This document shows, piece after piece, positions 1 through 64,000 of a stretch of DNA of 64,000 bases. Under the pieces are notes generated by a model. That model was given only the letters and a program-made list of their open reading frames with translations. It did not search any database and was not told the DNA's origin. This DNA is from a virus (taxonomy: Duplodnaviria; Heunggongvirae; Uroviricota; Caudoviricetes), in IMG/VR virus record IMGVR_UViG_3300047476_001238, positions 15,712 to 79,711 of that record; one strand, given 5' to 3'. Positions within the stretch are counted from its first letter, which is position 1. The number at the start of each line of letters is the position of its first letter. The translations under genes were made by a program, and so were the position numbers.

Positions 1-1
1 T

Positions 2-313
2 TTAGGTAATAATGCTTCCCCTGGTCACAGGCTCTATACCAGTGGTGGTTTTGATGTAATGTTTTTGCATGGCATCAATGCTAGGAGCATGCATAATAAC
101 ATGTTCCTTCTGCAGGACCACACCGGCATCTGCATCAGCAGTAAACAGGCTTTGAATAAGTCCCATTCCTTGCGGACTAGGCATTACTGTACAAGGCTTT
201 GCGATTTCGAAGCCATTGGGACCAGAGTCAACGATTCTTGCTACTATTTCGTCGCCAGTGACTAACTTGAAACTAACAATGTCACCTTGTTGATAACCTT
301 TTGATACTAGCAT
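2..313 (-). CDS. hypothetical protein (103 aa), last ORF of the nrd operon
   Basis: Complete minus-strand ORF abutting the nrdC-like gene (313/314). No recognisable motif. Confidence 0.45.
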   Translation of the reverse strand: MLVSKGYQQGDIVSFKLVTGDEIVARIVDSGPNGFEIAKPCTVMPSPQGMGLIQSLFTADADAGVVLQKEHVIMHAPSIDAMQKHYIKTTTGIEPVTRGSIIT

Positions 314-556
314 TTAGTTTTTTACCTTTTCGAAAAATTCAGCTGGTTGTTTATTGAGTCCATCAAACCCACCTGGAATTAACTCGTATCCGTGAAAGAT
401 TTGTGGAACACTTCTAAGGCCTTTATCTAACAACATCTGCCGCGATTCTATATCGTTCTCGATGTTAATTTCGTTAAATGGCACCCCTTTACTTTCTAGT
501 AATTGTTTTGCTCTAACGCAAAACGGGCAATTGTTTTTGGAATATATTGTAAGCAT
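314..556 (-). CDS. nrdC: glutaredoxin-like protein (T4 NrdC-type redoxin)
   Basis: 80 aa with a CPFC active-site motif near the N-terminus and glutaredoxin-fold spacing (VPxI...GGFD). Located in the nrd operon. Confidence 0.8.
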   Translation of the reverse strand: MLTIYSKNNCPFCVRAKQLLESKGVPFNEINIENDIESRQMLLDKGLRSVPQIFHGYELIPGGFDGLNKQPAEFFEKVKN

Positions 557-585
557 AGTGTTTTATTATAATGAATGTTTTGTAT

Positions 586-1719
586 TTACGCAAATTTATA
601 TTGCTCGGGTATTTTGTCCAAAATCATTTGATGCATTTGGTTTCTGATATCTTTTCTATATTGATACAGATGATTGTGGTTGTGCAATCGAATATGTTGT
701 GTTTGGTTTATCACTGTTTCCGGATCCAAGGTACTCAAATATTCAACTTGGTCAAACGCGAGTTTAAATCTTTCGCCGGCGTTATCACAATCGTCGTATG
801 ATTCGTCAATCACATTATCAAAAGTCATGAATCCAAGATCTTTTAAAAACTTCAATGTATGTCTAGGGCCAAACATTACAAATAGTCTCTGCCCTAGTAG
901 AACTTTGGCTGTTTTTTCAGTTATAAAAAACGGTCCTGGATCTTGATATCTGCTGGGCTCGGGATGTTGAAATACCGTTTCGCAACAAATACTGTAATAG
1001 GTATTATTGTAAATTTGCCACGGTGTTATTTCGCTTATTTCTCTTAGTATTTGATCTGACACTTCCATATCTGGAGTCAAATTGGGCGATACATAAGGCC
1101 ATACTAAATTTTTTTCAATCAAACGTACAGTATTTTGATCAAAAAAAGCATCAAGATTATTGTCGTCATATCCAAATTCTTTTCTATATGTAATTATAGA
1201 TTGTGATAACAAATCAGCATTTAATTGAAAACGAGACATCACATACGATCTATGTGCTCTACGTGCTCCTAGCAGTGCTTCAAATAAAAAATCTTTTTTA
1301 CCTTGGTGCGGCTGGAATGAATTCAATCTCATATGTTGAAAAATCCACCAGGGTCTATAAACAAGGTCAGGTTCGCTTATTCGTTTGGTAAGCCCGCCAA
1401 GTGCGATTAAAGAATTTTTTATTCCTGCTTGAGCAGCATATTCTTGAATGAGTTCTAAATTGGTATATTCGATGTCTGATAACAACACCAAATCAAACTT
1501 TGACCAGTCAATTGCACAAAGCATCTGATTATATGAATAACTACCTGGTTGATTGAACAATGCTGGAACAGCAGCAACACGATATGGCTGTGCTAGACAC
1601 TCTTCCAAGTTGTCTGTGGTTTGATGAGGAGAGAAATTTTCCCCTTGCCAATCTGATATGCAATCAACTGCTGAATGGGGAGGTAGCAGAGTAAATATTT
1701 TATATACAAACTGCTTCAT
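586..1719 (-). CDS. hypothetical protein (377 aa) inside the nrd operon
   Basis: Long ORF translationally coupled (ATGA overlap at 1716-1719) with the upstream ORF. No diagnostic motif recognised. Confidence 0.5.
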   Translation of the reverse strand: MKQFVYKIFTLLPPHSAVDCISDWQGENFSPHQTTDNLEECLAQPYRVAAVPALFNQPGSYSYNQMLCAIDWSKFDLVLLSDIEYTNLELIQEYAAQAGIKNSLIALGGLTKRISEPDLVYRPWWIFQHMRLNSFQPHQGKKDFLFEALLGARRAHRSYVMSRFQLNADLLSQSIITYRKEFGYDDNNLDAFFDQNTVRLIEKNLVWPYVSPNLTPDMEVSDQILREISEITPWQIYNNTYYSICCETVFQHPEPSRYQDPGPFFITEKTAKVLLGQRLFVMFGPRHTLKFLKDLGFMTFDNVIDESYDDCDNAGERFKLAFDQVEYLSTLDPETVINQTQHIRLHNHNHLYQYRKDIRNQMHQMILDKIPEQYKFA

Positions 1720-2567
1720 ATCCTGCTTGATATATCTTGGCGAATCTTATCAAAATTTATTACAGTGTTGGTATGAAATTCAAATAATATGCTATCATCA
1801 AGTCTTGGACACGCATCAACATAACAATTATAATCAACAGAATTTAATTTTGACATTTCGTTGCTGTCGTTGATGTTTCTTATTTCGCATCTACGCTGTA
1901 CAGTTCTATCTATGTTTCTTCTGGTCAAAACATAATTACCAAGAATTTCGTATTCGCTGAACCATATAAGATTGGTTTCCGCTTCTCTGTGACAGTTGTC
2001 AATGATTGCGTCAAGAAAATGTTTACCGGTCCGTTGTTCTAATTGCTGTCGCATTGCGACCCAATCTTCTTTGAGGAATGGTAAAAATTCAGTGATAAAA
2101 CAATCGGTGGTTTGTCGTGGTATGCCCAGGCTGTTTTCTATAACAGAGTAGTACCCAGGACTGTGTGTAGTGTCAGGAAGAACAAAAAAATTGGGTGTAT
2201 TGCCGTTGAAGCATTGGTATGGGCGTATTGCAAATGTGTCGGGATCTTGTATAAGAATTTTTTCATCTTTGAAATAATCTAGACATGCAATTTTCAAAGC
2301 CTGTTGTCTAAGCCATGTTCCTCTGTAATCACCAGGTTGATCCCAATTTAGAATTTCTGGGTATGCATCAATTAATTCTTGATCATTTACATAAACAAAT
2401 CTACTGGGATCGTCTACGTACTTTCTTAGAGTTTCGTTATAATGCTTTTCGGCAATATTACTTACGATATAAGTTTTATCTATACCTTCAAGAAAGTGAT
2501 CAAACTGAAAGGACATGATTGCATGTCCCATCCGATATCCGCCAACAAATACAGCTCTAGCCGTCAA
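1716..2567 (-). CDS. hypothetical protein (283 aa) inside the nrd operon
   Basis: ORF coupled to the nrdB stop (2564-2567 overlap). No diagnostic motif. Confidence 0.5.
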
Positions 2568-3691
2568 AGACTAAATCCTTTAAACGTGTTGGAGTCTACG
2601 TCTTGTTTTGTCCCGCCAATCACATAACTTGAAATCTCTGTTTCTTGCGGTGCCACTTGCACTTCTGCTCCAGCGATCCATTTGGCTGTCCATGGTAGCG
2701 GATTGGATCCTGGCTTCATACCACAATTCAATCCAACTGCGGTCATGCGCTTGCAGGTTAACCAATCTACATATTGACTCAGCAACTGCTCATTGAGACC
2801 AATCATGCTGCCGTCTTTGAACAAGTAGTGTGCCCAGGCTTTTTCTTGTGCGGCTGCTGCCAAAAACATTGCTTCACATTCTGCACGAGTTTCTTCTTTG
2901 ATAGAAGCATAATCAGGATCATCCTGAGGTAGCAATTTGAGCAGGGTTTGCGTGGACCCTAAGTGTACGTTTTCGTCTCGTGCAATCAGTTTAATGATCT
3001 TGGCATTGCCTTCCATCTTCTTTAGTTCTGCAAATGCCCACGAACAAGCAAAGCTCACATAAAAACGGATACCTTCTAGTGCGTTGACACTGTTAAGACA
3101 CAGCCATAGTTTTTTCTTCAAGTCTCGTTGGCCTACAACGATTTCTTTGCCGTTAACAGTGTGACGGCCATACCCTAACAGTTTATAATACTGTACAGTT
3201 TCAATAAGATCATCGTAGTACTTGCTGATATCTTTTGCACAATCTACAATTTCTTTTATATCCGTGAGCTCATCAAATATAACACTAGGGTCACTATAAA
3301 CATTGCGGATAATGTGAGTATAGCTACGGCTATGAATCGTTTCGTTAAAGGCCCAGGTTTGAATCCAAGTTTCGAGCTCAGGAATAGTAGCGATGGGAAG
3401 AAAAGCAAGATTGGGACTACGACCTTGAACACTATCCAAAAGGATTTGTCGCTTAAGATTACTTGTGAAAATATGCTGTTCATGTTCGGTCAATTCCTTG
3501 AAGTCTTTTGCATCTCGAAGTACATCTACTTCTTCTGGTCGCCAGAAGAATCCCAATTGTTTATCTGTCAGTTTGTCAAACTGTCTATACTTTAGTACAT
3601 CATATCGTTGAATAGGATGTGCGCCCGATTCGTCAAGAAATGCCAAAGCCTGTGTGTGATTATTTTTATTATTAATGTTAAAGACGCTCAT
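2564..3691 (-). CDS. nrdB: ribonucleotide reductase class Ia beta subunit
   Basis: 375 aa colinear with E. coli NrdB: [55 protein letters not shown]. Confidence 0.92.
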
Positions 3692-3693
3692 TG

Positions 3694-4143
3694 TTATTTT
3701 CCAACCTCGTAAGTTTTTTCAAATATTTCTCTTTTTACTACACCGTAGTCGTTGGGACCGTGGCGGACAATATAGTCATTGCCTGCTGTATAGTTTAGCA
3801 CTTCGCCCCAACTGGTTGCAACTGATCCATCATGATCGGCCAATTTGGCCAATTTTATTATTTTCTTGGGATAACAAATACCGTTGCCTGCGTCATCTTT
3901 TAATTCACGAAACTTTTCTGGAGGGATAGGGTATTGTTCGCCCTTGGGTCCGGTAAGGATATAATAACCTCGTTTATAGTTTACCGGGCCTTCGAGAGTT
4001 TGAATAACGCCATCCTCTTCGGCTATTTCGTATTGCTCAGGGTTGGGTTTTTTATAGGTTTTAAAAGACCCGTCTTTGAACCAATCATCAGTGATACCAA
4101 TAGCGGTATCCTCAAACAGATTGATATATTTTCGTAGATTCAT
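3694..4143 (-). CDS. PGDYG-domain-like protein
   Basis: 149 aa with a C-terminal [12 protein letters not shown] stretch resembling the PGDYG motif family. Sits between nrdA and nrdB. Confidence 0.5.
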
Positions 4144-4150
4144 AACTCTA

Positions 4151-6454
4151 TTAGATTACGCAACTGTCGCAGTCTTCTTGACTGGTGTATTCTGTTTCTT
4201 CTACTGGTTTAGAGTCAACTAACTTGTCGATGTTGATTTCGCCTTGACCATCAAAGGTGTTAAAATAATACAGTTGCTTCAATCCATACTTGTAGCACAT
4301 TAAAAGATGCTGTAGCATTTCCGACATAGGAATCTTTTCATCATCGTAGTACTGTGGATTGTAGGAAGTATTTACACTGATACCTTGATCAATATATTTT
4401 TGTAGCACTGCACACAGCTTGAGATAGCCCTCGGGGCTGACTTGATCCCAAAGCAGTTCATATTTGTTCTTTAAACGACGATATTCAGGAACTACCTGAC
4501 GTAATGCGCCGTGTTTGCTTTGCTTTACTGACACATACGAACGTGGTGGCTCAATTCCATTAGTAGCATTACTGATCTGAGCACTTGTCTCTGCAGGCAT
4601 CAAAGCCATTAGTGTGGCATTGCGCTGACCAGTACGTTGGATTTGTTCGCGTAGTGATTGCCAAGGCATACGCTCTTGGTAGGGCACCAATTCGTCCACA
4701 TCTCGTTTACGTGTATCAATAGGTAATACGCCGTTTGCACTCTTTAAATCCTTCCAGCGAGTGCAAGCGCCTTGTTCTTCGGCGAGGTCTGCAGAAGCTT
4801 TGATCAAATAATACGACCAAGCTTCTGCATACTCGTCAACTAAAGCTAACGCCTTAGGGTCACTATAACTAACATCATTCTTAGCTAGGAAGTAGGCAAA
4901 ATTAATAATTCCAACCCCAATTGGCCTAAACTCTTCGGTCGCTAAACGTGCTGCAAGGATCGGATAATTTTGATACGACAACAATGCATCCAATCCTCTT
5001 ACCGCCAACCGACACATCTTTTCGAAGTCATGTGGGCTTTTTACATTGCCCCAATTGATCGCTGATAGAGTACACAGGGCGATCCTACCATCCTCGTCGT
5101 TGACATCTTTTAACGGCACAGTTGGCAAATCAATTTCAGCGCAAAGATTACTCATCTTGATTGGTGCAACTCGTTCATCAAACGGCGAATGCGTGTTTGC
5201 ATGATCGACATTCTGGAGATAGATACGACCAGTATCCTTGCGTTCCTGCATGAATCTACTAAACAAATCAGCAGCCTTGAAAGTTTTCTTTCTCAGCTTG
5301 GTATTACGCTCTGCTCGCTCATATAGCTCTTTGAATCGATCTTGATCATTGAAAAAGGCAGAGTACAGCTCTGGTACATCATTAGGACTAAAGCAGGTAA
5401 TATCGCCACCTGTAATTAGTCTTTCATACATCAACTTGTTAAACTGCACACCATAGTCCATATGGCGTACACGATTGTCTTCGGTTCCTTTGTTGTTCTT
5501 GAGAACAATCAAATCCTCAATCTCGAGGTGCCAGATCGGGTAGTACAAAGTAGCGGCGCCATTACGGACACCCCCTTGCGAACAACTACGAGTGGCGCTT
5601 TGGAACAGCTTGTAAAAGGGTATAACCCCGGTGTGGTAAGCATCTCCATTTCGGATTGGGCTTCCGAGTGCTCGTATTCTACCTGCACCGATTCCAATGC
5701 CGGCTTTTTGGCTGACGTACTTAACAATGGAAGAAGTAGTAGCATTAATACTGTCAAGACTATCGTCCGTTTCAATAAGAACGCAACTACTGAATTGCTT
5801 TTGCGGAGTGCGTACACCGGCCATAACAGGAGTAGGCAAGCTGATATCGTGTAAGCTAATGGCGTCATAATAATCTTTTACCCATTGTAATCTTGTTTCT
5901 CGCGGATAATTTTGAAATAATGTTGCGGCGATAAGCAGATATGCCACTTGCGGTGTTTCGTATATCTCATTGGTCACACGATTTTGTACAAGATATTTAC
6001 CGCGCCATTGTTCCATGGCCACATAGGTAAAGTTCTCGTCTCTGTCGTGGTGAATAAATGAATTCAGTCGTGCCCACTCGTCCTCACTGTAGGCGGCGAG
6101 AAGTCCTGTATCGTAAAATCCCGACTCCACATTCTTTTTTACAAGATCTATCAAGGGCCAAGGCTGGTAGTCACCATAAACCTGTTTGCGAAGATGATAG
6201 TTAATCAATCTTCCTGCTACATATTGATAGTTTGGGGTTTCTTCGCTGATTAGATCAGCGGCTGACTTAATTAATGTTTCTTGGATATCCGATGTACGGA
6301 TTCCGTTATAAAATTGAATATGACTTTTTATTTCTACTTCACTTGCACTAACTCCAGTGATCCCTTCAGTTGCCCAAAACACCACTTTATGTAGTTTTTC
6401 TAAATCTAGTGTTTCTTTACGTCCGTCTCTTTTAGTTATTTGAATCTGCGTCAT
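4151..6454 (-). CDS. nrdA: ribonucleotide reductase class Ia alpha subunit
   Basis: 767 aa with an N-terminal ATP-cone (VTKRDGRKETLDLEKL), the catalytic NLCAEI and CSQGGVRNGAAT loops, and a C-terminal Cys pair. Length is typical of NrdA. Confidence 0.93.
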   Translation of the reverse strand: MTQIQITKRDGRKETLDLEKLHKVVFWATEGITGVSASEVEIKSHIQFYNGIRTSDIQETLIKSAADLISEETPNYQYVAGRLINYHLRKQVYGDYQPWPLIDLVKKNVESGFYDTGLLAAYSEDEWARLNSFIHHDRDENFTYVAMEQWRGKYLVQNRVTNEIYETPQVAYLLIAATLFQNYPRETRLQWVKDYYDAISLHDISLPTPVMAGVRTPQKQFSSCVLIETDDSLDSINATTSSIVKYVSQKAGIGIGAGRIRALGSPIRNGDAYHTGVIPFYKLFQSATRSCSQGGVRNGAATLYYPIWHLEIEDLIVLKNNKGTEDNRVRHMDYGVQFNKLMYERLITGGDITCFSPNDVPELYSAFFNDQDRFKELYERAERNTKLRKKTFKAADLFSRFMQERKDTGRIYLQNVDHANTHSPFDERVAPIKMSNLCAEIDLPTVPLKDVNDEDGRIALCTLSAINWGNVKSPHDFEKMCRLAVRGLDALLSYQNYPILAARLATEEFRPIGVGIINFAYFLAKNDVSYSDPKALALVDEYAEAWSYYLIKASADLAEEQGACTRWKDLKSANGVLPIDTRKRDVDELVPYQERMPWQSLREQIQRTGQRNATLMALMPAETSAQISNATNGIEPPRSYVSVKQSKHGALRQVVPEYRRLKNKYELLWDQVSPEGYLKLCAVLQKYIDQGISVNTSYNPQYYDDEKIPMSEMLQHLLMCYKYGLKQLYYFNTFDGQGEINIDKLVDSKPVEETEYTSQEDCDSCVI

Positions 6455-6463
6455 CTATTGCCT

Positions 6464-6913
6464 CTAGTATTGTTCTAATTTTAAATCTATTGCTGTGTAG
6501 CAATATTTTAAGTTAAATTGTTGATTAATGTGTTCTTTATTTACGATCTCGTCCTCAATCAAATTAAGAACATATTTCCCATCGGCAAAGTATGCTATAT
6601 GATATTGATATCTATCAACTGGATCATTATATACTCGTATTTCCGGTTTTAGATTTTTGCCGTGATCGCTAAGATGTAAAGTATATACTATTCCCAAGCA
6701 TTTTGCAAGATCGCAATAGTAATTTTCTATCAGTAATTCCCAAGGATTGGGCCACGAGTCAGGTTGCTCGGCTGTGAGATAGAACGGAGTAAAAGGACAA
6801 GTTTGCCAAAGTCGTTGAGTTTCCTCCAATGCACGTTCAAGTGGCATACTACCAATTTGACTTCGAAAATTCTTCCAATAGGCCAAACGCCTATTAGCAG
6901 ATAGTTTGAACAT
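6464..6913 (-). CDS. hypothetical protein (149 aa)
   Basis: ORF with a TATAAT/TTTATAAATG-like element immediately upstream. No motif. Confidence 0.45.
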   Translation of the reverse strand: MFKLSANRRLAYWKNFRSQIGSMPLERALEETQRLWQTCPFTPFYLTAEQPDSWPNPWELLIENYYCDLAKCLGIVYTLHLSDHGKNLKPEIRVYNDPVDRYQYHIAYFADGKYVLNLIEDEIVNKEHINQQFNLKYCYTAIDLKLEQY

Positions 6914-6920
6914 TTATAAA

Positions 6921-8282
6921 TTATACAAATTGTGTAAGACTATATTTTAAAGTACCAGTGCCCGAATCTAAGGAACAAATTAAACTGTCTGCATTGGCAA
7001 ACAAATTTGCCTTGAGACTTATATTTGATTCAGTATAACTGTCGGTAAAATTACTGTAAGTACCATCAGTAGAAAACGTAAATGTACCAAAGCGTTTAGC
7101 AGAGCTATTGCTCAATTCATAACGTATTTTTCCTGCGGTGTTTGGAACTAAACTGGCCACATAAGTGGTACCTGTAATGGATGCCCCTCGTGCTACCCCT
7201 GTCAATAAATTTCCCAAGAACATACCTAAGCCAGCGTCTGATCCTGTTTGGAATGTTTCACCAAAACTCACAAAGCTCACAGCCGAGTCCTTCAAGAAGA
7301 CTGCTGACTGTCCTGCGTAGTAATTGTTAATTGAAGAAACAGAATCTATAGAATTCATCACAAAAGCAGTATTCGACAGACCATCGTATCTACTGTTCAT
7401 GATACTCAATGAACGTGTAGTAGTTCCAAAATTAACTATCCCATTACCGCCGCCAACGAAACGACATCCATCAAAAGTTAACGAATTAACTGGTGACACA
7501 GTACTGTAGATGTGTACCACATTTGGAAACACAGTTGCAGATACATTTGATCCAAAATGAGTATTTACTATTCTGACGTTAGATGCACTGTCAATGTTCA
7601 AAACAGGTTGTGCTACACCGGCGCTGGTGTTAACAAACGACATGCCGCTGATTTCAATACCTTGTGGTAATATAGCTGTTCCTGAGCCAATCAATGGTCC
7701 AGAATTAAAAGAAGAATCGCAAAGGTTTGCTACAGATAAATTACCAAACTTGGCCTTGATAATTGTGCTATCAATACCATCACCTACCAATCTAGCATAA
7801 GGAGGAATTTGAATAGTATTGGATGTTAGATACGTGCCGCCGGGCAAATAAATTGTTCTACGTGTGCGAGGATCTATTTCGTTTAACGATGTTCTATAAA
7901 TTTGAGTTATTGCTCGATTAATTGCAGCATAGTCATCGTCCAAGCCATTGCCTTTGGCTCCAAAATCTCTAACATTTACAAAGTCGTCAAACTTTTGTTG
8001 GAAGCTACGAACAGTTGGATTTAGTAGACTGCTGCCAGTCTGTACCGAAAATCCTGTTGCATTGCCTACAAATGTGTAAGTTCCAAGTAGAGCAGTAAGG
8101 TCAGAGTACTGAGTTAAAATTTCAGTGACTCCCAGTGTCGGGGCACCTTCATCCAAGGTACCATTACCAATGTATAATTTTCTGGTGTCCAAACTCCAAC
8201 CAAGTTCAGCTGAAGCTAACTGCGGAAGATCTTGCTCTAATCCTCTGCGATGTTGAATTCTGCTTATCTGCGTAACGGCCAT
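6921..8282 (-). CDS. late-expressed putative virion protein with beta-helix-like repeats (fiber/spike-like)
   Basis: 453 aa, Gly/Asn/Thr/Ser-rich with repetitive short beta-strand segments. A CTAAATA late-promoter motif (8304-8310) and a GAGGA RBS lie upstream. Confidence 0.5.
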   Translation of the reverse strand: MAVTQISRIQHRRGLEQDLPQLASAELGWSLDTRKLYIGNGTLDEGAPTLGVTEILTQYSDLTALLGTYTFVGNATGFSVQTGSSLLNPTVRSFQQKFDDFVNVRDFGAKGNGLDDDYAAINRAITQIYRTSLNEIDPRTRRTIYLPGGTYLTSNTIQIPPYARLVGDGIDSTIIKAKFGNLSVANLCDSSFNSGPLIGSGTAILPQGIEISGMSFVNTSAGVAQPVLNIDSASNVRIVNTHFGSNVSATVFPNVVHIYSTVSPVNSLTFDGCRFVGGGNGIVNFGTTTRSLSIMNSRYDGLSNTAFVMNSIDSVSSINNYYAGQSAVFLKDSAVSFVSFGETFQTGSDAGLGMFLGNLLTGVARGASITGTTYVASLVPNTAGKIRYELSNSSAKRFGTFTFSTDGTYSNFTDSYTESNISLKANLFANADSLICSLDSGTGTLKYSLTQFV

Positions 8283-8303
8283 GCTAAATCCTCAATTATT
8301 GTG

Positions 8304-8310
8304 TATTTAG
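8304..8310 (-). promoter_or_regulatory. CTAAATA late-promoter-like motif (cyanomyovirus-type variant)
   Basis: 21 nt upstream of the ATG of the beta-helix protein. A second copy at 12591-12597 sits upstream of the 231-aa gene. Confidence 0.4.
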
Positions 8311-9005
8311 CTTGTAAGATAGTAGAGCTCTACTCTACGCATCCACTGATCACTCCAATAAGCAAAATCCTTGGGTTCTAGTACAAATTCCTGGTATTGA
8401 GGCGTTGCGTGTTCATCAGTAGGTCGAGCACACATGAGAATAACACCCGTGTTAATGTTTGTTCCATATGTGTCGTTGTGAGCCGCAGCATATGCCGCGA
8501 GCTGTAGAAAATAATCGTCGATCCACTCACGCTTTTTAGGCTTGTTCGTTTGCTTAAAATCCATGATTGCAGGCTGTCCCTTCCACACCCCGACACAGTC
8601 AGTAGTACCAGCATATAGCCCAGAATAGTATAAAGGAACCTCGCAACCCCAATATTCATCAACATTACCTAATCCTTCTAAAATAACTTGTGCAGCCATA
8701 AACCAGCTAGGCTGTGCAAACGGGTTGGAGGGGAAATCGCCTATATCGTCATTTTTAACATAACGCTCAAGATAGGTATGCATACGGGTGCCACGATTGG
8801 CAGCTTCTGTGGTAATTTGCTGTGCTCGTTCATGCCCAACACGATCTTTCCATTCTTGAAGCTTTTGTCTTGCTTCAGCAGGTTTAGTACGATCTAGGAT
8901 TGTTGTGACACTAGGAACACGGCTACCATCAGGAAGGGCGTAATGACGTTTACCCTCTACACTTTCTCTAGCTAGAGGGGTATAATCAAATTTTGGTATA
9001 ATCAT
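8307..9005 (-). CDS. PD-(D/E)XK family exonuclease (Cas4/YqaJ-like)
   Basis: 232 aa with IMDFKQ (hxDhK) and upstream acidic residues typical of PD-(D/E)XK nucleases, plus a conserved Cys. Confidence 0.55.
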   Translation of the reverse strand: MIIPKFDYTPLARESVEGKRHYALPDGSRVPSVTTILDRTKPAEARQKLQEWKDRVGHERAQQITTEAANRGTRMHTYLERYVKNDDIGDFPSNPFAQPSWFMAAQVILEGLGNVDEYWGCEVPLYYSGLYAGTTDCVGVWKGQPAIMDFKQTNKPKKREWIDDYFLQLAAYAAAHNDTYGTNINTGVILMCARPTDEHATPQYQEFVLEPKDFAYWSDQWMRRVELYYLTS

Positions 9006-9332
9006 TTAAACTCGAAAACTTTCTCCGCAACCGCAGCGGTCACGTTCGTTTGGGTTGATAAACTCGAAACCTTCGTTGAGTCCTTGCCGCTTGTAATCCA
9101 TAGTAAGACCATTTACGTAAGGCAAATCTCGACCGTTAACATATATTTTAACACCATTGCTGTCATAAGTCATCCAGTCTCTAGTGACCGGAGGAACATC
9201 TACATATTCTAACTTATAAGCAAGACCCGAGCACCCGGTAGTACGGACGCCAATCATTATGCCAGATCCACGACCACGTTTGATTAAGTGCTGTTGTACT
9301 TTTTTTGCTGCTTTTTCGGTGAGAGTAATCAT
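9006..9332 (-). CDS. HesB/IscA-type Fe-S cluster insertion protein
   Basis: 108 aa with a GCSGLAYKL core and the C-terminal CGCGESF signature of A-type carriers. Confidence 0.85.
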   Translation of the reverse strand: MITLTEKAAKKVQQHLIKRGRGSGIMIGVRTTGCSGLAYKLEYVDVPPVTRDWMTYDSNGVKIYVNGRDLPYVNGLTMDYKRQGLNEGFEFINPNERDRCGCGESFRV

Positions 9333-11056
9333 TATTCAAATCCTGCTAGCGTTTCTATTTTAACATTTAAACGATTGCCGTTTTTTACTAAATTGTTTTT
9401 TATAAATTCTGTTGGAGACATTACCCCAGGATCAAGATTTTTAGCAATTAGGGTGAGAAGTTTGTGATTACCTGCCCAAATTGATCCAGTAAGGAAAATA
9501 TAACAGGCGGTGATTGCTTCTTGTCCAAATAGCGGTCTGCCATCAACACCTTTGGTATAATAAAATTTATTGTGATTTGTCCAATTATCGTACAAATTGT
9601 CTTCAACTGCTTTGCACATTGGCGATTCTAAGAAATCATCAACTACCTGTTCCAAATTAAAAGTTGCAATTTTTTGACTTCTGAATTGAGTAAGAGCAGA
9701 ATAAATGTGTGATAGCACTGTCATTCTTACAAAATCTTTTTTACTAAAACTAATGCACGTTTCAGGAAATGTTGCATCAAAATAGTGATGTCCATTGAAA
9801 CGTTCGCTAGTGGTATAGGTAAATTTAAACTTTTCTTGATAAGTTTTATCTCTTGCTGCTGGGCTGGCTGGTAAAAGTTCGCTGATAAAAATTTGCAATT
9901 GTAAATCGTGTCTGCTTATTTCTTTAAGTGTTTCTCTCCAGCTTTCTACTGTTTGTCCCGGTAGTCCTTGAATCAATTGAATTTTTGAATGTAGATGTGG
10001 GTAAGCTTCTTTTAATTCTTGTATCATTGACAGATGCACATCCCACCCAACGTCGGGTCTATCAATATTTTCCAATACAGTTTTATTGATATCTTGTACT
10101 GAAATTGTAAATCCCGCAACATCGGTTAGCATATTACTTTTTGCCAATATGTGATAAATTTTTAAATTGTTTTCTTTTCTTAATTTACTAAAATTACCAT
10201 CAATTTTAAAACCAGCATTTTCAAAAATATTTTTATTGCCCATGTATTCAATCATGTCAATATCTTCTTGATACTGACCAACATTGGCATCTGACAGATA
10301 GATGTTCTTGACCTTTAACTCTTGAAACAAATCAATTTCATCTTTATAACTGTTTTTACGTCTAGTGGTTTTATTAGTTAGACCGCTATTCCAATCACAA
10401 AATGTACAACTGTAAGGACAACCCCTAGTCAAATCATAAGGAAGAACTACGCTTATCTGTTTGCTTTGCACATCCTTGATCATTGATGCAAATAATTCTT
10501 TATTGCTCAAGTATGGACTAACTGACAATTGTGGTACGTATTTAAAATCAGCCACAACAGTTTTATTTTTTACTTTATCCAGCCAGGCCACGTTTGAGGT
10601 ATTAAAAGCTATCAGCTTTTTGTTTTTTAAAATGCTTTCTACTATGTCAGCAAATGCCACTTCGCCTGCACCATATATGGCATAATCAGGGAATGTTTTT
10701 TTGGTAAAAAATTCTGGATCAATGTTTACATCAATGCTAGGACCGCCTGCTATAAAACAAATACTTGATGGAACCTTACTCTTGATTCTATTCAATTGAT
10801 CGCAGATAAAACTATCATTCCAAATGTAATGACTACTGCAAAACAGGTCTGGCTTTTCTTTCTCTAATAGACTTACCAACTCATCATCTGACATCTTTTT
10901 TTGTATCGGAAGCATCCAATCTAATTTTTCTCCGATTTCAGGACGATTTTGGTCGATCCATGTTTTTAAATACAGAGCTGCTACTCCCAAAAATAATAAT
11001 TTTTCGGCACTTTCTCTCAGAGTATCATTTGCATGATAAAATAAAACTTTAAGCAT
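9332..11056 (-). CDS. B12-binding-domain radical SAM enzyme (class B type)
   Basis: 574 aa. The N-terminal Rossmann-like block (ICFIAGGPSID) resembles a cobalamin-binding domain. A CPYSCTFC (Cx3Cx2C) radical SAM motif lies mid-protein. Confidence 0.75.
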   Translation of the reverse strand: MLKVLFYHANDTLRESAEKLLFLGVAALYLKTWIDQNRPEIGEKLDWMLPIQKKMSDDELVSLLEKEKPDLFCSSHYIWNDSFICDQLNRIKSKVPSSICFIAGGPSIDVNIDPEFFTKKTFPDYAIYGAGEVAFADIVESILKNKKLIAFNTSNVAWLDKVKNKTVVADFKYVPQLSVSPYLSNKELFASMIKDVQSKQISVVLPYDLTRGCPYSCTFCDWNSGLTNKTTRRKNSYKDEIDLFQELKVKNIYLSDANVGQYQEDIDMIEYMGNKNIFENAGFKIDGNFSKLRKENNLKIYHILAKSNMLTDVAGFTISVQDINKTVLENIDRPDVGWDVHLSMIQELKEAYPHLHSKIQLIQGLPGQTVESWRETLKEISRHDLQLQIFISELLPASPAARDKTYQEKFKFTYTTSERFNGHHYFDATFPETCISFSKKDFVRMTVLSHIYSALTQFRSQKIATFNLEQVVDDFLESPMCKAVEDNLYDNWTNHNKFYYTKGVDGRPLFGQEAITACYIFLTGSIWAGNHKLLTLIAKNLDPGVMSPTEFIKNNLVKNGNRLNVKIETLAGFE

Positions 11057-11429
11057 TTTGTTTATTCTTATAGTCTGCTAGTGCCGCTTTGATTGCATCT
11101 TCTGCTAATATAGAACAGTGAATTTTAACAGGCGGTAGTGCAAGTTCTTCTGCAATTTGAGTGTTTTGAATTGCTGCTGCTTCATCAAGACTCTTTCCCT
11201 TGAGCCACGTTGTGACCAATGATGAACTTGCGATTGCCGAACCGCAACCATAAGTCTTGAATTTGGCATCTGTAATCACATTGTTTTCTACTTGTATTTG
11301 TAATTGAAGTACATCTCCGCAAGCAGGAGCTCCTACTAGACCTGTTCCTACACTGGGATCATTTTTATCCAGTTTACCAACGTTTCTTGGATTTTCATAG
11401 TGATCCAAGACTTGACCTGAGTAAGCCAT
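11049..11429 (-). CDS. iscU: IscU/NifU-like Fe-S cluster scaffold
   Basis: 126 aa with the IscU signature GAPACGDV...YGCGSAIASSS...HCSILAEDA (three conserved Cys). Confidence 0.88.
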   Translation of the reverse strand: MAYSGQVLDHYENPRNVGKLDKNDPSVGTGLVGAPACGDVLQLQIQVENNVITDAKFKTYGCGSAIASSSLVTTWLKGKSLDEAAAIQNTQIAEELALPPVKIHCSILAEDAIKAALADYKNKQNA

Positions 11430-11458
11430 TTTATTCTCCTTGGATTATTGTAATTTAT

Positions 11459-11872
11459 TTACGATCTTTTTGCAAGAGCAGACTTAGCCATTGAATCTAC
11501 TGTACGCTCAGGGGGTGTTCTAGGAGCGTTTGAGTCACCAATTGCGGCCAATTCTTCATCGTCGTCGGCAAACGGAGTTAGGTACACATACTTTACTCCA
11601 GTTGCGTCGTCTTTGATATCTTTAACAAGAGCTTTCAAAGATTCGTTGTTTGATAGAGCTTGATCTAATGTATCTAAATTAAATTGCGGATGCTGCATTT
11701 GCACTAGATTTATTAGTGAATCGGCCCGTACTCGTGGCACCGCGTGAGTGTCATGAGCACGGTTTCTCATAGTTTCAAGTATGTTCATCAGATCAAGAAT
11801 AGCCGGATCTGCTGCCTCGTCTTCGAGGATCTCATCAATAGCATCCTCAGTGATAATTTCACGAATACGCAT
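11459..11872 (-). CDS. hypothetical acidic protein (137 aa)
   Basis: ORF with acidic low-complexity termini. Confidence 0.45.
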   Translation of the reverse strand: MRIREIITEDAIDEILEDEAADPAILDLMNILETMRNRAHDTHAVPRVRADSLINLVQMQHPQFNLDTLDQALSNNESLKALVKDIKDDATGVKYVYLTPFADDDEELAAIGDSNAPRTPPERTVDSMAKSALAKRS

Positions 11873-12567
11873 TAACGTTTTTCTCTGCCTACAACATTTG
11901 GACCTGCTGCTGCACTAGTTGCTGCGAATTCGTCAGTATCAAGATCACTGCCCATATCTGCTGCTGGCATTTCAGTACCGTCAGGCATTGCACCAGGTGC
12001 TGCATCAGCTCCCATGCCCATACCCATTGGTTGCGCCACTTGTTCTCCTGCAAGAGCTCTAGCAGCGGTATCAGCTGTGCTTCGTGCCGAGCTTAACTGC
12101 TGGCTCATGTTAGCCAATAATGGCTCAACTGCGGCTTTAAATGCGTCAGCTTGTTCCATGCCAATTTGGTCACGAATAGTGTCTAGTAATGCAGGCATCT
12201 GCTCGTTTTGCATTTTGCTAACTTCTTCAAGCATGTCCTGGATACTGTCAACCATGTCCTTGGCAGCTAGAATAGCCTGGCTCTTGCCCATTTCGCTTTC
12301 TAGGATCAGTTGTTGTTTGTTTTCAACCATCCAGCGATGTAGGCCTTCACGTACCATTAGCAGCTCCATGTACTTAGGATTCTTTTCTGCTACGTGTACT
12401 CCGTGGCTGTGCTTGATTTTTTCAAGGCTCTCAGTTAGGCCACGTGCTAATACATATGCACGTTTGAAGTCTAAATTGGCGTAATCAATTTTAACGCCAA
12501 AACGGCTTTCCATTACTTTGTTAATTTTTTTTGCTGTGGGCTTGGTGCCCATTTCTGTTAGTCTCAT
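11872..12567 (-). CDS. hypothetical alpha-helical protein (231 aa), late-expressed, scaffold-like composition
   Basis: A CTAAATA motif (12591-12597) and an AGGAA RBS lie upstream. The protein is coiled-coil-like and Glu/Gln/Met-rich with a GMGMG tail. Confidence 0.5.
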   Translation of the reverse strand: MRLTEMGTKPTAKKINKVMESRFGVKIDYANLDFKRAYVLARGLTESLEKIKHSHGVHVAEKNPKYMELLMVREGLHRWMVENKQQLILESEMGKSQAILAAKDMVDSIQDMLEEVSKMQNEQMPALLDTIRDQIGMEQADAFKAAVEPLLANMSQQLSSARSTADTAARALAGEQVAQPMGMGMGADAAPGAMPDGTEMPAADMGSDLDTDEFAATSAAAGPNVVGREKR

Positions 12568-13090
12568 AGCTGTTGTTCCTAAAGTTAAAGTATTTAGCCG
12601 AAATTAAAGTTTTTTTCAAAATCTGTATTGAATCTTTACGCTGCATTCTGGCATCTAATAGTCTATTGTATGCAACGTCTTTTTTAAAATTATCCTGTTT
12701 TTTTCGTTGTAATGCTTTTTCGTAGTGTATAATATCAGTACTTAGTTTTCCTATTTTTTTATCAAGCTCTAATAGCGTATTGGCTTGAGGAAATTGTCCG
12801 CGTGTTTCATACAAACAATACAAAATCGCTGTAATTTTATCAACAAAATCATGAACGTATTTGTCATCAAATTGAGTCACTGTCCAACAATATGTGTGTT
12901 TACCAACAATTTGAAACGATCCAACAAAAAACCTGTAGTCCCCAATCGGAATAACTACAGGCTTTGATCTATATTTTGCTAGTTCTTGACGGGTCCATGA
13001 TTGAATATAATTTAGCCCAAATTCTGTAAATGCTGCTCTGGCATTGTCCAAATCAGACTTTCTTTTTGTAATAAATTTGCCCTTCGTCAT
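12521..13090 (-). CDS. hypothetical protein (189 aa)
   Basis: ORF overlapping both neighbours. No motif. Confidence 0.4.
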   Translation of the reverse strand: MTKGKFITKRKSDLDNARAAFTEFGLNYIQSWTRQELAKYRSKPVVIPIGDYRFFVGSFQIVGKHTYCWTVTQFDDKYVHDFVDKITAILYCLYETRGQFPQANTLLELDKKIGKLSTDIIHYEKALQRKKQDNFKKDVAYNRLLDARMQRKDSIQILKKTLISAKYFNFRNNSYETNRNGHQAHSKKN

Positions 13091-13259
13091 TTTTTCTATA
13101 TAGTATATCTTTGTTTACCAATTGGTTAGCTAATAATACTTCTCTTGGACTTAAATCTTTTTTTAATATTTCCGTTGATTCGCTAAATTTACCTAAGATG
13201 TCTGATTCTTCGTTGGTAATTGGTAATCTAACTTTATTTAATAATTCTATTATCTTCAT
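13053..13259 (-). CDS. hypothetical protein (68 aa)
   Basis: Small ORF with a plausible composition. Confidence 0.3.
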   Translation of the reverse strand: MKIIELLNKVRLPITNEESDILGKFSESTEILKKDLSPREVLLANQLVNKDILYRKNDEGQIYYKKKV

Positions 13260-13261
13260 TA

Positions 13262-13528
13262 TTATTTCAGGACAAGTTGTACAATAACCATAATTAAGCC
13301 TGTGAGCATTGCTACACCAAAAGCTGTGCCAATGGTAATCAACTGCCCGCTAGTTTTACTGGTAGCCTCGGCAGTAGATTCCGAAATTTTCGTGCGGATA
13401 ACTATGATGTTTTCTTCCATATTAGTCATACGCTGTTCTAGTTTGTCTAATTTATCTTCCAATGCCTTGTATCTTTCGGCGCATAAATCCACGTGCGCTC
13501 CAAGGCTTGTTCTTTCGCTTGCTGCCAT
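13262..13528 (-). CDS. hypothetical protein with a C-terminal transmembrane helix (88 aa)
   Basis: N-terminal coiled region followed by a hydrophobic C-terminal 25 aa. Confidence 0.45.
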   Translation of the reverse strand: MAASERTSLGAHVDLCAERYKALEDKLDKLEQRMTNMEENIIVIRTKISESTAEATSKTSGQLITIGTAFGVAMLTGLIMVIVQLVLK

Positions 13529-13612
13529 AGTACTCTTTCATAAAAATTAGAGGGTTCTGTGTTGTTGTCTAGATTGTGAGCCATAAAGAAAATGCCTTAA
13601 AATGCCAATGAT

Positions 13613-14065
13613 TTAAATTGTATTTAAGTTCATTCTGCCAGTTTTAAAGTATATGTTTTTTATAGCGCCATATGGATAAAAAATTGGTAATATAAACCTT
13701 GCAGTTTCATCTAGCCCACAAATTATAGGCACTTGAGCAAAATCTTTGTCCAATCCGCCAACCGGATCACGGTCTTCAAGAAATACATCTTCATGTTCGA
13801 CCCCAAAGCAGAAAATCCATGCTCGCTGCTTGCCATAGTACATCTCACCGAAGCCGCTGGTTTCATCGATGTCAAATTCTGCACAAATTGGTCCTTCAAT
13901 CAACTGTGGCTGTGATCTAAGACCTATTACCTGTAATACTGTTTCCCAATTTCTTTGTTGATCCCGTTGAACTTCTTGGCCAGGTCTGTGTCTGGTGATA
14001 CCAGTAGCAGTAATATCAACTAATGTTATGCCAGTATAAAATTTCATATAGATATTTATAGCCAT
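13613..14065 (-). CDS. hypothetical late protein (150 aa)
   Basis: TATAAATA (14053-14060) lies only 5 nt upstream of the ATG, on a T4 late-type promoter. Confidence 0.5.
   Translation of the reverse strand: MAINIYMKFYTGITLVDITATGITRHRPGQEVQRDQQRNWETVLQVIGLRSQPQLIEGPICAEFDIDETSGFGEMYYGKQRAWIFCFGVEHEDVFLEDRDPVGGLDKDFAQVPIICGLDETARFILPIFYPYGAIKNIYFKTGRMNLNTI
14053..14060 (-). promoter_or_regulatory. T4-type late promoter TATAAATA
   Basis: Exact octamer 5 nt upstream of the ATG at 14065. Confidence 0.5.
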
Positions 14066-14093
14066 AAAAAAAGCAGACCAAAGTCTGCTTTTT
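14066..14093. terminator. bidirectional rho-independent terminator (AGCAGAC-CAAA-GTCTGCT)
   Basis: Perfect 7 bp stem with flanking A and T runs. Nearly identical copy at 14516-14546. Confidence 0.65.
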
Positions 14094-14110
14094 GTTGTAA
14101 TTTTTAAAAA

Positions 14111-14461
14111 TTACGATACTACAAAACTAGTTCCGTCTGTCACAGTTGCGCTACCTAAGTTAACAGAACCTTTCTTGGTGCCAATAGCCTGTAGTGCTGT
14201 CTGTAGTGCGCTAGCTGCTGGGGCATTTACACCATCGCAGATAATGCTAATAATGCCGCTAGTAGCATGAGCAAAATATGCTAGTACTGGTGGGAATGCC
14301 TGAATGATTGCTTCATAAGCTTCGTTTGCTGCATCATCTTCTGATGACAAGTTAACGCCAGCATCAACTACATATAACTTAACGCTTTGACCAGGAACGA
14401 TCAAAGTTCCAGTTGTACCTGCAAAAAAGTAGCCTGCGCTACGATCTAAACCAATTGCCAT
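14111..14461 (-). CDS. small Ala/Gly/Thr-rich late protein A (116 aa), probable abundant virion-associated protein
   Basis: CATAAATA late-type promoter plus a strong AGGAGA RBS upstream, flanked by rho-independent terminators. Paralogous architecture with the next gene. Confidence 0.65.
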   Translation of the reverse strand: MAIGLDRSAGYFFAGTTGTLIVPGQSVKLYVVDAGVNLSSEDDAANEAYEAIIQAFPPVLAYFAHATSGIISIICDGVNAPAASALQTALQAIGTKKGSVNLGSATVTDGTSFVVS

Positions 14462-14515
14462 TTTATTTCTCCTAAATTATTTGCGTGTTATCGCATGTTA
14501 ATATTTATGCTGGTT
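14462..14515 (-). promoter_or_regulatory. late promoter (CATAAATA) plus conserved 5'UTR with AGGAGA RBS, copy 1 of a duplicated unit
   Basis: About 90% identical over roughly 55 nt to 15010-15061. Confidence 0.55.
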
Positions 14516-14546
14516 ATAAAAAAAGCAGACCGAAGTCTGCTTTTTA
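14516..14546. terminator. bidirectional rho-independent terminator (AGCAGAC-CGAA-GTCTGCT)
   Basis: Perfect stem flanked by A and T runs. Confidence 0.65.
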
Positions 14547-14562
14547 ATTAACTTAAATTTAA

Positions 14563-15009
14563 TTAAGCTAGTTTGATACCGCCAGTTGACGATACAGTAG
14601 CCAATGCTGGGAATACGTTGCCGTATGCACCAATGTTAGCACCAGCTGTACCATTGTGGGTTAGTGTGCGAATCTGAGCTTGTAGATCAGCATCTGACCA
14701 TGAGCTACGCTCTACTAGAACGCTTAGTTGTGCGCTTGAACCAGCTGCATCAACTTGGTATGCAATAACAGATGCGTTTGTAGAAATGGTCTTGATTAGG
14801 GTTTCTACTGCACCTACTAGACCTGCACCGCTTGGCTCGCCTAGTTCTGCTGCTAAGTTAGCAGTTGCACCTAAGGTACCAATCTTGATTGCACTGATAG
14901 GTGAAGCGATACCTGTATTAATGATCTTTGCATTTGCAAAAAATTGACCTGCATCAACGTTGTTTACACCAGCACTATTGCCGTGTACTTTTTGGACTCC
15001 AATTGCCAT
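14563..15009 (-). CDS. small Ala/Gly/Ser-rich late protein B (148 aa), paralogous unit to protein A
   Basis: Exact TATAAATA late promoter plus the same AGGAGAAATAAAATG leader as gene A. No Cys, low complexity. Confidence 0.65.
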   Translation of the reverse strand: MAIGVQKVHGNSAGVNNVDAGQFFANAKIINTGIASPISAIKIGTLGATANLAAELGEPSGAGLVGAVETLIKTISTNASVIAYQVDAAGSSAQLSVLVERSSWSDADLQAQIRTLTHNGTAGANIGAYGNVFPALATVSSTGGIKLA

Positions 15010-15061
15010 TTTATTTCTCCTTAATTATTTGCGTATTACCGCATGCTAATATTTATACCAA
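15010..15061 (-). promoter_or_regulatory. late promoter (TATAAATA at 15050-15057) plus conserved 5'UTR, copy 2
   Basis: Exact T4 late octamer and the same leader and RBS as copy 1. Confidence 0.6.
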
Positions 15062-16174
15062 TTAGTTCATTTTGGCGAAATTAGCGGCACTAAACACTTC
15101 TCTGTCCACGATTTTGACCAAACCTGTTGAGGTTGGAAACACAAAACCTTCGCCTGCGGGCTGTCCGTTTACATATTCTTCAATTCCTTGCACTTGCGAT
15201 GCCAGCTGTTTAGCCAGGTGTTGTTTAAAGGCGTAAATGCTGTTCCAGATTGCTTTGAGTCCAACATACCCAGGACTCTCAACTATTTGTCCGCTGGGGT
15301 CTTGTGCAAACAGTTTTCCAGTATAATTGTCGCCAGCTAGAGCGTTATACTGCACTTTGCTAACGTTTGCGGCTAACCATGTATGCAAAGGCTCGGTGGT
15401 TTGTCTAGTGATAAATTTATTAAAATATGTTTTGATTCTGTCTCTGGTGCTTTGTGGGATGGATCCCAACAGTTCATCTACTGCTGCGCCATATTTTTTT
15501 AGGGCTGCATCTGCTGCACGTTCCTGTTGTACCGGAGTTTTTAGTGTAAATTTATTACCCGCTGTGGGAGAAATAATAGCAATGCCGCCAGGCACGTTTG
15601 CTAGTCCCTTGCCGTTCCACTGCGTTGGTTGTCCACCTACACTGTCAAAATATTGATGCACTACGATTCCGCCAACAGATCCTGCAATAATCTTTCCTAG
15701 AGCACTGTTGGTTGCTATTCTGTATTCAACTAGATTGGGTTGGAAAACAAATTTTCCTTGAGTCGGCTGTAGCTGTCCTGCATAAAGCAAATCGCCCCAA
15801 TAGAAACCTGGTCCTTGTACTGCTTGATTTAGTGCAGGCCAAATTGTTTCTAATAGATTATAAAGGCTACCTCTGAGATTGCCTGATGCTTTTTGTGAGT
15901 CGTATCGTTTCCAATCTTCTACATTTTTTGCCAGGAAGCCGGCATCAAACATGTACTTGTCCATGATTGCCAACTGCCCATCACTGTCCCTACCAAAAAT
16001 AAGAGCAGGCTTACCGTCCCATTTGATGGTAAGGTTTCTTGGATTTGATATTACAGATTTTAATCCGGCTATTTGTTGAGCTGCGGCAGCACTACCAGAT
16101 AGTATTGCATCTTCAGGATGTGGAGTTCTGGGATTAGTAGCCTCCATTAGATATTCGACAAATTCAAAATACAT
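15062..16174 (-). CDS. hypothetical late protein (370 aa)
   Basis: Translationally coupled (TAATG) to the upstream late genes. No diagnostic motif beyond a KWDGK stretch. Confidence 0.55.
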   Translation of the reverse strand: MYFEFVEYLMEATNPRTPHPEDAILSGSAAAAQQIAGLKSVISNPRNLTIKWDGKPALIFGRDSDGQLAIMDKYMFDAGFLAKNVEDWKRYDSQKASGNLRGSLYNLLETIWPALNQAVQGPGFYWGDLLYAGQLQPTQGKFVFQPNLVEYRIATNSALGKIIAGSVGGIVVHQYFDSVGGQPTQWNGKGLANVPGGIAIISPTAGNKFTLKTPVQQERAADAALKKYGAAVDELLGSIPQSTRDRIKTYFNKFITRQTTEPLHTWLAANVSKVQYNALAGDNYTGKLFAQDPSGQIVESPGYVGLKAIWNSIYAFKQHLAKQLASQVQGIEEYVNGQPAGEGFVFPTSTGLVKIVDREVFSAANFAKMN

Positions 16175-16917
16175 TACGATAGTTTATCCGTGTATGTTCT
16201 GAACCAAGCAGCAGTGCCTGGAGCAGGCGCTGCCTCAGGTAATTGAATATCGCTCTTGGCCAGGGTTTCTCTAGCTGCTGCAATCAACTGTTCATAGTTG
16301 GGTCTTTTGCTAATAGCATCCAATATATCGTCAGCTGAATTTAACTTGGCAGCAGGAATGCCTGTTATTTTACTGAGTGTAGCTGGGCTTTTACCATCCT
16401 CGATTGTGGTATTAGTGACTCTATCAACCAGTCCGTGTTTATAACTCCATTTAAGTCCTGGGTGCAGGGCAGCAACAACACTGGCAAGAATAACATGACG
16501 ACTCATACCAGTCAGTTTGCTACCTTCTGCAGCACCACTCATACTAAATGCTTGCCACTTAGGGTCACCAAACATCAAGTCTGCTTGTACATATCCTTGA
16601 CCTAAACGACCGCCAATTGGTGCTTTGACATGTACGCTGTCACCGGACTTTTTGATATCTTTGGCGTCAACACCAGCTGATAATAATACTGCAACTAGTG
16701 TATCTTTATCTATACTGGTTTCGTCAACAGCTAGATCTAAATCACCTGAACTGGATTTTCTTCCTGTGGTGCCTAGCCATGTTTCTTCCGGAAATCTAAT
16801 TCCTGACACATGCTCGATCCATTTAATTGTTGCAGGAACGTCATCGCGATTGATTCTTTGTGTTAACGGTTGCCCATCGGGACTCTTGAAAATATTGCCG
16901 CCTTCGTTGATTTGCAT
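16174..16917 (-). CDS. hypothetical late protein (247 aa)
   Basis: Coupled TAATG junctions at both ends. Confidence 0.55.
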   Translation of the reverse strand: MQINEGGNIFKSPDGQPLTQRINRDDVPATIKWIEHVSGIRFPEETWLGTTGRKSSSGDLDLAVDETSIDKDTLVAVLLSAGVDAKDIKKSGDSVHVKAPIGGRLGQGYVQADLMFGDPKWQAFSMSGAAEGSKLTGMSRHVILASVVAALHPGLKWSYKHGLVDRVTNTTIEDGKSPATLSKITGIPAAKLNSADDILDAISKRPNYEQLIAAARETLAKSDIQLPEAAPAPGTAAWFRTYTDKLS

Positions 16918-17609
16918 TATAGTTTTCCTCGTTCTTTAGTTAGGAAAGTCTGCAATGCAGGAGTGACTTTTCTTGTGGTACCAAACGGATGGAACTCACC
17001 GTAATCATCCATTTCGAATCTTTTACCTTTGTACTGAATAACCAAAGGAACAGATTGTACTATTGATACATCAGGATGTAATGGTTCTGTTATAGATGGC
17101 TCCCCAACAGGCCCTTCATCACCAGGCATTACAATAGAAGAATCTGTAGTTCCTGGTTCTGCACTGGTGTCGTTATTACGTGGATCAAAAGTAAGTTGTC
17201 CATTTTGTTGTGCTAGATTTTCCAATGATGCTACAGATTGCGGGTCTACTATTTCCGATCCTTCGCTGTTTGCCCAAAAACCAGTTTTGTCTTTAGAATT
17301 TGGTTTAGCGGAATATTTGAAGTATCTACGACCGTCTTTGGTTTGAACTACCAACATTCTACCCGGTGGTACTCGATAACGTTTGATTTTCTCTTTCCTG
17401 TCATCGGTTGGCGCCTTTACCCATTGACTACCCGAGTCCGCACCCAGTCTGTCAGCTACTCCTTGCAGCATGTTTGTGAATGATCTGGGATTATTTTCAG
17501 TATTACCTGTATATTCTCCAGTTTCCGGATCTCGTTCATAATCTGTACCAAATTGATCTCTACGGCGTCTAGTTCCAAACGCTTCACTTACAATATCTCT
17601 AATCTTCAC
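16917..17609 (-). CDS. hypothetical late protein (230 aa), charged/Pro-rich
   Basis: Part of the late operon downstream of TATAAATA at 17866-17873. Confidence 0.5.
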   Translation of the reverse strand: MKIRDIVSEAFGTRRRRDQFGTDYERDPETGEYTGNTENNPRSFTNMLQGVADRLGADSGSQWVKAPTDDRKEKIKRYRVPPGRMLVVQTKDGRRYFKYSAKPNSKDKTGFWANSEGSEIVDPQSVASLENLAQQNGQLTFDPRNNDTSAEPGTTDSSIVMPGDEGPVGEPSITEPLHPDVSIVQSVPLVIQYKGKRFEMDDYGEFHPFGTTRKVTPALQTFLTKERGKL

Positions 17610-17847
17610 GCCTAAATCTCCTTACGCCGCGAGCAAATTTAGCAGGATCTTGGGCTCTAATACTATTGAGCAATCTACGCTCCAATTCAGCTGATTGTTC
17701 TGCATCATAGTTTTCTTTGATATAATTGATCAGATTGATAGCACCTTGTATCACATGGCTAGCACGACTTTCCACAAGATTTTCCCGATCTCGACTGACG
17801 GGCATGTGGGCTAATTCATCAAGAATACTGCGAGTACGCTTTTGCAA
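17599..17847 (-). CDS. hypothetical protein (82 aa), first gene of the late operon (TTG start)
   Basis: TTG start with a GGAG RBS and TATAAATA 20 nt upstream. Confidence 0.4.
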   Translation of the reverse strand: MQKRTRSILDELAHMPVSRDRENLVESRASHVIQGAINLINYIKENYDAEQSAELERRLLNSIRAQDPAKFARGVRRFRRED

Positions 17848-17865
17848 AATCTACTCCGTTTTATA

Positions 17866-17873
17866 TATTTATA
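17866..17873 (-). promoter_or_regulatory. T4-type late promoter TATAAATA driving the 82/230/247/370-aa late operon
   Basis: Exact octamer about 20 nt upstream of the TTG start. Confidence 0.5.
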
Positions 17874-19032
17874 TTATAGAAGTTAATACTTCTTTCCACT
17901 CAGCATGCGTTTTTTCAAATTTAGTACTTCTTAAATTATCAAATTTATCAATTTGATCTAAGAATTTTTGGTGGGAAAATTCTTCTCGTATGGGTATCGA
18001 TTTAAGTAGCTGTAATAACATCGGATAGTCGGCGAACTTATTTCTTAATATATTATATTGGGTTTTATCCAAAAACTCTAATCTAAAATCATGCAGACCA
18101 GGATAAGGCAGTACCTTTTGAAAAATTAAATTTACAGGATCACCTAATCTATTTTCTTTGAGATTCATTTTATGCCAGTCAACCAATTGATCAAGATAAT
18201 AAAAATTCAAGTAGCTGTATACACAATTAACTTTAAACATATGATTAACCGGCATATTTTCTTTGTACCAAGTTAAATTCTCTGTTATTCTTTCCCAAGA
18301 AACCCCCGGTCTCTGATACTCGAATCTTTGTTCTATATCGTCAATACTAAAATATAATTCTACTAATCTACATTCAGACCACAAATTCAAAATTTCATCA
18401 GAAACTCGTACAGTTCCATTGGTGTTATAAAACACATGAACATCAGACAATCCCTTGACTTTTTTAATATTTTTTAAAAAAGTGATATGACTATCACTTA
18501 ACAATGGTTCGCCGCCACCGTGAAAATGCACATTGCGAATATTTTGTAGCTGATTGTCGGTTATTTCAATTTGATTATTTTTTTGATATTTGAATTTTGT
18601 TGCATCAGCTTCGGGAAATAATTTTTGATAGTCAGGCACCCAAGATGAACTATTACCGGGATTGCACACTAAACATTTTAAATTACACAAATTTCCAACG
18701 CTGTAGTCAATGCTAATCGGTCCGGGTGAATTGGTGTCAGAATCATTAAAAAAATTTTCATACAATTCAACCACACCTTGACGCCTACTTGTTAACCCCA
18801 ACGCTTCATCATTATAACAATTAATACATCCAGGAACTTTTTGATCTGATTCTATTAATTTTTTTATTCCGATATGCTTTTTGTTATTCCAAACTTTGGC
18901 TATGCTAATATTATCGTCTGTTCCTATATCACCAGTGTAAAAAGAACAAGGAGTATATTTGATTCTTCCGTTATGGGACCATATGGCCAAATTTTTATAC
19001 ACTTCATAACAAAAGTATTTGTTCTTTTTCAT
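17869..19032 (-). CDS. radical SAM enzyme with a SPASM/twitch-like C-terminal domain (paralog 1)
   Basis: CNLKCLVC (Cx3Cx2C) and a GGGEP SAM-binding motif, with additional Cys pairs N- and C-terminal. Similar layout to the ORF at 61470-62747. Confidence 0.8.
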   Translation of the reverse strand: MKKNKYFCYEVYKNLAIWSHNGRIKYTPCSFYTGDIGTDDNISIAKVWNNKKHIGIKKLIESDQKVPGCINCYNDEALGLTSRRQGVVELYENFFNDSDTNSPGPISIDYSVGNLCNLKCLVCNPGNSSSWVPDYQKLFPEADATKFKYQKNNQIEITDNQLQNIRNVHFHGGGEPLLSDSHITFLKNIKKVKGLSDVHVFYNTNGTVRVSDEILNLWSECRLVELYFSIDDIEQRFEYQRPGVSWERITENLTWYKENMPVNHMFKVNCVYSYLNFYYLDQLVDWHKMNLKENRLGDPVNLIFQKVLPYPGLHDFRLEFLDKTQYNILRNKFADYPMLLQLLKSIPIREEFSHQKFLDQIDKFDNLRSTKFEKTHAEWKEVLTSII

Positions 19033-19037
19033 GTATT

Positions 19038-20501
19038 TTATTCGGTTTTAGTTTTTAAGCTGGCAAGCATTTGTTTCAATTTTGTGCTATCTACATTGGC
19101 CTGTACTTTGCTTTCGATGTCAAATCCCGGCTTTGGTGTAGCTTTAATAAAGGGTGCAGCACCTGCACCTTCAGTTGTGGTAGTGCTTTTGGCTTTGATT
19201 TGATTCATTATGCTACCAGGCGCACTTGGACCACCAGGACGCCCATACCCGATTGTACCAGCCTCAGCTGCATCTTCACCAGGGTCAGTGATACGCATGG
19301 TTTCAATGTTGTATTCTAGATCTACTTTTTGACCCACACCGGTACTGCTTCGACTTTTCATACACTGGATTTGATAGCGTCCGCGCTCGCGCATGGCACG
19401 ACTTGTAAAAATACCAAACACATTATCTGCTGTGTTAATTTTACTGATACCACCTGAAATGTGACTGTGATCAAATTCAATTTCGTCAACTGCGCCTCGG
19501 TTCAGCTGACTTGCAGTGACCATGAGCACCCCCAATTCTTTACTCAAATTACGCAGTTCTTCTGATACATATTTGTCTTTCACAAACAAATCATTGGGAC
19601 TAACTTTGGCACTCACAGGCATCAGCAGATCTAAATAGTCGATCATCATAAAGTCAATTTTGCGCCCTGTTTGGATTTGGTATTCTTTTAGGAATGCTCT
19701 GATATCGTTGATATTGCTTTGTGCAGGCAATGCTTTGACTTGATAAGTGCCAGACTTTTTACCAACCATTTTAATTTTAAGTGCCGCGGTATCTTTGTCT
19801 TTGCGTATGTCTTTGGTACTCATGTTGGTCAACATGGCCGCTGTACGCAAACCTGTTAATTCTTGACTGAGTTCTAGTGTGATATAAACTCCATGAAGTC
19901 CTTGTTGTACCCAGTTAAGGGCAATGTTCATCATGACCAAGCTTTTACCTGAGCCCGATCCGCCAGCAAAAATATTAAGCTCACCTCTACTGAAACCACC
20001 ATACAACAGTTTGTCTACCTGTGGCCAGCCTGTGCTAACTTGCCCACCTGAATCAAAATATCTAGTAATCATGCCAGACGGATCTTCCCAGAAGTCCATG
20101 CCTAGATCTTTGGTAAGACTGATTTGTACAGCATCTTTGATTAGTTTTTCCACAGGATCAAAGTCGCCTTTTTCAATCATGTCTGCTGCTTGCAGAATAG
20201 CTCGTTCAAGTTCTTGTTTACGACTGAATCCTTCAAATTCTTTTAAAAACCAATCGTAGTGACCTTCTTTAAGGTCAGGAACTTCCCTGAGCTCTACACC
20301 TGTTGCTGCTTGAATCTGTTCTTTAGTAGGCAACGTTTTGTGATCATCGCTGTGTTTTTTGATAAACTTTGCAGCTTCTCTAAGACTGCGATCAAAATTT
20401 TCTGCATTGTAAATGTTCTGCACACGCACATATACTTCTGCGTCTTGCAGCATCATCTCCAGGAAAAGTTTTTGTATGTCGGGATTATAATCTTTTGTCA
20501 T
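19038..20501 (-). CDS. 41: DnaB-like replicative DNA helicase (T4 gp41 type)
   Basis: 487 aa with Walker A GGSGSGKS and DnaB-family H2-H4 motifs (IDYLDLL, TASQLNR). Confidence 0.88.
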   Translation of the reverse strand: MTKDYNPDIQKLFLEMMLQDAEVYVRVQNIYNAENFDRSLREAAKFIKKHSDDHKTLPTKEQIQAATGVELREVPDLKEGHYDWFLKEFEGFSRKQELERAILQAADMIEKGDFDPVEKLIKDAVQISLTKDLGMDFWEDPSGMITRYFDSGGQVSTGWPQVDKLLYGGFSRGELNIFAGGSGSGKSLVMMNIALNWVQQGLHGVYITLELSQELTGLRTAAMLTNMSTKDIRKDKDTAALKIKMVGKKSGTYQVKALPAQSNINDIRAFLKEYQIQTGRKIDFMMIDYLDLLMPVSAKVSPNDLFVKDKYVSEELRNLSKELGVLMVTASQLNRGAVDEIEFDHSHISGGISKINTADNVFGIFTSRAMRERGRYQIQCMKSRSSTGVGQKVDLEYNIETMRITDPGEDAAEAGTIGYGRPGGPSAPGSIMNQIKAKSTTTTEGAGAAPFIKATPKPGFDIESKVQANVDSTKLKQMLASLKTKTE

Positions 20502-21451
20502 GACTTGGGACAGTTAAATGTACAAGCTTTTGGCTTGATTGTTTCGATATTGTTGTAAAAATCTTTTAAATTGTTGATAACTTGCGATAACGTTGTTTTA
20601 CTTATTGCAAATTTTTCTTTTTGTTTATAAAAATCACTCTCGTAATAGAATCTATGATCGCCCATCCAGCAACAGGGCAAATAAAAACCCGAAGCTGAAA
20701 TGAAATGCATAGAATGAGTAATTTTGCAAACAGGGTTTATGTCATTTTTGTTGTTGCTGTTTTTCCATTGTATGATACTATCATTTCGATTTCCATCAAA
20801 GCTGCCGTTAGACAGTATTCCAGTTTCTGTTTTATAACCGGTATCAACGTATCGTTTAGGATTCAACCAATCGTTAACATCGTCCCAACGATCACTATTG
20901 TTTAAAACAAACTCGTTGATTCCTAAATTTTTGCTCAACTGTTGAGCTGTTTCGATGTCATTGATATTATAACTAAACACAATAAATTTCCAAACAGTCT
21001 TTGCTCGACTCTTGGTCATTATGCTTATACCACGTTCAATGCTGGGCCAATCTGCATTTACTCTATACTGTGTAAAATTCTCAGGAACGCCATCAATGCT
21101 GAAATTCACAACATCTGTTTCGTCAAGAATTTCTGCCAGTTGCTCCCAGGTTGCATTGCTGGCGTAGCTGCCGTTTGTGGTAATAATTATATTGCATCCT
21201 GCAGATTTAAAATATTTTATCAATGGAATTAGGTCAGGGTAATACAGTGGATCTCCGTAATTTCCATTCAATGCAACGAGCTTTCCTTTAAGATCTATAT
21301 CTAAAAAATTTTTTAGATCTTCAAAATTTAAATTTAAATTTTTCCATTTTTTTGGAAACTTTTTAATAAACTCTGTTCGCGAACATCGCGGGCATTTTAA
21401 GGTGCAAATGTTAGTTGGTTCAAGATGAATGCCACGAATAGATTCAAGCAT
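20498..21451 (-). CDS. radical SAM enzyme with a SPASM/twitch-like domain
   Basis: N-terminal CTLKCPRC (Cx3Cx2C) at residue 16, and a C-terminal Cys cluster (C..CC..C..C). Lies between the helicase and primase genes. Confidence 0.8.
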   Translation of the reverse strand: MLESIRGIHLEPTNICTLKCPRCSRTEFIKKFPKKWKNLNLNFEDLKNFLDIDLKGKLVALNGNYGDPLYYPDLIPLIKYFKSAGCNIIITTNGSYASNATWEQLAEILDETDVVNFSIDGVPENFTQYRVNADWPSIERGISIMTKSRAKTVWKFIVFSYNINDIETAQQLSKNLGINEFVLNNSDRWDDVNDWLNPKRYVDTGYKTETGILSNGSFDGNRNDSIIQWKNSNNKNDINPVCKITHSMHFISASGFYLPCCWMGDHRFYYESDFYKQKEKFAISKTTLSQVINNLKDFYNNIETIKPKACTFNCPKS

Positions 21452-22469
21452 ATAACTTTTTCTTCTTTAACTCTATTTTAAGTCGACTAGTTTCTCTCGC
21501 TGCCAGAATACATTTAAGCACAAACAATTTGCCGTATTTGACTACTGCTTCATTGATGTCTTTGCAGGTCTCCTGCCAGACTGGAAAACTCACAGTCCAC
21601 CCTGCTTCTATTGCGCGGTCAACCAGCTTCTTACCTGCTCGGTCTGAATCAGGAACTACAATGACTTCTCGTTGCAATCTATCAATTTGATCAACTTGTA
21701 TGTCGGATATTTCTGCTCCGTTAAGTGCAACTCCGTCTATGCTCATTGCATCAAATGGTCCTTCGCACACAATAACAAACTTATTATCAGGCTTTTGATT
21801 GTCTAAGTTAAACACAAAGTCTGCTGGATGACTGCTCCAATACTTGGGCTTGATACCATCTGTAATTGCTCGGCTTGTATAGCCTACTGTTTCGCCACGA
21901 TAACGGAAAGGGATGATTATCCTACGATGTAGGTTATACGCTTCTTCGGGTGTCCAATAAAATTCGTATCGGTTTATGTCAATGGATCTACGATGTACGT
22001 ATTCGATAGCAGCAAGTAGTTCGGCTGGTACATTGTTATAATCGCCAATGCTGTAAAAGTTGGCAAGTTCGACCACGTTCTTTGCCTGTTCAGGCAACGA
22101 TCTTGCTTCATACGCAATCTCTTGCTCGGGTTCTTTGGCTAATTCTTCAGGCGCAACTAATTCTCTGAGTCTGACTGCATCAATAACCAATCTCCGGACA
22201 GTTAGGTCGTCGGCACCTAACCAAGCAAGCAACTTTCTAAACTTAAAAGTTAAATGTCTGCCGGGAACAAAACTGGCTTTAAAGCCGCAATTGAAGCAAT
22301 GATAGCTTACAGCACCTGCATTGGTTTTAACCCCGCCACGCCCTCTAGTGTCAGCAGTTTCACCATTATGTACACAGCACGGAGCATTGAAACTGGTCCA
22401 GCCATTCTGACCCGTTTTTTTACGGGCAGGAAGCAGTTGAAGGACAGAATCTTGAATAGTAGTCAGCAT
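21444..22469 (-). CDS. 61: DNA primase (T4 gp61 type)
   Basis: Zinc-ribbon CCVHNG...HCFNCG followed by a TOPRIM block VIVCEGPFDAMS and DSDRAGKK. The start could instead be the TTG at 22499. Confidence 0.82.
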   Translation of the reverse strand: MLTTIQDSVLQLLPARKKTGQNGWTSFNAPCCVHNGETADTRGRGGVKTNAGAVSYHCFNCGFKASFVPGRHLTFKFRKLLAWLGADDLTVRRLVIDAVRLRELVAPEELAKEPEQEIAYEARSLPEQAKNVVELANFYSIGDYNNVPAELLAAIEYVHRRSIDINRYEFYWTPEEAYNLHRRIIIPFRYRGETVGYTSRAITDGIKPKYWSSHPADFVFNLDNQKPDNKFVIVCEGPFDAMSIDGVALNGAEISDIQVDQIDRLQREVIVVPDSDRAGKKLVDRAIEAGWTVSFPVWQETCKDINEAVVKYGKLFVLKCILAARETSRLKIELKKKKLYA

Positions 22470-22550
22470 CCTAGTATTATATACTAAAACACACAACAAC
22501 TCAAATAATTTATAGGTTTGTTATTCGATTTTAAATGTTTCAAAAGACTG

Positions 22551-23003
22551 TCAAGGCGCAGGAGCAAAGTATGCTGGTAATACTTCTAAATCAAGCGGTG
22601 CAGTCCAATTATCATCTACATAAACCGGGCGAGCAATATTGCCCACATTTGATACTGTTTTTAATGTTAACCAGTAAAATCTTTGATCCAAACTGCTTAC
22701 CTCAGCATTGGGTATAGTAAATGTTCCGCGTCCTTTGGTCTGATCTGTAAATGTAATTGTATAGCTGTGTGCTGTTGTTTGACTCAACGGATCTTGTACT
22801 TCGGCACGAAGAGTGTGCCCAGTCAAATCAACTGGTTTTTGATCTTGGTTTAGAACCACAATTTGTATGGGATTGTCTATACCTTGATAGACTTTAATAG
22901 GGCGGCTGTACACGACTCGATTCCTTGGTGTAAAAATTGTCTGGTCCCATATTTGGACCGTGACTGTGTTTGGATATAAATAAGCTTGGATTTGCATTAT
23001 CAT
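22551..23003 (-). CDS. hypothetical protein (150 aa), probably late
   Basis: An AATAAATA late-like motif lies upstream. Composition is beta-rich. Confidence 0.45.
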   Translation of the reverse strand: MIMQIQAYLYPNTVTVQIWDQTIFTPRNRVVYSRPIKVYQGIDNPIQIVVLNQDQKPVDLTGHTLRAEVQDPLSQTTAHSYTITFTDQTKGRGTFTIPNAEVSSLDQRFYWLTLKTVSNVGNIARPVYVDDNWTAPLDLEVLPAYFAPAP

Positions 23004-23018
23004 GTATTTATTGAAAAA

Positions 23019-23396
23019 ATGGTCGAACCTGATTACACAGAATTATTAAAAAAATATCCGTTCTTGACTTACCTTGTGTATGGCGGCAACGAGTATATAG
23101 GAGTTATCCAAAACCTAGACGAAGTAATTACTACTATATACGACTACGGCGCCTTAAAAACCCTAGATCAAAAACAGCAGTTTTTAGAGCTTGCAGAAAT
23201 GTGGTGGTGGGAAAGTAATAGGTTAATACCAATAAACGTGTTCTTGAAACAGGAGTGGACTCCGTTTAGAAGCGTTGTTAAAACAATGAACAGCAAAGAT
23301 GTGGAAATCAAGTTTGGCCCGCAAGTGAGCCTTAAAGAAATTGCTGCCAAACGCAGCAAACGTAGATCAATTACACTGGTACGTAAAGTGGGTTAG
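23019..23396 (+). CDS. hypothetical protein (about 125 aa), rare plus-strand gene
   Basis: Fills an otherwise non-coding 390 bp gap and has a protein-like composition. The start is uncertain (TTG at 22986 or ATG at 23019). Confidence 0.35.
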   Translation: MVEPDYTELLKKYPFLTYLVYGGNEYIGVIQNLDEVITTIYDYGALKTLDQKQQFLELAEMWWWESNRLIPINVFLKQEWTPFRSVVKTMNSKDVEIKFGPQVSLKEIAAKRSKRRSITLVRKVG

Positions 23397-23986
23397 AGAT
23401 ATTCTGCGCTGATTTGTTCGCAGATCAAGTTCATGTTAACAGCAACCAAGTGTGCGTATCCCACAGCATGAGCTTTCTTAAAGTAGTATTCATCACCGTC
23501 CGGGCGCTCCCAAACAGTTTCTGCTACTTCGCGCCAAGTCCGACCAATCAAATGCCGTTTGGCAGGTCTTATAACTGCAAGAAACATAGCCAGTCTTGGA
23601 ATTGTGTTAACAGGCTCGGGCATTCGAACCAGTGTGTCGTAATGTGACCCAATGTGTATCAACTGACTGCAAAAGTCTCGGTCTAGCAGTAAATCCCAAA
23701 GCGGATCCTGACTCATCAAATGCTGCAAATGCTGTTCATTTTTAATCTGAGAATATAACCCAACATTAAGAACGTCTACTTTTACGTAGCCACGCTCTTC
23801 AGCTGCTTCATAATCCAAACTTGCCCGACCAGTAAAAGGATCCACTGGAACGGGTGTAAAGTACACACCAGTATTGTGTTTGGTGATTTTACCGTCGCGT
23901 ATGATACTTGCTGCGGTATGATCAAGCACTGCAAGTGCCTGATCTCTATCAGCTACATCAATATCAATGTCCGACTTAAATTTCAT
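23393..23986 (-). CDS. hypothetical protein (197 aa)
   Basis: ORF coupled to the upstream gene (23983-23986 overlap). Confidence 0.5.
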   Translation of the reverse strand: MKFKSDIDIDVADRDQALAVLDHTAASIIRDGKITKHNTGVYFTPVPVDPFTGRASLDYEAAEERGYVKVDVLNVGLYSQIKNEQHLQHLMSQDPLWDLLLDRDFCSQLIHIGSHYDTLVRMPEPVNTIPRLAMFLAVIRPAKRHLIGRTWREVAETVWERPDGDEYYFKKAHAVGYAHLVAVNMNLICEQISAEYL

Positions 23987-24663
23987 AGCCCGGCTTCCTG
24001 AAGAACATGTTTACACCACTCTGCATCAGCTACGTAATCCGAGAACTTACGATTCCAATAATCAGGATCAATCCAAGGAATAATAATGGCCAAAAGCCCC
24101 TCGTCAAGAGACTCGAGAAACTCAATACCGCTAGCACAATTAAACACAATCCAAGGACTAATGCGACCAGTGGTAATATGATGACAAATCCTATTATGAT
24201 TCCCGTACTTAAAATAATGGCTGTAAGTAGCAAGGCCACTGTCTCCATTGGCGTATTCCTCCATGGTTTTGAGTCCACGCTCGAGTGCATCCTGGACTGC
24301 TTCCTTTTTAAGATATTCATGTAGCCATTCCTCGTAAAAACTATCCTTGCACCAATAGTCTAATTTCTTATTATTTTTTAATAGCCATTCTGTAAAACTC
24401 GTGCTATTAACACAGCGAATAGCAACCATGTATCTACCGAACCGAACAAAAGCATTGTAATAGGGACTTGCAACAAAGTCATGATAGCTTTTGAGCCGTG
24501 CGCTGCCTTGTGTGGTTTCATAAAATTTTAAATATGCTCTGAGCCCAAACTGTACTCCTGTTTCAGATTCTTGTTGCCAGCGTCTTTTGGTTTCACACAG
24601 ATGTGCTGTTAGTGTACTTTCTTTTCTAAATTCTTTATCACAATATTTACACTTGTAGCTCAT
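23983..24663 (-). CDS. C2H2 zinc-finger-containing protein (226 aa)
   Basis: N-terminal CKYCDKEFRKESTLTAHLC classical C2H2 finger. Confidence 0.5.
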   Translation of the reverse strand: MSYKCKYCDKEFRKESTLTAHLCETKRRWQQESETGVQFGLRAYLKFYETTQGSARLKSYHDFVASPYYNAFVRFGRYMVAIRCVNSTSFTEWLLKNNKKLDYWCKDSFYEEWLHEYLKKEAVQDALERGLKTMEEYANGDSGLATYSHYFKYGNHNRICHHITTGRISPWIVFNCASGIEFLESLDEGLLAIIIPWIDPDYWNRKFSDYVADAEWCKHVLQEAGL

Positions 24664-24748
24664 GCTGTCTAATATAGTTTTCTAAATAGTCTTTTAACGG
24701 TTTGTGTGATCCTGGCTGTCTGTGTCGCATATCAATTACTTGAGCATG

Positions 24749-25216
24749 TTATTTAAACAATGCTTTTATTTCTTTGTCTGGCATGCCGTGTTCTCTGGCC
24801 AGTTGTTTGATATCATCGGTGTCGTTAATTTGGACTAGCAATTCCAATTCATCTTCTTTGTAGTCTGGATACACCTGTCTTAGAAATTTAATAACTTTGT
24901 TGTTGTTGCTGTCTCTTTTCTTTTGTTTGATCCAGTCGTGCCTGAATGCGCCCATGCCCGGACTCACTGTTGTTGCCGACAACCATTGTAATTCTGGGTA
25001 CTTGGCCAAATCAAAAAAGTGCTTGTTGAGATTTTCGTTGCACGAAAGCAAATAGTATTGTTGCAATTCGGCGCTGCCTTGCACACTCGAACCCCAACGA
25101 ATCATAAGGAAGTTGCTGAACTTTTTTCGCTCTTCGTCAGTAAGGTCAGCATAAAAATTTCGATCCTTGCGATCAAATGCTTGCATTTCATTGGCTATGG
25201 TTAATTTATCTGTCAT
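24749..25216 (-). CDS. hypothetical protein (155 aa)
   Basis: ORF with no motif. Confidence 0.45.
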   Translation of the reverse strand: MTDKLTIANEMQAFDRKDRNFYADLTDEERKKFSNFLMIRWGSSVQGSAELQQYYLLSCNENLNKHFFDLAKYPELQWLSATTVSPGMGAFRHDWIKQKKRDSNNNKVIKFLRQVYPDYKEDELELLVQINDTDDIKQLAREHGMPDKEIKALFK

Positions 25217-25485
25217 ACCGGATGATGGAAAAGTGGGTCTTCTTGTTTGCTTAACTCGTATATAATTTTAACACGTTCCAGTGCATCTTGTAAAGCAGGA
25301 TTATGCTCGGCTGCTTCCAGTATTGGAATCCAAGCGTCTGATAATTCCATTCTACGTTGTTGAATATCTAGTGCGTAATCTTCGCCAATTAACACTCGCT
25401 CGGAATCGCCAACTTTGCGAGCATATATTCTAGGGCCATCACGCTCGTATATATAAGTGGCACCCGGTTCTAGTTGACTTGTCAT
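25213..25485 (-). CDS. hypothetical protein (90 aa)
   Basis: Coupled ORF. Confidence 0.4.
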   Translation of the reverse strand: MTSQLEPGATYIYERDGPRIYARKVGDSERVLIGEDYALDIQQRRMELSDAWIPILEAAEHNPALQDALERVKIIYELSKQEDPLFHHPV

Positions 25486-26102
25486 GAAAAAAATACCTGT
25501 ATGCTATGTCTGCAACTCAATCCAATCAAATCATCAACAGCGGATACTGGTGTCACCGAGTGTTGATACATTGCAGGAAAAATTACCAATCTATCATTTA
25601 CACATTCTATCACAGTTGTTTCCGTTCGTTGTTCTTGATAAAGCCCGTTGCTCAATTCAAAATCGCCTCCAACAAATTGTTTAGGTGTTTGGTAGCAGAA
25701 ATAATTCCAAGTCACATGCCCGCCGCCATCGGTATGCCATTTATAAAAATCAGCAGTCTGATATCTACTTAAAACCATATTGTAGTTTCTTGATTGTGAC
25801 CCAACAAAATGATCTAGTTCTGGCATCTGGGCAACTGCTTGCGCTATATCAGCATGAAAAAACTTTTCTGTAAAAAAAGCCATTATTCCCAAGGTGTCAT
25901 TATCAAATGTATCCAACCACAAGTTTAGATTTTTTCTAAATCCGTGATCAATCCTTCGCACTCCATGATCAATAATTTCTGCATCAATCATTTTATCCTC
26001 AACAGCCGATATCATATTCAATATGCGGCTGTTGTTTTTTGCGCCCAGAAAATTGTCAATCACAATGTGGGGTACTGGTTTAGAGAAACAATTTATTTGC
26101 AT
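25482..26102 (-). CDS. 2OG-Fe(II) oxygenase superfamily protein
   Basis: HTDGGG (HxD) iron-binding motif followed by a distal H (AMYQHSV), with prolyl-hydroxylase-like spacing. Confidence 0.7.
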   Translation of the reverse strand: MQINCFSKPVPHIVIDNFLGAKNNSRILNMISAVEDKMIDAEIIDHGVRRIDHGFRKNLNLWLDTFDNDTLGIMAFFTEKFFHADIAQAVAQMPELDHFVGSQSRNYNMVLSRYQTADFYKWHTDGGGHVTWNYFCYQTPKQFVGGDFELSNGLYQEQRTETTVIECVNDRLVIFPAMYQHSVTPVSAVDDLIGLSCRHSIQVFFS

Positions 26103-26662
26103 GATAAAAAACTTCTAGCTCTATCTGTTATTATATACCTGCCGGTAAGTCTGTCTTGAAAATCTTCAATTACACTTTTGTGTATTGGCAAGTCATCAAG
26201 ACTGTATTCTTGAGCAGTAAATTCATCTGTTGCATTAAATGTACTAGCGAAATAGATTTGCGGGAAATCAACCTTGGACACTATATCATAAAGCAACTTG
26301 TGATGTATATGACCGTAGTCTCCGTCTTGATTGTGTGTTAGTACTAATACTGGCTGTACAGTATTGATTACTCGATGAACATTTTGCTCTGCGTCCGCAG
26401 GATTCCAAAAATTAAACTGTTGCGTTTGTTGATCTTGGTAGTCATCTACAAATCCTAGAAATTCGCAGGTGACATTTCTTTGTGACCAAAAATTTTCAAC
26501 TTCTTGAGCTCGAGGATCTATTTTGGTGTAGGTAAGATACGCAATGTGCCAATCAAAATTTGAATAATGTTCAATCAAAGGTAAAGCAAATATAATGCAA
26601 TCGTCTGGGTGTGCAACAACTGCTAATGCTTTACCAGCACTTGGCATAATCAACCACTTCAC
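26093..26662 (-). CDS. LmbE/PIG-L-like (GlcNAc) deacetylase family protein
   Basis: N-terminal VVAHPDDCIIF matches the (A)HPDD(E) zinc-binding motif. A downstream H..DH cluster is present. Confidence 0.55.
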   Translation of the reverse strand: MKWLIMPSAGKALAVVAHPDDCIIFALPLIEHYSNFDWHIAYLTYTKIDPRAQEVENFWSQRNVTCEFLGFVDDYQDQQTQQFNFWNPADAEQNVHRVINTVQPVLVLTHNQDGDYGHIHHKLLYDIVSKVDFPQIYFASTFNATDEFTAQEYSLDDLPIHKSVIEDFQDRLTGRYIITDRARSFLSCK

Positions 26663-27134
26663 TTTGTCTGGATATGTCTTTTACAAAATAAGCGCACAAG
26701 GGTTTTTCAACACCAGATTCTAACGGAATGGCCAACAGTTGTCCAGGTTTGAGTTTAGGAAAATACCATTTGACGTCTTGATAAATGTCTACAATTTCAA
26801 TTTGTGCAAACTCAGGCCTAAAACTGCTCAGTGGGTTAAAACAATATACACTGAATCCTCGATCGTTGATACTGGTTAACGGAACCACTTCGAGATCGCC
26901 TAGATCCGGTTCACCAATTAATACATGCCAATCCACTGGCATTTTAATTACGTTTTCCCCAATACGTAAAACCAGGGCCGGGCTGTTAAAGCTTTCTAAA
27001 AAAATTAAGGGAATATAAAAATAATCTGGGGTACGAGGATCTGAATTATCAAGTACTGCAAATCTTAAATCTTCTACTTCGTCGGGTATTTCGTTTAGCT
27101 CGTAGGCTGTGTTTTCTAGTGTTAGTATTCTCAT
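26631..27134 (-). CDS. hypothetical protein (about 167 aa)
   Basis: Start set at the ATG overlapping the upstream stop (TAATG). The longer ORF would overlap by 43 nt. Confidence 0.4.
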   Translation of the reverse strand: MRILTLENTAYELNEIPDEVEDLRFAVLDNSDPRTPDYFYIPLIFLESFNSPALVLRIGENVIKMPVDWHVLIGEPDLGDLEVVPLTSINDRGFSVYCFNPLSSFRPEFAQIEIVDIYQDVKWYFPKLKPGQLLAIPLESGVEKPLCAYFVKDISRQSEVVDYAKCW

Positions 27135-28072
27135 TAGTATTTTAATCTCCATCCAGTGATTGAGTGGTCGTACCACATTTCTAAATCTGTGTCAGGTTTT
27201 TTAACATGTGGCAAAATTGTTTTTGCAGGATTGCCCCACCATGTTTCAGTGACTGGCATTACAATATCATCGTACATGTTTGCTCTCCAAAATAACACTA
27301 CAACAAATGTATTTGGCGGTATCTTGTTGGCCGGTACAGTGATACGAATATCATTAATGTCAGTTGTTCCGTTCAAGTCAATATTCAAAGGTTCACTCTG
27401 ATACAGTTTTTTTAATTTTAAATCTGTAAATCTAGGCAACATAGTAAACAAATTCTGCACGTAGCCGGCGCGATACACAGTTGAGTCTAGTGGATGCTGT
27501 GCCTGAAACGAGTCATTGATAATTTTTTCAAATGCAGGATCAATATCAATGTCGGGCTGAAATTCAAAGGCGCCAGATTCGGGCATAACCAACGGGAAGA
27601 TTGGATGATCATCGTAAATTTCCACCCATAGATCAAAGCTTCCAGGTATAAACTGTCCCCCATGCCTTGTAGCATGTTGTGCTATTGCAATGATATCTTC
27701 ATTGAAGACCGGAGTTCCAATTGTTTCTGATACAAAAATGTCAGCATGTATGTCTGTATCAAAAAAGTTTTTGTGAATCACTTCAATCTGATCAGACAGC
27801 CCGACCTGCTGAATAATTTTTCTAGCAAAGTCGGCTCTACCTGGATCCATCTCAACGCTGTACACTTTTTTGGCACCAGCTTTGGCCGCTAGGATGCTCA
27901 ATAGTCCTGTGCCTGTTCCAATATCACAAACAACTTTGCCTGGAACTGCGGCTTCAATTGCTCGTTTGTAATACACGTTGCGACCAGTGTCGTTGATCAT
28001 GGGCATGTAAATGCCGTTGTGTTTAAACCAATCAAAATCCTCTTCAGAGTTTGTAATTGTATTATCTGTCAT
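27134..28072 (-). CDS. protein arginine N-methyltransferase (PRMT)-like SAM methyltransferase
   Basis: Motif I VVCDIGTGTGLLSILAAKAGAKKVYSVE, a double-E-like loop FVSETIGT, and motif III-like HGGQFIP. Confidence 0.7.
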   Translation of the reverse strand: MTDNTITNSEEDFDWFKHNGIYMPMINDTGRNVYYKRAIEAAVPGKVVCDIGTGTGLLSILAAKAGAKKVYSVEMDPGRADFARKIIQQVGLSDQIEVIHKNFFDTDIHADIFVSETIGTPVFNEDIIAIAQHATRHGGQFIPGSFDLWVEIYDDHPIFPLVMPESGAFEFQPDIDIDPAFEKIINDSFQAQHPLDSTVYRAGYVQNLFTMLPRFTDLKLKKLYQSEPLNIDLNGTTDINDIRITVPANKIPPNTFVVVLFWRANMYDDIVMPVTETWWGNPAKTILPHVKKPDTDLEMWYDHSITGWRLKY

Positions 28073-28871
28073 AATGTTTGTTTATAAGTTCGTAGTATCT
28101 GTTTGCAAGGTATTCTTGACTGGCTTCGCTACCGTGATAGCCAGGATCTTCGCCTGCAAAGGGGTATGCATTAGTAGCGTATGCCGGAGTATCTTCGTAT
28201 CGTAAAGTAAAGCAACGGTCTGGAATAGCAGAAGGAAATGCTTCTCGAACAGTATTGCTGGTCCATATATTACAGGCTACCAATAAGAATGGTATATTGG
28301 CATGATGCAATCTAAAAACGCCATCACTGATCAACCATCTGTCTTGCTGTAGTTTCCAGTTGCTGTCGTAAAGAAAATTTACATACTGCTTGACTGCATC
28401 TTGTGTGTGACGGTCTAGCTTGGACGAGCGATAGTGATGATCGTAATTTTCAGCGAGGCTAAAGATAGTTTCTGAAATCATTCTGTACGGATTGTTGCCA
28501 AAATTGATATTGTCAACTCCGACCGCCGGGTCGTATCCTATGCCGTGATTCTCTTGCAGGTGTTTTTGCAGATCGCTGTTCCACCCTTTGTTTTCATTCT
28601 TGGGAGGAACATATGGTGCTGCACCTGCTGGTATTTCCATACGGTCATGAAATGTAGGAGCAACAATAGCAAAGTCTGGTCGCTGTCGAACAATCTCATC
28701 AATCATAACTCTAATGCCGCCATTGCTCATGCCTTGGCGAGCTAGATGTACTAGGTCCCAATCTAATTTAGCAGCCAGTTTTTCTCCCCAACTGGTACCT
28801 TTTAATTCAGGCCGAGTGCTAGGTGCGCTAAAACTGCACCCAGTGATCATTATTTTTTTTCTCATTGCCAA
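28062..28871 (-). CDS. SGNH/GDSL-hydrolase-like protein
   Basis: N-terminal IMITGCSFSA resembles the GDS(L) block I. Confidence is low. Confidence 0.4.
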   Translation of the reverse strand: MAMRKKIMITGCSFSAPSTRPELKGTSWGEKLAAKLDWDLVHLARQGMSNGGIRVMIDEIVRQRPDFAIVAPTFHDRMEIPAGAAPYVPPKNENKGWNSDLQKHLQENHGIGYDPAVGVDNINFGNNPYRMISETIFSLAENYDHHYRSSKLDRHTQDAVKQYVNFLYDSNWKLQQDRWLISDGVFRLHHANIPFLLVACNIWTSNTVREAFPSAIPDRCFTLRYEDTPAYATNAYPFAGEDPGYHGSEASQEYLANRYYELINKHYDR

Positions 28872-30316
28872 TCAGCCTTTTCAACTGTGAAAGGATAGTT
28901 AGCCTCTTTGTAAAAGGCTTTTCTTTTTGTTAAATGTCGTTTTGCGAACTTACAGGTGGATGTGATATCCCAGATTTGGACGAAGTCTTTGTCCTCAGCT
29001 TTGCGAATACCTCGACCAATGCTTTGTATAACTCTGACAAAAGATTTGCCAGGCTCAAGTAAAACAAGATTAAAAATGCGGGGAATATTGATACCAACAG
29101 CAGCAACGCCATAAGTGGCGATGATGATTTTGTCGGATACTTCGGCCACCTCATCATAGTGCTCTTTACGCTCCCCAGCTTTAGTGGCACCAGAAACAAA
29201 AACACTATTTGGCAATCTACTAGCTAACGCTCGGCCGGCACTTATTCTATCTACTAGAATAAGAGTATTTCCAGTATCAACAATTGTACTTATCAATTGT
29301 GCTATATAGTCCAGTCTTTCGCTGGTTTCTATTAGATATTTTAGCTCGCTTTGATAGTTTGTGTACTCTTTGTTATCCACTAGCTGCACAACATTAACAT
29401 GACATTGTGCTAGGTGCCCGGCTTCCTGTAGCTCGCTGGCGCTCAACTGTCCCACTACTGGACCCAGCATGCAGAAAATACTTTGTCTAGCATAATCTTC
29501 TTTGGGAATTGTGCCTGTGAGTCCCCAGCGAATAGGCACTTGAGCGAACGGACCCGACAATAATGTTTTAAGTGCATCGGCTTTGGCTTGATGTGTTTCG
29601 TCTACAATAACCGCAACTACACCTTCTAAGAATTCGCCAATAGTAATATCGGCTTCGTGATTTTTTGTGTTCTTGAGCAGATTGTTTAGGCTTTGCCAGG
29701 TACAGATAGTATGTGTTCTATTGTATTCTTTTCTGTCGCCAAAATACACACCCACATCCAATTGCATGTTAACAAAGTCATCTTCGGTCTGTGTGACCAA
29801 GCTCTTGTTGGGTACAATCACAATACTACGACCATATGCACTCACTCCGTCGGCCAAGGCCGCAGTGATTACAGTTTTACCTGCACCTGTTGCTACTTCT
29901 TGTACACACTGCGGATTGGCAAAGAATCTATTGATAATTTCGGGCTGATAGTCACGCATGACCATGGGCTCGCCAGCTTTGGGATGACCTTTAGGCCACT
30001 TGATATGGCTGTAGCTTTGTTCGTTAACTTCAGCAAATTCAAATGTGGTACGATACTCTCTTGCATCTTCAACTTCAATATCATAACCTTGTTCGTCCAA
30101 GTACGGAAGTATTTCGGGCAGCAAATTGATATAAGTGGTTCCGCCAAGATTGAAGAACGGTACCTTGCCGTCCCAACGGCCAAGACGAACGCTAGGTTGA
30201 TACCTAGCGCCGGGTATTTCGTATTTGTATTTTTTAACTAGAGCTGTTCGAGTGTTTAACTCTAGCCCTTCAATTTTTACATTGACTTCGTCGCGGATTA
30301 TTAGTTTGGCTTGCAT
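28862..30316 (-). CDS. uvsW: UvsW-type SF2 DNA helicase
   Basis: ATGAGKT Walker A, VDETH (DExH) and the helicase C motifs QSIGRGIR. Size is about 480 aa. Confidence 0.82.
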   Translation of the reverse strand: MQAKLIIRDEVNVKIEGLELNTRTALVKKYKYEIPGARYQPSVRLGRWDGKVPFFNLGGTTYINLLPEILPYLDEQGYDIEVEDAREYRTTFEFAEVNEQSYSHIKWPKGHPKAGEPMVMRDYQPEIINRFFANPQCVQEVATGAGKTVITAALADGVSAYGRSIVIVPNKSLVTQTEDDFVNMQLDVGVYFGDRKEYNRTHTICTWQSLNNLLKNTKNHEADITIGEFLEGVVAVIVDETHQAKADALKTLLSGPFAQVPIRWGLTGTIPKEDYARQSIFCMLGPVVGQLSASELQEAGHLAQCHVNVVQLVDNKEYTNYQSELKYLIETSERLDYIAQLISTIVDTGNTLILVDRISAGRALASRLPNSVFVSGATKAGERKEHYDEVAEVSDKIIIATYGVAAVGINIPRIFNLVLLEPGKSFVRVIQSIGRGIRKAEDKDFVQIWDITSTCKFAKRHLTKRKAFYKEANYPFTVEKADWQ

Positions 30317-31476
30317 TAACTTGGTTTAGTTTTTTTATTATTATAAACTTCTGTTGCGAAGTACACAACCTTTTCGGCTCGTTGCAGCAACAAAGTTTTT
30401 TCCCCGCCATGCATCATGCCTTGTCCACTAACAAGCAAAGGAATAGGTTGATCCCATGCGGTCATATACTTATTAAAGTAAATTACTTTTTTATGCACAG
30501 TGGGAATCTCTTTTTTAAGATCTTTGGCTTGATAAATGTCGTCGGGATCAAAGTACCGTGATACAAAATTTTTGTAGAGACGTCCGCTTAGATCCGGCTC
30601 GTATACATATATCGGAAATCGTCCAGTGACCTGAGCATAATCAATCAAGTCTGTGTAAATGCTGTCATCGCTGTCAGGTCTAAACTTGGATTCTTGGGCT
30701 GTCATTAAATTACAAATTCTAGCATTGTGCCGTGTTGCTGTATCATCCAAGATTGATTGATCTACGGTGTATCCATATATGGCAGAATTATCAACTAGTG
30801 TATCAACATTGCTGGAATCAAACCCGCAGTAATTGCGGATGGCATCAATTAAACTGCTTGATGCGTTTTGTATTTCGAGACCTGCTTCTGTCTTAATCAG
30901 TTTGATTGCATAAGGAGTTTGTTCACAGCGAACAACTTCTTGTAAGAGAGATAAGAATTCTTCACCAATTTCAAATTCGTGATTTGCGGCAAATCCGTTT
31001 GCTGCCACAACATTGACCTCGGTGATAGCCAAGCGCCAAGCTCGAGCATTGCTGTCAAATGCCCAAGTGCCTTGACTGATCTTGGCAAGGTCTCGCAAGT
31101 CATCAATCAGTTTTGTATCATACGGAAACTTTAAAACGATATGATCGTTTTCAACATACAGCAGCTTCCTACGATCAATTGTTCGTATGCCGTGTCTGTA
31201 TTGCGGAGTTCGTATTGGATCAATACTGATCTCTAATTTTTCCAACTGCTTTTGATACTTTTGTATTATCTTTACTGCCAACTCGGCTTGTCGATCAGTC
31301 AATGCCCGACCGCTTTGTGTAGCTGCGCTCATACTGGCCAACACTTGCACATCGTATCGAGCCAAACTAACAATTGGTTGAGTGCTATCAAACAGTCCGT
31401 AAATTTTACCCGTGTTCGGATCACGGTCGCCGTTGATAACTTCTAGATAATCTTCAACATAGGTAAATGTTTTCAT
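30316..31476 (-). CDS. hypothetical protein (about 386 aa)
   Basis: Start set at MKTF because a perfect TTGACT-N17-TATAAT promoter lies within the longer ORF extension. Confidence 0.5.
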   Translation of the reverse strand: MKTFTYVEDYLEVINGDRDPNTGKIYGLFDSTQPIVSLARYDVQVLASMSAATQSGRALTDRQAELAVKIIQKYQKQLEKLEISIDPIRTPQYRHGIRTIDRRKLLYVENDHIVLKFPYDTKLIDDLRDLAKISQGTWAFDSNARAWRLAITEVNVVAANGFAANHEFEIGEEFLSLLQEVVRCEQTPYAIKLIKTEAGLEIQNASSSLIDAIRNYCGFDSSNVDTLVDNSAIYGYTVDQSILDDTATRHNARICNLMTAQESKFRPDSDDSIYTDLIDYAQVTGRFPIYVYEPDLSGRLYKNFVSRYFDPDDIYQAKDLKKEIPTVHKKVIYFNKYMTAWDQPIPLLVSGQGMMHGGEKTLLLQRAEKVVYFATEVYNNKKTKPS

Positions 31477-31482
31477 AAGAAT

Positions 31483-31511
31483 ATTATAGCATATAACAAA
31501 ATCAAAGTCAA
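31483..31511 (-). promoter_or_regulatory. sigma70-like early promoter (TTGACT-N17-TATAAT), leaderless-type
   Basis: Read directly from the sequence. The -10 ends 6 nt before the ATG at 31476. Confidence 0.6.
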
Positions 31512-31580
31512 AAAAATGCCCCACCGAAGCAGGGCAAAGAACCGAAGTAAAAGGAGCTAACAAAAACTTCGGGTAAAACC

Positions 31581-32384
31581 TTATTTGTTTAACATTAGGC
31601 CAGTGAAGTTGCTAGGAACCACAATGGTCTGCACTCGTCCACTCTTGATACCTTCACTGATATTGAGCATGGCCTGTGCCTGCATAAACGCAATTGAACT
31701 AGAACTGTTGTTGGCCAGTGCTGCCATACGGCGTGATTCGGCTTCAGCAGTTTTAACTTCAACTTCTTTCTGCTTGAGTTCGTTCTTGGCACGAACAAGA
31801 GCGTTGGCACTTTCAACTACACTGTCAGCTGGCACAACATTACGGATCAGGACCTGGCTGATAGTAATCGAACCGTCAAGTTTTTCGTCGGCAAGATTCT
31901 TTTGAATTTCTTCTTGGATAAACTTTTCCATATCCGAACGGTTGTCTGCCATGTCCAGTGCTTCATACTTACGTGCAGCCTTGTAAATAGCATTACGGGC
32001 ATTTTGCACAACATAATTGTACATCACATAAGTGTCGCCACGGAACTCAGCATGAAAGGCCTTGTTCTTGGTCGAATACAGTTCTGCTACACTCTGAGGA
32101 TTAATATTATAAACGACCACGGCATCAAGGTCCTTCATGGTACTGTTGTCTTTGGCTACCGGAGTCATGTTCTCTAGCACCACGTTGACATCTTTGATTG
32201 GGAATGTGAGCACATCGCCAATAATGGTTTGATTAAAACTACCTGGCAGTAGTTCGCCTTGTTGGATCTGCTTATCAAAGCCAATACGCACACCAACTTC
32301 GCCGGTTTCAACACGAGTACACCCGGTACTCATAACAGCAGCAGCAACAAGAGTAAGAACAGAAAGACTAGCAATACGTTTCAT
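31581..32384 (-). CDS. SPFH/band-7 (stomatin/prohibitin-like) lipoprotein
   Basis: Signal peptide with lipobox MKRIASLSVLTLVAAAVMSTGC and an SPFH-like core with a C-terminal Ala/Glu coiled segment. AAGGAA RBS upstream. Confidence 0.7.
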   Translation of the reverse strand: MKRIASLSVLTLVAAAVMSTGCTRVETGEVGVRIGFDKQIQQGELLPGSFNQTIIGDVLTFPIKDVNVVLENMTPVAKDNSTMKDLDAVVVYNINPQSVAELYSTKNKAFHAEFRGDTYVMYNYVVQNARNAIYKAARKYEALDMADNRSDMEKFIQEEIQKNLADEKLDGSITISQVLIRNVVPADSVVESANALVRAKNELKQKEVEVKTAEAESRRMAALANNSSSSIAFMQAQAMLNISEGIKSGRVQTIVVPSNFTGLMLNK

Positions 32385-32495
32385 TTTATTTCCTTTTAAA
32401 AAACTGTTATCGAGCAACTAGTATTATTACTGCTAATCCAAATGCCAGCAAAGGGTGCCCGGCGAATATCAGGAATAATACTACCAACCAGGCCA

Positions 32496-33524
32496 TTATG
32501 CACTCTTCATGCAAGTGCTTTGTGCCAGTGCCTGCCACTTGGTAGGAAAGCTCTTGTACAGCTGACCAATCTTGATTGCCATACGCAGGCTCATCTCACG
32601 CAAGCGATTCTTGTTGGTATCCATAAACGAGATGATCTCGTCTTGTGCAACTTCGCTGAGTTCAAGATCACTGAACAGTTCGCCACTACGTGCAATTTGC
32701 TTGATACGCAGAACCTTGTCACGCATGGTGTCCAGTGTAAGATCCAGATAGTGGCAGCGTGACTGCAAGGCATCCAGGTGATCCTTGAGCTTCTGGCTCT
32801 TGAGCTTGTCAAACTTGAGGTTGGTAATAAAGATAACCGAACCTTGGAAGTTGAAGCTGTCCGGAATGCCTTCGCTGCGAAGGATACGACTGTCACTCAG
32901 CCACGAAATCTTACGCTTCTTGCCTGAGTCCAGGGCACCTTTCAGCAAGTTCAGTGCAACATCGTCCAGCAGGATTGAATCGCAGTCGTCAAACACAATC
33001 ACGCAGTTTGGATCCGAGTACTTGTACAAGGTTTGATACAAGCCAATAGCACTTGCCGAACCTTTAACTACCTCGGCACGAAGACGTCGGCCAGCAATTT
33101 GATCCAGCAGTGTGGCCTTTTCGATTTCAAGCTCAACACCATAGCTCTTGCCCACGCCAGGAGGACCCGACACAATCATGGCACGGATGTCACCGTTAGT
33201 AGCAGCCTTGGTCATCTCATGCAGGATTTCAAAACGCTCGGCAATCTCAGCCATGCGTTCTTCGTCGGTCTGTTGGCTAGCAACTTCTGCTTGGATGCAT
33301 TCTGGAATTGACACATCGCCTTCGGCGACAAATTCATAATCACTCATGTTGTTTACTTTGACACGGATGTCTTCAGGAAATCCAGGAAACTGACCACCAT
33401 TCTTGACAGTGACATAACCACCTTTGGCGCCACTACGGAATTGGTCTACCAATTGAAATACACGACCGGATACATCCGTGGTACGGTAGGCACCGGCTTT
33501 GATACGAACAAATGCGTTAGACAT
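32496..33524 (-). CDS. AAA+ ATPase (MoxR/CobS-like)
   Basis: Walker A GPPGVGKS, Walker B VIVFDDCD, and an about 100 aa N-terminal extension. Confidence 0.7.
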   Translation of the reverse strand: MSNAFVRIKAGAYRTTDVSGRVFQLVDQFRSGAKGGYVTVKNGGQFPGFPEDIRVKVNNMSDYEFVAEGDVSIPECIQAEVASQQTDEERMAEIAERFEILHEMTKAATNGDIRAMIVSGPPGVGKSYGVELEIEKATLLDQIAGRRLRAEVVKGSASAIGLYQTLYKYSDPNCVIVFDDCDSILLDDVALNLLKGALDSGKKRKISWLSDSRILRSEGIPDSFNFQGSVIFITNLKFDKLKSQKLKDHLDALQSRCHYLDLTLDTMRDKVLRIKQIARSGELFSDLELSEVAQDEIISFMDTNKNRLREMSLRMAIKIGQLYKSFPTKWQALAQSTCMKSA

Positions 33525-33569
33525 ACAAGCTCCTTGTTATAAAGTTGAAGTATTTTTGTTATTTTTAAT

Positions 33570-33598
33570 ATTATACAATAATGCCCAATTATGGTCAA
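33570..33598 (-). promoter_or_regulatory. sigma70-like early promoter TTGACC-N17-TATAAT for the AAA+ ATPase gene
   Basis: Exact hexamers. A GGAG RBS lies 5 nt before the ATG. Confidence 0.6.
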
Positions 33599-33601
33599 CT
33601 A

Positions 33602-33952
33602 TTACTTGACGAGCGCATACGGCGCATTCCATTTACCAACATGAACATTGATATAGTGTGAACAATGAAAGTAATCGGTTTGTGCATCCGAATGATCAAA
33701 ATAATCAGGGCCGTACATGGCCGGGATAACTTCGCTCAAGAATTCTTTAGCGCGGCCAGTAAAGTGTTCATGGTACCAGTACGGATTAATTTGGACATAG
33801 TCGCCACCAAAGTCAATGTCGCCTTGCTTGATAGTCAGCACCAGGGTGCTATGGTTATGGACAGAAAGAAAAGCCTTGACGTTGTATTTTTTGCAAATTG
33901 CCTTGATAGTAGGTGCCAGTTTTGCTTTGTGTTCTTGACTCATGTAAGCCAT
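33602..33952 (-). CDS. hypothetical protein (116 aa)
   Basis: Preceded by an early promoter at 33985-34013. Confidence 0.5.
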   Translation of the reverse strand: MAYMSQEHKAKLAPTIKAICKKYNVKAFLSVHNHSTLVLTIKQGDIDFGGDYVQINPYWYHEHFTGRAKEFLSEVIPAMYGPDYFDHSDAQTDYFHCSHYINVHVGKWNAPYALVK

Positions 33953-33984
33953 TTGTCGCGCTCCTTATTAATTACTATATCAAT

Positions 33985-34013
33985 ATTATAGCAAAATGGT
34001 GAATTATGGTCTA
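33985..34013 (-). promoter_or_regulatory. early promoter (TAGACC-N17-TGcTATAAT, extended -10)
   Basis: Member of the repeated CCATTTTGYTAYAAT promoter family. Confidence 0.5.
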
Positions 34014-34048
34014 CCAAAAAAAGTGTTGCTAAAAAGCAACACTTTTGT
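34014..34048. terminator. bidirectional rho-independent terminator (GTGTTGC-loop-GCAACAC)
   Basis: 7 bp perfect stem flanked by an A-run and a T-run. Confidence 0.6.
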
Positions 34049-34054
34049 TAACAA

Positions 34055-34240
34055 TTATGCAACTCGGGTATAACTTGCGCGGTAGAAACATTCGCTATCA
34101 CCGTCCGCATATTCCTCGCAGAACTTTTTAGCTTCAGCTTCGGTTGTAAAGAACTTCTCTCCCATCGGGCGTTGTCCCCAACCACGCTCATATTCAGTCA
34201 TTGTCACTTTGTAAAGGGTACCAACTTGGACTTCGGGCAT
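34055..34240 (-). CDS. hypothetical protein (61 aa)
   Basis: Small ORF followed by the terminator. Confidence 0.35.
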   Translation of the reverse strand: MPEVQVGTLYKVTMTEYERGWGQRPMGEKFFTTEAEAKKFCEEYADGDSECFYRASYTRVA

Positions 34241-34313
34241 TTTGTTCTCCTTTCTATCTACTGTAATTACAGTATAAAGGAAACAGTCTTTTTGGACAAC
34301 CGTTGCTTTTTTG

Positions 34314-34577
34314 TTAATCTTTTAGAGCATGCCAAACTTCGGGATCCATACCCAGGTAAATGCGGTACAGCAACTTATTACGCCAAACGCTAAAGCCATT
34401 GATTTTGTTTTCGAACCAAATTAATAAGTCGTCTCTGAACCACAAAGGATTCAACAAGAACACGCAGAGCAGAATAAAAATAGGCAGGAACATTACAGCA
34501 AGGATGCTCCAATGTGTGAAACGCATCCTCCACCAGTTCCCGCCTTCGGGGGTCATTGATACAGTTTGTTTTTTCAT
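34314..34577 (-). CDS. hypothetical membrane protein (87 aa)
   Basis: Two hydrophobic helices. Confidence 0.4.
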   Translation of the reverse strand: MKKQTVSMTPEGGNWWRMRFTHWSILAVMFLPIFILLCVFLLNPLWFRDDLLIWFENKINGFSVWRNKLLYRIYLGMDPEVWHALKD

Positions 34578-34776
34578 AGATTAATTGTAGTTTCTATGAA
34601 AAAATTTGTCAAGCAATTTCTCGTGGAGCGTACAGATTAGCTCGCTGCCAGTTCCACAGATCTTTAATCTCGTTAAAGACTGGGCCAAACAAGTAGCCGG
34701 TTTCGACTACACAGGTCTGCCAACCACCGATAACACTTTTGCATTGGATATTCATGAGCTTGTCCTTATAATCGTA

Positions 34777-35022
34777 TCAATCAGCGATCAAAATTTTGAA
34801 CATTTTGAGACTGGCGTTGTCTCCGGGAATTTGCACTCGGGTTGCAAACTTGACTCCGTCCTGCACCGGAATCTCCAGCGTGAGCCAAGTATTCAAAAAA
34901 CCAGGCCGGGCAGTAGGAGCAACTTTGATATTGCGAACCACAGCATCACGGCGGCCTGCGGCACTTGTGTATTGAATTTTGGTACCAATTGCTAGTTCCA
35001 TCATCTGCTCCTTGTTATTCAC
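34777..35022 (-). CDS. hypothetical protein (81 aa)
   Basis: Preceded by an early promoter at 35032-35060. Confidence 0.4.
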   Translation of the reverse strand: MNNKEQMMELAIGTKIQYTSAAGRRDAVVRNIKVAPTARPGFLNTWLTLEIPVQDGVKFATRVQIPGDNASLKMFKILIAD

Positions 35023-35031
35023 TATACCAAT

Positions 35032-35060
35032 AGTATAACAAAATGGATCTTTACGAACAA
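35032..35060 (-). promoter_or_regulatory. early promoter (TTGTTC-N17-TGtTATACT)
   Basis: Same conserved spacer GATCCATTTTG as neighbouring promoters. Confidence 0.45.
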
Positions 35061-35066
35061 CCGTTT

Positions 35067-35249
35067 TTAGGCGGCTTTGAGAAGAAAAATGTTGCTTGTT
35101 TGCAAACTTGCTTCAAGTTTTGAACGATCAAGAGCAAACATGATTGCTAGATCTTTAATTGCAAATTCAGCAACTATTTGATTCTTGTATTCTACACGAT
35201 AAAGAGTTGCAATTTTATTAACTGTTGCACCTGTCCCAAATTGGCCCAT
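35067..35249 (-). CDS. hypothetical protein (60 aa)
   Basis: Small ORF downstream of the promoter at 35280-35308. Confidence 0.35.
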   Translation of the reverse strand: MGQFGTGATVNKIATLYRVEYKNQIVAEFAIKDLAIMFALDRSKLEASLQTSNIFLLKAA

Positions 35250-35279
35250 TGCTGACTCCTTATTAATTACTATACCTAT

Positions 35280-35308
35280 ATTGTAGCAAAATGGATCTTT
35301 TTGGTCAA
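35280..35308 (-). promoter_or_regulatory. early promoter (TTGACC-N17-TGcTACAAT)
   Basis: Exact -35 and an extended -10. Confidence 0.55.
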
Positions 35309-35461
35309 CTGTTGCTTATTTGTTAACTTTACGACTGAACCGCCATATGGGTCCAATTTCAGGATGCCCGCGGTCGCCGCCTACTGCTATTTGTGCATCA
35401 AGTGGCGCACCATAACTGTAGTAATTCACATAATCGGCGATTTTTCTATTGCTGGTGCGAA

Positions 35462-35938
35462 TTAAACATAGTCCCGCGTCGTTGGTGACCATGTATTGTA
35501 CCATTCCAAGTTCGTCGCGGTCAATGAAGAGCATACCATATTTATAGCTCTATCAATTTGGTCCGTGGGTACACCGTTTTCTTGATAACCTTCAGTGACC
35601 ATTTCCAAATAACCGGAGCCCGGCTCTTGTACATAACTTTGGTCGTTCATTTGATATACCAAAGCTTTTACAGTTTGATCGCCGGTATGCACTCGAACTT
35701 TGAAACGAGTATAGTAGTAGGGATAGCCTTCAAGGGCATCAAGTGCTCGTAAATCCCGATCAGTCAATTCCCAAAGAACTCCATAGCAGATTGAGCCCGG
35801 AGACTTTTCAACGTCAGCATGAGTTCTAAATTTAAACTCATAATCGTTGATCCAGGCAGGACCCAGGCAAACAGCCGTCGGACAACGACTTCGCATTTGC
35901 TCCAAGTTGGTATTCATTCCGTATGCAAAATATTTCAT
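35462..35938 (-). CDS. gamma-glutamyl cyclotransferase (GGCT/AIG2)-like protein
   Basis: N-terminal YFAYGMNTN matches the GGCT-family YFAYGSNM motif. Promoter TTGACA-N17-TACACT at 35948-35976. Confidence 0.65.
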   Translation of the reverse strand: MKYFAYGMNTNLEQMRSRCPTAVCLGPAWINDYEFKFRTHADVEKSPGSICYGVLWELTDRDLRALDALEGYPYYYTRFKVRVHTGDQTVKALVYQMNDQSYVQEPGSGYLEMVTEGYQENGVPTDQIDRAINMVCSSLTATNLEWYNTWSPTTRDYV

Positions 35939-35972
35939 AATACGCCAAGTGTATAAGAAATATTCTTAATTG

Positions 35973-36758
35973 TCAACCACCAAAAGTTTGTTGCAATTTT
36001 GTTAAGTCTGCACAAGTATAGGTTTGGTAGCTATACTCCAGGTGCTTGGGAAACGGAATTTGTTCAATTAAGGCACCGTATTGATTGGCTTTTTCTTGAG
36101 CGACATCTAGGAACGATCGTGTTTGGCCTGTTCCAATATTCCATACACCACTTTCTTCGATGTCACAATTTATAAATTGAAATTGTACGCCTAGCACTTG
36201 GTCCACAGGAACAAAGTCTCTTTTAAAATTTTCGCTTCCTTCAAACACTTTTATAATTCCAGTGGATTGTGCCTGAACAGCAAATTGATACTGAGGGCTA
36301 GCTTGTGTTCCTTTGTGCATTTCGTTTGCACCATACACATTAAAGTATCTAAATCCTTGGCACCGAACATGCGTCGGATTCTTTTCAACATAGTGTTCGA
36401 ATAGATATTTTGACCACGCATACGGGCTGCGAGGATCCACGGGTGCGGATTCTCTAAAATCTGTGCCAAGGCCATACACGCTCGCTGAGCTTGACCATTG
36501 AAGATTAACATCATGTTTCCTACATTCCTCGTATAACCAAATAGAGAAGTCTACATTTTGGCGCATGACTTTGGCAACATCACGTTCTGTAGTGCTACTA
36601 ATAGCACCAAAATGAAATACCCAATCCAGGCCTTCAATTCTAGGTAGAACACGCTCATCCCACTCGTATGTGTAGATTTCATGGACTCCCATCTTTTGCC
36701 AAAAACTTACAGCATGACTGCCGATGAAGCCTCTACTTCCTGTTATTAATATTTTCAA
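35973..36758 (-). CDS. hldD: ADP-L-glycero-D-manno-heptose 6-epimerase
   Basis: Colinear with E. coli HldD/RfaD: ITGSRGFIGSH, SSSASVYG, YAWSK, FRYFNVYG...KVFEGSENFKRDFV. Confidence 0.85.
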   Translation of the reverse strand: MKILITGSRGFIGSHAVSFWQKMGVHEIYTYEWDERVLPRIEGLDWVFHFGAISSTTERDVAKVMRQNVDFSIWLYEECRKHDVNLQWSSSASVYGLGTDFRESAPVDPRSPYAWSKYLFEHYVEKNPTHVRCQGFRYFNVYGANEMHKGTQASPQYQFAVQAQSTGIIKVFEGSENFKRDFVPVDQVLGVQFQFINCDIEESGVWNIGTGQTRSFLDVAQEKANQYGALIEQIPFPKHLEYSYQTYTCADLTKLQQTFGG

Positions 36759-37137
36759 TTATTTTACTCGTTGAATAATTTTGTACTAGTGGATAGTATT
36801 TAATGTCGCCACAATATTCAGATCCTGTGATCTTTTTGCCTTGGTAATCTGATCCTTTAATCATTAGATCTGGTTTGTAAAGTTTACAAATATGTTCCAG
36901 TTCCTGTTGTGTGTCAAAAATCCATACTGCATCCACACACTTTAGGTTATCCAATGCAAACTTACGATCTTCTTGATTATTAATTGGTCTTGATGGGCCT
37001 TTTAACTCGCGCACACTACGGTCGCTGTCAATACATACCAATAGATAGGTACCTTGACTACGTGCAAAGTTAAGCATTTCGATATGCCCGCGATGCAGTA
37101 TATCAAAAGTACCGTTAACGATTACTCTTCTATTCAT
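36733..37137 (-). CDS. hldC: D-beta-D-heptose 1-phosphate adenylyltransferase (HldE domain II / HldC)
   Basis: 134 aa cytidylyltransferase-fold protein with GTFDILHRGH (HxGH) and a downstream KGSDY. Confidence 0.78.
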   Translation of the reverse strand: MNRRVIVNGTFDILHRGHIEMLNFARSQGTYLLVCIDSDRSVRELKGPSRPINNQEDRKFALDNLKCVDAVWIFDTQQELEHICKLYKPDLMIKGSDYQGKKITGSEYCGDIKYYPLVQNYSTSKIIENINNRK

Positions 37138-37730
37138 TTTAAATGATCTTTAAACAATTTCAAAATCTCCACCCACGACAAACTTTTGTTGTCTTTGTGC
37201 TCAAATCTGAGACTAATTGTTAATCTCCAATCGTCGTCGTAATTTGCTACTCTGTGAGGAACATTTATTCTAATCAACGTAGGCCCTACTATTCGCTTTC
37301 GTTCAACTTCTACTAGTTTTGATTCATCAAACGGTCTATAATAATCTTCTTTGTTATACGAGCCCGGAATAAAACAATCAGTCACAGTTAACCCAGGTTC
37401 TGGTTTGTAATAAATTTGTTCGGAATCTAGACCCGACATTACCCAATTTACAGCTGGGAGTAAGTAATCTTCGCCGCCGCCATCAATGTGAATACCAGCA
37501 ACAAAATGTGGTGGGGTTTTAAAAATGTTGACTGCATGCATTTTTAAATTTTTAGTATCGATCCAATCTAAAATTTCTTGATTGACTACACTGTTTCCTT
37601 CCTCACGAACGTAAGTCCAAAATAATGGAGTCTGACGGTGTTGGAATGCTATAGCAGTATCGTCTGCAGGAATTACGAAATTTTTATTTAATGGCTCAGA
37701 AAAAAAATTTAAATCATGCATGTATTTCAT
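37134..37730 (-). CDS. hypothetical protein (198 aa) in the heptose operon
   Basis: Coupled ORF. The candidate HIDGGGED-like metal site is weak. Confidence 0.45.
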   Translation of the reverse strand: MKYMHDLNFFSEPLNKNFVIPADDTAIAFQHRQTPLFWTYVREEGNSVVNQEILDWIDTKNLKMHAVNIFKTPPHFVAGIHIDGGGEDYLLPAVNWVMSGLDSEQIYYKPEPGLTVTDCFIPGSYNKEDYYRPFDESKLVEVERKRIVGPTLIRINVPHRVANYDDDWRLTISLRFEHKDNKSLSWVEILKLFKDHLK

Positions 37731-38086
37731 TTTTGACTGTCCCCGGGCTGCACACGATAATTGTCCTCTACCGAGTCTGGTGTTGAGACTTCAATAATCA
37801 CACCTTCTTCAATACAAATCAACTGATGCGGAAACAGGGGCTGATTGCGCCACACATCGCCTACATGTAGTTCCTGTTCTTGCTGAGCTGCATTTTTTGT
37901 ATCAATGTACTTGACTATAAATTTGCCACTTAGCACATACCAGGTCTCATCTTTTTCTGCATGAAAGTGCATGCTAAATCGAGCACCTGGATTAAATTTC
38001 ATTAGCTTACCGCAATAACGATCGTTAGTGGCCCAAATTAGTTCATGTCCCCAGCCTTTTTCTACAAATCCTTCTAGTCTTGTCAT
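37727..38086 (-). CDS. cupin-domain protein (119 aa), possible sugar isomerase/epimerase
   Basis: WGHE...FNPGARFSMHFHAEKDETWYVLSG is a two-His cupin motif. Confidence 0.55.
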   Translation of the reverse strand: MTRLEGFVEKGWGHELIWATNDRYCGKLMKFNPGARFSMHFHAEKDETWYVLSGKFIVKYIDTKNAAQQEQELHVGDVWRNQPLFPHQLICIEEGVIIEVSTPDSVEDNYRVQPGDSQK

Positions 38087-38856
38087 ACCTGTTCAATTTC
38101 CTCTAATGTTGGGCTATACACACCAATGTGCTGTACAGTTATACTGGAAGCCCGAATAGCAAATTGGATTGATGATGTAATGTCTTGTGATAAAACGTAG
38201 TTGTATGCGAGAGCAGATAAAAAAGTATCACCTGCCCCGCATACATCAAACGCCTCTACTTGTGGAGCAGAAATCGTGTGTTCTTTGTACCGGGCACCAT
38301 CTTTCCCGAGTGTGACAATAAGTTCTGTAGGGAAAGTTTTAGCAGCAGCATGTTCAACTTGGTTAATTTTAACGAAGCAACCTTCGAATCTTGCAAGGTC
38401 AGTTTTCTTTGTGTCAACGAAAATAGGACCTGAATAATTCTTTCGAAGATGTTCGATGGTCTCATATTCTACGCTTCCCTTGTTGTAATCACTGACAACT
38501 ATTGCATTGTACTGGTCTATGTTGTTGTAGTCAACTTTTACGGCACGACTAGGCGAGTCTTGATCTATCCTAACCAAGTGTTGTTTTGTTCTTGAATCGA
38601 TCACCCGAGTCTTAACACATGTTTTAAGTCCATGCACAAAATCAACTGCACAACCAAGGCGTTCTAGGTTGTCTTTGACATTTGCTGCCATGCCAGGTTT
38701 GGTCACAGTGTGTGTATAATTCACTACCGGCACCGGTGCTTCTGGACTGATTCTGGTCACTGTGCCGTATTGATACTGATCAATACCGTTATCGCCAATC
38801 AACAGTATTCGCACTTTAGAAGTATTGACAGTTGGGTCTAGGGAAGTAGCATTCAT
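38083..38856 (-). CDS. hldA: D-beta-D-heptose 7-phosphate kinase (HldE domain I / HldA, PfkB family)
   Basis: VRILLIGDNGID N-terminus as in RfaE, and the ribokinase-family DVCGAGDTF motif. Confidence 0.8.
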   Translation of the reverse strand: MNATSLDPTVNTSKVRILLIGDNGIDQYQYGTVTRISPEAPVPVVNYTHTVTKPGMAANVKDNLERLGCAVDFVHGLKTCVKTRVIDSRTKQHLVRIDQDSPSRAVKVDYNNIDQYNAIVVSDYNKGSVEYETIEHLRKNYSGPIFVDTKKTDLARFEGCFVKINQVEHAAAKTFPTELIVTLGKDGARYKEHTISAPQVEAFDVCGAGDTFLSALAYNYVLSQDITSSIQFAIRASSITVQHIGVYSPTLEEIEQV

Positions 38857-39565
38857 TATTTTGTAATGGCTTAATTTTAATTGTTTCTAGCACAGAACTT
38901 TTACCCAGTCCCATAGCAATACTGTAGGCGGCACTTTGATTGCCCATGAACAAATCTGCACCAGCTATTACATCAGCAAGTTCTTTAAAGTCTTTTACAG
39001 CATAGTAGTTTACACGAAAACCAGTGCTTTTTTCAAAGTCTTCATGTTCGTCTTGTGTGCCAACAAATATGCCGTTTTGTGAGATATTGGCCTGTTCCAG
39101 TAGATTTTGCCAGGTGCCTGTGCCATTGGGACAACGATATCTAAATGTTCTATTGATTACCACAGGTGCCACACGCACAGGATCAGCTTCTAGCCATGTT
39201 TCGTTATAGATGTCAGCAGTGACTGGCATGCCAAATGTTCTATGATAGGCTTCAACATAGTTGCCTTCGAATCCGCGGAATAACACACCACGAAAACGAT
39301 CTAGATCCACATCATGGTCACCGGTCCAGACTGTGACAGAGTCAATGTATGATTGCCTTGACAACAAGGGTTTAATCAAATCAAGATCCGCATTGCGGAA
39401 TCTTCCTTGATGTGCAGGATCTACTTCATCGGGTCTATAACCGTATTGGGCTACACAATGTTCTATGTTCTCTAGGTGTACAGCAAAAGTGCCGCCACCC
39501 ATTTTTTTAACCACACTTAGACTGTAGATCAAATCGCCAAATGTTCCTGAATGTCTAAAAATCAT
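38816..39565 (-). CDS. glycosyltransferase family 9 (LPS heptosyltransferase-like) 1
   Basis: FRHSGTFGDLIYSLSVV N-terminal block and C-terminal FMGNQSAAYSIAMGLG, as in WaaC/WaaF. The start is uncertain (39565 or 39619). Confidence 0.7.
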   Translation of the reverse strand: MIFRHSGTFGDLIYSLSVVKKMGGGTFAVHLENIEHCVAQYGYRPDEVDPAHQGRFRNADLDLIKPLLSRQSYIDSVTVWTGDHDVDLDRFRGVLFRGFEGNYVEAYHRTFGMPVTADIYNETWLEADPVRVAPVVINRTFRYRCPNGTGTWQNLLEQANISQNGIFVGTQDEHEDFEKSTGFRVNYYAVKDFKELADVIAGADLFMGNQSAAYSIAMGLGKSSVLETIKIKPLQNNECYFPRPNCQYF

Positions 39566-39770
39566 ATTCTGTTTTAAAATTATAGTTTGAATACATACTA
39601 CCTGGCTGACCAGGTTCATTACTTTCTGTACATTTTAATCTATGATCGCTAGCATGCGGGCAACGTTTATTGCCACACTTGGAGCATACAATCATTCGTG
39701 ATGCGGAAACTGGGAATCCGTATTCATTACGAACTCCATCTAAACAACGATGACAATTTCCACAGTTCAT
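39555..39770 (-). CDS. small Cys-rich protein (71 aa)
   Basis: CGNCHRC...CSKCGNKRC suggests a zinc ribbon. Confidence 0.4.
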   Translation of the reverse strand: MNCGNCHRCLDGVRNEYGFPVSASRMIVCSKCGNKRCPHASDHRLKCTESNEPGQPGSMYSNYNFKTEYDF

Positions 39771-40639
39771 AAGATCTCTAATATGTTAACTGCAATGCGC
39801 TCGGCATCAAAGCTGTTGCTGCAACGAAAATCTCCGTACTTGCAAACAACCTGACTAACAGGCCGTTGTTGATGGTCGTTGCAACCCACACATTCAACTG
39901 AGGATTTAATAGCAGTGTAAGGTTTGTGTTGAGGAGCAATACGTTCAGGTAATAAATGCGTATGCAGACTCACAATGTGTGTGCCACTGGCTACTGCAAT
40001 ATGATATGGGCCGGAATCAATTCCAACAAAGCACCGGGCATGATCCATTAGCAATTTTTGTTGTTGAACACTTAGCCGATCTCTGGCGTCGACAAACAAC
40101 GGATGCTCCACCAATCCATCCTGTGCAGAACCTACACATACAATCTTGAAGTCTGTGCGTTCAGTAAACAGCCGTTCAAACACAGCATACCAAGTGTCCC
40201 AACTCATGTTCTTCAATGGCCAATACCACTGTCTGATATGAACCACAATGTAGTTGTCTAGTTCGTTGTCTTGTAAAAATCCATTTACAGTTGCTACATC
40301 AACTTCGTTGTGGAACAGCTCGGGCGTTTTTGTATCCACTGCTGATGTACCAAAAGCGCGATAGAAATAGCTGTCCAGATAATGATTGAGAGGATTCTGC
40401 TCGTAGGCATCATCCAGATTAATGTATAAATCATATTTGGCCGGGTCCGGCATTGCATTGGTATGATAAATTGCTCTCACGTGAGGATTATTATCATACA
40501 CGTTAGGAAACTCTGTGGCCACATCTATTTCACAGGTATATCTATTTTTAAGTTCGCGCACCACGCCGGTGCTCATAATCACATCGCCAAGTGCTGCACG
40601 TCTGCGTACCAGTATCTGTTGCGGGCGTTCAATATTCAA
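39767..40639 (-). CDS. glycosyltransferase family 9 (LPS heptosyltransferase-like) 2
   Basis: ILVRRRAALGDVIMSTGVVRELK and FVGIDSGPYHIAVASG GT9 signatures. Confidence 0.78.
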   Translation of the reverse strand: MNIERPQQILVRRRAALGDVIMSTGVVRELKNRYTCEIDVATEFPNVYDNNPHVRAIYHTNAMPDPAKYDLYINLDDAYEQNPLNHYLDSYFYRAFGTSAVDTKTPELFHNEVDVATVNGFLQDNELDNYIVVHIRQWYWPLKNMSWDTWYAVFERLFTERTDFKIVCVGSAQDGLVEHPLFVDARDRLSVQQQKLLMDHARCFVGIDSGPYHIAVASGTHIVSLHTHLLPERIAPQHKPYTAIKSSVECVGCNDHQQRPVSQVVCKYGDFRCSNSFDAERIAVNILEIL

Positions 40640-41840
40640 TCTCTACCTCTGGGAAATAACGCAGGAATCTATCATCCATACAATTGCGTTTGGTTTTAAT
40701 TTTTTCTCTAATCTCTTTAAAGAAATTCCACGCCAAGGGTATAAACAAAATCTTGTCATTGTCAGTGTAGTTGTCTAGCACATCAGATCCAACAACAGGA
40801 ATATCCATACCCGGGCTGTAGGTATTTTGTTTAAGTGGATTGTCGTCAATTATACAATCCAATTTGAGTTTTGTGTAATTAAGTAAGGTCATTCCTTTGG
40901 CAGCGGCGCCATACCCAACCAACTTGAATCCAAGTTCTCGATACTCTGCACAGATTTCAATAAGAAAATTTTTAATTGCAAAAACATCGTCGGCCCATTT
41001 TTCGTAGGTTGCTGGATCTTGCAGTTGAGATTCCATGGCAATTAAATTCTTGATGTGTTTGGGTCGTTTATGATTAGGACTCAACACAAATACATAACTG
41101 GTACCGTGTATGGGAGTTTTAATTACGTCTACTAGATTCCACCCAGCTTGTTTGGCCATAGCCCGCATAGACTGAATACAATAGAAACTGATATGTTCGT
41201 GATAGATAGTATCAAATTCGCCATTGAGTACCATGTCGGCTTGGCTGGTCTGAACAAAGAACAGTCCATCCTCTTTCATTAATGGTTCTAACAGTCGTAG
41301 GTATTCAACAGGATTGGGAATATGTGCAAATGCATTTTGCGAGACCACAATGTCAAACTTGCTGTGCTTTAGTTGATTAATGGACTTCTTGTCCCAAAAA
41401 CCACAAACAACTTTATGACCTTTTTTAGAACTTGTTTTGTACAAGTTTTCTGCAGGATCTACACCATGTGTAGTAAATCCAATTTGTCTAAATGCATCTA
41501 GTTGGCTACCATCATTACAGCCAATATCTAATACGTGTCCATGCCAACAATCCACATACTCTCTGCACCAACGTGCAAACCAATCCATGTATTCAAGATA
41601 TGTTTGACTGGTCCCGCTTACATAGGCATAGTTTTTGTAGATTGTTTCTGGATTAACAACATGAGTTAATTGCAAATGATTACAATCCGCACATCTATTA
41701 ACTGCCAAAGGATACTCGGTGTTCTGCCCGGGTTCCTTTAAAAAATTATTAGCCAATGGCTGATCGCCTAGATCTAGAGTGCTGACTAAATCTTTGCTGC
41801 CACAAGCAACACATTCATCAAGCTTTGCCAATTCTGTCAT
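40629..41840 (-). CDS. SAM-dependent sugar C-methyltransferase (TylC3/NovU-like, zinc-ribbon N-terminus)
   Basis: N-terminal CVACGS...CADCNH zinc ribbon, class I motif VLDIGCNDGSQL, and a C-terminal C-methyltransferase-like domain. Confidence 0.75.
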   Translation of the reverse strand: MTELAKLDECVACGSKDLVSTLDLGDQPLANNFLKEPGQNTEYPLAVNRCADCNHLQLTHVVNPETIYKNYAYVSGTSQTYLEYMDWFARWCREYVDCWHGHVLDIGCNDGSQLDAFRQIGFTTHGVDPAENLYKTSSKKGHKVVCGFWDKKSINQLKHSKFDIVVSQNAFAHIPNPVEYLRLLEPLMKEDGLFFVQTSQADMVLNGEFDTIYHEHISFYCIQSMRAMAKQAGWNLVDVIKTPIHGTSYVFVLSPNHKRPKHIKNLIAMESQLQDPATYEKWADDVFAIKNFLIEICAEYRELGFKLVGYGAAAKGMTLLNYTKLKLDCIIDDNPLKQNTYSPGMDIPVVGSDVLDNYTDNDKILFIPLAWNFFKEIREKIKTKRNCMDDRFLRYFPEVEIEY

Positions 41841-41841
41841 A

Positions 41842-42564
41842 TTAATTTTTAATTGCTACACCATTGGGTGCAATTGAACCTTCAACACCAAGTACAGGAA
41901 TTTCTGTCACTAATTCTGTTGGTAAGAACTTGTACAGTACATGTTCAATGTCTGCATAACCGCCTGCAGACACACGCTGTGCCATATAATTTAAACTGTC
42001 TGTGTACGTTTGAATTACACGTTCAGTTTGATCGGCCGGCCACGACCAAAGTCTAGCCATGTATTGTAGTTCGATACCAGTCACTTCAAACGGAAACTGA
42101 CTGCGATTCTTTGGACCAATTATGATTCGATCTGAGTGTTCCTGGTAGATGCCAAGATCAAATTCGTCGTTTAGAATATAGCGGCCTGACATTTTGTGAA
42201 TTCTATCTACGTCTGCAAAGTCGCCGTCGTCTAAACACATTCTTAATGTTTTACCAAAACACATTATTTCAGTACTGTTCTTTACAATATCCCAATTGTC
42301 AGTGCTGTTGTAGATAGCACGTACATCGGCATCTGTGCTAAAGTCTACTAAAAGATCGCAATTTTCTTCTAACAGTTGGCTCTGAGCCTCAGTTAGTGGT
42401 GTTCCGGTACACTCCATGATAATGATTTTAGAGCCTGGAGCTCGAGCTCTAATACTGTCTATTGTTGTTAATGTTTGTTGTAATCGAGCAGCCGGTGTAT
42501 ATACGCCAAATTTTGAATTGATTGCGCTGGTCACTACAAAACAGTGTTTAATTGTTTGATTCAT
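41842..42564 (-). CDS. hypothetical protein (240 aa) in the glycan operon
   Basis: Coupled ORF with no motif. Confidence 0.45.
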   Translation of the reverse strand: MNQTIKHCFVVTSAINSKFGVYTPAARLQQTLTTIDSIRARAPGSKIIIMECTGTPLTEAQSQLLEENCDLLVDFSTDADVRAIYNSTDNWDIVKNSTEIMCFGKTLRMCLDDGDFADVDRIHKMSGRYILNDEFDLGIYQEHSDRIIIGPKNRSQFPFEVTGIELQYMARLWSWPADQTERVIQTYTDSLNYMAQRVSAGGYADIEHVLYKFLPTELVTEIPVLGVEGSIAPNGVAIKN

Positions 42565-43595
42565 TTACGCAACCATCTTTCATTATGTAATGTCCACTGC
42601 ACCATTTCGTTAATACGCTCGCTCAATTTAATCTTGGGTTCCCATCCTAGACTCTTTAGTAGACCACCGTCTAGTGCATAGCGCATGTCGTGTCCTGGGC
42701 GGCTGGTATGAAAATCGGTCATTTCATACTTGAGTTCCTTGCCCACAGCAGCGGCGATCATTTGTGCTAGGGTAAGATTATCAATTTCTTCTGTACCAAC
42801 AAGGTTAAACTTCGGGCAGTGAGCGTGGCCGTAGTCTCCCGAGTGAGTATAATCCTTGAGGCCGAGTATGAACATAAGACCCTCAGCAACATCTCGGGCA
42901 TGGATATACATTCTACTACCTGCCACGGTTCTCGTCGGATCACTGTGTATGATGACTGTTTCCCCATCTCTTACCTTTTGAATAGTTGCCGGAATAAACT
43001 TTTCCGGATGCTGACGCTCACCAAATACATTCATAGTATGGGTGACCACAATAGGCATCTTGTAAGTGTTTTCATATGCAACACAAAACTCTTCCGCTGC
43101 CGCTTTAGACGCTGAATAGGGGTTGGTTGAGTTATATCTATCATACTCTTTATACGATACACCTGGCGGTGCAATCCCATATATCTCGTCAGTGGAAAAG
43201 TATACAAAGCGTTCCAGATTTGGTAAGTTTTTCCTTGCATAGTCTAACATATTGACAGTACCAACTACATTGTCCTGCACAAACTCCATCGGGTAAGCAA
43301 TTGAACGATCCACGTGACTGCCTGCCGCCAAGTGTAGGATGATATCTACCGGTCCAATATCGTGTGCAATTTGACTATTGATTTCGGCACGAAGATCGTG
43401 GAACACAATACGCAACCGCTTGCTTGTTGTTATTGGGTTGTGAGTCATCAACATATCAGCCAATCGATTTAAATTTCCTGATATGTCAAGACGATCCAAA
43501 CAGATAATGTTCCAATCTGTATCTTGTAAAATTTTATCTATAACATGATGCGCGATGAACCCAGCACCGCCGGTGACTAAAACTGTTTTTGACAT
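42561..43595 (-). CDS. NDP-sugar 4,6-dehydratase (RmlB-like SDR)
   Basis: VLVTGGAGFIAHHV Rossmann motif, STDEIYG, YSASKAAAE catalytic YxxxK, and a length of 344 aa. Confidence 0.85.
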   Translation of the reverse strand: MSKTVLVTGGAGFIAHHVIDKILQDTDWNIICLDRLDISGNLNRLADMLMTHNPITTSKRLRIVFHDLRAEINSQIAHDIGPVDIILHLAAGSHVDRSIAYPMEFVQDNVVGTVNMLDYARKNLPNLERFVYFSTDEIYGIAPPGVSYKEYDRYNSTNPYSASKAAAEEFCVAYENTYKMPIVVTHTMNVFGERQHPEKFIPATIQKVRDGETVIIHSDPTRTVAGSRMYIHARDVAEGLMFILGLKDYTHSGDYGHAHCPKFNLVGTEEIDNLTLAQMIAAAVGKELKYEMTDFHTSRPGHDMRYALDGGLLKSLGWEPKIKLSERINEMVQWTLHNERWLRK

Positions 43596-43625
43596 GAATC
43601 CTCAGTAATTGTTGAATAAATGTAT

Positions 43626-43775
43626 TTATTCGCCTGCTTTTGGGGCGATAAATTGCTTGATATGACTCATTGCTTTTCGGGCAGTATCAAATACGTACTC
43701 CACGGTTTCGTCCTCAAGCTGGACGGTGACTACAAAACCATTTGCGACTTTTCTAATTTCAATTGATTCAAACAT
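43626..43775 (-). CDS. small hypothetical protein (49 aa)
   Basis: AAGGAA RBS 5 nt upstream of the ATG and a TTGACT-N17-TAAAAT promoter further upstream. Not in the supplied ORF track because it is under 60 aa. Confidence 0.35.
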   Translation of the reverse strand: MFESIEIRKVANGFVVTVQLEDETVEYVFDTARKAMSHIKQFIAPKAGE

Positions 43776-43831
43776 ATCATTCCTTGAGGTTATTGACATG
43801 CTATTTTAATAAATTAAACAAGAAAAGTCAA

Positions 43832-44464
43832 TTATTTTTGTACCAGTTGATCGACAAAGTTGAGCAAATAACTGTGTCTGCCACCGTGCCATTGACGACG
43901 CATCCACGAATAACTATTGTACCAATGAGGATCTGCTTCGGGATGGCAACCGATCAATCCTATTCGATCTTGAATAATGGCCATCGGAGCATGATTGGGG
44001 TAAGTTGCTATGGTTTCAAATTGCGAGCCTGTATATGTGCAACCATCATAAAAATACATACTTGTTTTGACACCTTGCCACTTGACTGGCATTTCTTTGG
44101 CGTGTGGTCTGCGTGTGCATGTTGTGGGGTGTTTGATATATTGTGTCACCCGCACGTTGTTGAGTAAACCCAAATAGTCAGTGTCGGCCCAATAGGCGCC
44201 CATGCATACGCCCAAATAATAACCGCCATCGGCCACAAAATTTCTGATACGTTGGCCATTTGCTCGCATTAGATAATCGTAAGAATCTGAATCACCAATG
44301 CCGCCTGGAACAGCCACTATATCAACATCATCAAAGAAATCGTCTTCTAGTTCGTGCCGTGTGAATATTTTAAAATTGTAATGGCGTCCCAGAGCGCGAA
44401 TTATACCGTTCCCGGACTGAACAGAACATTTGGGTTGATGTACAAAAAGAGCTATTGTTTTCAT
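43832..44464 (-). CDS. class I glutamine amidotransferase-like (DJ-1/PfpI-fold) protein
   Basis: VAVPGGIGDS...LGVCMGAY nucleophile-elbow-like motif. Confidence 0.5.
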   Translation of the reverse strand: MKTIALFVHQPKCSVQSGNGIIRALGRHYNFKIFTRHELEDDFFDDVDIVAVPGGIGDSDSYDYLMRANGQRIRNFVADGGYYLGVCMGAYWADTDYLGLLNNVRVTQYIKHPTTCTRRPHAKEMPVKWQGVKTSMYFYDGCTYTGSQFETIATYPNHAPMAIIQDRIGLIGCHPEADPHWYNSYSWMRRQWHGGRHSYLLNFVDQLVQK

Positions 44465-44703
44465 CGTGGACGATACCGCACACCAACATAGGTTCCTGCA
44501 AATGCCCCAACAGCAGCAGGAATTAACAACCAGGGATTATGCGCTGATCCAATTATGGCCGAAGCATACAAGATATAAAGAACAGTTGCCCATACAGATG
44601 CTTTCAATGCTTGCGCCCGTTGAATGGACTGTATGTAATAAGCATTGAATACGTCAGTAAAAAACATTGCAAAAAAGGCTGCTGGATATTCCCAAGTTAG
44701 CAT
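44461..44703 (-). CDS. small membrane protein (80 aa)
   Basis: Two transmembrane helices. Confidence 0.4.
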   Translation of the reverse strand: MLTWEYPAAFFAMFFTDVFNAYYIQSIQRAQALKASVWATVLYILYASAIIGSAHNPWLLIPAAVGAFAGTYVGVRYRPR

Positions 44704-44733
44704 GATTGAAATACAATTATACAGTATTTAGTG

Positions 44734-44762
44734 AATAAAAAAGACCCTTGCGGGCCTTTATA
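44734..44762 (-). terminator. rho-independent terminator (GNRA-loop hairpin plus T-run) ending the pstS-porin operon
   Basis: On the minus strand, GGCCCGCAAGGGTC followed by TTTTTT. Confidence 0.45.
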
Positions 44763-44803
44763 CCGGTTACGAGTTCCGGCTGCACTCTATTGGTGTGCTC
44801 GAT

Positions 44804-46210
44804 TTAGAAATTCAATTGACTACGGAATATTACTGCTCTATCGCCATTTACTCGACTACCCGAACTGCCTACTAAACCATCAAACTTGGTGTCAACATAG
44901 TTTACCATAAAACGTAGGTTATCAGTAGCGAACCAAGTGATGCCGTAAGTTGTGGCAGTGGCACGATTGGTTTTGCCAGTTGCCACAGCAATATCGCCGG
45001 CGTCAAATTCGCTGAAACGCACACCAACTTGCCATGCCCCGCGACCACCTTTGTCCAGTGGATTAGCAGGTTTAACTGCGCTAAACACACCATCCTTGTA
45101 GTTGTAGCTTTCGCCGGTTAGATTGTACAAGGCCTGTACATAATAACCTTTAATTTCTTGATTGCTACCTGTGGTAGGATCATATTTGAAATTAAATTGT
45201 TCACCTTGAAGTTTAAAAGCATTGTATGCAAAGGCTGCTTCTAGACCTTGACGAGTTCTGACAGTATCACCACTTAGTGCAGAACCTGTAAAGAAAGCAC
45301 TCTGTGATCTGCTCTCTGTGCGACTGCTAGCTGGTGCTACACCACCTTTGATATCACCTACACTGTATGCAGCACCTAGGTGTGCGATGTATGCCTTGCT
45401 GCCAGTAAGCTCAGCAATATTGGTTGTGACGCGACCAATATAGTCAAACCCATCGTTTGCGGCATCTTTGTTGCCACGACCGCGACTCACTGCCACAGCA
45501 TAGGTTAAACCAGTTTTAGGCACACCGTGCAGCATGAATCCTGTTTCCTTGCCAGGAATGAATTCACCTTCAACTTGACCTACTAGGCTACGTTCCATAA
45601 AATCAATATTGTTAGAACTGGTCAATTGCTCTAAGCTGAATGGCATCTTGAATAAACCAAACTGAAATTGCAGTTCAGGATTGGCTGCATAATTTACCCA
45701 GGCTACATCCATAAGGCTCGATGTTGAACTGAAGCCAACGTCGTTGCCAAAATTACCAACAAATTCGTATTTGAAATCCTTCTGGAATTGTCCACGTACA
45801 CCAAATCTAGCACGACGAACTTCTGCTAGGTTCTGATACGAATCTGTGGTTTGACCTGTACCGTAAGACGGGGAGTATTGACGATAGTCCATATGTAATC
45901 GACCTGTAAGCTGAATGGTATTGTTGCCATCTTTGCTTTTGAGCCCGATTCCGTTTTCGGTGACTGCACCATCGCTGGCCCTGGCTTGTCTGTATTTGAC
46001 TGACTCACTAACATCTTTGTCGATTCTTTGTTCTGCAAATCTTTTGTTTTCTGCTTTGTCTTTGTATTCTTCAACTTTGACATCATATTCCTTTTGTGTC
46101 AAGATACCTTTTTCACGTAAGATATTTAACGTGTCGATGTACTCGTCTGCGTATGCCGGCACACTAAATGCCAAACTTAACGCCAATGCAATTTTTGTAA
46201 ATGTTTTCAT
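44804..46210 (-). CDS. phosphate-selective porin O/P family outer membrane protein
   Basis: Signal peptide MKTFTKIALALSLAFSVPAYA, Lys/Arg-rich repetitive beta-strand pattern, C-terminal aromatic ...SQLNF. Length 468 aa is typical of OprO/OprP. Confidence 0.75.
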   Translation of the reverse strand: MKTFTKIALALSLAFSVPAYADEYIDTLNILREKGILTQKEYDVKVEEYKDKAENKRFAEQRIDKDVSESVKYRQARASDGAVTENGIGLKSKDGNNTIQLTGRLHMDYRQYSPSYGTGQTTDSYQNLAEVRRARFGVRGQFQKDFKYEFVGNFGNDVGFSSTSSLMDVAWVNYAANPELQFQFGLFKMPFSLEQLTSSNNIDFMERSLVGQVEGEFIPGKETGFMLHGVPKTGLTYAVAVSRGRGNKDAANDGFDYIGRVTTNIAELTGSKAYIAHLGAAYSVGDIKGGVAPASSRTESRSQSAFFTGSALSGDTVRTRQGLEAAFAYNAFKLQGEQFNFKYDPTTGSNQEIKGYYVQALYNLTGESYNYKDGVFSAVKPANPLDKGGRGAWQVGVRFSEFDAGDIAVATGKTNRATATTYGITWFATDNLRFMVNYVDTKFDGLVGSSGSRVNGDRAVIFRSQLNF

Positions 46211-46219
46211 TACTGTTCC

Positions 46220-47246
46220 TTATTTCCAAATTGGGTTGCCATCGGGACCTTTTAGATCACGTTTCCAACTGTCCTGATTTAATTTTATAACCGCCTGTGG
46301 CAAGTGAACGTATTCTAGTTCTTCACTCATCTTGGCTCCGTTCTTCCAACTCCAATCAAAGAATTTAAGAACAGCACGACCTGTTAGCGCATCTGCCTGA
46401 GACTTGTGCATGATAATAAAACTTGCACCTGTTGCTGGCCAAGCATCTCGGCCTGTCTGCCAGGTTAGTAGCAAATACATACCAGGAGCATTGACCCAGT
46501 CTGCGCCGGCTGCTGCTGCTTTGAATGTTGAGTCATCTGGTGATACAAAATTGCCATCGCGATTTTTTAGCTGTGCAAAAGTAATTTTATTTCTTTTAGC
46601 GAATGCATATTCTACATAACCAAATGCACCTTTGATACGCTGCACTTGTACAGCAACGCCTTCGTTGCCTTTACCGCCTACACCCACTGGCCATTTGACA
46701 GCAGTACCTTCGCCAACACCTTTAGCAAAATCAGCACTGGCTTTGCTTAAGAAGTTAGTCCAGATAAATGTAGTGCCTGAACCATCTGCACGATGAATTA
46801 CCACGATAGGAATAGCAGGCATACTAACACCTGGGTTCAAGTCTGCGATTGCTTTGTCATTCCACTTAGTGATTTTACCAAGATGAATGTTTGCAACGAT
46901 TTCGGGGGTTAACTTCAATTGACCTGGCGCAATACCGTCTAAGTTAAAAACTGGAACTACTCCGCCAATGATTGCCGGGAATTGCATTAGGCCTTCTTTT
47001 TCAAGTTCTTCTAATTTTAGTGGCATATCACTAGCACCAAAGTCTACTGTTTTTCCTTTGATTTGCTTGATACCGCCGCCTGATCCAATTGATTGATAAT
47101 TGAGACCAATACCTGTTGCTGCTTTGTATGCCTCAGCCCACTTGGCATAGATAGGAAAAGGGAATGTTGCTCCTGCTCCTGTTAATTCTGCTGCTCCGGC
47201 ATATCCGGTTAGTGCAACGAATACAATTGCTAATAGTTTTTTCACT
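46220..47246 (-). CDS. pstS: phosphate ABC transporter substrate-binding protein
   Basis: GTG start with a GGAG RBS, a signal peptide, and PstS blocks TGAGATFPFPIY, SIGSGGG, DFGASD, ADGSGTTF. Confidence 0.88.
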
Positions 47247-47321
47247 CTATAATCTCCATTTAATGTGCATTGCACAATAATATTTAAACATAGCAAGATT
47301 ACAAGCGTGTTACAAAACCAT

Positions 47322-47348
47322 AAAAAAAGGCACAAAAGTGCCTTTTTT
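47322..47348. terminator. bidirectional rho-independent terminator (GGCAC-AAAA-GTGCC)
   Basis: Perfect hairpin flanked by an A-run and a T-run, between pstS and the OMP gene. Confidence 0.6.
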
Positions 47349-47368
47349 GATTAAAATATTTAATCTAA

Positions 47369-47929
47369 TTAGAAACTACGTGTATAACTCACACGCCATT
47401 GATTAGTTTCTGTGTCGCCGTAGCTACGTGCATAACGAACACCCACTGAATCTTTAGGTGTGACTGCATAGTTCAAGCCAAAGTGTGGTCTAGTGGTTTG
47501 AAAATTGTTAGCTGTGTCGTATGCATTACGATATCTAACACCCACATCACCACTCAGTGAGCCGGCGATAGGAAATCTTGTACCAACGATAACATTGTAC
47601 TGTGCAAAGGTGTCGTTTGATTTCACAATTTGTCCGGTACGTAGACTGACATATGGCTTTAGGGTACCAAGATCAAACAATCTAGTGACACGAGCCTCTA
47701 GTCCGTTTGTAATTGCGCCATCACCTAGTTCGGCTTGACTGGTACGCATCTGTACAGAAAAATCCCAAGTTTTGTCTACTGTCATACCAGGTACAATTGC
47801 GTAGGCATAGTTTTTGGCACTGGTGTTGACATTTTCTTCGTCGTAGTATTCGAAGCGAACGTATCCTTTGGTCTCAGCCTGCGCTGCACCAGCAATTAAT
47901 AATGCAAATAATAGTAAAAATTTTTTCAT
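47369..47929 (-). CDS. small outer membrane beta-barrel protein (OmpW/OmpA-like, 8-10 strands)
   Basis: Signal peptide MKKFLLLFALLIAGAAQA, alternating hydrophobic beta pattern, and a C-terminal ...YTRSF. Confidence 0.6.
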   Translation of the reverse strand: MKKFLLLFALLIAGAAQAETKGYVRFEYYDEENVNTSAKNYAYAIVPGMTVDKTWDFSVQMRTSQAELGDGAITNGLEARVTRLFDLGTLKPYVSLRTGQIVKSNDTFAQYNVIVGTRFPIAGSLSGDVGVRYRNAYDTANNFQTTRPHFGLNYAVTPKDSVGVRYARSYGDTETNQWRVSYTRSF

Positions 47930-47957
47930 TGTTTTCTCCTTAAAAAAAATTGTTTAA

Positions 47958-48797
47958 TTAATCAGCCCAATTGGACTGCATTTTAGTGACGTACTGATTT
48001 ACTTCATCTAAATCTTTTTGCTTGATATCCCAATTGGCAACTGTGTCTGATGTTTCTAAAAATTTGTTAAAGTCTCTGCTTTGAACAGCGTATCTAAGAT
48101 TTTTTAGAACATTGGGATCAGTTGCATTAGTGTATACCACATAGGTAATTTGGAAATTAGGAATAGGTAAATTTAGTTTTTTACCAATAAAGTTTTTGGC
48201 TGCGGGATCTGTGCTGTAGATACAATCAAGATTGGCGCCTTGTTTTTTTGCCATTCCTGATCCTATCCAACCCAGGTCAACATCGCCAGACCGTACAGCA
48301 GTCACAATTTCTGCGCTACCAGGATATGGAACCAATTTGGTACTTGATCCGGCGCTGACAAAATTGTTTTCATGCTTGGGTACGGCGTACATACTGGCCA
48401 TGCCTAGTGTAGTTTTGTTATTACCAAAATCCACTGTTGACCCTGGTTTACGGCAGATGTTCACATAAGTATAACCAATGAACAGTATCTGCTGAGGCTT
48501 AATGCCTGCCAATGAGCAATTGATTTTTTTATTGCGAGCAGCAAAATCAATTGAACTGTTGTAAACCATAACAGCATTTTTATTGTTGTTAAAAGTGGCG
48601 ATAGCATCTTCGCAATCTCGTGCTTGATACCAGTCTCCATTAACAGCACTTCTATAGGCCTGACCCACCACTGTGGCAGGACTGGCTTTGTTGCTTGGAT
48701 TGATCACAAGAGGTTCCACTAAGTTAGCTGAACCAGGTTCAGCTACAGCAGATCCCATTGTCAAAATCAAAGCAGTTATAAAACTAACAAATTTCAT
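47958..48797 (-). CDS. TctC/Bug-family-like periplasmic substrate-binding protein
   Basis: Signal peptide MKFVSFITALILTMGSAVA. LVPYPGSAEIVTAVRSGDVDLGW resembles the TctC VPYKGG...GG.VD motif. Confidence 0.55.
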   Translation of the reverse strand: MKFVSFITALILTMGSAVAEPGSANLVEPLVINPSNKASPATVVGQAYRSAVNGDWYQARDCEDAIATFNNNKNAVMVYNSSIDFAARNKKINCSLAGIKPQQILFIGYTYVNICRKPGSTVDFGNNKTTLGMASMYAVPKHENNFVSAGSSTKLVPYPGSAEIVTAVRSGDVDLGWIGSGMAKKQGANLDCIYSTDPAAKNFIGKKLNLPIPNFQITYVVYTNATDPNVLKNLRYAVQSRDFNKFLETSDTVANWDIKQKDLDEVNQYVTKMQSNWAD

Positions 48798-48808
48798 TTT
48801 TTTTCTCC

Positions 48809-50101
48809 TTAGAAATAAAGTGTGTAAGCTTGTAAATATAACCAAACAAGTTTGTCGCCCAAAATTATTGTAAACAACAATGGTAATGAGCTAACGTTCT
48901 TGAATTTTAAAATTAAACCTATTGTAGTAAAAAATGCAAGTAAAGTCAAGTATGATACTACCGTAGTTTCGGCTGTGTACAAGTCAATGCCTATCAGTGC
49001 TGCCACAACTCCAATCATGACAAATTTCATTCGAGAATGTAAACTCACAATCAATCTAGCATAAAAATCTATTAGCCGTGTGCTCAAAAAATAGTAAACA
49101 AACAAACTAACTGTTAACGAAATCGCAGTGATATCTAGCACAGTCAGTGTGCCCATGAAACTATTTTCAAATATAGCACTTGGTAAGAATAAACTTTTTA
49201 AGTCTGCCAGATTTGACATTATCAAAGTGTTTTGATTGATTGGTAATGCAAATGCCAGCAGCGGCAATGCACATGCAATAACCGAACTGTTGTTTGCAGT
49301 TTCAGCAGCAACGATTCGATCATTAGTGCCAATTGTGGTTTTATAGGCCAATACTGATGCAGTAGTTGCACTTGGTCCGGGAACCAGTCCGGCCACTATA
49401 CCAAGTACAGTTGACTTCGCAGTCAGCCATAAATTTTGAGTTCTGCGAGCGATGTAATTCAATTGACTGTCATAGGTTGAACTGTCGTGTTTGGCAAACA
49501 CCTGCGGTATGATCATTACTCCCAGTAGTACCATAAAGAATGTGTACCCTTGAAATAAAGTTTTTAGTTCAAACCACGATGCTGTGATTGCATAATTGTT
49601 CTGTGGACTAATTGCAAATCCTAAACAGATTAACAATAAGGTCCACAGATAGTTTTTGTTTACATACAACAAACTTAATAACGTGATTGTGTATAAAACT
49701 ATCTGAAACTTTATACTGGACAAGAATGGTAAATTATCCAAGTTTACATACTGTAAAGCCACGTAGAGAAACACAGTACTCGCTATACCTGCAATTAAAC
49801 TACCAACAGCAGTTTGATACAACAATGCACGACGTTCATCTAGTGTAAGATAATCTAGATCTTTGAGATATACTAAAGAACTTTCTTCCCCAGGTATCTT
49901 GGTTGTAATAGTGGCCACGCTGCCAAAAAATTGACTGCCAGACACTACTACTAACCAAAACACCAGCAAGTACTCCAACGATAAATCGTTGTGAAAGTAA
50001 TACAGTATGAAAGGGCCTATGTAAACAGGCAATGCTGGAAGCAAGCCTGTTATGATACCCACAAAGATACCTGCCAGAATAATTAAAGTTAATGTAATCA
50101 C
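48809..50101 (-). CDS. tctA: TctA-family (tripartite tricarboxylate transporter large subunit) membrane protein
   Basis: 430 aa polytopic protein with repeated halves and the GLVPGPSATTA signature of TctA/DUF112. Starts on a GTG. Confidence 0.75.
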   Translation of the reverse strand: MITLTLIILAGIFVGIITGLLPALPVYIGPFILYYFHNDLSLEYLLVFWLVVVSGSQFFGSVATITTKIPGEESSLVYLKDLDYLTLDERRALLYQTAVGSLIAGIASTVFLYVALQYVNLDNLPFLSSIKFQIVLYTITLLSLLYVNKNYLWTLLLICLGFAISPQNNYAITASWFELKTLFQGYTFFMVLLGVMIIPQVFAKHDSSTYDSQLNYIARRTQNLWLTAKSTVLGIVAGLVPGPSATTASVLAYKTTIGTNDRIVAAETANNSSVIACALPLLAFALPINQNTLIMSNLADLKSLFLPSAIFENSFMGTLTVLDITAISLTVSLFVYYFLSTRLIDFYARLIVSLHSRMKFVMIGVVAALIGIDLYTAETTVVSYLTLLAFFTTIGLILKFKNVSSLPLLFTIILGDKLVWLYLQAYTLYF

Positions 50102-50269
50102 GATGCCAAAATAAACTCGTAGAGAAATTACAATCTCAAAATTTAGTTTATATGCTTGTAGGGGATCTACGTACGGTCGGCGTTATACTGAAACACAGTA
50201 AAAAGGAGTTGTTTCTCTCCCCGTCGATTTTTGAACCGGCGTCAACAGAACGTTGGCGCTGCATAAGTT

Positions 50270-50277
50270 TATTTATA
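50270..50277 (-). promoter_or_regulatory. T4-type late promoter motif TATAAATA, about 170 nt upstream of tctA and overlapping the GT17 stop codon
   Basis: Exact octamer on the coding strand. Confidence 0.4.
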
Positions 50278-51103
50278 CTAGATAAGATCTTGCACTAGGA
50301 AAATTTCCAACAATAATATTGCTACTACCTTGTACATGCTTGGGCAAGTATTCATCTACTGCAACAGGAGCAAAACGATAATTTACATCGGTCTGTATAA
50401 TACCTGCACCACGTGCTATACTGGCTTCTATGTCCAGCTGTTCGAGTATGTCTGGCCGATTGGTTTCTGCATGAGCAAAACTTTGTATTTTGGTTTTTGC
50501 AAAATCTTCGTTGCCAAGATAAGTGAAATGCCACCCGGCATGTTCAACAATTTCCAGCATGGAATCTCGGGCTCCGTATTCAAAATCATTTAATGCGTGT
50601 CGCATGCGTCTAAAATCTTCTGCACTGACCAATAGTTTTTTTCTTAATGCGCCGGACCAGACTGTGTAGCAATCTTGGTTGATCAGCATGTAATTGTATC
50701 GGAAATTGAACAGGGGCATACGGAATCCCCAAATACTTCTTTCACTGGTTCTTAGATAATCCACTGTTTCTGGACGCGGAATTTCGTCTGCATCACCAAT
50801 CATGATAATATCTTCTGGTGCGGCATCGGCTACCGCTTGCACAATAGCATCGCGTTGATACCGTTCTCTTGCCCAAGCATCTGTGTCCACAGGCATATCT
50901 TCTACTACATAATGTATTATTTTGTCTGCCCATTCAGCGAATCGAATCGCATTTTCTTTGTAGTACAATGGTTTTTCTTTGTTCTGGAAAGTTCTTCTGG
51001 CTTCAACCAAAACAAAATGATCCACATGATCATAAAGTTCACGGAGACGTAGTTCTAGTAGCTCGAACTCGTTAAAAAATGTAAAACAGTCGTAGATTTT
51101 CAT
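50273..51103 (-). CDS. glycosyltransferase family 17-like protein
   Basis: N-terminus MKIYDCFTFFNEFELLELRL is typical of bacterial and phage GT17 homologs. DADEIP acidic motif present. Confidence 0.65.
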   Translation of the reverse strand: MKIYDCFTFFNEFELLELRLRELYDHVDHFVLVEARRTFQNKEKPLYYKENAIRFAEWADKIIHYVVEDMPVDTDAWARERYQRDAIVQAVADAAPEDIIMIGDADEIPRPETVDYLRTSERSIWGFRMPLFNFRYNYMLINQDCYTVWSGALRKKLLVSAEDFRRMRHALNDFEYGARDSMLEIVEHAGWHFTYLGNEDFAKTKIQSFAHAETNRPDILEQLDIEASIARGAGIIQTDVNYRFAPVAVDEYLPKHVQGSSNIIVGNFPSARSYLV

Positions 51104-51154
51104 GTCAATACTTAGTATAATAAATACTCTACAAATTGATTTTCAAGGAACTAT

Positions 51155-51796
51155 ATGCACGCCGTTGCTAGTCTACACGATGCCAATTATGCTGATTTGG
51201 CAAAACTAACCGATTCACCAAAACAAGAATACTGCGAACGTCACGGATACAAATTTTTTGTGCTTGATGAAATGAAGTATAGCACAATTACTGGCTTTAA
51301 CAAAATTCATTTTACTCTAGACTTATTCCAACAGCACCCAGAAATTGAATGGCTGTTGTTTAGTGAGTGCGACGCAATGATTACCAATTTAACAATTCGA
51401 ATTGAGGATCGTGTGGATGACAACTATCACTTTATTGTGCCTGTGGATCGACTGAATCTAAACTCAGGCAATTTCCTGGCTCGCAATAGCGAACAAGGTC
51501 GTGCATACTTGCAAATGATTGTAGACAGTGAAGCCGAATACAAAGATGTTGAATGGGCCGAACAACAAGTGATCATCGATACCATTGATCAATACCAAGA
51601 CATTGTCAAAATTGTTCCGCAAAAATACATGAACAGCTACGAACCGGAAATTTACGACTACTGCGACGCCAGCCGAGATATACTAGGCAACAGCGGTGCG
51701 TGGGAACCCGGAGATTGGATTGTTCATTGGCCCGGAACATACAAACCCACACGCATCAGTCGAGCAAATCATCACCTATCACAATTGACCAGATGA
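51155..51796 (+). CDS. putative GT-A glycosyltransferase (GMA12/MNN10-like)
   Basis: DXD-like ECD and a C-terminal HWPG. Confidence is low. Confidence 0.4.
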   Translation: MHAVASLHDANYADLAKLTDSPKQEYCERHGYKFFVLDEMKYSTITGFNKIHFTLDLFQQHPEIEWLLFSECDAMITNLTIRIEDRVDDNYHFIVPVDRLNLNSGNFLARNSEQGRAYLQMIVDSEAEYKDVEWAEQQVIIDTIDQYQDIVKIVPQKYMNSYEPEIYDYCDASRDILGNSGAWEPGDWIVHWPGTYKPTRISRANHHLSQLTR

Positions 51797-52635
51797 AAAT
51801 TTTTATTACTGGCGCTACAGGTTTTGTTGGGCAAAACCTAGTAGATTATTATTCTAAACGCGGTCACGAAGTCTATGCATTTCGTAGAGATGAGCAATTA
51901 CACGAATGCTTGCGTAAATTTCAGCCAGACGCTATAATTAACTCAGCAGCCGAGATATACGATCCCGAACACATGTTTGAACCGAACATTGTAATGGTTC
52001 AGACTGTGTTAGAATATGTTCGCGAATGTGATCAATACTGCCGTTTGGTTCAAATTGGTTCCAGCAGTGAATATGGGCCAACTGATCACTCAACTGCTGA
52101 AACAGATTTATTGAAGCCAGTTGATTACTATCAAGCTACCAAAGGTGCTGCAACATTGATGTGCCAAGGCTGGGCAAGATTTTTCAATTTGCCCGTTTGG
52201 ATTGTGAGACCGTACAGTGTATATGGCCCAGGTGAACGACCGCATAGATTGTTTCCTAGGTTGTATCGTGCGTTCAATTACAACGAGCCAATGACTCTGT
52301 ATCAAGGACATCATGATTTCATTTATATAAATGATTTTGTTCGTGGAATTGATTTGGTATTGCAAGAATGGGACCTGGCTCCGGGAGAAATTGTGAACTT
52401 CGGTAGCGGATCACAAACAAGTAATTTTGATCTATTGGACTTATGGATACGTATTACAGAAAATACCAATGCACCGGTGGCCAAGGTGGCCGAAATGCGA
52501 AAGGCGTTTGAAAACAACGTATGGGTCTGTGACGTTGCCAAATCTTTCAAATTGGGATTTGACTGCGAGTACACATTAGAAACAGGAATAAGAGATTTTT
52601 TATTAAAGGCAAAATATGATAGAACGATTAATTAA
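51793..52635 (+). CDS. NAD-dependent sugar epimerase/reductase (SDR, RmlD/GalE-like)
   Basis: Start at the ATG overlapping the upstream stop (ATGA). Rossmann motif ITGATGFVGQNL and YYQATK (YxxxK). Confidence 0.78.
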   Translation: MKIFITGATGFVGQNLVDYYSKRGHEVYAFRRDEQLHECLRKFQPDAIINSAAEIYDPEHMFEPNIVMVQTVLEYVRECDQYCRLVQIGSSSEYGPTDHSTAETDLLKPVDYYQATKGAATLMCQGWARFFNLPVWIVRPYSVYGPGERPHRLFPRLYRAFNYNEPMTLYQGHHDFIYINDFVRGIDLVLQEWDLAPGEIVNFGSGSQTSNFDLLDLWIRITENTNAPVAKVAEMRKAFENNVWVCDVAKSFKLGFDCEYTLETGIRDFLLKAKYDRTIN

Positions 52636-53323
52636 AACAAGTCAACAAAAGGACTTTGTTTATCAAAGCGAACATCCCGATGTCACGGCATGGTTCAATA
52701 ATCCAGAAAATTACACTGATGTAATTTTGAAACAAATAAACGAGGACGGCATGTACGATCCTATTTTTGCTGGACGCACTGATATGACTGTGCTTGATCT
52801 TGGAGCCAATTGCGGACTGTTCAGTTTATATGCAGCAGACAGTTGCAAGAAACTGATCTCTGTAGAACCAACACCAAAAACATTTGGTGTACTACAAGAA
52901 ATTGTTCGAGATCACGCAAATATTACTCCATTACAACTGGCTATTGGTCCACACAACGAAATGATTTCGTTCTATATTAACGAAAACTCAACCACCAATA
53001 GCATGCTCAATCGTAATGGCACCGAAACTCAAGTACAATGTATGACCCTAGAAACTTTGTTTCACATGCAGGGACTTGATCATGTAGACTTTATCAAATG
53101 TGACATTGAAGGTTCAGAAATGCAAGCATTAACTGATGCTACTCTTGGTCCAATTGCAGACCGGGTTAATTTTTGGTTTGTGGAAGTTCACCAAACTGAT
53201 GTTAAAGAAAATGCCTGGCCTGGCAACCTGGGTGCAAATAGGCAGCAACTTGCTGAACTGTTTCAACGTCACGGGTATCAAACTGAAATGGTCATTCACG
53301 ATCAATTGCTTGCATGGAAATGA
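52616..53323 (+). CDS. FkbM-family SAM methyltransferase
   Basis: VLDLGANCGLFSLYAA and FIKCDIEGSE FkbM signature blocks. Confidence 0.75.
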   Translation: MIERLIKTSQQKDFVYQSEHPDVTAWFNNPENYTDVILKQINEDGMYDPIFAGRTDMTVLDLGANCGLFSLYAADSCKKLISVEPTPKTFGVLQEIVRDHANITPLQLAIGPHNEMISFYINENSTTNSMLNRNGTETQVQCMTLETLFHMQGLDHVDFIKCDIEGSEMQALTDATLGPIADRVNFWFVEVHQTDVKENAWPGNLGANRQQLAELFQRHGYQTEMVIHDQLLAWK

Positions 53324-53934
53324 ACACACTAGCTCGTAGGGTAATTGATATTACCTACCAAGAACGTCTGAGTCACCTCAGCTCGACACTGAGTGCTTTG
53401 CCTATTATTGAAGAAATTTATGCTCAGAAGAAGGATGATGAAGTATTCATTCTGAGTAATGGTCATGCAGGACTTGCTCTATACGTGGTGCTTGAAAAAT
53501 ACCACGGTGTTGATCCAGTTGCTATGCTTCACAAACATGGGATCCATCCAGGTAGAGATCTAGAGAATCATTTGTACTGCTCTACAGGCAGTCTTGGTTC
53601 TGGATTACCTATCGCAGTTGGACACGCATTGGCAACTCCCAACAAGCAAGTTTACTGCATGATCAGTGACGGCGAAGCAGCCGAAGGTAGTATCTGGGAA
53701 GCATTACGTTTTATACAAGATAATAACATCACTAATCTACATGTGTACGTAAACATCAATGGTATGGGTGCATACGATGAGTTAGATACTCATCAATTGG
53801 CCTATCGGCTAGAAGCATTTTTACCTAGGATCAATTTAAGATTTAGCGATCCACCGCGATGGTCATTTGCAAAAGACCTACTAACACATTATTATGTTCT
53901 TAAAGAGCAAGACTACAAGGAGATTACTCAATGA
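53314..53934 (+). CDS. transketolase-like TPP enzyme, N-terminal (PP-domain) subunit
   Basis: GH...GSLGSGLPIAVGHALA and SDGEAAEGSIWEA (GDG-x-EG) thiamine-diphosphate-binding motifs. Only 206 aa. Confidence 0.8.
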   Translation: MEMNTLARRVIDITYQERLSHLSSTLSALPIIEEIYAQKKDDEVFILSNGHAGLALYVVLEKYHGVDPVAMLHKHGIHPGRDLENHLYCSTGSLGSGLPIAVGHALATPNKQVYCMISDGEAAEGSIWEALRFIQDNNITNLHVYVNINGMGAYDELDTHQLAYRLEAFLPRINLRFSDPPRWSFAKDLLTHYYVLKEQDYKEITQ

Positions 53935-54413
53935 GAAAAGAGTGTGCTAGTCTGTTATTAGAAAGCATGGTCAATACCGACCATATTCGTGTGATCACTG
54001 CTGATCTTGGATTTGGCATTTTGGACCAAATTCGCAATGCTTTTCCAGAACGTTTTTACAATGTTGGTGCAGCCGAACAACTGATGATTGGTGCTGCTGT
54101 AGGAATGGCACAAGAAGGTCTAGTACCTGTGTGTTATTCGATGAGTAGCTTTTTGCTCTATCGTCCTTTTGAATTCTTACGCAATTATGTCAATCACGAA
54201 CAGATACCAGTTAAACTGATTGGCTCTGGTAGAGATCGGGATTATAGCCACGATGGTATTAGCCATTGGGCACACGATGACGAACAGGTGCTTGCTGCTT
54301 TACCAAATATTAAATTATACAAACCTCAATCAATTGCTGAACTAGAGGATATTTGGCCTGTGTTTATTGGTTCCAAAGAACCTGCTTATTTAAATTTGAC
54401 AAGAAAAATATGA
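53931..54413 (+). CDS. transketolase-like TPP enzyme, pyrimidine-binding subunit (short, lacks the C-terminal domain)
   Basis: FNVGAAEQ, a Pyr-domain GxDGxTH-like SHDGISHWAHDD, and only 160 aa. Confidence 0.7.
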   Translation: MRKECASLLLESMVNTDHIRVITADLGFGILDQIRNAFPERFYNVGAAEQLMIGAAVGMAQEGLVPVCYSMSSFLLYRPFEFLRNYVNHEQIPVKLIGSGRDRDYSHDGISHWAHDDEQVLAALPNIKLYKPQSIAELEDIWPVFIGSKEPAYLNLTRKI

Positions 54414-55366
54414 CAACAAAAGTAGTTTACGTCACCGGCTGTCTGGGCTTTATTGGATATCACGTGACTAAAAAATGTCTAGCACAAGGATACTATGTTA
54501 TTGGTGTAGACAAGAAAACCTATGCAGCAAATGTACAGTTCCTTCCAGAACTGTTAGAATATAAAGATCAGTTCAAGTTCATTGATTCCGATATCAACGA
54601 TCTTGACATGCTGTACGACTGTGATTATATTATCAATACCGCAGCCGAGACACATGTTGATAACAGTATTGTGAGCAGTGATGTTTTCTTACGTAGCAAT
54701 GTAAATGGTGTACATCATTTGCTCAACTTGATCAAAGAGCGTCATCGTTTCAAAATGCCCACGCTACTGCATTTTAGTACAGACGAAGTCTACGGCGACA
54801 TCGAAGAAGGCGCACATGTTGAAACAGATCTACTAAAACCTAGTAATCCTTATTCGGCCACAAAAGCAGCAGCGGATCAATTGATTATTGCATGGGCACG
54901 TACATTCCGGGTGCCTTATGTTATTGTTAGACCTACAAACAATTACGGCATTGGTCAATACACAGAAAAGTTTATTCCTAAAACTATTAAGAGTTTGCAG
55001 TTAGGAAGAAAAATTCCGCTGCATGATGCCGGTATGCCACGCCGTACTTGGCTTCATGTGAGTGATACTGCATCGGCTGTTATAAAAATCATTGAGTCTG
55101 GTGTTCAAAACGAAATTTTCAACATAAGCGGAAATCACGAAGAACAAAATATTGTGATTGCCATGCAAATTATTGATATGTTTTGTCCCAACGAAGTAGA
55201 CGATTACGATTTGTATTTGGACTTGTCTATTAAACGACCCGGACAAGATGTTCGATACAGTATTGACGATCAAAAATTAAAGGCTCTTGGATGGAAACCA
55301 AAAGCTATTTTTGAAGTAGAACTGGCTAAGATTGTTCAGTACTATTCCCAGACGTTTGTGTGGTAG
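54410..55366 (+). CDS. NDP-sugar 4,6-dehydratase/epimerase (SDR)
   Basis: ATGA-coupled start. VYVTGCLGFIGYHV, STDEVYG, YSATKAAAD. Confidence 0.82.
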   Translation: MTTKVVYVTGCLGFIGYHVTKKCLAQGYYVIGVDKKTYAANVQFLPELLEYKDQFKFIDSDINDLDMLYDCDYIINTAAETHVDNSIVSSDVFLRSNVNGVHHLLNLIKERHRFKMPTLLHFSTDEVYGDIEEGAHVETDLLKPSNPYSATKAAADQLIIAWARTFRVPYVIVRPTNNYGIGQYTEKFIPKTIKSLQLGRKIPLHDAGMPRRTWLHVSDTASAVIKIIESGVQNEIFNISGNHEEQNIVIAMQIIDMFCPNEVDDYDLYLDLSIKRPGQDVRYSIDDQKLKALGWKPKAIFEVELAKIVQYYSQTFVW

Positions 55367-55832
55367 CAACTTCAATCCACGTATAATCACCTAACCACTT
55401 GACTGGTGCAATGTAGCTATAGCTCTCCGGTGCACCAGTCGTCCAGTCATTGGGTCCTTGGTGACACAATCTAGTACGATTTATTTTACTATCAAAACAT
55501 AACCAATAGGTTTGTCCGTGGTATACCTGAAACTGATATTCAGCTGCATGTACTGCATCAGTGATGTACAATCTACGTTTTATATCGTCGGCCTGTTTCT
55601 GTAAGACCTTTACCAAATCCATAATACGATCATACTCTTGCTCGGCGTGCATGCGAGCAACATTGACCATTATATCTTTTTGTTTTTGTACGGGAATTAA
55701 ATCAAAGGCGGGACCACCAACTTCGGTGGCGTAGGGTGTGATATTTTTATTAAAAAAGGCGACTAATTCGCCGCCTATTTGTGCATCGTAGCTGTCCTTG
55801 CCTTTAGCTACATTACTTTTTTTCTTGCTCAT
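55326..55832 (-). CDS. hypothetical protein (168 aa)
   Basis: ORF with no motif. Confidence 0.45.
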   Translation of the reverse strand: MSKKKSNVAKGKDSYDAQIGGELVAFFNKNITPYATEVGGPAFDLIPVQKQKDIMVNVARMHAEQEYDRIMDLVKVLQKQADDIKRRLYITDAVHAAEYQFQVYHGQTYWLCFDSKINRTRLCHQGPNDWTTGAPESYSYIAPVKWLGDYTWIEVATTQTSGNSTEQS

Positions 55833-56160
55833 TGCTCTGTTTAATAATAGTTGGATTTTCAGGCGCAGAACCTCTGACGTTTCTCAATACCCAACTGCTG
55901 TAATTTATAAAAGCTGCGAAAGGATAAGAAACTATTGCCAGTGATGCAGTTAAACAAACAAATAAAAATAAAAACAAAATTGTAAACACAGTGAACACAA
56001 TTTCAAGCATGAAATTCCAAAAACCATTTACACCAATATCAAATTCTGGAGTCAGGCTCCGACCTGAATTGTGGGATCTGATGTGTGTTCGTAATGATTC
56101 TATCTGTTCGATACCACGCATTACCAAAATTTCAAGCAAACCACGATACAGCTCAGTCAT
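55813..56160 (-). CDS. hypothetical membrane protein (115 aa)
   Basis: Central hydrophobic helices. Confidence 0.4.
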   Translation of the reverse strand: MTELYRGLLEILVMRGIEQIESLRTHIRSHNSGRSLTPEFDIGVNGFWNFMLEIVFTVFTILFLFLFVCLTASLAIVSYPFAAFINYSSWVLRNVRGSAPENPTIIKQSNEQEKK

Positions 56161-56428
56161 AAATTTTACTCCATTGTTTTAGTTTCAGTTTTTTGTTTTG
56201 TTTGGCGTCATCTAATCTTTTTTGATCTAGCACACCTTGTTCCAACAATATATCAATCATTGCAAGAACATCACCAATTTCAATTTCAAGCATATGATTG
56301 TGTTCGATTCCGGTTTTATAATGAACGGAATCTAATCCGAAGCGACGACATTTGCTAACTTCGACAATCACTTCAGCGCACTCTTCTTGAAGAATATCTA
56401 GGGCTTCTTGTGTTTTATCATTCATCAA
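56153..56428 (-). CDS. MazG-like nucleotide pyrophosphohydrolase (small)
   Basis: EECAEVIVE and EIGDVLAMIDIL resemble the MazG EExxE...E/D motifs. Confidence 0.55.
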   Translation of the reverse strand: MMNDKTQEALDILQEECAEVIVEVSKCRRFGLDSVHYKTGIEHNHMLEIEIGDVLAMIDILLEQGVLDQKRLDDAKQNKKLKLKQWSKIYD

Positions 56429-56675
56429 CTAGATCCAACTCTTCTACAATAGGAGCAACTGACCAATCGGTATTATCTCTAATATCTTTAATCATTTCGT
56501 CACAAGCCTGTTGTGCCTGATCTTTGTTGACGTAAGCTTTTTCGAAAATACGATTTCCGTCGGCAAACTCTGCCATGGCAATATAAATTTTTTTCATGTT
56601 ATAATTATAAACGATTTGAAAATTATTGTCAATGAACTTTGGCATCAGTGCAGCTTTTACACAAACTGTCTGCAC
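56418..56675 (-). CDS. hypothetical protein (85 aa)
   Basis: Coupled ORF. Confidence 0.35.
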   Translation of the reverse strand: MQTVCVKAALMPKFIDNNFQIVYNYNMKKIYIAMAEFADGNRIFEKAYVNKDQAQQACDEMIKDIRDNTDWSVAPIVEELDLVDE

Positions 56676-57477
56676 TGTAGCAAGGTTTCATATTTTCTCT
56701 GATAAGATTTACCATAGGAGATCCGGTATACAAATCATCGTAAGAATCGCGTACCAAGTTTCCTATCACATGTTTTAAATCGTAATCCATACAGCACAAA
56801 ACTACGTCTCCGTTTGGTAATAATACATGCTGATCGTAATTTGCTGTTTTGCTGCAACTGACCGGGCGTTCATGGCGAGTAATAAAATTTACTGGTTGCT
56901 CTTTGACTTGTTCTTTGTTAAGACTTCCTGCTCGGTCATGACCAAACCAATTGTAAAGCTGTATTCCCAAATGGCTGAGATCTTTGTGTACTTTACCATG
57001 ATTGCTCATGGTCATTGCTTCAAGTTTAATATTGGCTTCTCGTACTGCGGTGGTCACCATATGGAATACTGCTTCCCATTCGGTGCTGTATTTCCACCCT
57101 CGCATGTTTCCGTACTCATCTGGAAAATGTACACTCAGCACTTCAATTTGTGCTCTGTACCGGTAAAGTAATGGTATCACTCGCTCGGCAGTTTCAATGT
57201 CCCAATTATAAAAAGTAGTGTAGATAGCCACATTGTGTCCAGAAATCAATGCATGCTCTAACATGTCTGTTGCAGCAGGATTGATCCAGGCTTCGGCCAT
57301 GCCCGAAAAATCAATTCGAGTATTTTTTGGCACCTTTGATAGTGCTGTTTTGAATGTGTCCAGACTCATGTACTTGACATCATTGCCATACATTTCTCTG
57401 AGATTGTCTTGAGGACAAAAATTGCACATCAGTGAACAACCAATCATGGTTGTTATTTCCATTGTAGGTCTTTGCAT
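56629..57477 (-). CDS. radical SAM enzyme with a SPASM/twitch-like Cys-rich C-terminus
   Basis: CSLMCNFC (Cx3Cx2C) at residue 14 and a C-terminal VLCCMDYD...CYSADSLCKSC cluster. Confidence 0.8.
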   Translation of the reverse strand: MQRPTMEITTMIGCSLMCNFCPQDNLREMYGNDVKYMSLDTFKTALSKVPKNTRIDFSGMAEAWINPAATDMLEHALISGHNVAIYTTFYNWDIETAERVIPLLYRYRAQIEVLSVHFPDEYGNMRGWKYSTEWEAVFHMVTTAVREANIKLEAMTMSNHGKVHKDLSHLGIQLYNWFGHDRAGSLNKEQVKEQPVNFITRHERPVSCSKTANYDQHVLLPNGDVVLCCMDYDLKHVIGNLVRDSYDDLYTGSPMVNLIRENMKPCYSADSLCKSCTDAKVH

Positions 57478-57481
57478 GTTT

Positions 57482-58942
57482 TTACTTATCGCGTTTTTGA
57501 CGTGGAGTTGAATCTTTATCTCGTGGTTCGGCTTGACGACCTTTTGGTCTAATTTGAACTCGCGTTTGTTCCGGATCTGGAACTTCTAATTCTTTAAACT
57601 TTCGATCTTGTACCTTGGTTATTTCTTCAAGCAAGGAACCTTTTTCAATGTAATTTCTTACATAAGGTCCTGACTTTTTATTTTCTACTTTGCAACGAAT
57701 TGAGATCAATTCTCGTTTGGGATTCTCAACATCGTGAATACTGATTTCTGGTCGTGTCTTGCCTGTATAACTAGCGGTTAGATCTATTGTACGTAATTTG
57801 TATTCTAAATTTTTAAATCGTAAAATCTTGAATCCGCCTTTGTCAAAATCAACCAATTCCACATTTGGATCACCCAGTGTGGCGAAATGTGTCACTGCAT
57901 GGGCCACTTGATCCACAAAGCGGGCTTCTTCGGTATCATCATTACCGGCAAGTCGTCTTTGTAGTTCTTCGGTGATCTGACGATACATAAACTCTACTGC
58001 TTTGATTGGATCTTTTTTGTATTGTTTTTCAAATTTGTCAACATACGGAGCAACATCAATACCAAAGTATCCAAATAGTTTGGTCATTGACTGTGTGTCA
58101 CTACCGCCTACTTGCCCAAATTGTGCAACGCCGCCGACCTTCAAACTAGCATTAAGTTTTAAGGTACGCATAGCACCGTTTTGATCTCTGATGCCTACCC
58201 ATACATCAGACTTCTTTTCAGTTTCGCTAGCTGCACCATCAGCAACAATATTGATCTCATCTGCTTTACCGTTAAGGTAGAAGTACTTGCTGTAGCGTTC
58301 GGCCATTGCACTATTAACATAAGCCGCTGCACTGTTGAGTTCGTTAACAAGAAGCTTTCGCTTCATGGGATTCATTAGATCTTGATACGGTCCTGTTTTT
58401 AATCTTAGAACAAAACTGATAGTGTCAGCTACTTCACTGTCGGCATCGTTAACAGTGACGCTGTAAGTATCGTCACCTTGTGACTGTAAACTATCAAGTA
58501 CATTGGTAATGTCTGCTGAACTAACAGTGCCCACTTCCTCGCTGGGTTGGCGTTTTGTAAATTTAGCGAACATGGCTGCACCAAGAATACCCTCACTGAC
58601 TTCACCCCTATTGCTGATAGCTGCTTCTTTGCTGTGATTTAAAGCACCTTGTATCGCACTGGTTGTACCTTGTACATAAAAATATATGTTATCTTCGGTT
58701 CTAAATTCATAAACATCGTTGCCTTTTCCCATTACTACCACAGTTTCGCCACGTTGGGTAAGTGCCTGATCTCCTAAGCTTTTGTTAGTAAGTTCAATTG
58801 GTCCAACAATTTCAAGCCCTTGTTGTACAAGCAAGCCCGACAACATTTGCCCAGACTGACTATTACTGACAATAAATTTTTGCCCTGGGCCGTACTTGCT
58901 TAGGGTCACTTCGTTAAGAATAATGTTTATAAGATCGCGCAT
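57482..58942 (-). CDS. hypothetical protein (486 aa) with a basic C-terminal tail
   Basis: Large ORF with no motif. C-terminal KGRQAEPRDKDSTPRQKRDK. Confidence 0.5.
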   Translation of the reverse strand: MRDLINIILNEVTLSKYGPGQKFIVSNSQSGQMLSGLLVQQGLEIVGPIELTNKSLGDQALTQRGETVVVMGKGNDVYEFRTEDNIYFYVQGTTSAIQGALNHSKEAAISNRGEVSEGILGAAMFAKFTKRQPSEEVGTVSSADITNVLDSLQSQGDDTYSVTVNDADSEVADTISFVLRLKTGPYQDLMNPMKRKLLVNELNSAAAYVNSAMAERYSKYFYLNGKADEINIVADGAASETEKKSDVWVGIRDQNGAMRTLKLNASLKVGGVAQFGQVGGSDTQSMTKLFGYFGIDVAPYVDKFEKQYKKDPIKAVEFMYRQITEELQRRLAGNDDTEEARFVDQVAHAVTHFATLGDPNVELVDFDKGGFKILRFKNLEYKLRTIDLTASYTGKTRPEISIHDVENPKRELISIRCKVENKKSGPYVRNYIEKGSLLEEITKVQDRKFKELEVPDPEQTRVQIRPKGRQAEPRDKDSTPRQKRDK

Positions 58943-59022
58943 AATAACATATTTACCGGTTTTAAATATTCTGTTAATTCATGTTGCACTGCAATAAATA
59001 TACACAACAACTAAAGGAAACT

Positions 59023-59193
59023 ATGACCATCGACTTTGAAAGTATCAAAGAACGTCTAAGAGAGATGTTCCCGAACCAATATAAAAGCGACATCGAACAA
59101 TATATTGAAAGCAAAAATCCAAAGAATGCTGCTGATGTAGAACATTATATGAAGCAGTGGACTTATAGTAGTCAAAAATATCAAGGATTATGA
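59023..59193 (+). CDS. small hypothetical protein (56 aa)
   Basis: AAGGAA RBS 5 nt upstream of the ATG at 59023. A longer ORF begins at 58981. Confidence 0.35.
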   Translation: MTIDFESIKERLREMFPNQYKSDIEQYIESKNPKNAADVEHYMKQWTYSSQKYQGL

Positions 59194-59243
59194 TGCGCGG
59201 ATTTATTCAAGCCTTAATCGAAGCAAGACAACGTCAAGCAGAT

Positions 59244-60032
59244 TTATATCTGCGCTGCTTGACTGCCGGAATCTAATCGTTCAATATCTTCTTCGACACA
59301 TTGCTCGCCGTATTGAATTTCAACAATTGTACAAGGTCGCGTAAACGGATTAGTCAGTTGATGCCAGGTGTTTTTTGGTACACGCCATTCATCGTACTTT
59401 CCTAAGATTTTAGGCGGATTTTGCATATCTCCGGGCAAGGCCATATTGATCATACAGGTGCCCTCTGTCACCATCCAGTACTCATTGCGATGTTGATGGC
59501 GCTGCATACTGAGTGTTTGCCCGGGCATTACTTGTAATGTTTTTACTTTGGCACCGGGTATTTCATTTAGTACTGTATAACTGCCCCAAGCACGTTGAAC
59601 TTCAACCGAAGTCCAACGCTTTAAAATATCGCTGCTGCTGTTTAGTTTGTCATCACCGCCTACACCAAACACAAATTCAACATCGCTAAAAATCATTTCA
59701 GGAATGTTATCTTGAGTTCTATCCCCGCCATTGGCAAAAATGATTTTTCCTTTGGGGAACATCTCTTTGACTCGTCTTATAGCATCACAAGCAGTTCCGT
59801 CTGTGTCGTCAAACTCAATTACACGATCGACCATGTGTAAATTGTCTAGCACTGTCATGCGTTCGTGCCAGGTCATAAATGAACGCCCTTTTTTACGTGC
59901 AAGCCAAGCATCTGAGTTTAGCCCAACCACGAGCCAATCGCCCAAGTGGTCAGCATGGTTGAGGTAGGATATGTGTCCACTGTGTACTGGATCAAATCCG
60001 CCAGTGCATATTACAATTCGTTCAGCGTTCAT
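59244..60032 (-). CDS. bifunctional-looking sugar-phosphate nucleotidyltransferase (HIGH-motif cytidylyl/adenylyltransferase fold) fused to a C-terminal cupin domain
   Basis: N-terminal CTGGFDPVHSGH (HxGH). C-terminal QRHQHRNEYWMVTEG cupin motif. Confidence 0.65.
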   Translation of the reverse strand: MNAERIVICTGGFDPVHSGHISYLNHADHLGDWLVVGLNSDAWLARKKGRSFMTWHERMTVLDNLHMVDRVIEFDDTDGTACDAIRRVKEMFPKGKIIFANGGDRTQDNIPEMIFSDVEFVFGVGGDDKLNSSSDILKRWTSVEVQRAWGSYTVLNEIPGAKVKTLQVMPGQTLSMQRHQHRNEYWMVTEGTCMINMALPGDMQNPPKILGKYDEWRVPKNTWHQLTNPFTRPCTIVEIQYGEQCVEEDIERLDSGSQAAQI

Positions 60033-60790
60033 TCTTTGGGTAAATGGAAATCTTTGTCTAACCAGGTTGTAATTATTTCATCTTGCTTTACATAACCGTA
60101 CTTGTTTAAGCTGTTCATAACACTGTCATTTAACAAGTTTAAATCAGCTAAATCATACCACGATGTGGTTTTTGGGTCCATGGGTTCTATGTCTGTTTTG
60201 TATACCGCAGCAGAAAGCCATGGATCATTTTCTTCTTTTAGGAAATAAGCATCTCTACAATCAAATCCATTTACGGCCAACATGTACATCAAGTTAATCA
60301 AGTTGTGATTATAAAAACACCCGTTATAACTGTGTGTTTGAAGTCTGTTGTAGGAGTAGTGAATGGCCTGTGGGAAAATCATCAACAGCATGCCATTGAC
60401 ATTTAACTGCTTGTTCCATGTTTTCAGCGTCAACAAAGGATTGGTAATATACTGAAAAGTATTATGACACCAAATAAAATCTATGGATCTGCTGATAGGA
60501 ACTTCGTCACCATCAATATCCTTGTTGACTAGATAAACATTCTCTAGTTTTTTTAGATCAGGATCTAGATATTTAAAATCTCTGTCAACTGCGTATGTTA
60601 GATAATTTCGCGGCTCTGGCGGATCATCTCGCGTTTCCAAGGTAGCCCACCAACGTGTGTCTAGCCCAGATCCACATCCAAAGTCAGCCACTGATTCTAA
60701 ACTGTCAAGAAAGCTATCGTAGCCATACAGTAAATCTAAAGTCTTTTTACTGTGTTCATGACTTTCATATGCGTTTTTAAACGGAACCAT
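60029..60790 (-). CDS. class I SAM-dependent methyltransferase
   Basis: VADFGCGSGLDT motif I, with acidic post-I and motif II spacing. Confidence 0.65.
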   Translation of the reverse strand: MVPFKNAYESHEHSKKTLDLLYGYDSFLDSLESVADFGCGSGLDTRWWATLETRDDPPEPRNYLTYAVDRDFKYLDPDLKKLENVYLVNKDIDGDEVPISRSIDFIWCHNTFQYITNPLLTLKTWNKQLNVNGMLLMIFPQAIHYSYNRLQTHSYNGCFYNHNLINLMYMLAVNGFDCRDAYFLKEENDPWLSAAVYKTDIEPMDPKTTSWYDLADLNLLNDSVMNSLNKYGYVKQDEIITTWLDKDFHLPKE

Positions 60791-61031
60791 TTTTTAATAC
60801 CTCTATAACTATTTTTTCTTTTAAGGGTTTTAATCTAGACTCCAGCTGATTGCATGCTTCGGCCAATTCTAATTCTGATCCCCAATTCAATGCATGTATC
60901 AGATGAGTTGCCCATCTACCACACACATCTTTTTCGATTTGAATATCTACTGCGTTGTATTTTGGCTTGGCACTAGAGCACAGAGCCCACTCGTATAATA
61001 TGTTCTTTGCATGTTCTTTATAGTCCATCAA
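60777..61031 (-). CDS. hypothetical protein (84 aa)
   Basis: Coupled ORF. Confidence 0.35.
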   Translation of the reverse strand: MMDYKEHAKNILYEWALCSSAKPKYNAVDIQIEKDVCGRWATHLIHALNWGSELELAEACNQLESRLKPLKEKIVIEVLKNGSV

Positions 61032-61480
61032 AGTGTGATATCTTCCATTCCTGCTGTTCTTAAACGAACAACATGGCCTAACATAAAGTTTTTACTTTCT
61101 AGACCTTTCATGACTCCGAGCCATCGATTTCTAAGAAAAGCAACTTCATTAATAATAGTTTCATAATCAATAACTTCGTCTTCACCGTCCACATATTTCT
61201 CGGCATCCCGGGATGATAGCGAACGAGCGTAGGATTCAAGATATTTCTGAAAGTGTTTGCGTCGTATCTTACGAAGTTGTATATTAAGATAATTAAGTAC
61301 AGCTTCGATTTCCTGAAGTTGGTTGAACCTGTGTTCCGTAATACCTGGTAGGCCCGCGGTGGACTTCTCCAGGTTTCCCTTAATAGCTGTATCATATTTT
61401 GCTTGTTGGAGTTCACCTTCGTAATAATTTATGAAGTCAGGTATATTACCAAGATCTGCAACTATTCGATTATACCACAT
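61028..61480 (-). CDS. hypothetical protein (150 aa)
   Basis: Coupled ORF. Confidence 0.4.
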   Translation of the reverse strand: MWYNRIVADLGNIPDFINYYEGELQQAKYDTAIKGNLEKSTAGLPGITEHRFNQLQEIEAVLNYLNIQLRKIRRKHFQKYLESYARSLSSRDAEKYVDGEDEVIDYETIINEVAFLRNRWLGVMKGLESKNFMLGHVVRLRTAGMEDITL

Positions 61481-62747
61481 ATTTTTCTAACCATGGAAAC
61501 AAGACTCGCCAATTTGTATTACGCCGTCTATCTTTTTCATCAAGGAACGTAAACAATTTTACTAGTTCTTCATTGTTTTGTACACTACATTGGCATTCAG
61601 ACATTATTCCTTGCATGTATTTTACTACAGTTTTTTCTTCTTCGGAGTCTGTTTTCATTAGGCTTAAAATTTTAGCGAACGACTCTTGAAATTCGCTGCC
61701 TCCTAATATTTTTGGGTGCATATAAGTTGGCCCTGTTTGTGCCGATGGTGTTGTAAAATACTGTCCAATTTTTCTCTTTTTACTTTGTTCATTTAAGTAT
61801 TCCAACAACTCTGGCATGGTTTTGATAGTTAATACTGTAATAACTTGATTGATATTTAATTTGATCCAAGCTTGATCAATTAGATATTCAAAATTCTTTT
61901 TCCATTGTTCTAAATCTAGACCGCTGCGAACGTATTCCTGCTGAGGACCAAAACAATCTATGCTGCATGTGATGTCTAGTCTTTTTATTTTTTTAGTTGC
62001 CAGCATGTTTTGAAACTGTGCAATAAACTTTTTTAACATCTCATGAGGAACCATTAAATTTGTCACGATGTTAATTTCACAATTGGAATTTTTTTGTTGT
62101 GATAAAAAATCAAGCAGTATCACAAATTCTCGTTGAAAGAATGGTTCTCCACCAAGTACATTTAATCTTTCTAGACTAGAATAGTTTTTATCTAACCATT
62201 CGAGTAATAAAGGAAACAATTCTGCAGAATTATCTTGTGCAATTGGTTTTAGTGTTATTCCGTTTTTATCAAAATTGCCAAATTTGATGTGTTCTTGATT
62301 TATAACTGAACTGTTAGATGGGCTGCAATATAGACAGCCCAGGTTGCAAACATTGTTTAGATATACTTCAAGAATTCTAGGACTTACTATAACCGCAGTG
62401 GGATCATTCTCTAGTTCTACAGGCACTTGATCCGGAATTGCAAGATGTTGCATCCTGTCACTGAATCCGCCAACTTTTTCTATTTCTTGACAATGACTGC
62501 AATTGTGTTCCGGCCATTCACCAGCAAGCATGTGTTGTCTATCTTTTATCACATGCTTGTTGTTGTGAAAATTAAAAAAATTTTCTTTATTTAATGGATG
62601 AAAAGTGGTCCGATGGCAACTGGACGATACCCCATTATGGAGGTACAGAGTTGACCAGGACCACTTTAATTTACAGGCAGTTTCTGTGTTTATAGGAAAA
62701 AATTTTTTTTCCTTATTCATCATCGTAGTCGTCGGGTTCCTCATCAA
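61470..62747 (-). CDS. radical SAM enzyme with a SPASM/twitch-like domain (paralog 2 of 17869-19032)
   Basis: CNLGCLYC (Cx3Cx2C) and LGGEP. The N-terminal Cys/Trp-rich extension (CKLKWSW...SCHRTTF) parallels the other paralog. Confidence 0.8.
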   Translation of the reverse strand: MMRNPTTTMMNKEKKFFPINTETACKLKWSWSTLYLHNGVSSSCHRTTFHPLNKENFFNFHNNKHVIKDRQHMLAGEWPEHNCSHCQEIEKVGGFSDRMQHLAIPDQVPVELENDPTAVIVSPRILEVYLNNVCNLGCLYCSPSNSSVINQEHIKFGNFDKNGITLKPIAQDNSAELFPLLLEWLDKNYSSLERLNVLGGEPFFQREFVILLDFLSQQKNSNCEINIVTNLMVPHEMLKKFIAQFQNMLATKKIKRLDITCSIDCFGPQQEYVRSGLDLEQWKKNFEYLIDQAWIKLNINQVITVLTIKTMPELLEYLNEQSKKRKIGQYFTTPSAQTGPTYMHPKILGGSEFQESFAKILSLMKTDSEEEKTVVKYMQGIMSECQCSVQNNEELVKLFTFLDEKDRRRNTNWRVLFPWLEKYVV

Positions 62748-62934
62748 CCACGTATTCTTTTAATGCTCTGGCAAGTGCAGCATCTGTGGCTCCAAACACT
62801 TTGAGTTCTTCATCGGACAACATATCAACCATAACACTCATTAAGTTGTCTGCACACTCTTGGCGATCTTTTGTTGGGACATAAGATTTCATAATTGTGT
62901 ACAACTCAACTAACACTTCTACATCAATGCTCAT
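62713..62934 (-). CDS. small acidic protein (73 aa)
   Basis: ORF with an Asp/Glu-rich tail. Confidence 0.35.
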   Translation of the reverse strand: MSIDVEVLVELYTIMKSYVPTKDRQECADNLMSVMVDMLSDEELKVFGATDAALARALKEYVVDEEPDDYDDE

Positions 62935-63998
62935 TCTACAGTTTCCTCTTCTGATTGAACAGCAGCAGTATCTTTATGCGGATTCTTTGCAAAGTCTTCC
63001 ATGACCTTGTCCAAGCTGCCGTCATCATTGCGCTCCCACGCCTTACGGAATTGCTTGATAACGGTACCGTCTGCTAGCGTGTATTTAAGACTGTTGCCTT
63101 CTTTCTGCAATAAACCTTTGCCTTCAAACATGTCTACTAGCCCTGAGTACGGATTCATACCAGATTCATAAGGAATCTTGACTTGTACACTTTCAAAAGG
63201 CTTGGCATAGCGTGTTTTCATGATTTTACATGCGGCACGAATACCTTTAACTTCCGAAATCTTGTTGCCATCTTCATCTTCTTTGAGCTTGAGCTTACGC
63301 ATAGCAACAACAATTGAACTTGCGTAAATGAAGCCTTGTCCGCCCGAGATCTTGTCATCAGGGTCAAACATGTCTTGGCTAGCATAGGTATGATTTGTGG
63401 CAACCAGACCGATGTTCAAGCTACCAAACATGTTTACACAATTACGTACCAGAGCTGTCAGTGCCTTGGGCTTACGACCCATGTCACCTTTCAAGTCACC
63501 GGCTTCAAATTGATTAACATCTGTGGGAGTTAATAACATACCCAAGCTATCTAATACGATTAACACTTTAGGACGCTCAGTCTCTGGTAGTGTTTTGTAC
63601 TCTTTAACAAACTCTGTGATCATTTTAGCAACGTCATCGATCATTGCCATGTTGAGTTTGAGAAGCTTGTTTTCAGAAGTATCGACGCCGAGTGCGTGAA
63701 GCCAGGCTTCGTCGAGTGCGTTTTCAGTATCGATAAGAATAACATATATACCTTGTTCTTGTGCGTTCTTAACCAGATTTCCTGAGCAGATAAAGCTTTT
63801 GCCTGCACCAGACTCTCCAGCAAATACAGTAACCTTACCCATTGGAATACCCTTATTAAAGTCCCCGCTAATAAGATAGTTGAGAGCGTAATTGTTTGTG
63901 GAGATCCAGTCTGTTGGGTCGTTAAATCCGACACTGATACCGTCAATACTTTTTGTAATACTTTTGCGAAACTTGCTTACGTCAAATGGTTTAGCCAT
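62931..63998 (-). CDS. uvsX: UvsX (RecA-like) recombinase
   Basis: Walker A FAGESGAGKSF. ATNHTYASQDMF and NPYSGLVDMF correspond to the T4 UvsX INHTYETQEMF and DPYSGLLDMA blocks. Confidence 0.85.
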   Translation of the reverse strand: MAKPFDVSKFRKSITKSIDGISVGFNDPTDWISTNNYALNYLISGDFNKGIPMGKVTVFAGESGAGKSFICSGNLVKNAQEQGIYVILIDTENALDEAWLHALGVDTSENKLLKLNMAMIDDVAKMITEFVKEYKTLPETERPKVLIVLDSLGMLLTPTDVNQFEAGDLKGDMGRKPKALTALVRNCVNMFGSLNIGLVATNHTYASQDMFDPDDKISGGQGFIYASSIVVAMRKLKLKEDEDGNKISEVKGIRAACKIMKTRYAKPFESVQVKIPYESGMNPYSGLVDMFEGKGLLQKEGNSLKYTLADGTVIKQFRKAWERNDDGSLDKVMEDFAKNPHKDTAAVQSEEETVE

Positions 63999-64000
63999 GA

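Follow-up and report, generated by a model that had tools for sequence, protein, structure and literature searches.

A predicted TokK-like cobalamin-dependent radical SAM enzyme between the iscU and iscA genes of an uncultured jumbo phage

Background

The cobalamin-dependent radical SAM enzymes TokK and ThnK, which carry out C6 alkylation of carbapenems, and CysS, of the cystobactamid pathway, are sequential methylases. Among characterised enzymes, only ThnK and CysS share with TokK its two tryptophan residues Trp76 and Trp215 (bioRxiv 10.1101/2021.07.10.451909). Phages also encode radical SAM proteins. For example, gp53 of Pseudomonas phage M6, which resembles spore photoproduct lyase and is not cobalamin-dependent, is involved in DNA hypermodification, and its gene has genes for a 5-hmdU kinase, an aGPT-Pplase and a PLP enzyme as neighbours (PMC8989533). 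In marine T4-like phages, genes for IscU, an A-type carrier or both are found alongside several radical SAM genes (as many as 12 in one genome), and Nishimura et al. (2017, PMC5332604) have already suggested that Fe-S proteins encoded by the virus are the clients of these assembly proteins.

The locus described here lies in a 64-kb window, the whole stretch of DNA analysed, whose source is an uncultured jumbo myovirus. The window contains T4-like replication genes and a tail fibre gene, and its relatives are found on viral contigs of 326-368 kb, in agreement with the viral origin assigned by an earlier, sequence-only reading of this DNA. In contrast to the phages of the 2017 study, those considered here form a group of jumbo phages. 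In the phage of the window a B12-type radical SAM gene separates iscU from iscA, and comparison with relatives shows that the junction between the two genes is a cargo slot. The encoded enzyme shares with M6 gp53 the character of a phage radical SAM protein with a presumably exotic modification chemistry, but no 5-hmdU kinase, aGPT-Pplase or PLP enzyme genes were found in the window.

Results and discussion

Organisation of the locus

The genes iscU, B12-type radical SAM and iscA follow one another on the minus strand (Table 1), at exactly the positions first assigned to them. The iscU stop and the radical SAM start have ATGCTTAA in common, an overlap of 8 nt, while the radical SAM stop and the iscA start have TAATG in common, an overlap of 1 nt. 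The sequence further reads TAAATG at the end of iscA, comprising its stop and the start of the abutting exonuclease gene. An AAGGAG motif precedes the iscU ATG by 7 nt. Overlapping or abutting genes are, however, the norm in this genome: they make up 42 of the 82 same-strand junctions in the window, so that tight coupling says little in favour of a functional operon. The tight packing also carries on past iscA into the exonuclease gene. In a promoter and terminator scan of positions 6000-15000, the counts did not exceed those expected from shuffled sequence, and no transcription-unit boundaries can therefore be claimed at the locus.

The three genes occupy a variable slot with conserved borders. 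On the left-hand side this border is the gene for the 137-aa acidic protein, which is syntenic in relatives with or without iscU, iscA and the radical SAM gene; on the right-hand side it is the exonuclease gene, syntenic in nearly all relatives. The exonuclease was also considered as a Cas4-like Fe-S client and rejected, as it has only three cysteines in a non-Cas4 pattern and a Cas4 score of 17.8 against a cutoff of 65.

Table 1. Genes of the slot, its borders and the other radical SAM genes in the 64-kb window
Feature	Coordinates	Strand	Supporting matches
PD-(D/E)XK exonuclease	8307..9005	minus	phrog_298 exonuclease, 3.2e-55; PDDEXK_1 weak
iscA, A-type Fe-S carrier, 108 aa	9006..9332	minus	TIGR00049, Fe-S_biosyn
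TokK/CysS-like cobalamin-dependent (class B) radical SAM enzyme (predicted), 574 aa	9332..11056	minus	Radical_SAM, phmmer, AF2 model, Foldseek
iscU, ISC-type Fe-S scaffold, 126 aa	11049..11429	minus	TIGR01999 and NifU_N; phrog_8429
Conserved acidic protein, function unassigned, 137 aa	11459..11872	minus	no Pfam or PHROG match
Twitch-domain radical SAM protein, candidate Fe-S client, 387 aa	17869..19032	minus	NF033640 N_Twi_rSAM 218.7 (cutoff 170); Radical_SAM 46 bits
Radical SAM protein between helicase and primase genes, 317 aa	20498..21451	minus	Radical_SAM 46.2 bits; phrog_21308
Radical SAM/SPASM protein, 282 aa	56629..57477	minus	CSLMCNFC at residue 14; SPASM 36.6 bits
Twitch-domain radical SAM protein, 424 aa	61470..62744	minus	NF033640 232.3 (cutoff 170); Radical_SAM 34.9 bits

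IscU and IscA

The phage IscU scores above the equivalog threshold of NCBIfam TIGR01999 (215.1 bits, cutoff 192.4) and reaches 170.7 bits with Pfam NifU_N. In the alignment with H. influenzae IscU (1q48, E 6.5e-64), the stretches GAPACGD, YGCGS and LPPVKIHCS are conserved, and these keep the equivalents of the ligands Cys37/Asp39, Cys63 and His105/Cys106 as well as the HscA-binding motif LPPVK. IscA exceeds the cutoff of the A-type carrier model TIGR00049 (94.8, cutoff 58.8), scores 68.9 bits with Fe-S_biosyn and, in its alignment with E. coli IscA/YfhF (1r94, E 1.1e-33), keeps the three conserved cysteines (GCSG ... CGCGESF). Its best match is the IscA equivalog TIGR02011, at 132 bits against a cutoff of 150.6 and thus short of strict equivalog membership.

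Both genes resemble their counterparts in the bacterial iscRSUA-hscBA-fdx operon. Phage IscU matches the Haemophilus and E. coli proteins with E values between about 1e-61 and 1e-64, and its identity to the iscU product of a bacterial-like Acinetobacter record is about 75%. The bacterial order is likewise iscU then iscA, as in one record with iscU at 25388-25765 and iscA at 25805-26122. Unlike in the bacterial operon, a 1.7-kb cargo gene separates the two genes in this phage, and no iscS, hscB, hscA, fdx/ferredoxin or iscR gene was found in the 64-kb window, nor any flavodoxin or cobalamin-related gene; a scan of all window ORFs of at least 300 aa gave no class V aminotransferase (desulfurase). 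Since the phage IscU retains all cluster ligands and LPPVK, it would use sulfur from the host IscS and the host HscA/HscB chaperones.

The 574-aa enzyme

Like TokK, ThnK and CysS, the 574-aa protein has three domains: an N-terminal Rossmann cobalamin domain, a radical SAM core (C213-x3-C217-x2-C220) and a C-terminal domain, the last being variable. The core is recognised by Pfam Radical_SAM (PF04055; 45.6 bits, cutoff 29.5). The Pfam B12-binding score of 20.9 is below the cutoff of 32.1, so that the cobalamin domain is established by fold and not by Pfam; precomputed PF02310 matches are present in many homologues. The AF2 model (pLDDT 91, pTM 0.90) includes a complete radical SAM core, modelled at high confidence, and a TokK-like cobalamin domain, as would be expected of the SAM-binding protein that had been proposed. 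A Foldseek search with this model placed TokK first (TMq 0.74, E 5.8e-31) and CysS next (TMq 0.67). The same two proteins were retrieved from the PDB by phmmer (2.9e-31 and 3.1e-17, respectively), and the family profile matched TokK at 1.3e-40. Domain, alignment and structure matches thus agree on the identities initially given to all three genes.

Conservation of individual residues points in the same direction. The cluster motif reads RGCPYSC(T/S)FCDW in both groups, and TokK Trp76 and Trp215 align with W79 and W222 of the phage protein; these tryptophans and C213, C217 and C220 are invariant across 53 homologues. The DxHxxG motif is absent from the phage enzyme, as it is from TokK, ThnK and CysS, which points to base-off/His-off cobalamin binding. 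Judging from its fold and conserved residues, the 574-aa protein is a predicted TokK-like cobalamin-dependent radical SAM methylase, which would bind cobalamin and transfer methyl groups. Other functions with this architecture are quite improbable, whether as a cobalamin-dependent enzyme that is not a methylase (OxsB-type ring contraction or BchE-type cyclisation) or as one that has lost cobalamin binding. They would fit the sub-threshold B12-binding score, the low sequence identity to TokK (20-22%), the replacement of a substrate-binding arginine described below and the significant structural match to OxsB (TMq 0.53, E 3e-15). However, over all three domains no other protein matches nearly as well as the methylases TokK and CysS, the two tryptophans specific to their clade do not vary among the homologues, and the top NCBIfam match is the KedN5 methylcobalamin-dependent C-methyltransferase subfamily (NF033712), with 97.6 bits against a much higher cutoff of 700.

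The predicted methylase differs from its characterised relatives in several respects. It is shorter than the PDB chains (574 aa versus 645-681 aa), and the residue that binds the substrate carboxylate in TokK, Arg280, corresponds to Asp286 here, with Asp in 46 of the 53 homologues, arguing that its substrate is not that of TokK. There is no biosynthetic gene cluster nearby, nor any carrier-protein or pantetheine/CoA-related gene. Moreover, the family is encoded by phages, and a pattern-based scan of 185,579 species genomes with the family alignment gave essentially no close relatives in cellular genomes, the single match being on a 3.2-kb MAG contig; cellular origin or context therefore cannot be used for inferring function. 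Among candidate substrates, a glycan, nucleotide-sugar or other small molecule seems to us the most likely, followed by a protein and then by a nucleic acid.

Among 8,000 candidates examined, 665 clusters at 90% identity matched the family with E <= 1e-5. Megablast of positions 8000-13000 against GenBank phages gave no match and tblastn of the radical SAM protein against the same phages only one weak match (22%), so that no cultured relative is available. A search of PHROG returned no family for the protein, and none of the papers searched was found to describe a phage-encoded enzyme of the TokK-like cobalamin radical SAM kind. The family is large, apparently confined to phages in the scans run, and uncharacterised; with no PHROG, no NCBIfam model past its cutoff and no description in the papers searched, it is a clean target for enzymology. 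The enzyme points to a virus-directed methylation chemistry of unassigned kind. If it is active, abundant uncultured jumbo phages would supply the infected cell with a C-methylase that depends on cobalamin and Fe-S, and their replication would depend on the host supply of vitamin B12 and iron-sulfur clusters.

A cargo slot in related phages

The distribution of the three genes was surveyed in locus samples consisting of the top 80 matches per search, which biases them towards close relatives. Among 73 non-redundant spans from iscU to iscA on related jumbo-phage contigs, the two genes abut with no insert in 31, enclose the B12-type radical SAM gene in 25 (twice as a tandem pair) and enclose other genes in about 17. 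These other inserts, mostly non-Fe-S enzymes, include an FA_desaturase, a TylF-like methyltransferase, a BPL_N/GATase-like protein, DUF4337, a hydrolase-like protein and a SPASM-type radical SAM protein. As for the B12-type radical SAM gene itself, 37 of 68 non-redundant copies have iscU upstream and iscA downstream, and about 12 lie at the same site, between the 137-aa gene and the exonuclease gene, without iscU or iscA, as on a 326-kb contig. A position before iscU or after iscA is almost never observed. No gene co-varying with presence of the radical SAM gene was found within about 10 kb, the upstream genes hyp189, hyp231 and hyp137 being present regardless.

The order iscU-radical SAM-iscA is not kept across relatives as a three-gene unit, and the bracketing is an insertion of cargo into a pair derived from an isc operon. 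Placement between iscU and iscA may nevertheless confer some selective advantage, for example co-translation with cluster donors.

Divergence and recombination

Median pairwise identity between relatives is 53% for the radical SAM protein, and 85% for IscU, 78% for IscA, 85% for the exonuclease and 81% for hyp231. The dN/dS ratio of the radical SAM gene (about 0.08, range 0.07-0.10) indicates that it is functional, and rules out positive selection as the source of this divergence. Identities of the radical SAM protein do not track those of IscU across pairs (rho 0.10). One pair of relatives, L014 and L050, illustrates the part played by recombination. Their DNA is 99-100% identical as far as the 3' end of the 137-aa gene, where there is a sharp recombination boundary. 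Past this point identity is 83-87% in iscU, about 70% in the radical SAM gene and 66-73% over most of iscA; the exonuclease gene is about 80% identical in its 5' part and again 94-98% identical in its 3' part. In this pair, iscU, the radical SAM gene and iscA thus all lie within one diverged tract.

These observations bear on the proposal, made from the sequence alone, that the three genes form an overlapping, translationally coupled operon. In its strongest form, this would be a dedicated maturation module that builds the [4Fe-4S] cluster and inserts it into the bracketed B12 enzyme. The 8-nt and 1-nt overlaps stand, the bracketed order is found for over half of the B12-type radical SAM genes, and in the L014/L050 pair the three genes share one diverged tract. 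However, 31 of the 73 iscU-iscA pairs are empty, other cargo occurs in the same place, and the radical SAM gene is found at this site on its own. Its identity does not follow that of iscU, overlapping genes are commonplace in the window, and the B12 enzyme requires just one ordinary [4Fe-4S] cluster. A dedicated operon is unlikely on these grounds. For annotation practice, adjacency and overlapping codons here reflect a cargo hot spot in a captured isc pair.

A more speculative possibility, which we consider rather improbable, is that the B12-type radical SAM gene serves as a specificity cassette that keeps diversifying. A large number of highly diverged alleles, with about 50% identity and at times in tandem, would be exchanged by recombination between jumbo phages that are otherwise almost identical, each C-methylating a different host-specific target position or variant; their divergence tracks that of the tail fibre gene, as both would be tuned to host strain or defences, and iscU and iscA would be kept to guarantee cluster loading of any allele. 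The targets would be a glycan or nucleotide-sugar from the large sugar island of the phage, a virion protein or DNA. If true, this would be the first cobalamin-dependent modification system in the phage-host arms race.

Proposed role of the locus and its wider context

The reading that we favour, and consider probable, is that of a captured isc pair with a cargo hot spot at the iscU-iscA junction, a TokK-like enzyme as the cargo, and a general Fe-S booster instead of a dedicated maturase. The iscU and iscA genes would have been captured as a pair from a bacterial isc operon, where their order is the same, and the slot between the 137-aa gene and the exonuclease gene, above all the iscU-iscA junction, would act as a hot spot for recombination and cargo. 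By homology, the single [4Fe-4S] cluster of the cargo enzyme, held by C213, C217 and C220, would reductively cleave SAM to a 5'-deoxyadenosyl radical, which would abstract a hydrogen from an unactivated substrate carbon. The substrate radical would then gain a methyl group from methylcobalamin, bound base-off/His-off over W79, and a second SAM would re-methylate the cobalamin. IscA would hand [4Fe-4S] clusters to apo-proteins. Together with IscU, it would boost, during infection, the Fe-S supply for the many radical SAM enzymes of the phage, and perhaps also for host enzymes, without being dedicated to the maturation of the bracketed gene product.

The window holds five radical SAM genes in all. 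The four additional ones that had been reported are present, three being recognised by Pfam Radical_SAM and the 282-aa protein by its CX3CX2C motif and SPASM domain. It is plausible that the phage Fe-S scaffolds help to mature these enzymes, an idea that is not new (PMC5332604). The functional linkage between iscU/iscA and radical SAM genes put forward in the sequence-only reading is partly undercut by relatives: in addition to the spans with no insert, those with non-Fe-S cargo and the B12 enzyme genes that lack iscU and iscA at the site, 9 of 22 long iscU-iscA loci (at least 18 kb) are without a CX3CX2C ORF in the surrounding 10 kb or so.

Class I RNR genes lie within a few kb of the iscU/iscA pair in both locus arrangements found, which are slot-exonuclease-tail fibre-orf-RNR and exonuclease-RNR-iscU-iscA. 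A glutaredoxin gene adjoins the RNR genes. It could be argued from this proximity, from the glutaredoxin gene and from the long loci that have no CX3CX2C ORF that iscU and iscA are iron or Fe-S auxiliary genes for nucleotide metabolism or host physiology, for example as a source of iron or of a ferredoxin-type cluster for upkeep of the class I RNR cofactor, and are unrelated to radical SAM enzymes. This seems very unlikely. The centre of class I RNR is a di-iron centre and not an Fe-S cluster, and no ferredoxin was found in the window. Moreover, radical SAM genes are unusually numerous in this lineage, and even the complete genome of phage C48C1, in which iscU is present, has one radical SAM-like ORF.

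Identity of the 574-aa enzyme

The 574-aa radical SAM protein (rSAM) had been read from sequence alone as class-B-like. That reading holds for its Pfam Radical_SAM match and for its fold; its Pfam B12-binding match is sub-threshold. By sequence, the closest PDB entries are TokK (2.9e-31, improving to 1.3e-40 with the rSAM family profile) and CysS (3.1e-17). A confident AlphaFold2 model built from 53 homologues (pLDDT 91, pTM 0.90) matches TokK (TMq 0.74, E 5.8e-31) and CysS (TMq 0.67) across its three domains, with OxsB, MgmA and TsrM well behind. In TokK, Trp76 sits under the corrin and Trp215 is an active-site residue, and among characterised enzymes this pair is common to TokK, ThnK and CysS only (bioRxiv 10.1101/2021.07.10.451909). 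They align to W79 and W222 of rSAM, which are invariant across its family, as are C213, C217 and C220. Fold and hallmark residues together identify the protein, by homology and modelling, as a TokK-like class B radical SAM enzyme. It is very probably a methylcobalamin-dependent C-methylase, and would methylate an unactivated carbon via a 5'-deoxyadenosyl radical and methylcobalamin. The substrate-anchoring Arg280 of TokK aligns to Asp286, and the substrate therefore differs from that of TokK. The protein shows no auxiliary-cluster cysteine pattern and stays below the cutoffs of all curated families (KedN5, for instance, at 97.6 against 700). Conservation is highest in the radical SAM core and lowest in the last 110 residues.

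The enzyme thus belongs to a known class and to an uncharacterised family, for which no PHROG was found. The family is abundant, with 665 clusters (90% identity) at E ≤ 1e-5 among 8,000 candidates examined. It appears to be phage-restricted: a scan of 185,579 species genomes gave a single match, which lies on a MAG contig of 3.2 kb. Other uncultured phages have structural cousins of the enzyme, with generic annotation only, and a literature search found no description of a phage cobalamin-dependent radical SAM methylase.

The flanking Fe-S genes and their packing

All three minus-strand ORFs lie exactly where the sequence-only reading had placed them, and the overlaps on which it based a translationally coupled operon are present. 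Read directly, the iscU stop and rSAM start share 8 nt (ATGCTTAA), the rSAM stop and iscA start share 1 nt (TAATG), and the PD-(D/E)XK exonuclease starts directly after the iscA stop (TAAATG). A Shine-Dalgarno-like AAGGAG lies upstream of iscU; a consensus promoter and terminator scan of 6000-15000 gave nothing exceeding shuffled expectation. Such packing is ordinary for the window, where overlapping or abutting same-strand junctions number 42 of 82.

Curated models bear out both flanking identities. IscU passes the iscU equivalog model (215.1 bits, cutoff 192.4), aligns over its full length with Haemophilus IscU and has intact cluster ligands (GAPACGD, YGCGS, HCS) and HscA-binding LPPVK motif. 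TIGR00049 (94.8, cutoff 58.8) identifies the 108-aa protein as an A-type carrier, one that retains all three E. coli IscA cysteines; the IscA equivalog is its top match, yet falls under the cutoff (132 against 150.6). In bacterial iscRSUA, iscU adjoins iscA in the same order, and a bacterial-like record with these neighbours in that order was found among the IscU/IscA matches. Phage C48C1, the sole complete genome of cultured type whose IscU is close (73% identity), lacks IscA and has one CX3CX2C ORF, 57 kb distant from iscU. Four GenBank 'phage' records also match IscU or IscA (CAKLQH020000011.1, CAKLQF020000009.1, OR851435.1, AFYI01000001.1). They resemble bacterial chromosome fragments, with full isc-like context and ErpA, one being a 289-kb Salmonella record, and should be left out of any tally of phage-encoded Fe-S genes.

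Coordinates of features in the window
Feature	Position	Strand	Remark
exonuclease	8307-9005		PD-(D/E)XK; right border of slot
iscA	9006-9332	-	108 aa
rSAM	9332-11056	-	574 aa
iscU	11049-11429	-	126 aa
hyp137	11459-11872		137-aa acidic protein; left border of slot
radical SAM gene	17869-19032	-	over NCBIfam twitch-domain cutoff
DnaB-like helicase	19038-20501		between twitch and 317-aa radical SAM genes
radical SAM gene	20498-21451	-	317 aa; Pfam Radical_SAM match
primase	21444-22469		after 317-aa radical SAM gene
accessory genes	25482-26647, 31581-32384, 35462-35938		
glycan island	~35400-60800		
NDP-hexose C-methyltransferase-like protein	40629-41840		glycan island
BPL_N-like gene	43832-44464		homologue of a slot insert
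envelope/transport cluster	44804-46210, 46220-47026, 47369-47929, 48809-49534		host-like
transketolase-like TPP proteins	53314-54413		split; glycan island
radical SAM gene	56629-57477	-	CX3CX2C and SPASM domain
cupin/mannose-6-P-isomerase fusion	59244-60032		glycan island
radical SAM gene	61470-62744	-	over NCBIfam twitch-domain cutoff

A variable slot in related phages

More than 200 related loci (L-numbers) were gathered by searching IMG/VR with rSAM, IscU, IscA and the rSAM family alignment, taking the best 80 matches per search, which lean to close relatives. They share the synteny hyp189 - hyp231 - hyp137 - variable slot - exonuclease - tail fibre - orf - RNR, the first three being conserved genes upstream of the slot. 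The B12 enzyme (rSAM) occupies 25 of 73 non-redundant iscU…iscA spans. In two of these (L110, 2142-5605; L125, 6541-10004) it is present as tandem paralogues of 572 and 583 aa with ~41-43% identity to the window enzyme. Other inserts include a TylF-like O-methyltransferase, a BPL_N/GATase-like protein, DUF4337, a hydrolase-like protein, a 335-aa protein without assignment, a SPASM-type radical SAM protein and a fatty-acid desaturase (PF00487, 61.5 bits) on the opposite strand (L100, L105, L107, L117, L134). The desaturase is often accompanied by the hydrolase-like or BPL_N/GATase-like gene, and the BPL_N-like insert has a homologue elsewhere in the window. Cargo can also follow iscA, for instance radical SAM genes of the twitch type and of 326 aa, or a couple of genes without assignment.

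If iscU and iscA were a dedicated maturase of the bracketed enzyme, the three genes should travel together, and 37 of 68 non-redundant B12-rSAM genes are indeed flanked by both. However, most iscU…iscA spans lack the enzyme, the two genes abutting with no insert in 31 of 73 and enclosing other cargo in ~17, and ~12 of the 68 enzyme genes lie directly between hyp137 and the exonuclease at loci without iscU/iscA, one of them on a 326-kb contig. The comparative data thus do not support a dedicated module, although the 37 flanked cases leave it a small probability. Part of the local evidence also runs against the functional link proposed by the sequence-only reading: in 9 of 22 long iscU/iscA loci, radical SAM genes are absent from the surrounding ~10 kb.

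The pair would instead act as a general Fe-S supply booster for phage radical SAM enzymes. Neither viral genes for IscU and A-type carriers nor the tie proposed between them and viral radical SAM enzymes is new: both are known from marine T4-like phages, in which IscU or A-type carriers occur alongside as many as 12 radical SAM genes (PMC5332604). The present lineage is likewise rich in such genes, and the four others claimed for the window are all real. Since the 64-kb window encodes neither IscS nor HscAB, phage IscU would employ those of the host, and IscA would hand [4Fe-4S] clusters to apo-enzymes.

A second locus type, exonuclease-RNR-iscU-iscA (L059, L063, L067, L085, L127, L128 and others), has IscU 87-90% identical to that of the window and an RNR large subunit only ~45% identical; the pair therefore seems mobile between lineages. 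This suggests exchange between distinct phage lineages or recent acquisition from similar hosts. In the simplest history, iscU-iscA would have been captured as a block from bacteria, with cargo then inserted at the iscU/iscA junction.

Allelic divergence and mosaicism

Pairwise comparison of proteins over 20 non-redundant loci gives rSAM a median identity of 53%, whereas IscU reaches 85%, IscA 78%, the exonuclease 85% and hyp231 81%; the tail fibre alone (55%) matches rSAM in divergence. Identity of rSAM correlates with that of the tail fibre (rho 0.55) more than with that of the intervening exonuclease (rho 0.37), which is only suggestive because pairs are not independent. The enzyme is under purifying selection (dN/dS 0.07-0.10, similar to its neighbours, with dS saturated), and its divergence is best read, from these comparisons, as old alleles swapped by recombination rather than decay.

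The locus is mosaic. A direct example of recombined alleles, with a sharp boundary, is given by L014 (IMG/VR contig 3300033816_000485) and L050 (3300008116_005559), whose DNA is 99-100% identical across hyp189, hyp231 and hyp137. Past hyp137, identity falls to 83-87% in iscU, ~70% in rSAM and 66-73% in most of iscA; a ~600-700 bp indel follows 3' of iscA, and the exonuclease goes from ~80% in its 5' part back to 94-98% in its 3' part. This hypervariable cassette behaviour of rSAM is the most intriguing unexplained feature.

Possible substrates and genome context

No partner gene co-varying with rSAM was found near the enzyme. Because the window holds a large sugar-nucleotide and glycan island, a glycan, nucleotide-sugar or other small molecule is ranked first as the likely substrate, ahead of a protein or nucleic-acid target. 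Besides the tabulated genes, the island has five NAD-dependent epimerase/dehydratases, GT9, GT17 and GT34 glycosyltransferases, an FkbM methyltransferase, a PfkB kinase and two cytidylyltransferase-type proteins. Hallmarks of known phage thymidine-hypermodification clusters were not seen in the window. Two of the radical SAM genes are interleaved with the island; two others alternate with replication genes, all overlapping or nearly abutting.

The window also encodes a class I RNR, a UvsW-like helicase, a RecA/UvsX-like recombinase and a pectate-lyase-type tail fibre. A DNA-level search with 8000-13000 gave no match to GenBank phages; the window's helicase shares 45-49% identity with those of jumbo phages Atu_ph07 and PA5oct, and viral and metagenomic contigs 326-368 kb long carry rSAM homologues. 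Other accessory genes encode a 2OG-Fe(II) oxygenase, a PIG-L-type deacetylase, an SPFH/Band 7 protein and a gamma-glutamyl cyclotransferase-like protein. The envelope/transport cluster comprises a phosphate-selective porin O/P (174 bits), a PstS-like phosphate-binding protein, an OMP beta-barrel/TonB-receptor-like fragment and a TctA-family transporter fragment; an OprO/OprP-type porin adjoining pstS is an unusual auxiliary set for phosphate acquisition in a phage.

Follow-up and report, generated by a model that had tools for sequence, protein, structure and literature searches.

Two promoter-leader-terminator cassettes lie in tandem in this region, each around a single small gene, and a third gene with a late-promoter-like box of its own follows them; all genes and signals of the region are on the minus strand (Table 1). 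We consider it reasonably probable that these are two monocistronic, high-expression late cassettes and a leaderless third late gene, and that the products are abundant virion proteins. The phage is uncultured, and is probably a jumbo phage distantly related to PA5oct and to the RaK2-like myoviruses. Each cassette would combine a T4-type late box (NATAAATA), a 5'-terminal hairpin, an A/U-rich leader with a strong Shine-Dalgarno sequence, and an intrinsic terminator: the hairpin would shield the mRNA against 5'-end-dependent decay, an open, A/U-rich ribosome site would allow maximal initiation, and the terminator would insulate each unit. The arrangement is tidy but ordinary, and does not overturn current understanding.

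Table 1. Features of the two cassettes and of the third gene; positions are those of the window, the whole 64-kb stretch of DNA that was analysed.
Feature	Position	Strand	Remarks
Late-promoter-like box, gene B, TATAAATA	15050..15057	-	Motif; ATAAATA enriched upstream of genes
Predicted 35-nt mRNA leader, gene B	15010..15044	-	+1 placed by T4 box geometry
Gene B, 148 aa, pI 6.0	14563..15009	-	474 homologues
Intrinsic terminator, gene B	14518..14545	-	AAAAA-GCAGAC-UUCG-GUCUGC-UUUUUUU; bidirectional form
Late-promoter-like box, gene A, CATAAATA	14502..14509	-	Motif
Predicted 35-nt mRNA leader, gene A	14462..14496	-	+1 placed by T4 box geometry
Gene A, 116 aa, pI 4.3	14111..14461	-	95 homologues
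Intrinsic terminator, gene A	14066..14093	-	AAAAA-GCAGAC-UUUG-GUCUGC-UUUUUUU
Third TATAAATA box, ahead of third gene	14053..14060	-	Motif
Third gene, 144 aa	13613..14047	-	Homologue of PA5oct virion protein gp250

The twin cassettes and the close similarity of their non-coding parts, which a first-pass annotation of the sequence had described, are real: repeats and motifs were found again in the window sequence, and alignment of the non-coding parts gave a 58-nt direct repeat spanning the leader and the first 4 codons (14451-14508 versus 14999-15056; 93% identity) and a 30-nt repeat spanning the terminators (14064-14093 versus 14516-14545; 97% identity). The 27-nt leader core CGCAAATAATTWAGGAGAAATAAAATG has exactly 2 copies in the 64 kb, with 0 expected, and the hairpin AGCAGAC-N4-GTCTGCT likewise has exactly 2 copies in the window, with 0.2 expected. 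Upstream of gene B lies a DUF6267 gene, and the gene B box comes immediately after its stop codon; no terminator separates the two.

Both cassette boxes fit NATAAATA, and neither is accompanied by a conserved upstream or -35 element. In T4 the late-promoter box lies at -13 to -6, and late promoters need the box alone (PMC2988020); the T4-type late promoters resemble those described here in having an identical box or NATAAATA, and no -35 element. T4 boxes are recognised by gp55 with gp33 and gp45; here the promoter class is predicted from the sequence motif. The RaK2-like phage CBB has ATAAATA ahead of 35 structural genes and encodes a gp55-like sigma factor (PMC5259590), and in both CBB and GAP32, RaK2-like jumbo phages, ATAAATA is found upstream of structural genes and avoided elsewhere. 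The window shows the same pattern. The TATAAATA 8-mer is not over-represented (6 found versus 4.7 expected), ATAAATA is about 3-fold under-represented (11 copies versus a mean of 33 for permuted 7-mers), and 6 of the 11 ATAAATA copies are upstream of gene starts, versus 12% for permuted controls (Fisher p = 9e-4). We infer that the boxes are T4-type late promoters, with late timing, and that transcription would start at an A that lies six bases beyond the box, a position extrapolated from T4 geometry. Scanning for sigma-70 promoters gave 22 sites where chance predicts 22.6, and we therefore dropped the idea of an antisense sRNA from a promoter-like site on the plus strand (14226-14254).

Under T4 geometry, a single unpaired nucleotide precedes a TGCG-loop-CGCA hairpin of 4-5 bp in each predicted leader. 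In the gene B leader the +1 A (15044) precedes stem TGCG (15043-15040), loop GTAATA (15039-15034) and stem CGCA (15033-15030), then an A/U-rich spacer and the Shine-Dalgarno sequence TAAGGAG (15023-15017); in the gene A leader the +1 A (14496) precedes stem TGCG (14495-14492), loop ATAACA (14491-14486) and stem CGCA (14485-14482), with the Shine-Dalgarno sequence AGGAG at 14473-14469. Both cassettes thus have (U)AAGGAG or AGGAG 7 nt ahead of the AUG. The hairpin is the sole structure predicted for the gene B leader (-5.3 kcal/mol), leaving the Shine-Dalgarno sequence and AUG unpaired, and the gene A hairpin is predicted at -3.9 kcal/mol; these are weak hairpins, and their energy z-scores are not significant. 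No such hairpin was found at the other predicted late promoters of the window. We also considered a possible mini-ORF of 2 codons within the leader (AUG CGN UAA) and rejected it, as it is not conserved and the AUG is absent from 17 leaders. The terminators fold at -16.8 kcal/mol (gene B; z -5.4) and -14.3 kcal/mol (gene A; z -4.2), and both have the G+C-rich hairpin and following U tract of intrinsic (Rho-independent) terminators, with 6 G/C-rich pairs extended by A-U pairs, a UUCG (B) or UUUG (A) loop, and 7 U. Searches against Rfam gave just sub-threshold sRNA matches, driven by the terminator hairpins.

The cassette is kept across relatives. Among 153 distinct IMG/VR family genes whose flanks are complete, the box was found in 151, with position -13 freely variable (T, C, G or A), the Shine-Dalgarno sequence in 151, a terminator after 150, its stem varying among lineages with pairing kept, and the hairpin at +2 in 140, a position that presumes the T4-geometry +1. 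A paired stem, defined as one that begins at +2 or +3 and has 4 bp or more (or 3 G-C pairs), was present in 117 of 135 distinct leaders, versus 8% of shuffles. The TGCG/CGCA stem is nearly invariant in 108 of these 135, with a free loop that ranges from 3 to 7 nt among leaders, and divergent lineages have alternative stems (TGCA/TGCA, GCGC/GCGT, GCGCA/TGCGT and ACGC/GCGT, each in 1-3 distinct leaders), while 17 leaders have just GCGAAAGC, for which the model predicts no RNA fold. Pairing has been maintained in evolution across the 135 leaders; covariation support is thin because most stems never vary.

Relatives share 84-92% identity with the window in the leader and 50-80% in coding DNA, so that the leader has changed less than the gene behind it; the purifying selection on expression signals that had been proposed for these cassettes is borne out in about 150 distinct family genes, as is conservation of the leader in related phages. 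Scanning IMG/VR with the leader pattern gave 155 downstream ORFs, comprising 148 family members by HMM, 2 truncated A-type proteins and 5 small look-alikes, and contigs of 289 kb and 357 kb have just two tandem leader sites each. We conclude that the leader is specific to this gene family. Copy number varies among related phages, as had been suspected, with 1, 2 or 3 copies.

The near-identity of the non-coding parts points to selection on a common optimal cassette, and not to recent duplication. In favour of recent duplication, or of ongoing gene conversion between the cassettes, the two window leaders are 90% identical, and B-versus-A leader identity is slightly higher within genomes (0.814) than between them (0.792), the observed figure being reached in 0 of 5000 permutations. 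This difference is only 2 points, however, the A and B proteins are just about 21% identical, the same leader stands before orthologues with coding DNA 50-60% identical, and it is also present in single-copy genomes. We therefore dropped gene conversion as the main cause of leader identity after this comparison, and regard either process as a very unlikely explanation.

The proteins themselves have diverged much further. Pairwise BLASTP of A against B gives no match (E = 53) and the two are about 21% identical, in keeping with the original view that they share only the MAIG N-terminus and a low-complexity composition; that view missed a common AGxFFA motif and a kinship visible at profile level, with 92% probability (E 6e-7) in an hhalign comparison of the A and B families, and 33 bits (E 2e-12) for A against an HMM built from B-type representatives alone. 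Judged by these profiles, A and B are ancient paralogues. The first-pass annotation had taken their divergence as rapid change under host or immune pressure, which the orthologues do not support: A-type and B-type orthologue families are large and conserved (67-97% identity), mean column identity is 79% and 59% in the two protein families, and dN/dS has a median of 0.21 among B-type and 0.11 among A-type genes. No pair exceeds 0.5, and the idea of diversifying selection was dropped on these values. The divergence of A from B is thus a matter of ancient duplication, not of fast evolution or an arms race. Nor are the proteins of low complexity, as had been stated, since a SEG-like test found no 12-residue window with entropy at or below 2.2 bits. 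Models of A and B have the same topology, a ferredoxin-like beta-alpha-beta-beta-alpha-beta domain; residues 1-33 of the gene B model form a low-confidence N-terminal stretch whose sequence is conserved, and the N-terminal arm of both proteins is probably disordered, to judge from the models. By effective number of codons (ENC, codon bias), B ranks 1st and A 4th of the 80 window genes, with no use of ATA and a preference for AAC, GGT and CUA.

When cluster representatives were searched with the B alignment (A2), 92 clusters proved to belong to the family, and the family HMM was built from 62 of these 92 cluster representatives and window B; in all there are about 90 clusters at 50% identity, with hundreds of metagenomic sequences, and the cluster look-up returned 'hypothetical protein' labels alone. 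Members were found in viral and metagenomic contigs only: a scan of contigs from 185,579 species genomes found no relative, and thus gives no clue to the host. No significant match to Pfam or PHROG emerged for A, B or the third gene, PDB profile searches gave nothing below E 0.3, and 50,697 phage genomes had no match to the region by megablast or, by tblastn, to A, to B or to the family consensus, although in the latter search the low-complexity filter may have masked the consensus.

The one cultured homologue found is gp251 of the Pseudomonas jumbo phage PA5oct (EST35_0233; RefSeq PQE65_gp251; 100 aa), which, in a search of 170 ORFs, matches the family HMM across almost the entire domain (28 bits, E 2e-8). 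BLAST does not reach so distant a homologue, and hhalign with the single gp251 sequence is weak (10% against A2, 0.2% against A1); the homology is clear with the broader HMM alone. EST35_0233 is listed as 'structural protein, ESI-MS/MS', detected in virions (PMC7318152). It resembles the window genes in size, in its syntenic position, followed by gp250, the homologue of the window's third gene, and in having a terminator and a promoter-like element (TATAAAT) to itself; unlike the window pair it is single-copy, and its leader is without the TGCG/CGCA hairpin. Synteny with PA5oct runs through primase, DnaB and an 82-aa virion protein into structural genes, and window neighbours match PHROG 'virion structural protein' families. 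Searched with the family HMM, the corresponding syntenic regions in Serratia phage BF, Vibrio phage 2.275.O and Sinorhizobium phage Phosso yielded no member.

The suggestion that A and B are abundant virion proteins is therefore plausible, given the MS-detected PA5oct homologue, the syntenic structural block and the strongest codon bias in the window. A and B are most likely virion structural proteins, abundant by inference and acting together, and it is their acting together in the virion that would explain why the pair is kept. They resemble decoration and cement proteins (T4 Soc, lambda gpD, T5 pb10) in being small, probably abundant and late-expressed, and their conserved low-confidence N-terminal arm resembles the arm that lambda gpD has and that takes on order once on the capsid; A and B have no sequence or fold similarity to the described decoration families (Soc, Hoc, gpD, Dec, pb10).

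Abundant late proteins of another kind, such as assembly chaperones, scaffolds or host-directed factors, could also appear in a virion preparation. Among the 93 proteins of the PA5oct virion proteome are 7 enzymes that have nothing to do with the virion (PMC7318152), which makes carry-over of an abundant protein possible, and A and B have no similarity to a known capsid, tail or decoration family. Most neighbours in the window and in PA5oct are nevertheless MS-detected or PHROG 'virion structural' proteins, and the N-terminal arm fits a protein that completes its fold in assembly; we consider a non-virion role unlikely.

The leader hairpin is most likely a 5'-terminal mRNA stabiliser. Base-pairing at the 5' terminus is an established means of stabilising mRNA (reviewed in PMC3997798). 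The predicted window leaders resemble the ompA and papA leader stabilisers in having a hairpin at the extreme 5' end, here a predicted one, with 1 unpaired nucleotide, and resemble 5' stabiliser systems in the unstructured A/U-rich ribosome site, strong Shine-Dalgarno sequence, dedicated terminator and, on our reading, structural gene with very high expression. Another 5' hairpin stabiliser is that of the T7 gene 10 leader, which pET vectors employ. Known stabilisers differ from the window hairpin, whose stem has a length of just 4-5 bp (about -4 to -5 kcal/mol) and is almost invariant instead of freely covarying; this invariance argues for sequence-specific recognition over a generic stabiliser.

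Such recognition would be expected of a dedicated operator, at which a phage RNA-binding protein, possibly A or B, would couple synthesis of the paralogues to assembly or fix their ratio. The free loop beside a stem nearly invariant in 108 of 135 distinct leaders would suit an operator, as would a leader that stands in front of this family alone, at two sites per ~300 kb genome, that has outlasted recognisable protein similarity, and whose hairpin is missing from the other late promoters of the window; the ferredoxin-like fold is moreover common to RRM and S6 RNA binders. The loop varies in sequence as well as in length (3 to 7 nt), however, some lineages have different stems or just GCGAAAGC, A and B are acidic to neutral, and the fold matches are generic. 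We regard an operator as rather unlikely.

The inverted repeat might also act in DNA, as a promoter-proximal element, a binding site or a mini-hairpin in the opened bubble. Its distance is fixed, the stem always starting 6 nt after NATAAATA, its primary sequence is invariant, and the GCGAAAGC variant, not a stable RNA hairpin in the model, is an unusually stable DNA hairpin according to the mini-hairpin work of Hirao, which would favour a DNA role. Variable half-site spacing nonetheless misfits a dimeric DNA binder, compensatory stem variants exist, and the box suffices for T4 late promoters (PMC2988020), making a role in DNA highly improbable.

The true start of the third gene is the ATG at 14047, not 14065, since the conserved N-terminus of relatives begins there, and its box lies 5 nt upstream of this ATG, which puts the predicted +1 on the A of the start codon. 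The mRNA thus appears leaderless, and box and ATG stand in this geometry in nearly all related loci. The protein matches PA5oct gp250 (BLASTP E 2e-7, 31% identity over 111 aa), and its dN/dS is 0.10. One could picture all three genes as a late module with translation graded by leader type, in which the hairpin is a family-specific RNA operator bound by a phage late factor, possibly A or B, and the third gene is leaderless; we think this distinctly unlikely. If the operator were true, synthesis of the two paralogues would be self-limiting and stoichiometric, and the operator would have co-evolved with its gene for longer than protein similarity stays detectable.

We suggest, for a family that had no annotation, a first functional label, if an indirect one: its members are probably abundant components of the virion and usually come in pairs. 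The pattern of conserved signals around diverged proteins here reflects ancient duplication, not an arms race. The leader, family-specific and better conserved than its own gene, amounts to a ready-made high-expression cassette, and is a marker for recognising these phages in metagenomes.

Genes B and A are served by a pair of late high-expression cassettes that is real and well defined. The first-pass annotation had described duplicated promoter-leader-terminator units, and this description is accurate: a repeat finder run over the window returned a leader repeat of 58 nt at 93% identity and a terminator repeat of 30 nt at 97%. The 27-nt leader core and the terminator hairpin motif are each found at exactly two places in the 64 kb (0 and 0.2 expected, respectively), and the terminator folds have energies of -16.8 (gene B) and -14.3 kcal/mol (gene A), the respective z-scores being -5.4 and -4.2. 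Across the window the 8-mer TATAAATA shows no over-representation. On the plus strand, Rfam matches to sRNA families of enterobacteria (14029-14101 and 14475-14552) stay below threshold, STnc370 scoring 40 bits where the gathering score is 54, and are most likely just the bidirectional hairpin and T-run of the terminators; in principle, the sigma-70-like site found on this strand at 14226-14254 might give an antisense RNA over the gene A ribosome site.

Features of the two cassettes and other ATAAATA boxes (window coordinates)
Feature	Position	Strand	Basis
Upstream DUF6267 gene, stop codon	15062	-	sequence read
Box TATAAATA of gene B	15057-15050	-	sequence read
Leader of gene B, 35 nt	between box and gene B	-	sequence read
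Gene B, 148 aa	15009-14563	-	ORF
Terminator of gene B: hairpin, then seven T	14545-14518	-	sequence read and folding
Box CATAAATA of gene A	14509-14502	-	sequence read
Leader of gene A, 35 nt	between box and gene A	-	sequence read
Gene A, 116 aa	14461-14111	-	ORF
Terminator of gene A: hairpin, then seven T	14093-14066	-	sequence read and folding
Third TATAAATA box	14060-14053	-	five bases, then the third gene's ATG at 14047
Box upstream of 82-aa virion protein gene	17866-17873	-
Box upstream of epimerase/dehydratase gene	43623-43629	-
Box upstream of 38-aa ORF preceding TctA-like gene	50270-50277	-
Boxes upstream of two ORFs	51120-51126, 58994-59000	+

T4 late promoters consist of TATAAATA alone with its first base at -13 (PMC2988020), so by analogy transcription would start at the base six positions beyond the box, which is A 15044 in the case of gene B and A 14496 in that of gene A; this base is A in 140 of 140 pattern-matching leaders. 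In the RaK2-like jumbo phage CBB, which encodes a gp55-like sigma factor, ATAAATA precedes 35 structural genes (PMC5259590). ATAAATA is found 11 times in the window, whereas the 20 other words permuted from its letters average 33; of the 11 copies, 6 stand in the correct orientation immediately before a gene start, compared with 12% among controls (Fisher p = 9e-4). A promoter word avoided elsewhere would be expected to show this distribution.

To follow the cassette in relatives we collected 80 IMG/VR loci via the protein and 118 further stretches via the leader pattern. Most loci carry the tandem pair (87 have two copies, 17 have one and 2 have three), so the copy-number variation that the first-pass annotation suggested looking for does exist; the pair is B with A or, in more distant lineages, B with a second B-like gene. 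Among 153 distinct family genes with complete flanks, 151 have an [A/C]TAAATA box, 151 a Shine-Dalgarno site 4-10 nt before the ATG, 150 a terminator, and 140 a hairpin from exactly the seventh base after the box, with the consensus nATAAATA-ttaac-A-TGCG-loop-CGCA-AAtaaTTaAGGAgAAatAAA-ATG-gCA-ATc-GGA. Leaders span 28-37 nt, with a single exception of 11 nt, and terminator stems vary by lineage with pairing kept (GCAGAC/GTCTGC, GCAGC/GCTGC, GGCAGA/TCTGCC, GCGTAC/GTACGC, GCACT/AGTGC). Identity to the window is 84-92% in the leader against 50-80% in B coding DNA, which, with the cassette conserved in about 150 distinct family genes, bears out the proposal of strong purifying selection on the expression signals. 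Recent duplication or strong gene conversion does not account for the likeness of the leaders, as B and A leaders are barely more alike within one genome (0.814) than between genomes (0.792); judging from both comparisons, leader similarity is kept by selection on a common optimum. In two loci (L071 2142-2166 and L072 3450-3474) only 24 nt with a Shine-Dalgarno site (TAATGTAACCAATATAGGAGAATAACATG) separate the paralogues; with the second promoter, its hairpin and the first terminator all absent, the two genes are probably co-transcribed in these lineages.

From the predicted start, each mRNA would open with one unpaired A and then a 4-5 bp stem. Pairing that starts at +2 or +3 reaches 4 bp or more (or 3 G-C pairs) in 117 of 135 distinct leaders against 8% of shuffled controls, with loops of 3 to 7 nt, frequently GNRA, and alternative stems in divergent lineages (TGCA/TGCA, GCGC/GCGT, GCGCA/TGCGT, ACGC/GCGT). 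Folding predicts the hairpin as the sole structure in the leader, leaving the Shine-Dalgarno site and AUG unpaired. Base-pairing at the 5' terminus is an established protection against 5'-end-dependent decay (reviewed in PMC3997798), and by analogy the hairpin would most likely stabilize the mRNA. Counting against this role, stem stability is low (-3.9 to -5.3 kcal/mol, z-scores not significant), TGCG(T)/(A)CGCA is almost invariant (108/135), and in 17 leaders there is only GCGAAAGC, for which the model predicts no RNA fold. A dedicated operator is still a live alternative, because the leader is specific to the family and other predicted late promoters in the window lack the hairpin: of the 155 IMG/VR ORFs following the pattern, the HMM assigns 148 to the family, and the other 7 divide into 5 proteins with similar N-termini (104-110 aa) and 2 A-type proteins that are truncated; in contigs of 289 kb and 357 kb the pattern is confined to the two tandem sites; and no TGCG/CGCA hairpin follows the five further ATAAATA boxes tabulated above.

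The third gene (144 aa, downstream of gene A) has its ATG 5 nt after a TATAAATA box and no Shine-Dalgarno site before it (14045-14060 region). By the T4 geometry its transcript would start at the A of AUG, as a leaderless late mRNA. The box-to-ATG arrangement is kept in nearly all related loci (L002-L081; spacer 4-8 nt), and these loci do not conserve the 14065 start chosen by the ORF caller; gp250, the homologue in the Pseudomonas jumbo phage PA5oct, instead has a 31-nt leader. The box at 50276 is likewise followed by 5 nt and then ATG.

The gene B protein has 474 homologues, the best 120 at 67-100% identity, and the gene A protein 95, all labelled “hypothetical” and all from metagenomes or viral contigs. 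BLASTP finds no similarity between A and B (E = 53), as the little likeness noted at first pass would lead one to expect, but kinship exists at profile level: hhalign aligns 96 columns at 21% identity (92% probability, E 6e-7). Searching exhaustively with HMMER from the B alignment yielded 92 clusters at 50% identity; window A reaches 33 bits (E 2e-12) against a broad family HMM made from window B and 62 of the 92 representatives. By these profiles A and B are ancient paralogues, and the cassettes serve two members of an unannotated small-protein family. Moderate AlphaFold models (pLDDT 65 and 60) predict a ferredoxin-like beta-alpha-beta-beta-alpha-beta domain after an N-terminal stretch of 20-33 residues, low-confidence in both models though highly conserved in sequence.

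A SEG-like test classes neither protein as low-complexity, contrary to the first-pass annotation, whose proposal of rapid divergence under host or immune pressure was wrong. Orthologues are conserved (mean column identity 79% for B, 59% for A), and across 42 genomes gene B, gene A and the third gene have median pairwise dN/dS values of 0.21, 0.11 and 0.10, with no pair above 0.5; the products are therefore under purifying selection. Gene B has the strongest codon bias of 80 window genes (effective number of codons, ENC, 38.4) and gene A ranks fourth (42.8), with ATA, GCG, GGG, ACG and CTG missing and a preference for AAC, GGT, GTA and CTA; synonymous divergence, too, is lowest in B. Codon bias and synonymous divergence, with the Shine-Dalgarno site, A/U-rich leader and private terminators, support very high expression of A and B.

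The window encodes a ribonucleotide reductase, UvsW-like helicase, RecA/UvsX-like protein, DnaB helicase and Toprim primase, three radical-SAM proteins and IscU; none of 50,697 phage genomes searched matches it closely. An 82-aa ORF (17599-17847) matches PHROG 11854 “virion structural protein” (E 6e-17) and, by tblastn, PA5oct-like Pseudomonas jumbo phages as well as Klebsiella, Serratia, Yersinia, Erwinia, Xanthomonas, Vibrio and Sinorhizobium jumbo phages. These matches, and the gene order primase, DnaB, 82-aa protein, virion structural run common to PA5oct, Serratia phage BF and the window, identify the window by sequence as an uncultured relative of that jumbo-phage assemblage. Unlike PA5oct and BF, which have no gene at either position, the window carries radical-SAM genes between DnaB and the virion-protein block (17869-19032, -) and between primase and DnaB (20498-21451, -), with an IscU-like gene at 11049-11429 and a third radical-SAM-like ORF at 9332-11056 nearby. 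A host-like transport cluster (44804-50101, -) of phosphate-selective porin O/P, PstS-like phosphate-binding protein and TctA-family transporter is an unusually large auxiliary uptake set for a phage.

In a search of all 170 ORFs from four cultured jumbo-phage loci, the broad family HMM picks up PA5oct gp251 (EST35_0233, 100 aa) at 28 bits (E 2e-8), aligned over nearly the whole domain. The gene that follows it, gp250, is homologous to the third gene (BLASTP E 2e-7), so position and sequence agree on homology. The annotation “structural protein, ESI-MS/MS” is attached to both of these proteins, as it is to most of their neighbours; the available part of the PA5oct report lists them among 93 virion proteins, states neither function nor copy number for them, and includes seven enzymes without relation to the virion (PMC7318152). 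Because of those enzymes this mass spectrometry, the sole experimental anchor, is indirect. A and B are probably virion proteins, and the earlier reading of them as abundant ones is reasonable given gp251 and the codon bias.

Although of different families, gp251 and gp250 (PA5oct locus L082, 12934-13819) share an N-terminal M-x-Q-K-(V/I)-H-G motif that resembles the MAIGVQKVHG start of gene B, and may be a common assembly or targeting peptide; the window homologue of gp250 lacks this extension. Only four of the 86 window ORFs, all within 5.5 kb around the cassettes (11459-11872, 11872-12567, 13053-13259 and 16174-16917, -), start with M-x-[I/L]-x-E (MRIRE, MRLTE, MKIIE, MQINE), as does PA5oct gp254 (MRLDE). 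These starts resemble the (L/I)xE motif at which the T4 prohead protease cleaves, as well as the N-terminal capsid-targeting peptides of T4 internal proteins, an analogy that suggests a cluster of processed head-internal proteins.

The component parts are all of known kinds: late promoter, 5' hairpin leader, intrinsic terminator and paralogous structural proteins. Mildly unusual are the coincidence of the third gene's start codon with its predicted transcription start, and a family-specific leader that outlasts recognizable similarity of the gene it serves.

Follow-up and report, generated by a model that had tools for sequence, protein, structure and literature searches.

The question raised by this locus is what a phage does with several radical SAM enzymes dispersed among its replication and recombination genes. 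The window analyzed, a stretch of 64,000 nucleotides from an IMG/VR virus record, comes from a jumbo myovirus, aquatic and uncultivated, whose replication and recombination genes are of T4 type. A preliminary description called the genome T4-like, which is a loose label; the closest isolates are jumbo myoviruses such as Atu_ph07, GAP32 and CBB (UvsX about 67% identical, helicase 45–49%).

Radical SAM genes in the window

Radical SAM enzymes of four unrelated families are encoded in the window, at least five in all: rSAM1 and rSAM4 are N-terminal-twitch enzymes (NF033640), rSAM2 and rSAM3 belong to two different C-terminal-twitch types, and the fifth appears to have a class B (B12-type) architecture (Table 1). 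The four enzymes of the preliminary description are all real, and their ORFs lie on the minus strand at the coordinates it gave, each with a CX3CX2C motif; the fifth enzyme was missed, together with the IscU-type scaffold and the A-type carrier (IscA) that the phage encodes alongside these enzymes. The gene for the fifth enzyme is placed between those of IscU and IscA, and IscU is 78% identical in related phage loci. In the fifth enzyme, an N-terminal B12-binding-like region with a weak match (20.9 bits; cut-off 32.1) precedes the radical SAM core, and the best NCBIfam match is a KedN5-family C-methyltransferase (97.6 bits; cut-off 700).

Table 1. Features of the window discussed in the text
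Feature	Position	Strand	Basis or remark
Fe-S carrier, A-type (IscA/HesB)	9006..9332	-	Pfam Fe-S_biosyn 68.9 bits
Fifth radical SAM enzyme, putative class B architecture (B12-binding + radical SAM), 574 aa	9332..11056	-	Pfam Radical_SAM 45.6 bits
Fe-S scaffold, IscU/NifU-type	11049..11429	-	Pfam NifU_N 170.7 bits
rSAM1, N-terminal-twitch radical SAM enzyme, 387 aa	17869..19032	-	NF033640 218.7 bits; Pfam Radical_SAM 46; directly downstream of replicative helicase
rSAM1 CX3CX2C (CNLKCLVC), predicted SAM-cluster site	18664..18687	-	Motif, conserved in orthologues
rSAM1 N-terminal twitch domain, residues 1-100 (C8, C29, C69, C72)	18733..19032	-	Cys invariance
Replicative helicase, DnaB/gp41-type	19038..20501	-	DnaB_C; lies between rSAM2 and rSAM1
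rSAM2, radical SAM enzyme with C-terminal twitch-like site, 317 aa	20498..21451	-	Between primase and helicase
rSAM2 C-terminal auxiliary Cys region (C242, C260, C261, C310, C314)	20510..20728	-	Conservation in orthologues
Primase (Toprim)	21444..22499	-	Toprim_2
rSAM3, divergent radical SAM enzyme, C-terminal twitch (Pfam SPASM) domain, 282 aa	56629..57477	-	Pfam SPASM 36.6 bits
rSAM3 twitch domain (C208, C228, C273, C276, plus C229)	56650..56856	-	Invariant Cys
p486, 486-aa protein immediately upstream of rSAM3	57482..58942	-	PHROG 3560, annotated unknown function
Nucleotidyltransferase (RfaE domain II-like) fused to PMI-type cupin	59244..60032	-	Conserved module with rSAM3
Class I SAM methyltransferase, 253 aa	60029..60790	-	Same conserved module as rSAM3
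UvsY-like recombination mediator	61028..61480	-	PHROG 231, 5.7e-14; start overlaps rSAM4 end
rSAM4, second N-terminal-twitch radical SAM enzyme	61470..62747	-	NF033640 232.3 bits; between UvsX and UvsY
rSAM4 N-terminal twitch Cys (C25, C44, C83, C86; TTG-start numbering)	62490..62675	-	Invariant across both subfamilies
UvsX/RecA-like recombinase	62931..63998	-	About 67% to jumbo-phage UvsX

Each of the five proteins has a single CX3CX2C motif, which is invariant or nearly so in the four family alignments (C116/120/123 in rSAM1, C16/20/23 in rSAM2, C14/18/21 in rSAM3 and C134/138/141 in rSAM4). The Pfam gathering score for Radical_SAM (PF04055; 29.5 bits) is exceeded by rSAM1 (46), rSAM2 (46.2), rSAM4 (34.9) and the fifth enzyme (45.6); the core of rSAM3 is weak, at 14.4 bits, below this score, and its fused and free homologues pass at 33–36 bits. 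The partial TIM-barrel fold of the Radical SAM superfamily is found in confident AF2 models (pLDDT 91 for rSAM1). All four ORFs are genuine radical SAM enzymes, each with one predicted auxiliary four-Cys site of the twitch type.

Auxiliary sites and family membership

The N-terminal Cys domain that had been noticed in both rSAM1 and rSAM4 is real, as both proteins match NF033640 end to end (positions 2–397 of 398), with scores above the curated cut-off of 170 bits for this family, entitled 'twitch domain-containing radical SAM protein' (N_Twi_rSAM) in NCBIfam. With 29.6 and 13.2 bits, rSAM2 and rSAM3 fall outside it; they are unrelated to rSAM1 and rSAM4 and to each other. Extra C-terminal Cys clusters had been ascribed to all four enzymes, and this holds for rSAM2 and rSAM3 only; rSAM1 and rSAM4 have none, their four auxiliary Cys being N-terminal instead. 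In rSAM1 these residues are invariant in 37 orthologues and across the rSAM1 and rSAM4 families, and the Cys sets of both proteins are invariant in a joint alignment including a Ralstonia phage homologue. Their spacing in rSAM1 (C-x20-C-x39-C-x2-C) is the pattern of C-terminal twitch domains, and they are predicted to be ligands of a twitch-type auxiliary Fe-S cluster. The two proteins are not recent paralogs, because they are only 22% identical, and the earlier view of them as paralogs was overstated; each has its own set of orthologues at 50–60% identity, on hundreds of contigs (754 homologues for rSAM1; 1437, of 411–420 aa, for rSAM4). rSAM4 is probably translated from the ATG at 62723 into a product of 417 aa, and this ATG shares nucleotides with the stop codon that ends the preceding ORF.

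The two phage proteins have the four N-terminal Cys, CX3CX2C, GGEP and C-terminal D..R motifs of NF033640, for which no characterized member was found in the literature, but they form large subfamilies of their own, whereas bacterial members occur in tandem arrays. Identity of the latter to the phage proteins is 23–28%, rising to 34–37% for two MAG contigs, of which one, if not both, is really phage. A scan of one genome per species (185,579 species) yielded 25 loci with full-length or nearly full-length matches to the N-terminal-twitch family, all on MAG contigs and at least one (L156) really phage. Close homologues of the radical SAM enzymes in general are overwhelmingly found on viral or metagenomic contigs rather than in bacterial genomes. 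This distribution argues against these enzymes replacing or supplementing host housekeeping radical SAM enzymes during infection (cofactor, heme, lipoate, biotin or Moco synthesis, or tRNA/rRNA modification), as do the scores for MoaA, NirJ/Ahb, LipA, HemN, MiaB/RimO, TYW1 and QueE, which are all at least five-fold under threshold. Such a role was proposed for the CP220 phages by Timms et al. (PMC2853527), and further auxiliary genes of host type (PstS, phosphate porin, TctA, IscU and IscA) are present in the window, but here it is very unlikely.

Nor did any of the five enzymes reach the NCBIfam cut-off of any named family, and the profile searches proposed in the preliminary description placed them in none. 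The best QueE score was 16.9 bits, against an equivalog cut-off of 260, with matches to the PHROG 'QueE-like' families of only 21–26 bits, and neither QueC nor QueD is among the window annotations. NrdG scored 20–23 bits (cut-off 131); the phage ribonucleotide reductase is class I (NrdA/NrdB), and there is, thus, no NrdG-dependent class III enzyme within the window. For prokaryotic viperin (NF038283; cut-off 180), rSAM2 and rSAM4 scored 32.9 and 32.0 bits; MoaA gave 30 bits against 284, BlsE 12 against 400 and DesII 14 against 450 (both equivalog cut-offs), and none of the anSME and RiPP maturase models exceeded 40 bits, their cut-offs being 250–650.

The last of these results bears on the possibility that the enzymes are RiPP-type or anSME-type maturases, introducing thioether, formylglycine, epimerized or cross-linked residues into a phage peptide or virion protein. 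The Pfam SPASM match of rSAM3 (cut-off 21.5 bits) would suit such maturases, but the CX2CX5CX3C segment is absent from this protein despite the match, and only four Cys (C-x19-C-x44-C-x2-C) are invariant in 30 diverse homologues. In 40 orthologues of rSAM2, C242, C260, C310 and C314 do not vary and at least 90% retain C261. Neither protein has the seven-Cys SPASM motif (CX9-15GX4C...CX2CX5CX3C...C; PF13186/TIGR04085); their Cys sets fit the shorter twitch pattern. Of the SPASM/twitch assignment made previously, the twitch part stands, with one predicted site per enzyme, and a full two-cluster SPASM domain is unlikely for any of rSAM1–rSAM4, as each family conserves no more than four additional Cys. 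Furthermore, rSAM2 and rSAM3 begin only 13–15 residues ahead of CX3CX2C, leaving no room for an N-terminal RRE (peptide-recognition) domain, and in rSAM1 and rSAM4 the N-terminal extension is taken up by the twitch itself. No PqqD-like gene and no short precursor-like ORF rich in Cys, Ser or Gly lies beside any of the radical SAM genes. The conserved 82-aa gene that follows rSAM1 (p82) matches a 'virion structural protein' PHROG and could be seen as a substrate, but it has no Cys and is retained where a different radical SAM enzyme fills the slot. Peptide or protein modification is, overall, very unlikely.

Cassettes at core-gene junctions

The radical SAM genes are conserved, AT-rich cassettes at core-gene junctions, with slots between primase and helicase (rSAM2, as described previously), helicase and p82 (rSAM1), UvsX and UvsY (rSAM4) and IscU and IscA (the fifth). 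Radical SAM genes also fill these slots in contigs as long as 333 kb, the order UvsX–rSAM4–UvsY is conserved, and 34 of 46 unique IMG/VR orthologues of rSAM1 lie no more than two genes from the helicase. The stop and start codons of rSAM2 overlap with those of the flanking primase and helicase genes, and such overlapping or abutting codons at the junctions suggest that the cassettes are probably co-expressed with the replication genes.

This tight coupling to primase, helicase, UvsX and UvsY would be expected if the enzymes acted on free nucleotides or phage DNA, through radical chemistry on the ribose or base or sugar hypermodification of the DNA. In T4, DNA-modification genes are found among the replication genes, with those for glucosyltransferase and dCMP hydroxymethylase near uvsX. 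The best solved matches of the N-terminal-twitch profile are viperin (9e-7) and MoaA (1e-5), which act on CTP and GTP, respectively, and a MazG-like pyrophosphohydrolase adjoins rSAM3; the weak viperin matches of rSAM2 and rSAM4 point in the same direction. However, none of the viperin, QueE and MoaA scores comes near its cut-off, and partners of the QueC, QueD, DpdA, dCMP hydroxymethylase and 5-hmdU kinase types were not found in the window. The core neighbors occur in relatives with or without a radical SAM gene (one relative, L006, lacks rSAM2), so adjacency need not mean common function. Moreover, 35 of the 46 rSAM1 orthologues have a small SDR-like oxidoreductase partner, and this pair is also found away from the replication genes, intact in eight of ten cases located away from the helicase. 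Nucleotide or DNA modification is an unlikely function.

Proposed sugar tailoring and comparison with known systems

The best explanation is that these enzymes tailor nucleotide-sugars or a glycan, using Fe-S clusters that the phage provides, and we would give this reading about an even chance of being right on the basis of gene fusions, neighborhoods and closest solved relatives. Among the three targets suggested in the preliminary description, the heptose-type sugar pathway is the best supported. Genes of the phage resemble those for RfaE-like kinase and adenylyltransferases, ADP-heptose epimerase, NDP-hexose 4,6-dehydratase, C-methyltransferase, FkbM methyltransferase and glycosyltransferases (GT9, GT17 and GT34), all these assignments scoring below NCBIfam equivalog cut-offs. 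One connection is provided by rSAM3 (1716 representative homologues), part of a conserved module in the order methyltransferase, RfaE-II-like nucleotidyltransferase/cupin, p486 (without Pfam or PDB match) and rSAM3; among 57 IMG/VR loci, these partners were present in 45, 34 and 26, respectively. Members of the rSAM3 family are fused to FkbM methyltransferase (P0467, P0490 and cyanophage DSL-LC02), GT2 (P0443) and GT1-like (P0461) domains, and the family profile matches the twitch domain of BtrN (2.5e-9) and also DesII. The closest isolate relatives of rSAM2 (1049 homologues) are located in sugar-related clusters: a CP220 enzyme (32% identity) beside two nucleotide-diphospho-sugar transferases and a PAP2 phosphatase, and an enzyme of Pelagibacter phage Mosig (26%) beside an ArnB-type sugar aminotransferase, a carbamoyltransferase and a methyltransferase. 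The tandem arrays of bacterial N-terminal-twitch homologues adjoin GT4 glycosyltransferases and DxD-motif proteins, the GT-A-like signature of the latter being judged by eye, with a (weak) Pfam mannosyltransferase match in only one; phage contigs (L156) are partly mixed into this MAG neighborhood evidence. The pairing of rSAM1 orthologues with the SDR-like oxidoreductase also counts in favor of sugar tailoring. The closest solved relatives (BtrN, BlsE, DesII, viperin and MoaA) act on sugars or nucleotides, and this likeness would favor sugar tailoring. Against it, three of the five genes lie among replication and recombination genes, outside the sugar loci, the SDR-like partner of rSAM1 is missing from this window, and none of the four families has a characterized member. 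The evidence, nevertheless, points to sugar tailoring over peptide modification.

In such a pathway, the [4Fe-4S] cluster at CX3CX2C would cleave SAM to generate a 5'-deoxyadenosyl radical, which would abstract hydrogen from a small-molecule substrate, and the single auxiliary cluster may accept or relay an electron, by analogy with BtrN-type dehydrogenases. The substrates would most likely be nucleotide-activated sugars or the glycan that the phage sugar genes build from them, and the enzymes could add oxidation, epimerization, deoxygenation, decarboxylation or C-methylation, beyond the reach of ordinary SDRs and methyltransferases. The oxygen-sensitive clusters would be loaded by phage IscU and IscA during infection, the host providing sulfur (IscS) and reductant. 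Host envelope, virion and DNA are candidates for the final acceptor of the glycan.

AprD4 and AprD3 form a pair of radical SAM dehydratase and NAD(P)H reductase, which the pairing of rSAM1 orthologues with an SDR-like protein may resemble. The twitch enzymes acting on sugars, cyclitols and nucleosides (BtrN, SpeY, BlsE, AbmM and DesII) are no more than 18% identical to the phage proteins, and the N-terminal twitch of rSAM1 and rSAM4 represents a permuted order. Of the best solved sequence relatives of the N-terminal-twitch core, viperin lacks an auxiliary cluster and MoaA has it at the C-terminus.

Phages rich in radical SAM genes have already been reported, and the earlier remark that four such enzymes in one genome were highly unusual was overstated. 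The Campylobacter phages CP220 and CPt10 carry 11 and 12 of these genes, respectively (PMC2853527), up to 12 are present in marine T4-like genomes that also encode IscU or an A-type carrier, as in the Tara genome TARA_ERS488813_N000010, with 12 and an Fe-S carrier (PMC5332604), and pelagimyophages carry radical SAM cassettes (PMC7029224). The N-terminal-twitch family is not described in these three reports. The present phage resembles them in having many radical SAM genes in a T4-type genome and, like the marine ones, in carrying them together with Fe-S assembly genes, but it is nearer to the jumbo phages Atu_ph07, GAP32 and CBB, and its radical SAM genes are dispersed at core-gene junctions rather than grouped in one module.

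Five radical SAM enzymes and an Fe-S assembly pair

The window codes for five radical SAM (rSAM) enzymes from four families, together with an Fe-S scaffold (IscU) and carrier (IscA) of its own. The four ORFs singled out in the preliminary description (rSAM1 to rSAM4) are confirmed, each with a single CX3CX2C motif, and a motif scan of all window ORFs revealed a fifth such protein, in which a putative B12-binding domain precedes a Radical_SAM domain. rSAM1, rSAM2 and rSAM4 exceed the gathering score of Pfam Radical_SAM; rSAM3 passes Pfam SPASM and its own rSAM core is weak, whereas its homologues pass Radical_SAM. The likeliest start codon of rSAM4 is the ATG at 62723; it overlaps the preceding ORF's stop codon and gives a protein of 417 aa, as in its homologues. 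Conserved sets of Cys residues suggest one auxiliary-cluster site per enzyme, the cluster itself being predicted. For every protein, scores for QueE, NrdG, viperin, MoaA, anSME, PqqE, NirJ/Ahb, TYW1, BlsE and DesII were below the NCBIfam cut-offs and, with no equivalog cut-off reached, it is very improbable that these enzymes stand in for the housekeeping rSAMs of the host. Their identity and genomic context can be stated with high confidence.

Features of the window discussed in the text
Feature	Position	Strand	Remarks
PD-(D/E)XK (Cas4-like) nuclease	8307-9005		just downstream of IscA
IscU / B12-type rSAM / IscA	9006-11429		tandem, codons overlap
IscU	within 9006-11429		adjoins B12-type rSAM; NifU_N, 170.7 bits
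B12-type rSAM	9332-11056		fifth rSAM
IscA (A-type carrier)	within 9006-11429		other side of B12-type rSAM; Fe-S_biosyn, 68.9 bits
68-aa ORF	13053-13259		26% GC, the window minimum
DUF6267 protein (370 aa) and adjacent 247-aa protein	15062-16917		ligase-like KWDG (KxDG) motif in the DUF6267 protein
rSAM1	17869-19032	minus	order primase / rSAM2 / helicase / rSAM1 / p82
rSAM2	20498-21451	minus	same gene order as rSAM1
2OG-Fe(II) oxygenase, PIG-L-family deacetylase, PrmA-like methyltransferase	25482-28072		adjoin DEAD-box helicase
Band 7/SPFH protein, weakly matching AAA ATPase	31581-33524
Heptose/deoxyhexose locus	35973-43595		ADP-heptose-6-epimerase-like, RfaE-II-like adenylyltransferase, cupin, RfaE-I-like kinase, GT9 heptosyltransferase-like, NDP-hexose C-methyltransferase, 4,6-dehydratase-like SDR; all below equivalog cut-offs
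Phosphate-selective porin O/P	44804-46210		host-type nutrient-uptake set, 44804-50101
PstS-like phosphate-binding protein	46220-47335		same set
TctA-family transporter subunit	48809-50101		same set
Sugar island	51155-55366	plus	GT34, SDR, FkbM methyltransferase, split TPP enzyme, dTDP-glucose-4,6-dehydratase-like protein
Split TPP enzyme: TPP_enzyme_C	53320-53934	plus	in sugar island
Split TPP enzyme: Transket_pyr	53931-54413	plus	in sugar island
rSAM3	56629-57477	minus	order p486 / rSAM3
rSAM4	61470-62747	minus	order UvsX / 73-aa ORF / rSAM4 / UvsY

Twitch domains of rSAM1 to rSAM4

The preliminary observation of several dispersed rSAM genes is real, but its description was partly wrong and its interpretation is supported in part. 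C-terminal Cys clusters had been ascribed to all four enzymes. Four invariant C-terminal Cys residues are indeed present in rSAM2 (C242/C260/C310/C314) and rSAM3 (C208/C228/C273/C276), with the spacing typical of a twitch domain (four Cys for one auxiliary Fe-S cluster), but rSAM1 and rSAM4 have no C-terminal cluster, their Cys being N-terminal. The seven-Cys SPASM motif is absent from rSAM2 and rSAM3; these proteins share no detectable similarity and leave no room for an N-terminal peptide-recognition domain. Neither a precursor-like ORF nor a PqqD-like gene was found near the rSAM genes of the window.

rSAM1 and rSAM4 match NF033640 ('twitch domain-containing radical SAM protein') from end to end (218.7 and 232.3 bits, for a cut-off of 170), and the N-terminal Cys/Trp-rich extension that they had been noted to share is, therefore, the curated N-terminal twitch (N-twitch) domain of this family. 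Its four Cys residues (C8/C29/C69/C72 in rSAM1, C25/C44/C83/C86 in rSAM4) do not vary within either subfamily or between the two. The two proteins had been considered paralogs, and they do belong to one family, but their identity is only 22%, whereas each has a separate set of orthologues at 50-60%; the sequences thus indicate old family members rather than recent duplicates. The best solved relatives of a joint N-twitch profile are viperin (9e-7) and MoaA (1e-5); searches of the PDB with the rSAM1 family profile alone, or with single rSAM proteins by phmmer, returned nothing useful. Numerous full-length 'uncultured Caudovirales' rSAMs in a viral structure library matched the predicted rSAM1 model, as did, less strongly, models of KVP40 and phi-pp2 proteins. 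Literature searches yielded no characterised N-twitch member.

Bacterial N-twitch homologues (23-28% identical) are found mainly in MAGs of Bdellovibrionales, Bacteriovoracaceae and Haliscomenobacter, where the genes form tandem arrays of up to eight, surrounded by genes for GT4 glycosyltransferases, DxD-motif proteins, DUF6071 proteins and further rSAMs. Arrays of five to eight paralogs are present on Bdellovibrionales-type and Haliscomenobacter MAG contigs L159, L167, L170, L172 and L173; one 802-aa protein among the MAG arrays consists of two fused rSAM domains. Two other contigs were set aside as bacterial loci: L156 is a phage contig within a MAG and carries DUF6267, and L171, with its low GC and rSAM-dense content, may also be from a phage. 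DUF6071 proteins, which are weakly similar to GDSL/SGNH hydrolases, recur in cultured jumbo phage, bacterial and metagenomic loci, and adjoin N-twitch rSAM genes in L098 (Ralstonia phage RsoM2USA, 126846-128228), L167 and L094.

Conserved placement among early-type genes

The window encodes a T4-type primase, helicase, UvsX and UvsY, and the nearest isolates are jumbo myoviruses such as Atu_ph07, PA5oct, GAP32 and CBB (45-49% identity for the helicase, about 67% for UvsX); a megablast comparison with 50,697 phage records found, for either region, no nucleotide-level match to isolates. The rSAM genes lie at junctions between core genes, where the stop codon of one gene overlaps or abuts the start codon of the next. 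This placement is conserved, in an operon-like arrangement with early-type genes: the helicase is no more than two genes away in 34 of the 46 unique rSAM1 orthologues on IMG/VR contigs, and the sequence primase - (rSAM2) - helicase - (an rSAM) - p82 (an 82-aa ORF) ... DUF6267 ... IscU - IscA is preserved in relatives, on contigs as long as 333-364 kb. Each slot may be filled by an rSAM1-type enzyme, by a shorter protein that resembles rSAM1 (320 aa, 37% identity across 298 residues) or by an rSAM2 paralog, or may be empty. The GC content of the rSAM genes is 7-10 points below that of their neighbours, which might suggest recent horizontal acquisition, but the deficit relative to the helicase recurs in all related loci (62/62 for rSAM1, 13/13 for rSAM2), and is thus a family trait rather than evidence that this phage acquired the genes recently.

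A protein of about 176 aa adjoins rSAM1 in 35 of the 46 unique orthologues (IMG/VR loci L015-L093, e.g. L015 4805-5335), and the two are still paired in eight of 10 cases away from the helicase. It has a Rossmann-like N-terminus with an 'ILCTGNP' motif and a YxxxK motif, and its only profile matches, all weak, are to SDRs; a six-frame HMM search did not find this partner in the window. That p82 might be a peptide on which rSAM1 acts was rejected: it lacks Cys, its PHROG match is to a 'virion structural protein', and it is kept beside other rSAM types. A functional pairing of rSAM4 with p150, the ORF that follows it, suggested by overlapping codons and conserved order, was likewise dismissed because this ORF is UvsY, a core gene.

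This position among replication and recombination genes, together with the similarity to viperin and MoaA, would be consistent with nucleotide or DNA modification by the rSAMs. Such a role is nevertheless unlikely, given that the flanking genes are core genes and that partner genes for it were not found in the window.

IscU and IscA are adjacent in some relatives, and a different 273-aa rSAM lies beside IscU in others (L007, L014). PD-(D/E)XK (Cas4-like) nucleases often carry an Fe-S cluster, so the nuclease of the window may be a further client of the phage Fe-S assembly proteins. The DUF6267 protein is accompanied by a 247-aa protein with a GDLDLAVD motif typical of pol-beta-type nucleotidyltransferases; relatives keep this pair downstream of the helicase, and the motifs suggest that it may serve in nucleic-acid repair or ligation. 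The 68-aa ORF is conserved in eight related loci. On the 364-kb contig L003, rSAM1 lies in a set resembling the one at 31581-33524, preceded by a weakly matching AAA ATPase and followed by DUF2201 and Band 7 proteins. Searches of the window for tRNA genes and Rfam families found none.

Sugar genes, proposed function and precedents

The sugar genes of the window encode an RfaE-I-like kinase, an RfaE-II-like adenylyltransferase, an ADP-heptose-6-epimerase-like protein, three NDP-hexose 4,6-dehydratase-like SDRs, an NDP-hexose C-methyltransferase, an FkbM methyltransferase, a PIG-L deacetylase and GT9, GT17 and GT34 glycosyltransferases; every score is under the equivalog cut-off, and together these assignments consistently point to a putative heptose or deoxyhexose pathway. 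The split transketolase-like pair suggests possible two-carbon branch chemistry on a sugar, and the oxygenase, deacetylase and methyltransferase beside the DEAD-box helicase are further putative tailoring enzymes.

The rSAM3 family has ties to such enzymes. Its profile matches the BtrN twitch domain (E 2.5e-9) and next DesII, and its domains are fused to FkbM methyltransferase (P0467, P0490), a family-2 glycosyltransferase (P0443) and a GT1-like domain (P0461). Synechococcus phage DSL-LC02 carries an rSAM3-type/FkbM fusion beside a mannosyltransferase, between tail-fibre genes. Across the 57 IMG/VR loci, rSAM3 belongs to a conserved module that comprises a methyltransferase, an RfaE domain II-like nucleotidyltransferase fused to a PMI cupin, p486 (a 486-aa ORF) and rSAM3 itself. 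Similar company is found in Pelagibacter phage Mosig, with three rSAM2-related genes alongside an ArnB-type aminotransferase, a carbamoyltransferase and a methyltransferase, and in CP220, with five rSAM genes alongside an amidinotransferase, two nucleotide-diphospho-sugar transferases and a PAP2 phosphatase. Most characterised twitch enzymes (BtrN, SpeY, BlsE, AbmM, MoaA) act on sugars, cyclitols or nucleotides.

There is about an even chance that the rSAM enzymes tailor nucleotide-sugars or glycans. SAM would be reductively cleaved to a 5'-deoxyadenosyl radical, and this radical would remove hydrogen from a sugar attached to a nucleotide or from a glycan intermediate; the twitch cluster would take up or relay the electron. 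The outcome could be oxidation, epimerisation, decarboxylation or deoxygenation (with an SDR-type reductase in relatives) or, in the case of the B12-type enzyme, C-methylation. IscU and IscA would provide clusters in an oxic habitat, with sulfur and reductant from the host, and the host envelope, the virion or DNA are candidate acceptors of the product. The combination of rSAM cassettes in replisome and recombination regions with nucleotide-sugar genes and Fe-S assembly could also be read as hypermodification of phage DNA or nucleotide precursors, the N-twitch family (with its SDR-like partner in relatives) catalysing novel radical reactions at a ribose or sugar group; this is quite unlikely but, if true, would constitute a new class of phage DNA modification. 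If sugars or glycans are indeed tailored, unusual glycans would be made in oxic surface waters by radical chemistry that is sensitive to oxygen, which would matter for enzyme discovery and for how phages and host surfaces interact.

Genes for rSAMs are among the commonest unexplained accessory genes of large aquatic phages, and the four families described here have hundreds to over a thousand homologues apiece, without a characterised member; NF033640 is a major phage family, often accompanied by a small SDR-like partner. These large uncharacterised enzyme families now come with a testable substrate hypothesis, offering biochemists the rSAM3 fusions to glycosyltransferases and methyltransferases, the phage's own IscU and IscA, and candidate substrates narrowed to nucleotide-sugars.

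The presence of several rSAM genes in one T4-like genome had been described as highly unusual, but the phenomenon is already documented: CP220 and CPt10 have 11 and 12 rSAM genes, respectively (PMC2853527), and T4-like marine genomes with an A-type carrier and/or IscU have between two and seven other Fe-S-related genes; among them, a 183-kb genome with an A-type carrier encodes 12 rSAMs (PMC5332604). As the N-twitch family is also curated in NCBIfam, the finding belongs to a known, still unexplained kind. Five points are added here to these precedents: the window has a fifth rSAM and an IscU/IscA pair; the twitch domain of the NF033640 members lies at the N-terminus; rSAM slots at core-gene junctions are conserved; in relatives, rSAM1 is paired with an SDR-like protein; and fusions tie the rSAM3 family to glycan enzymes.
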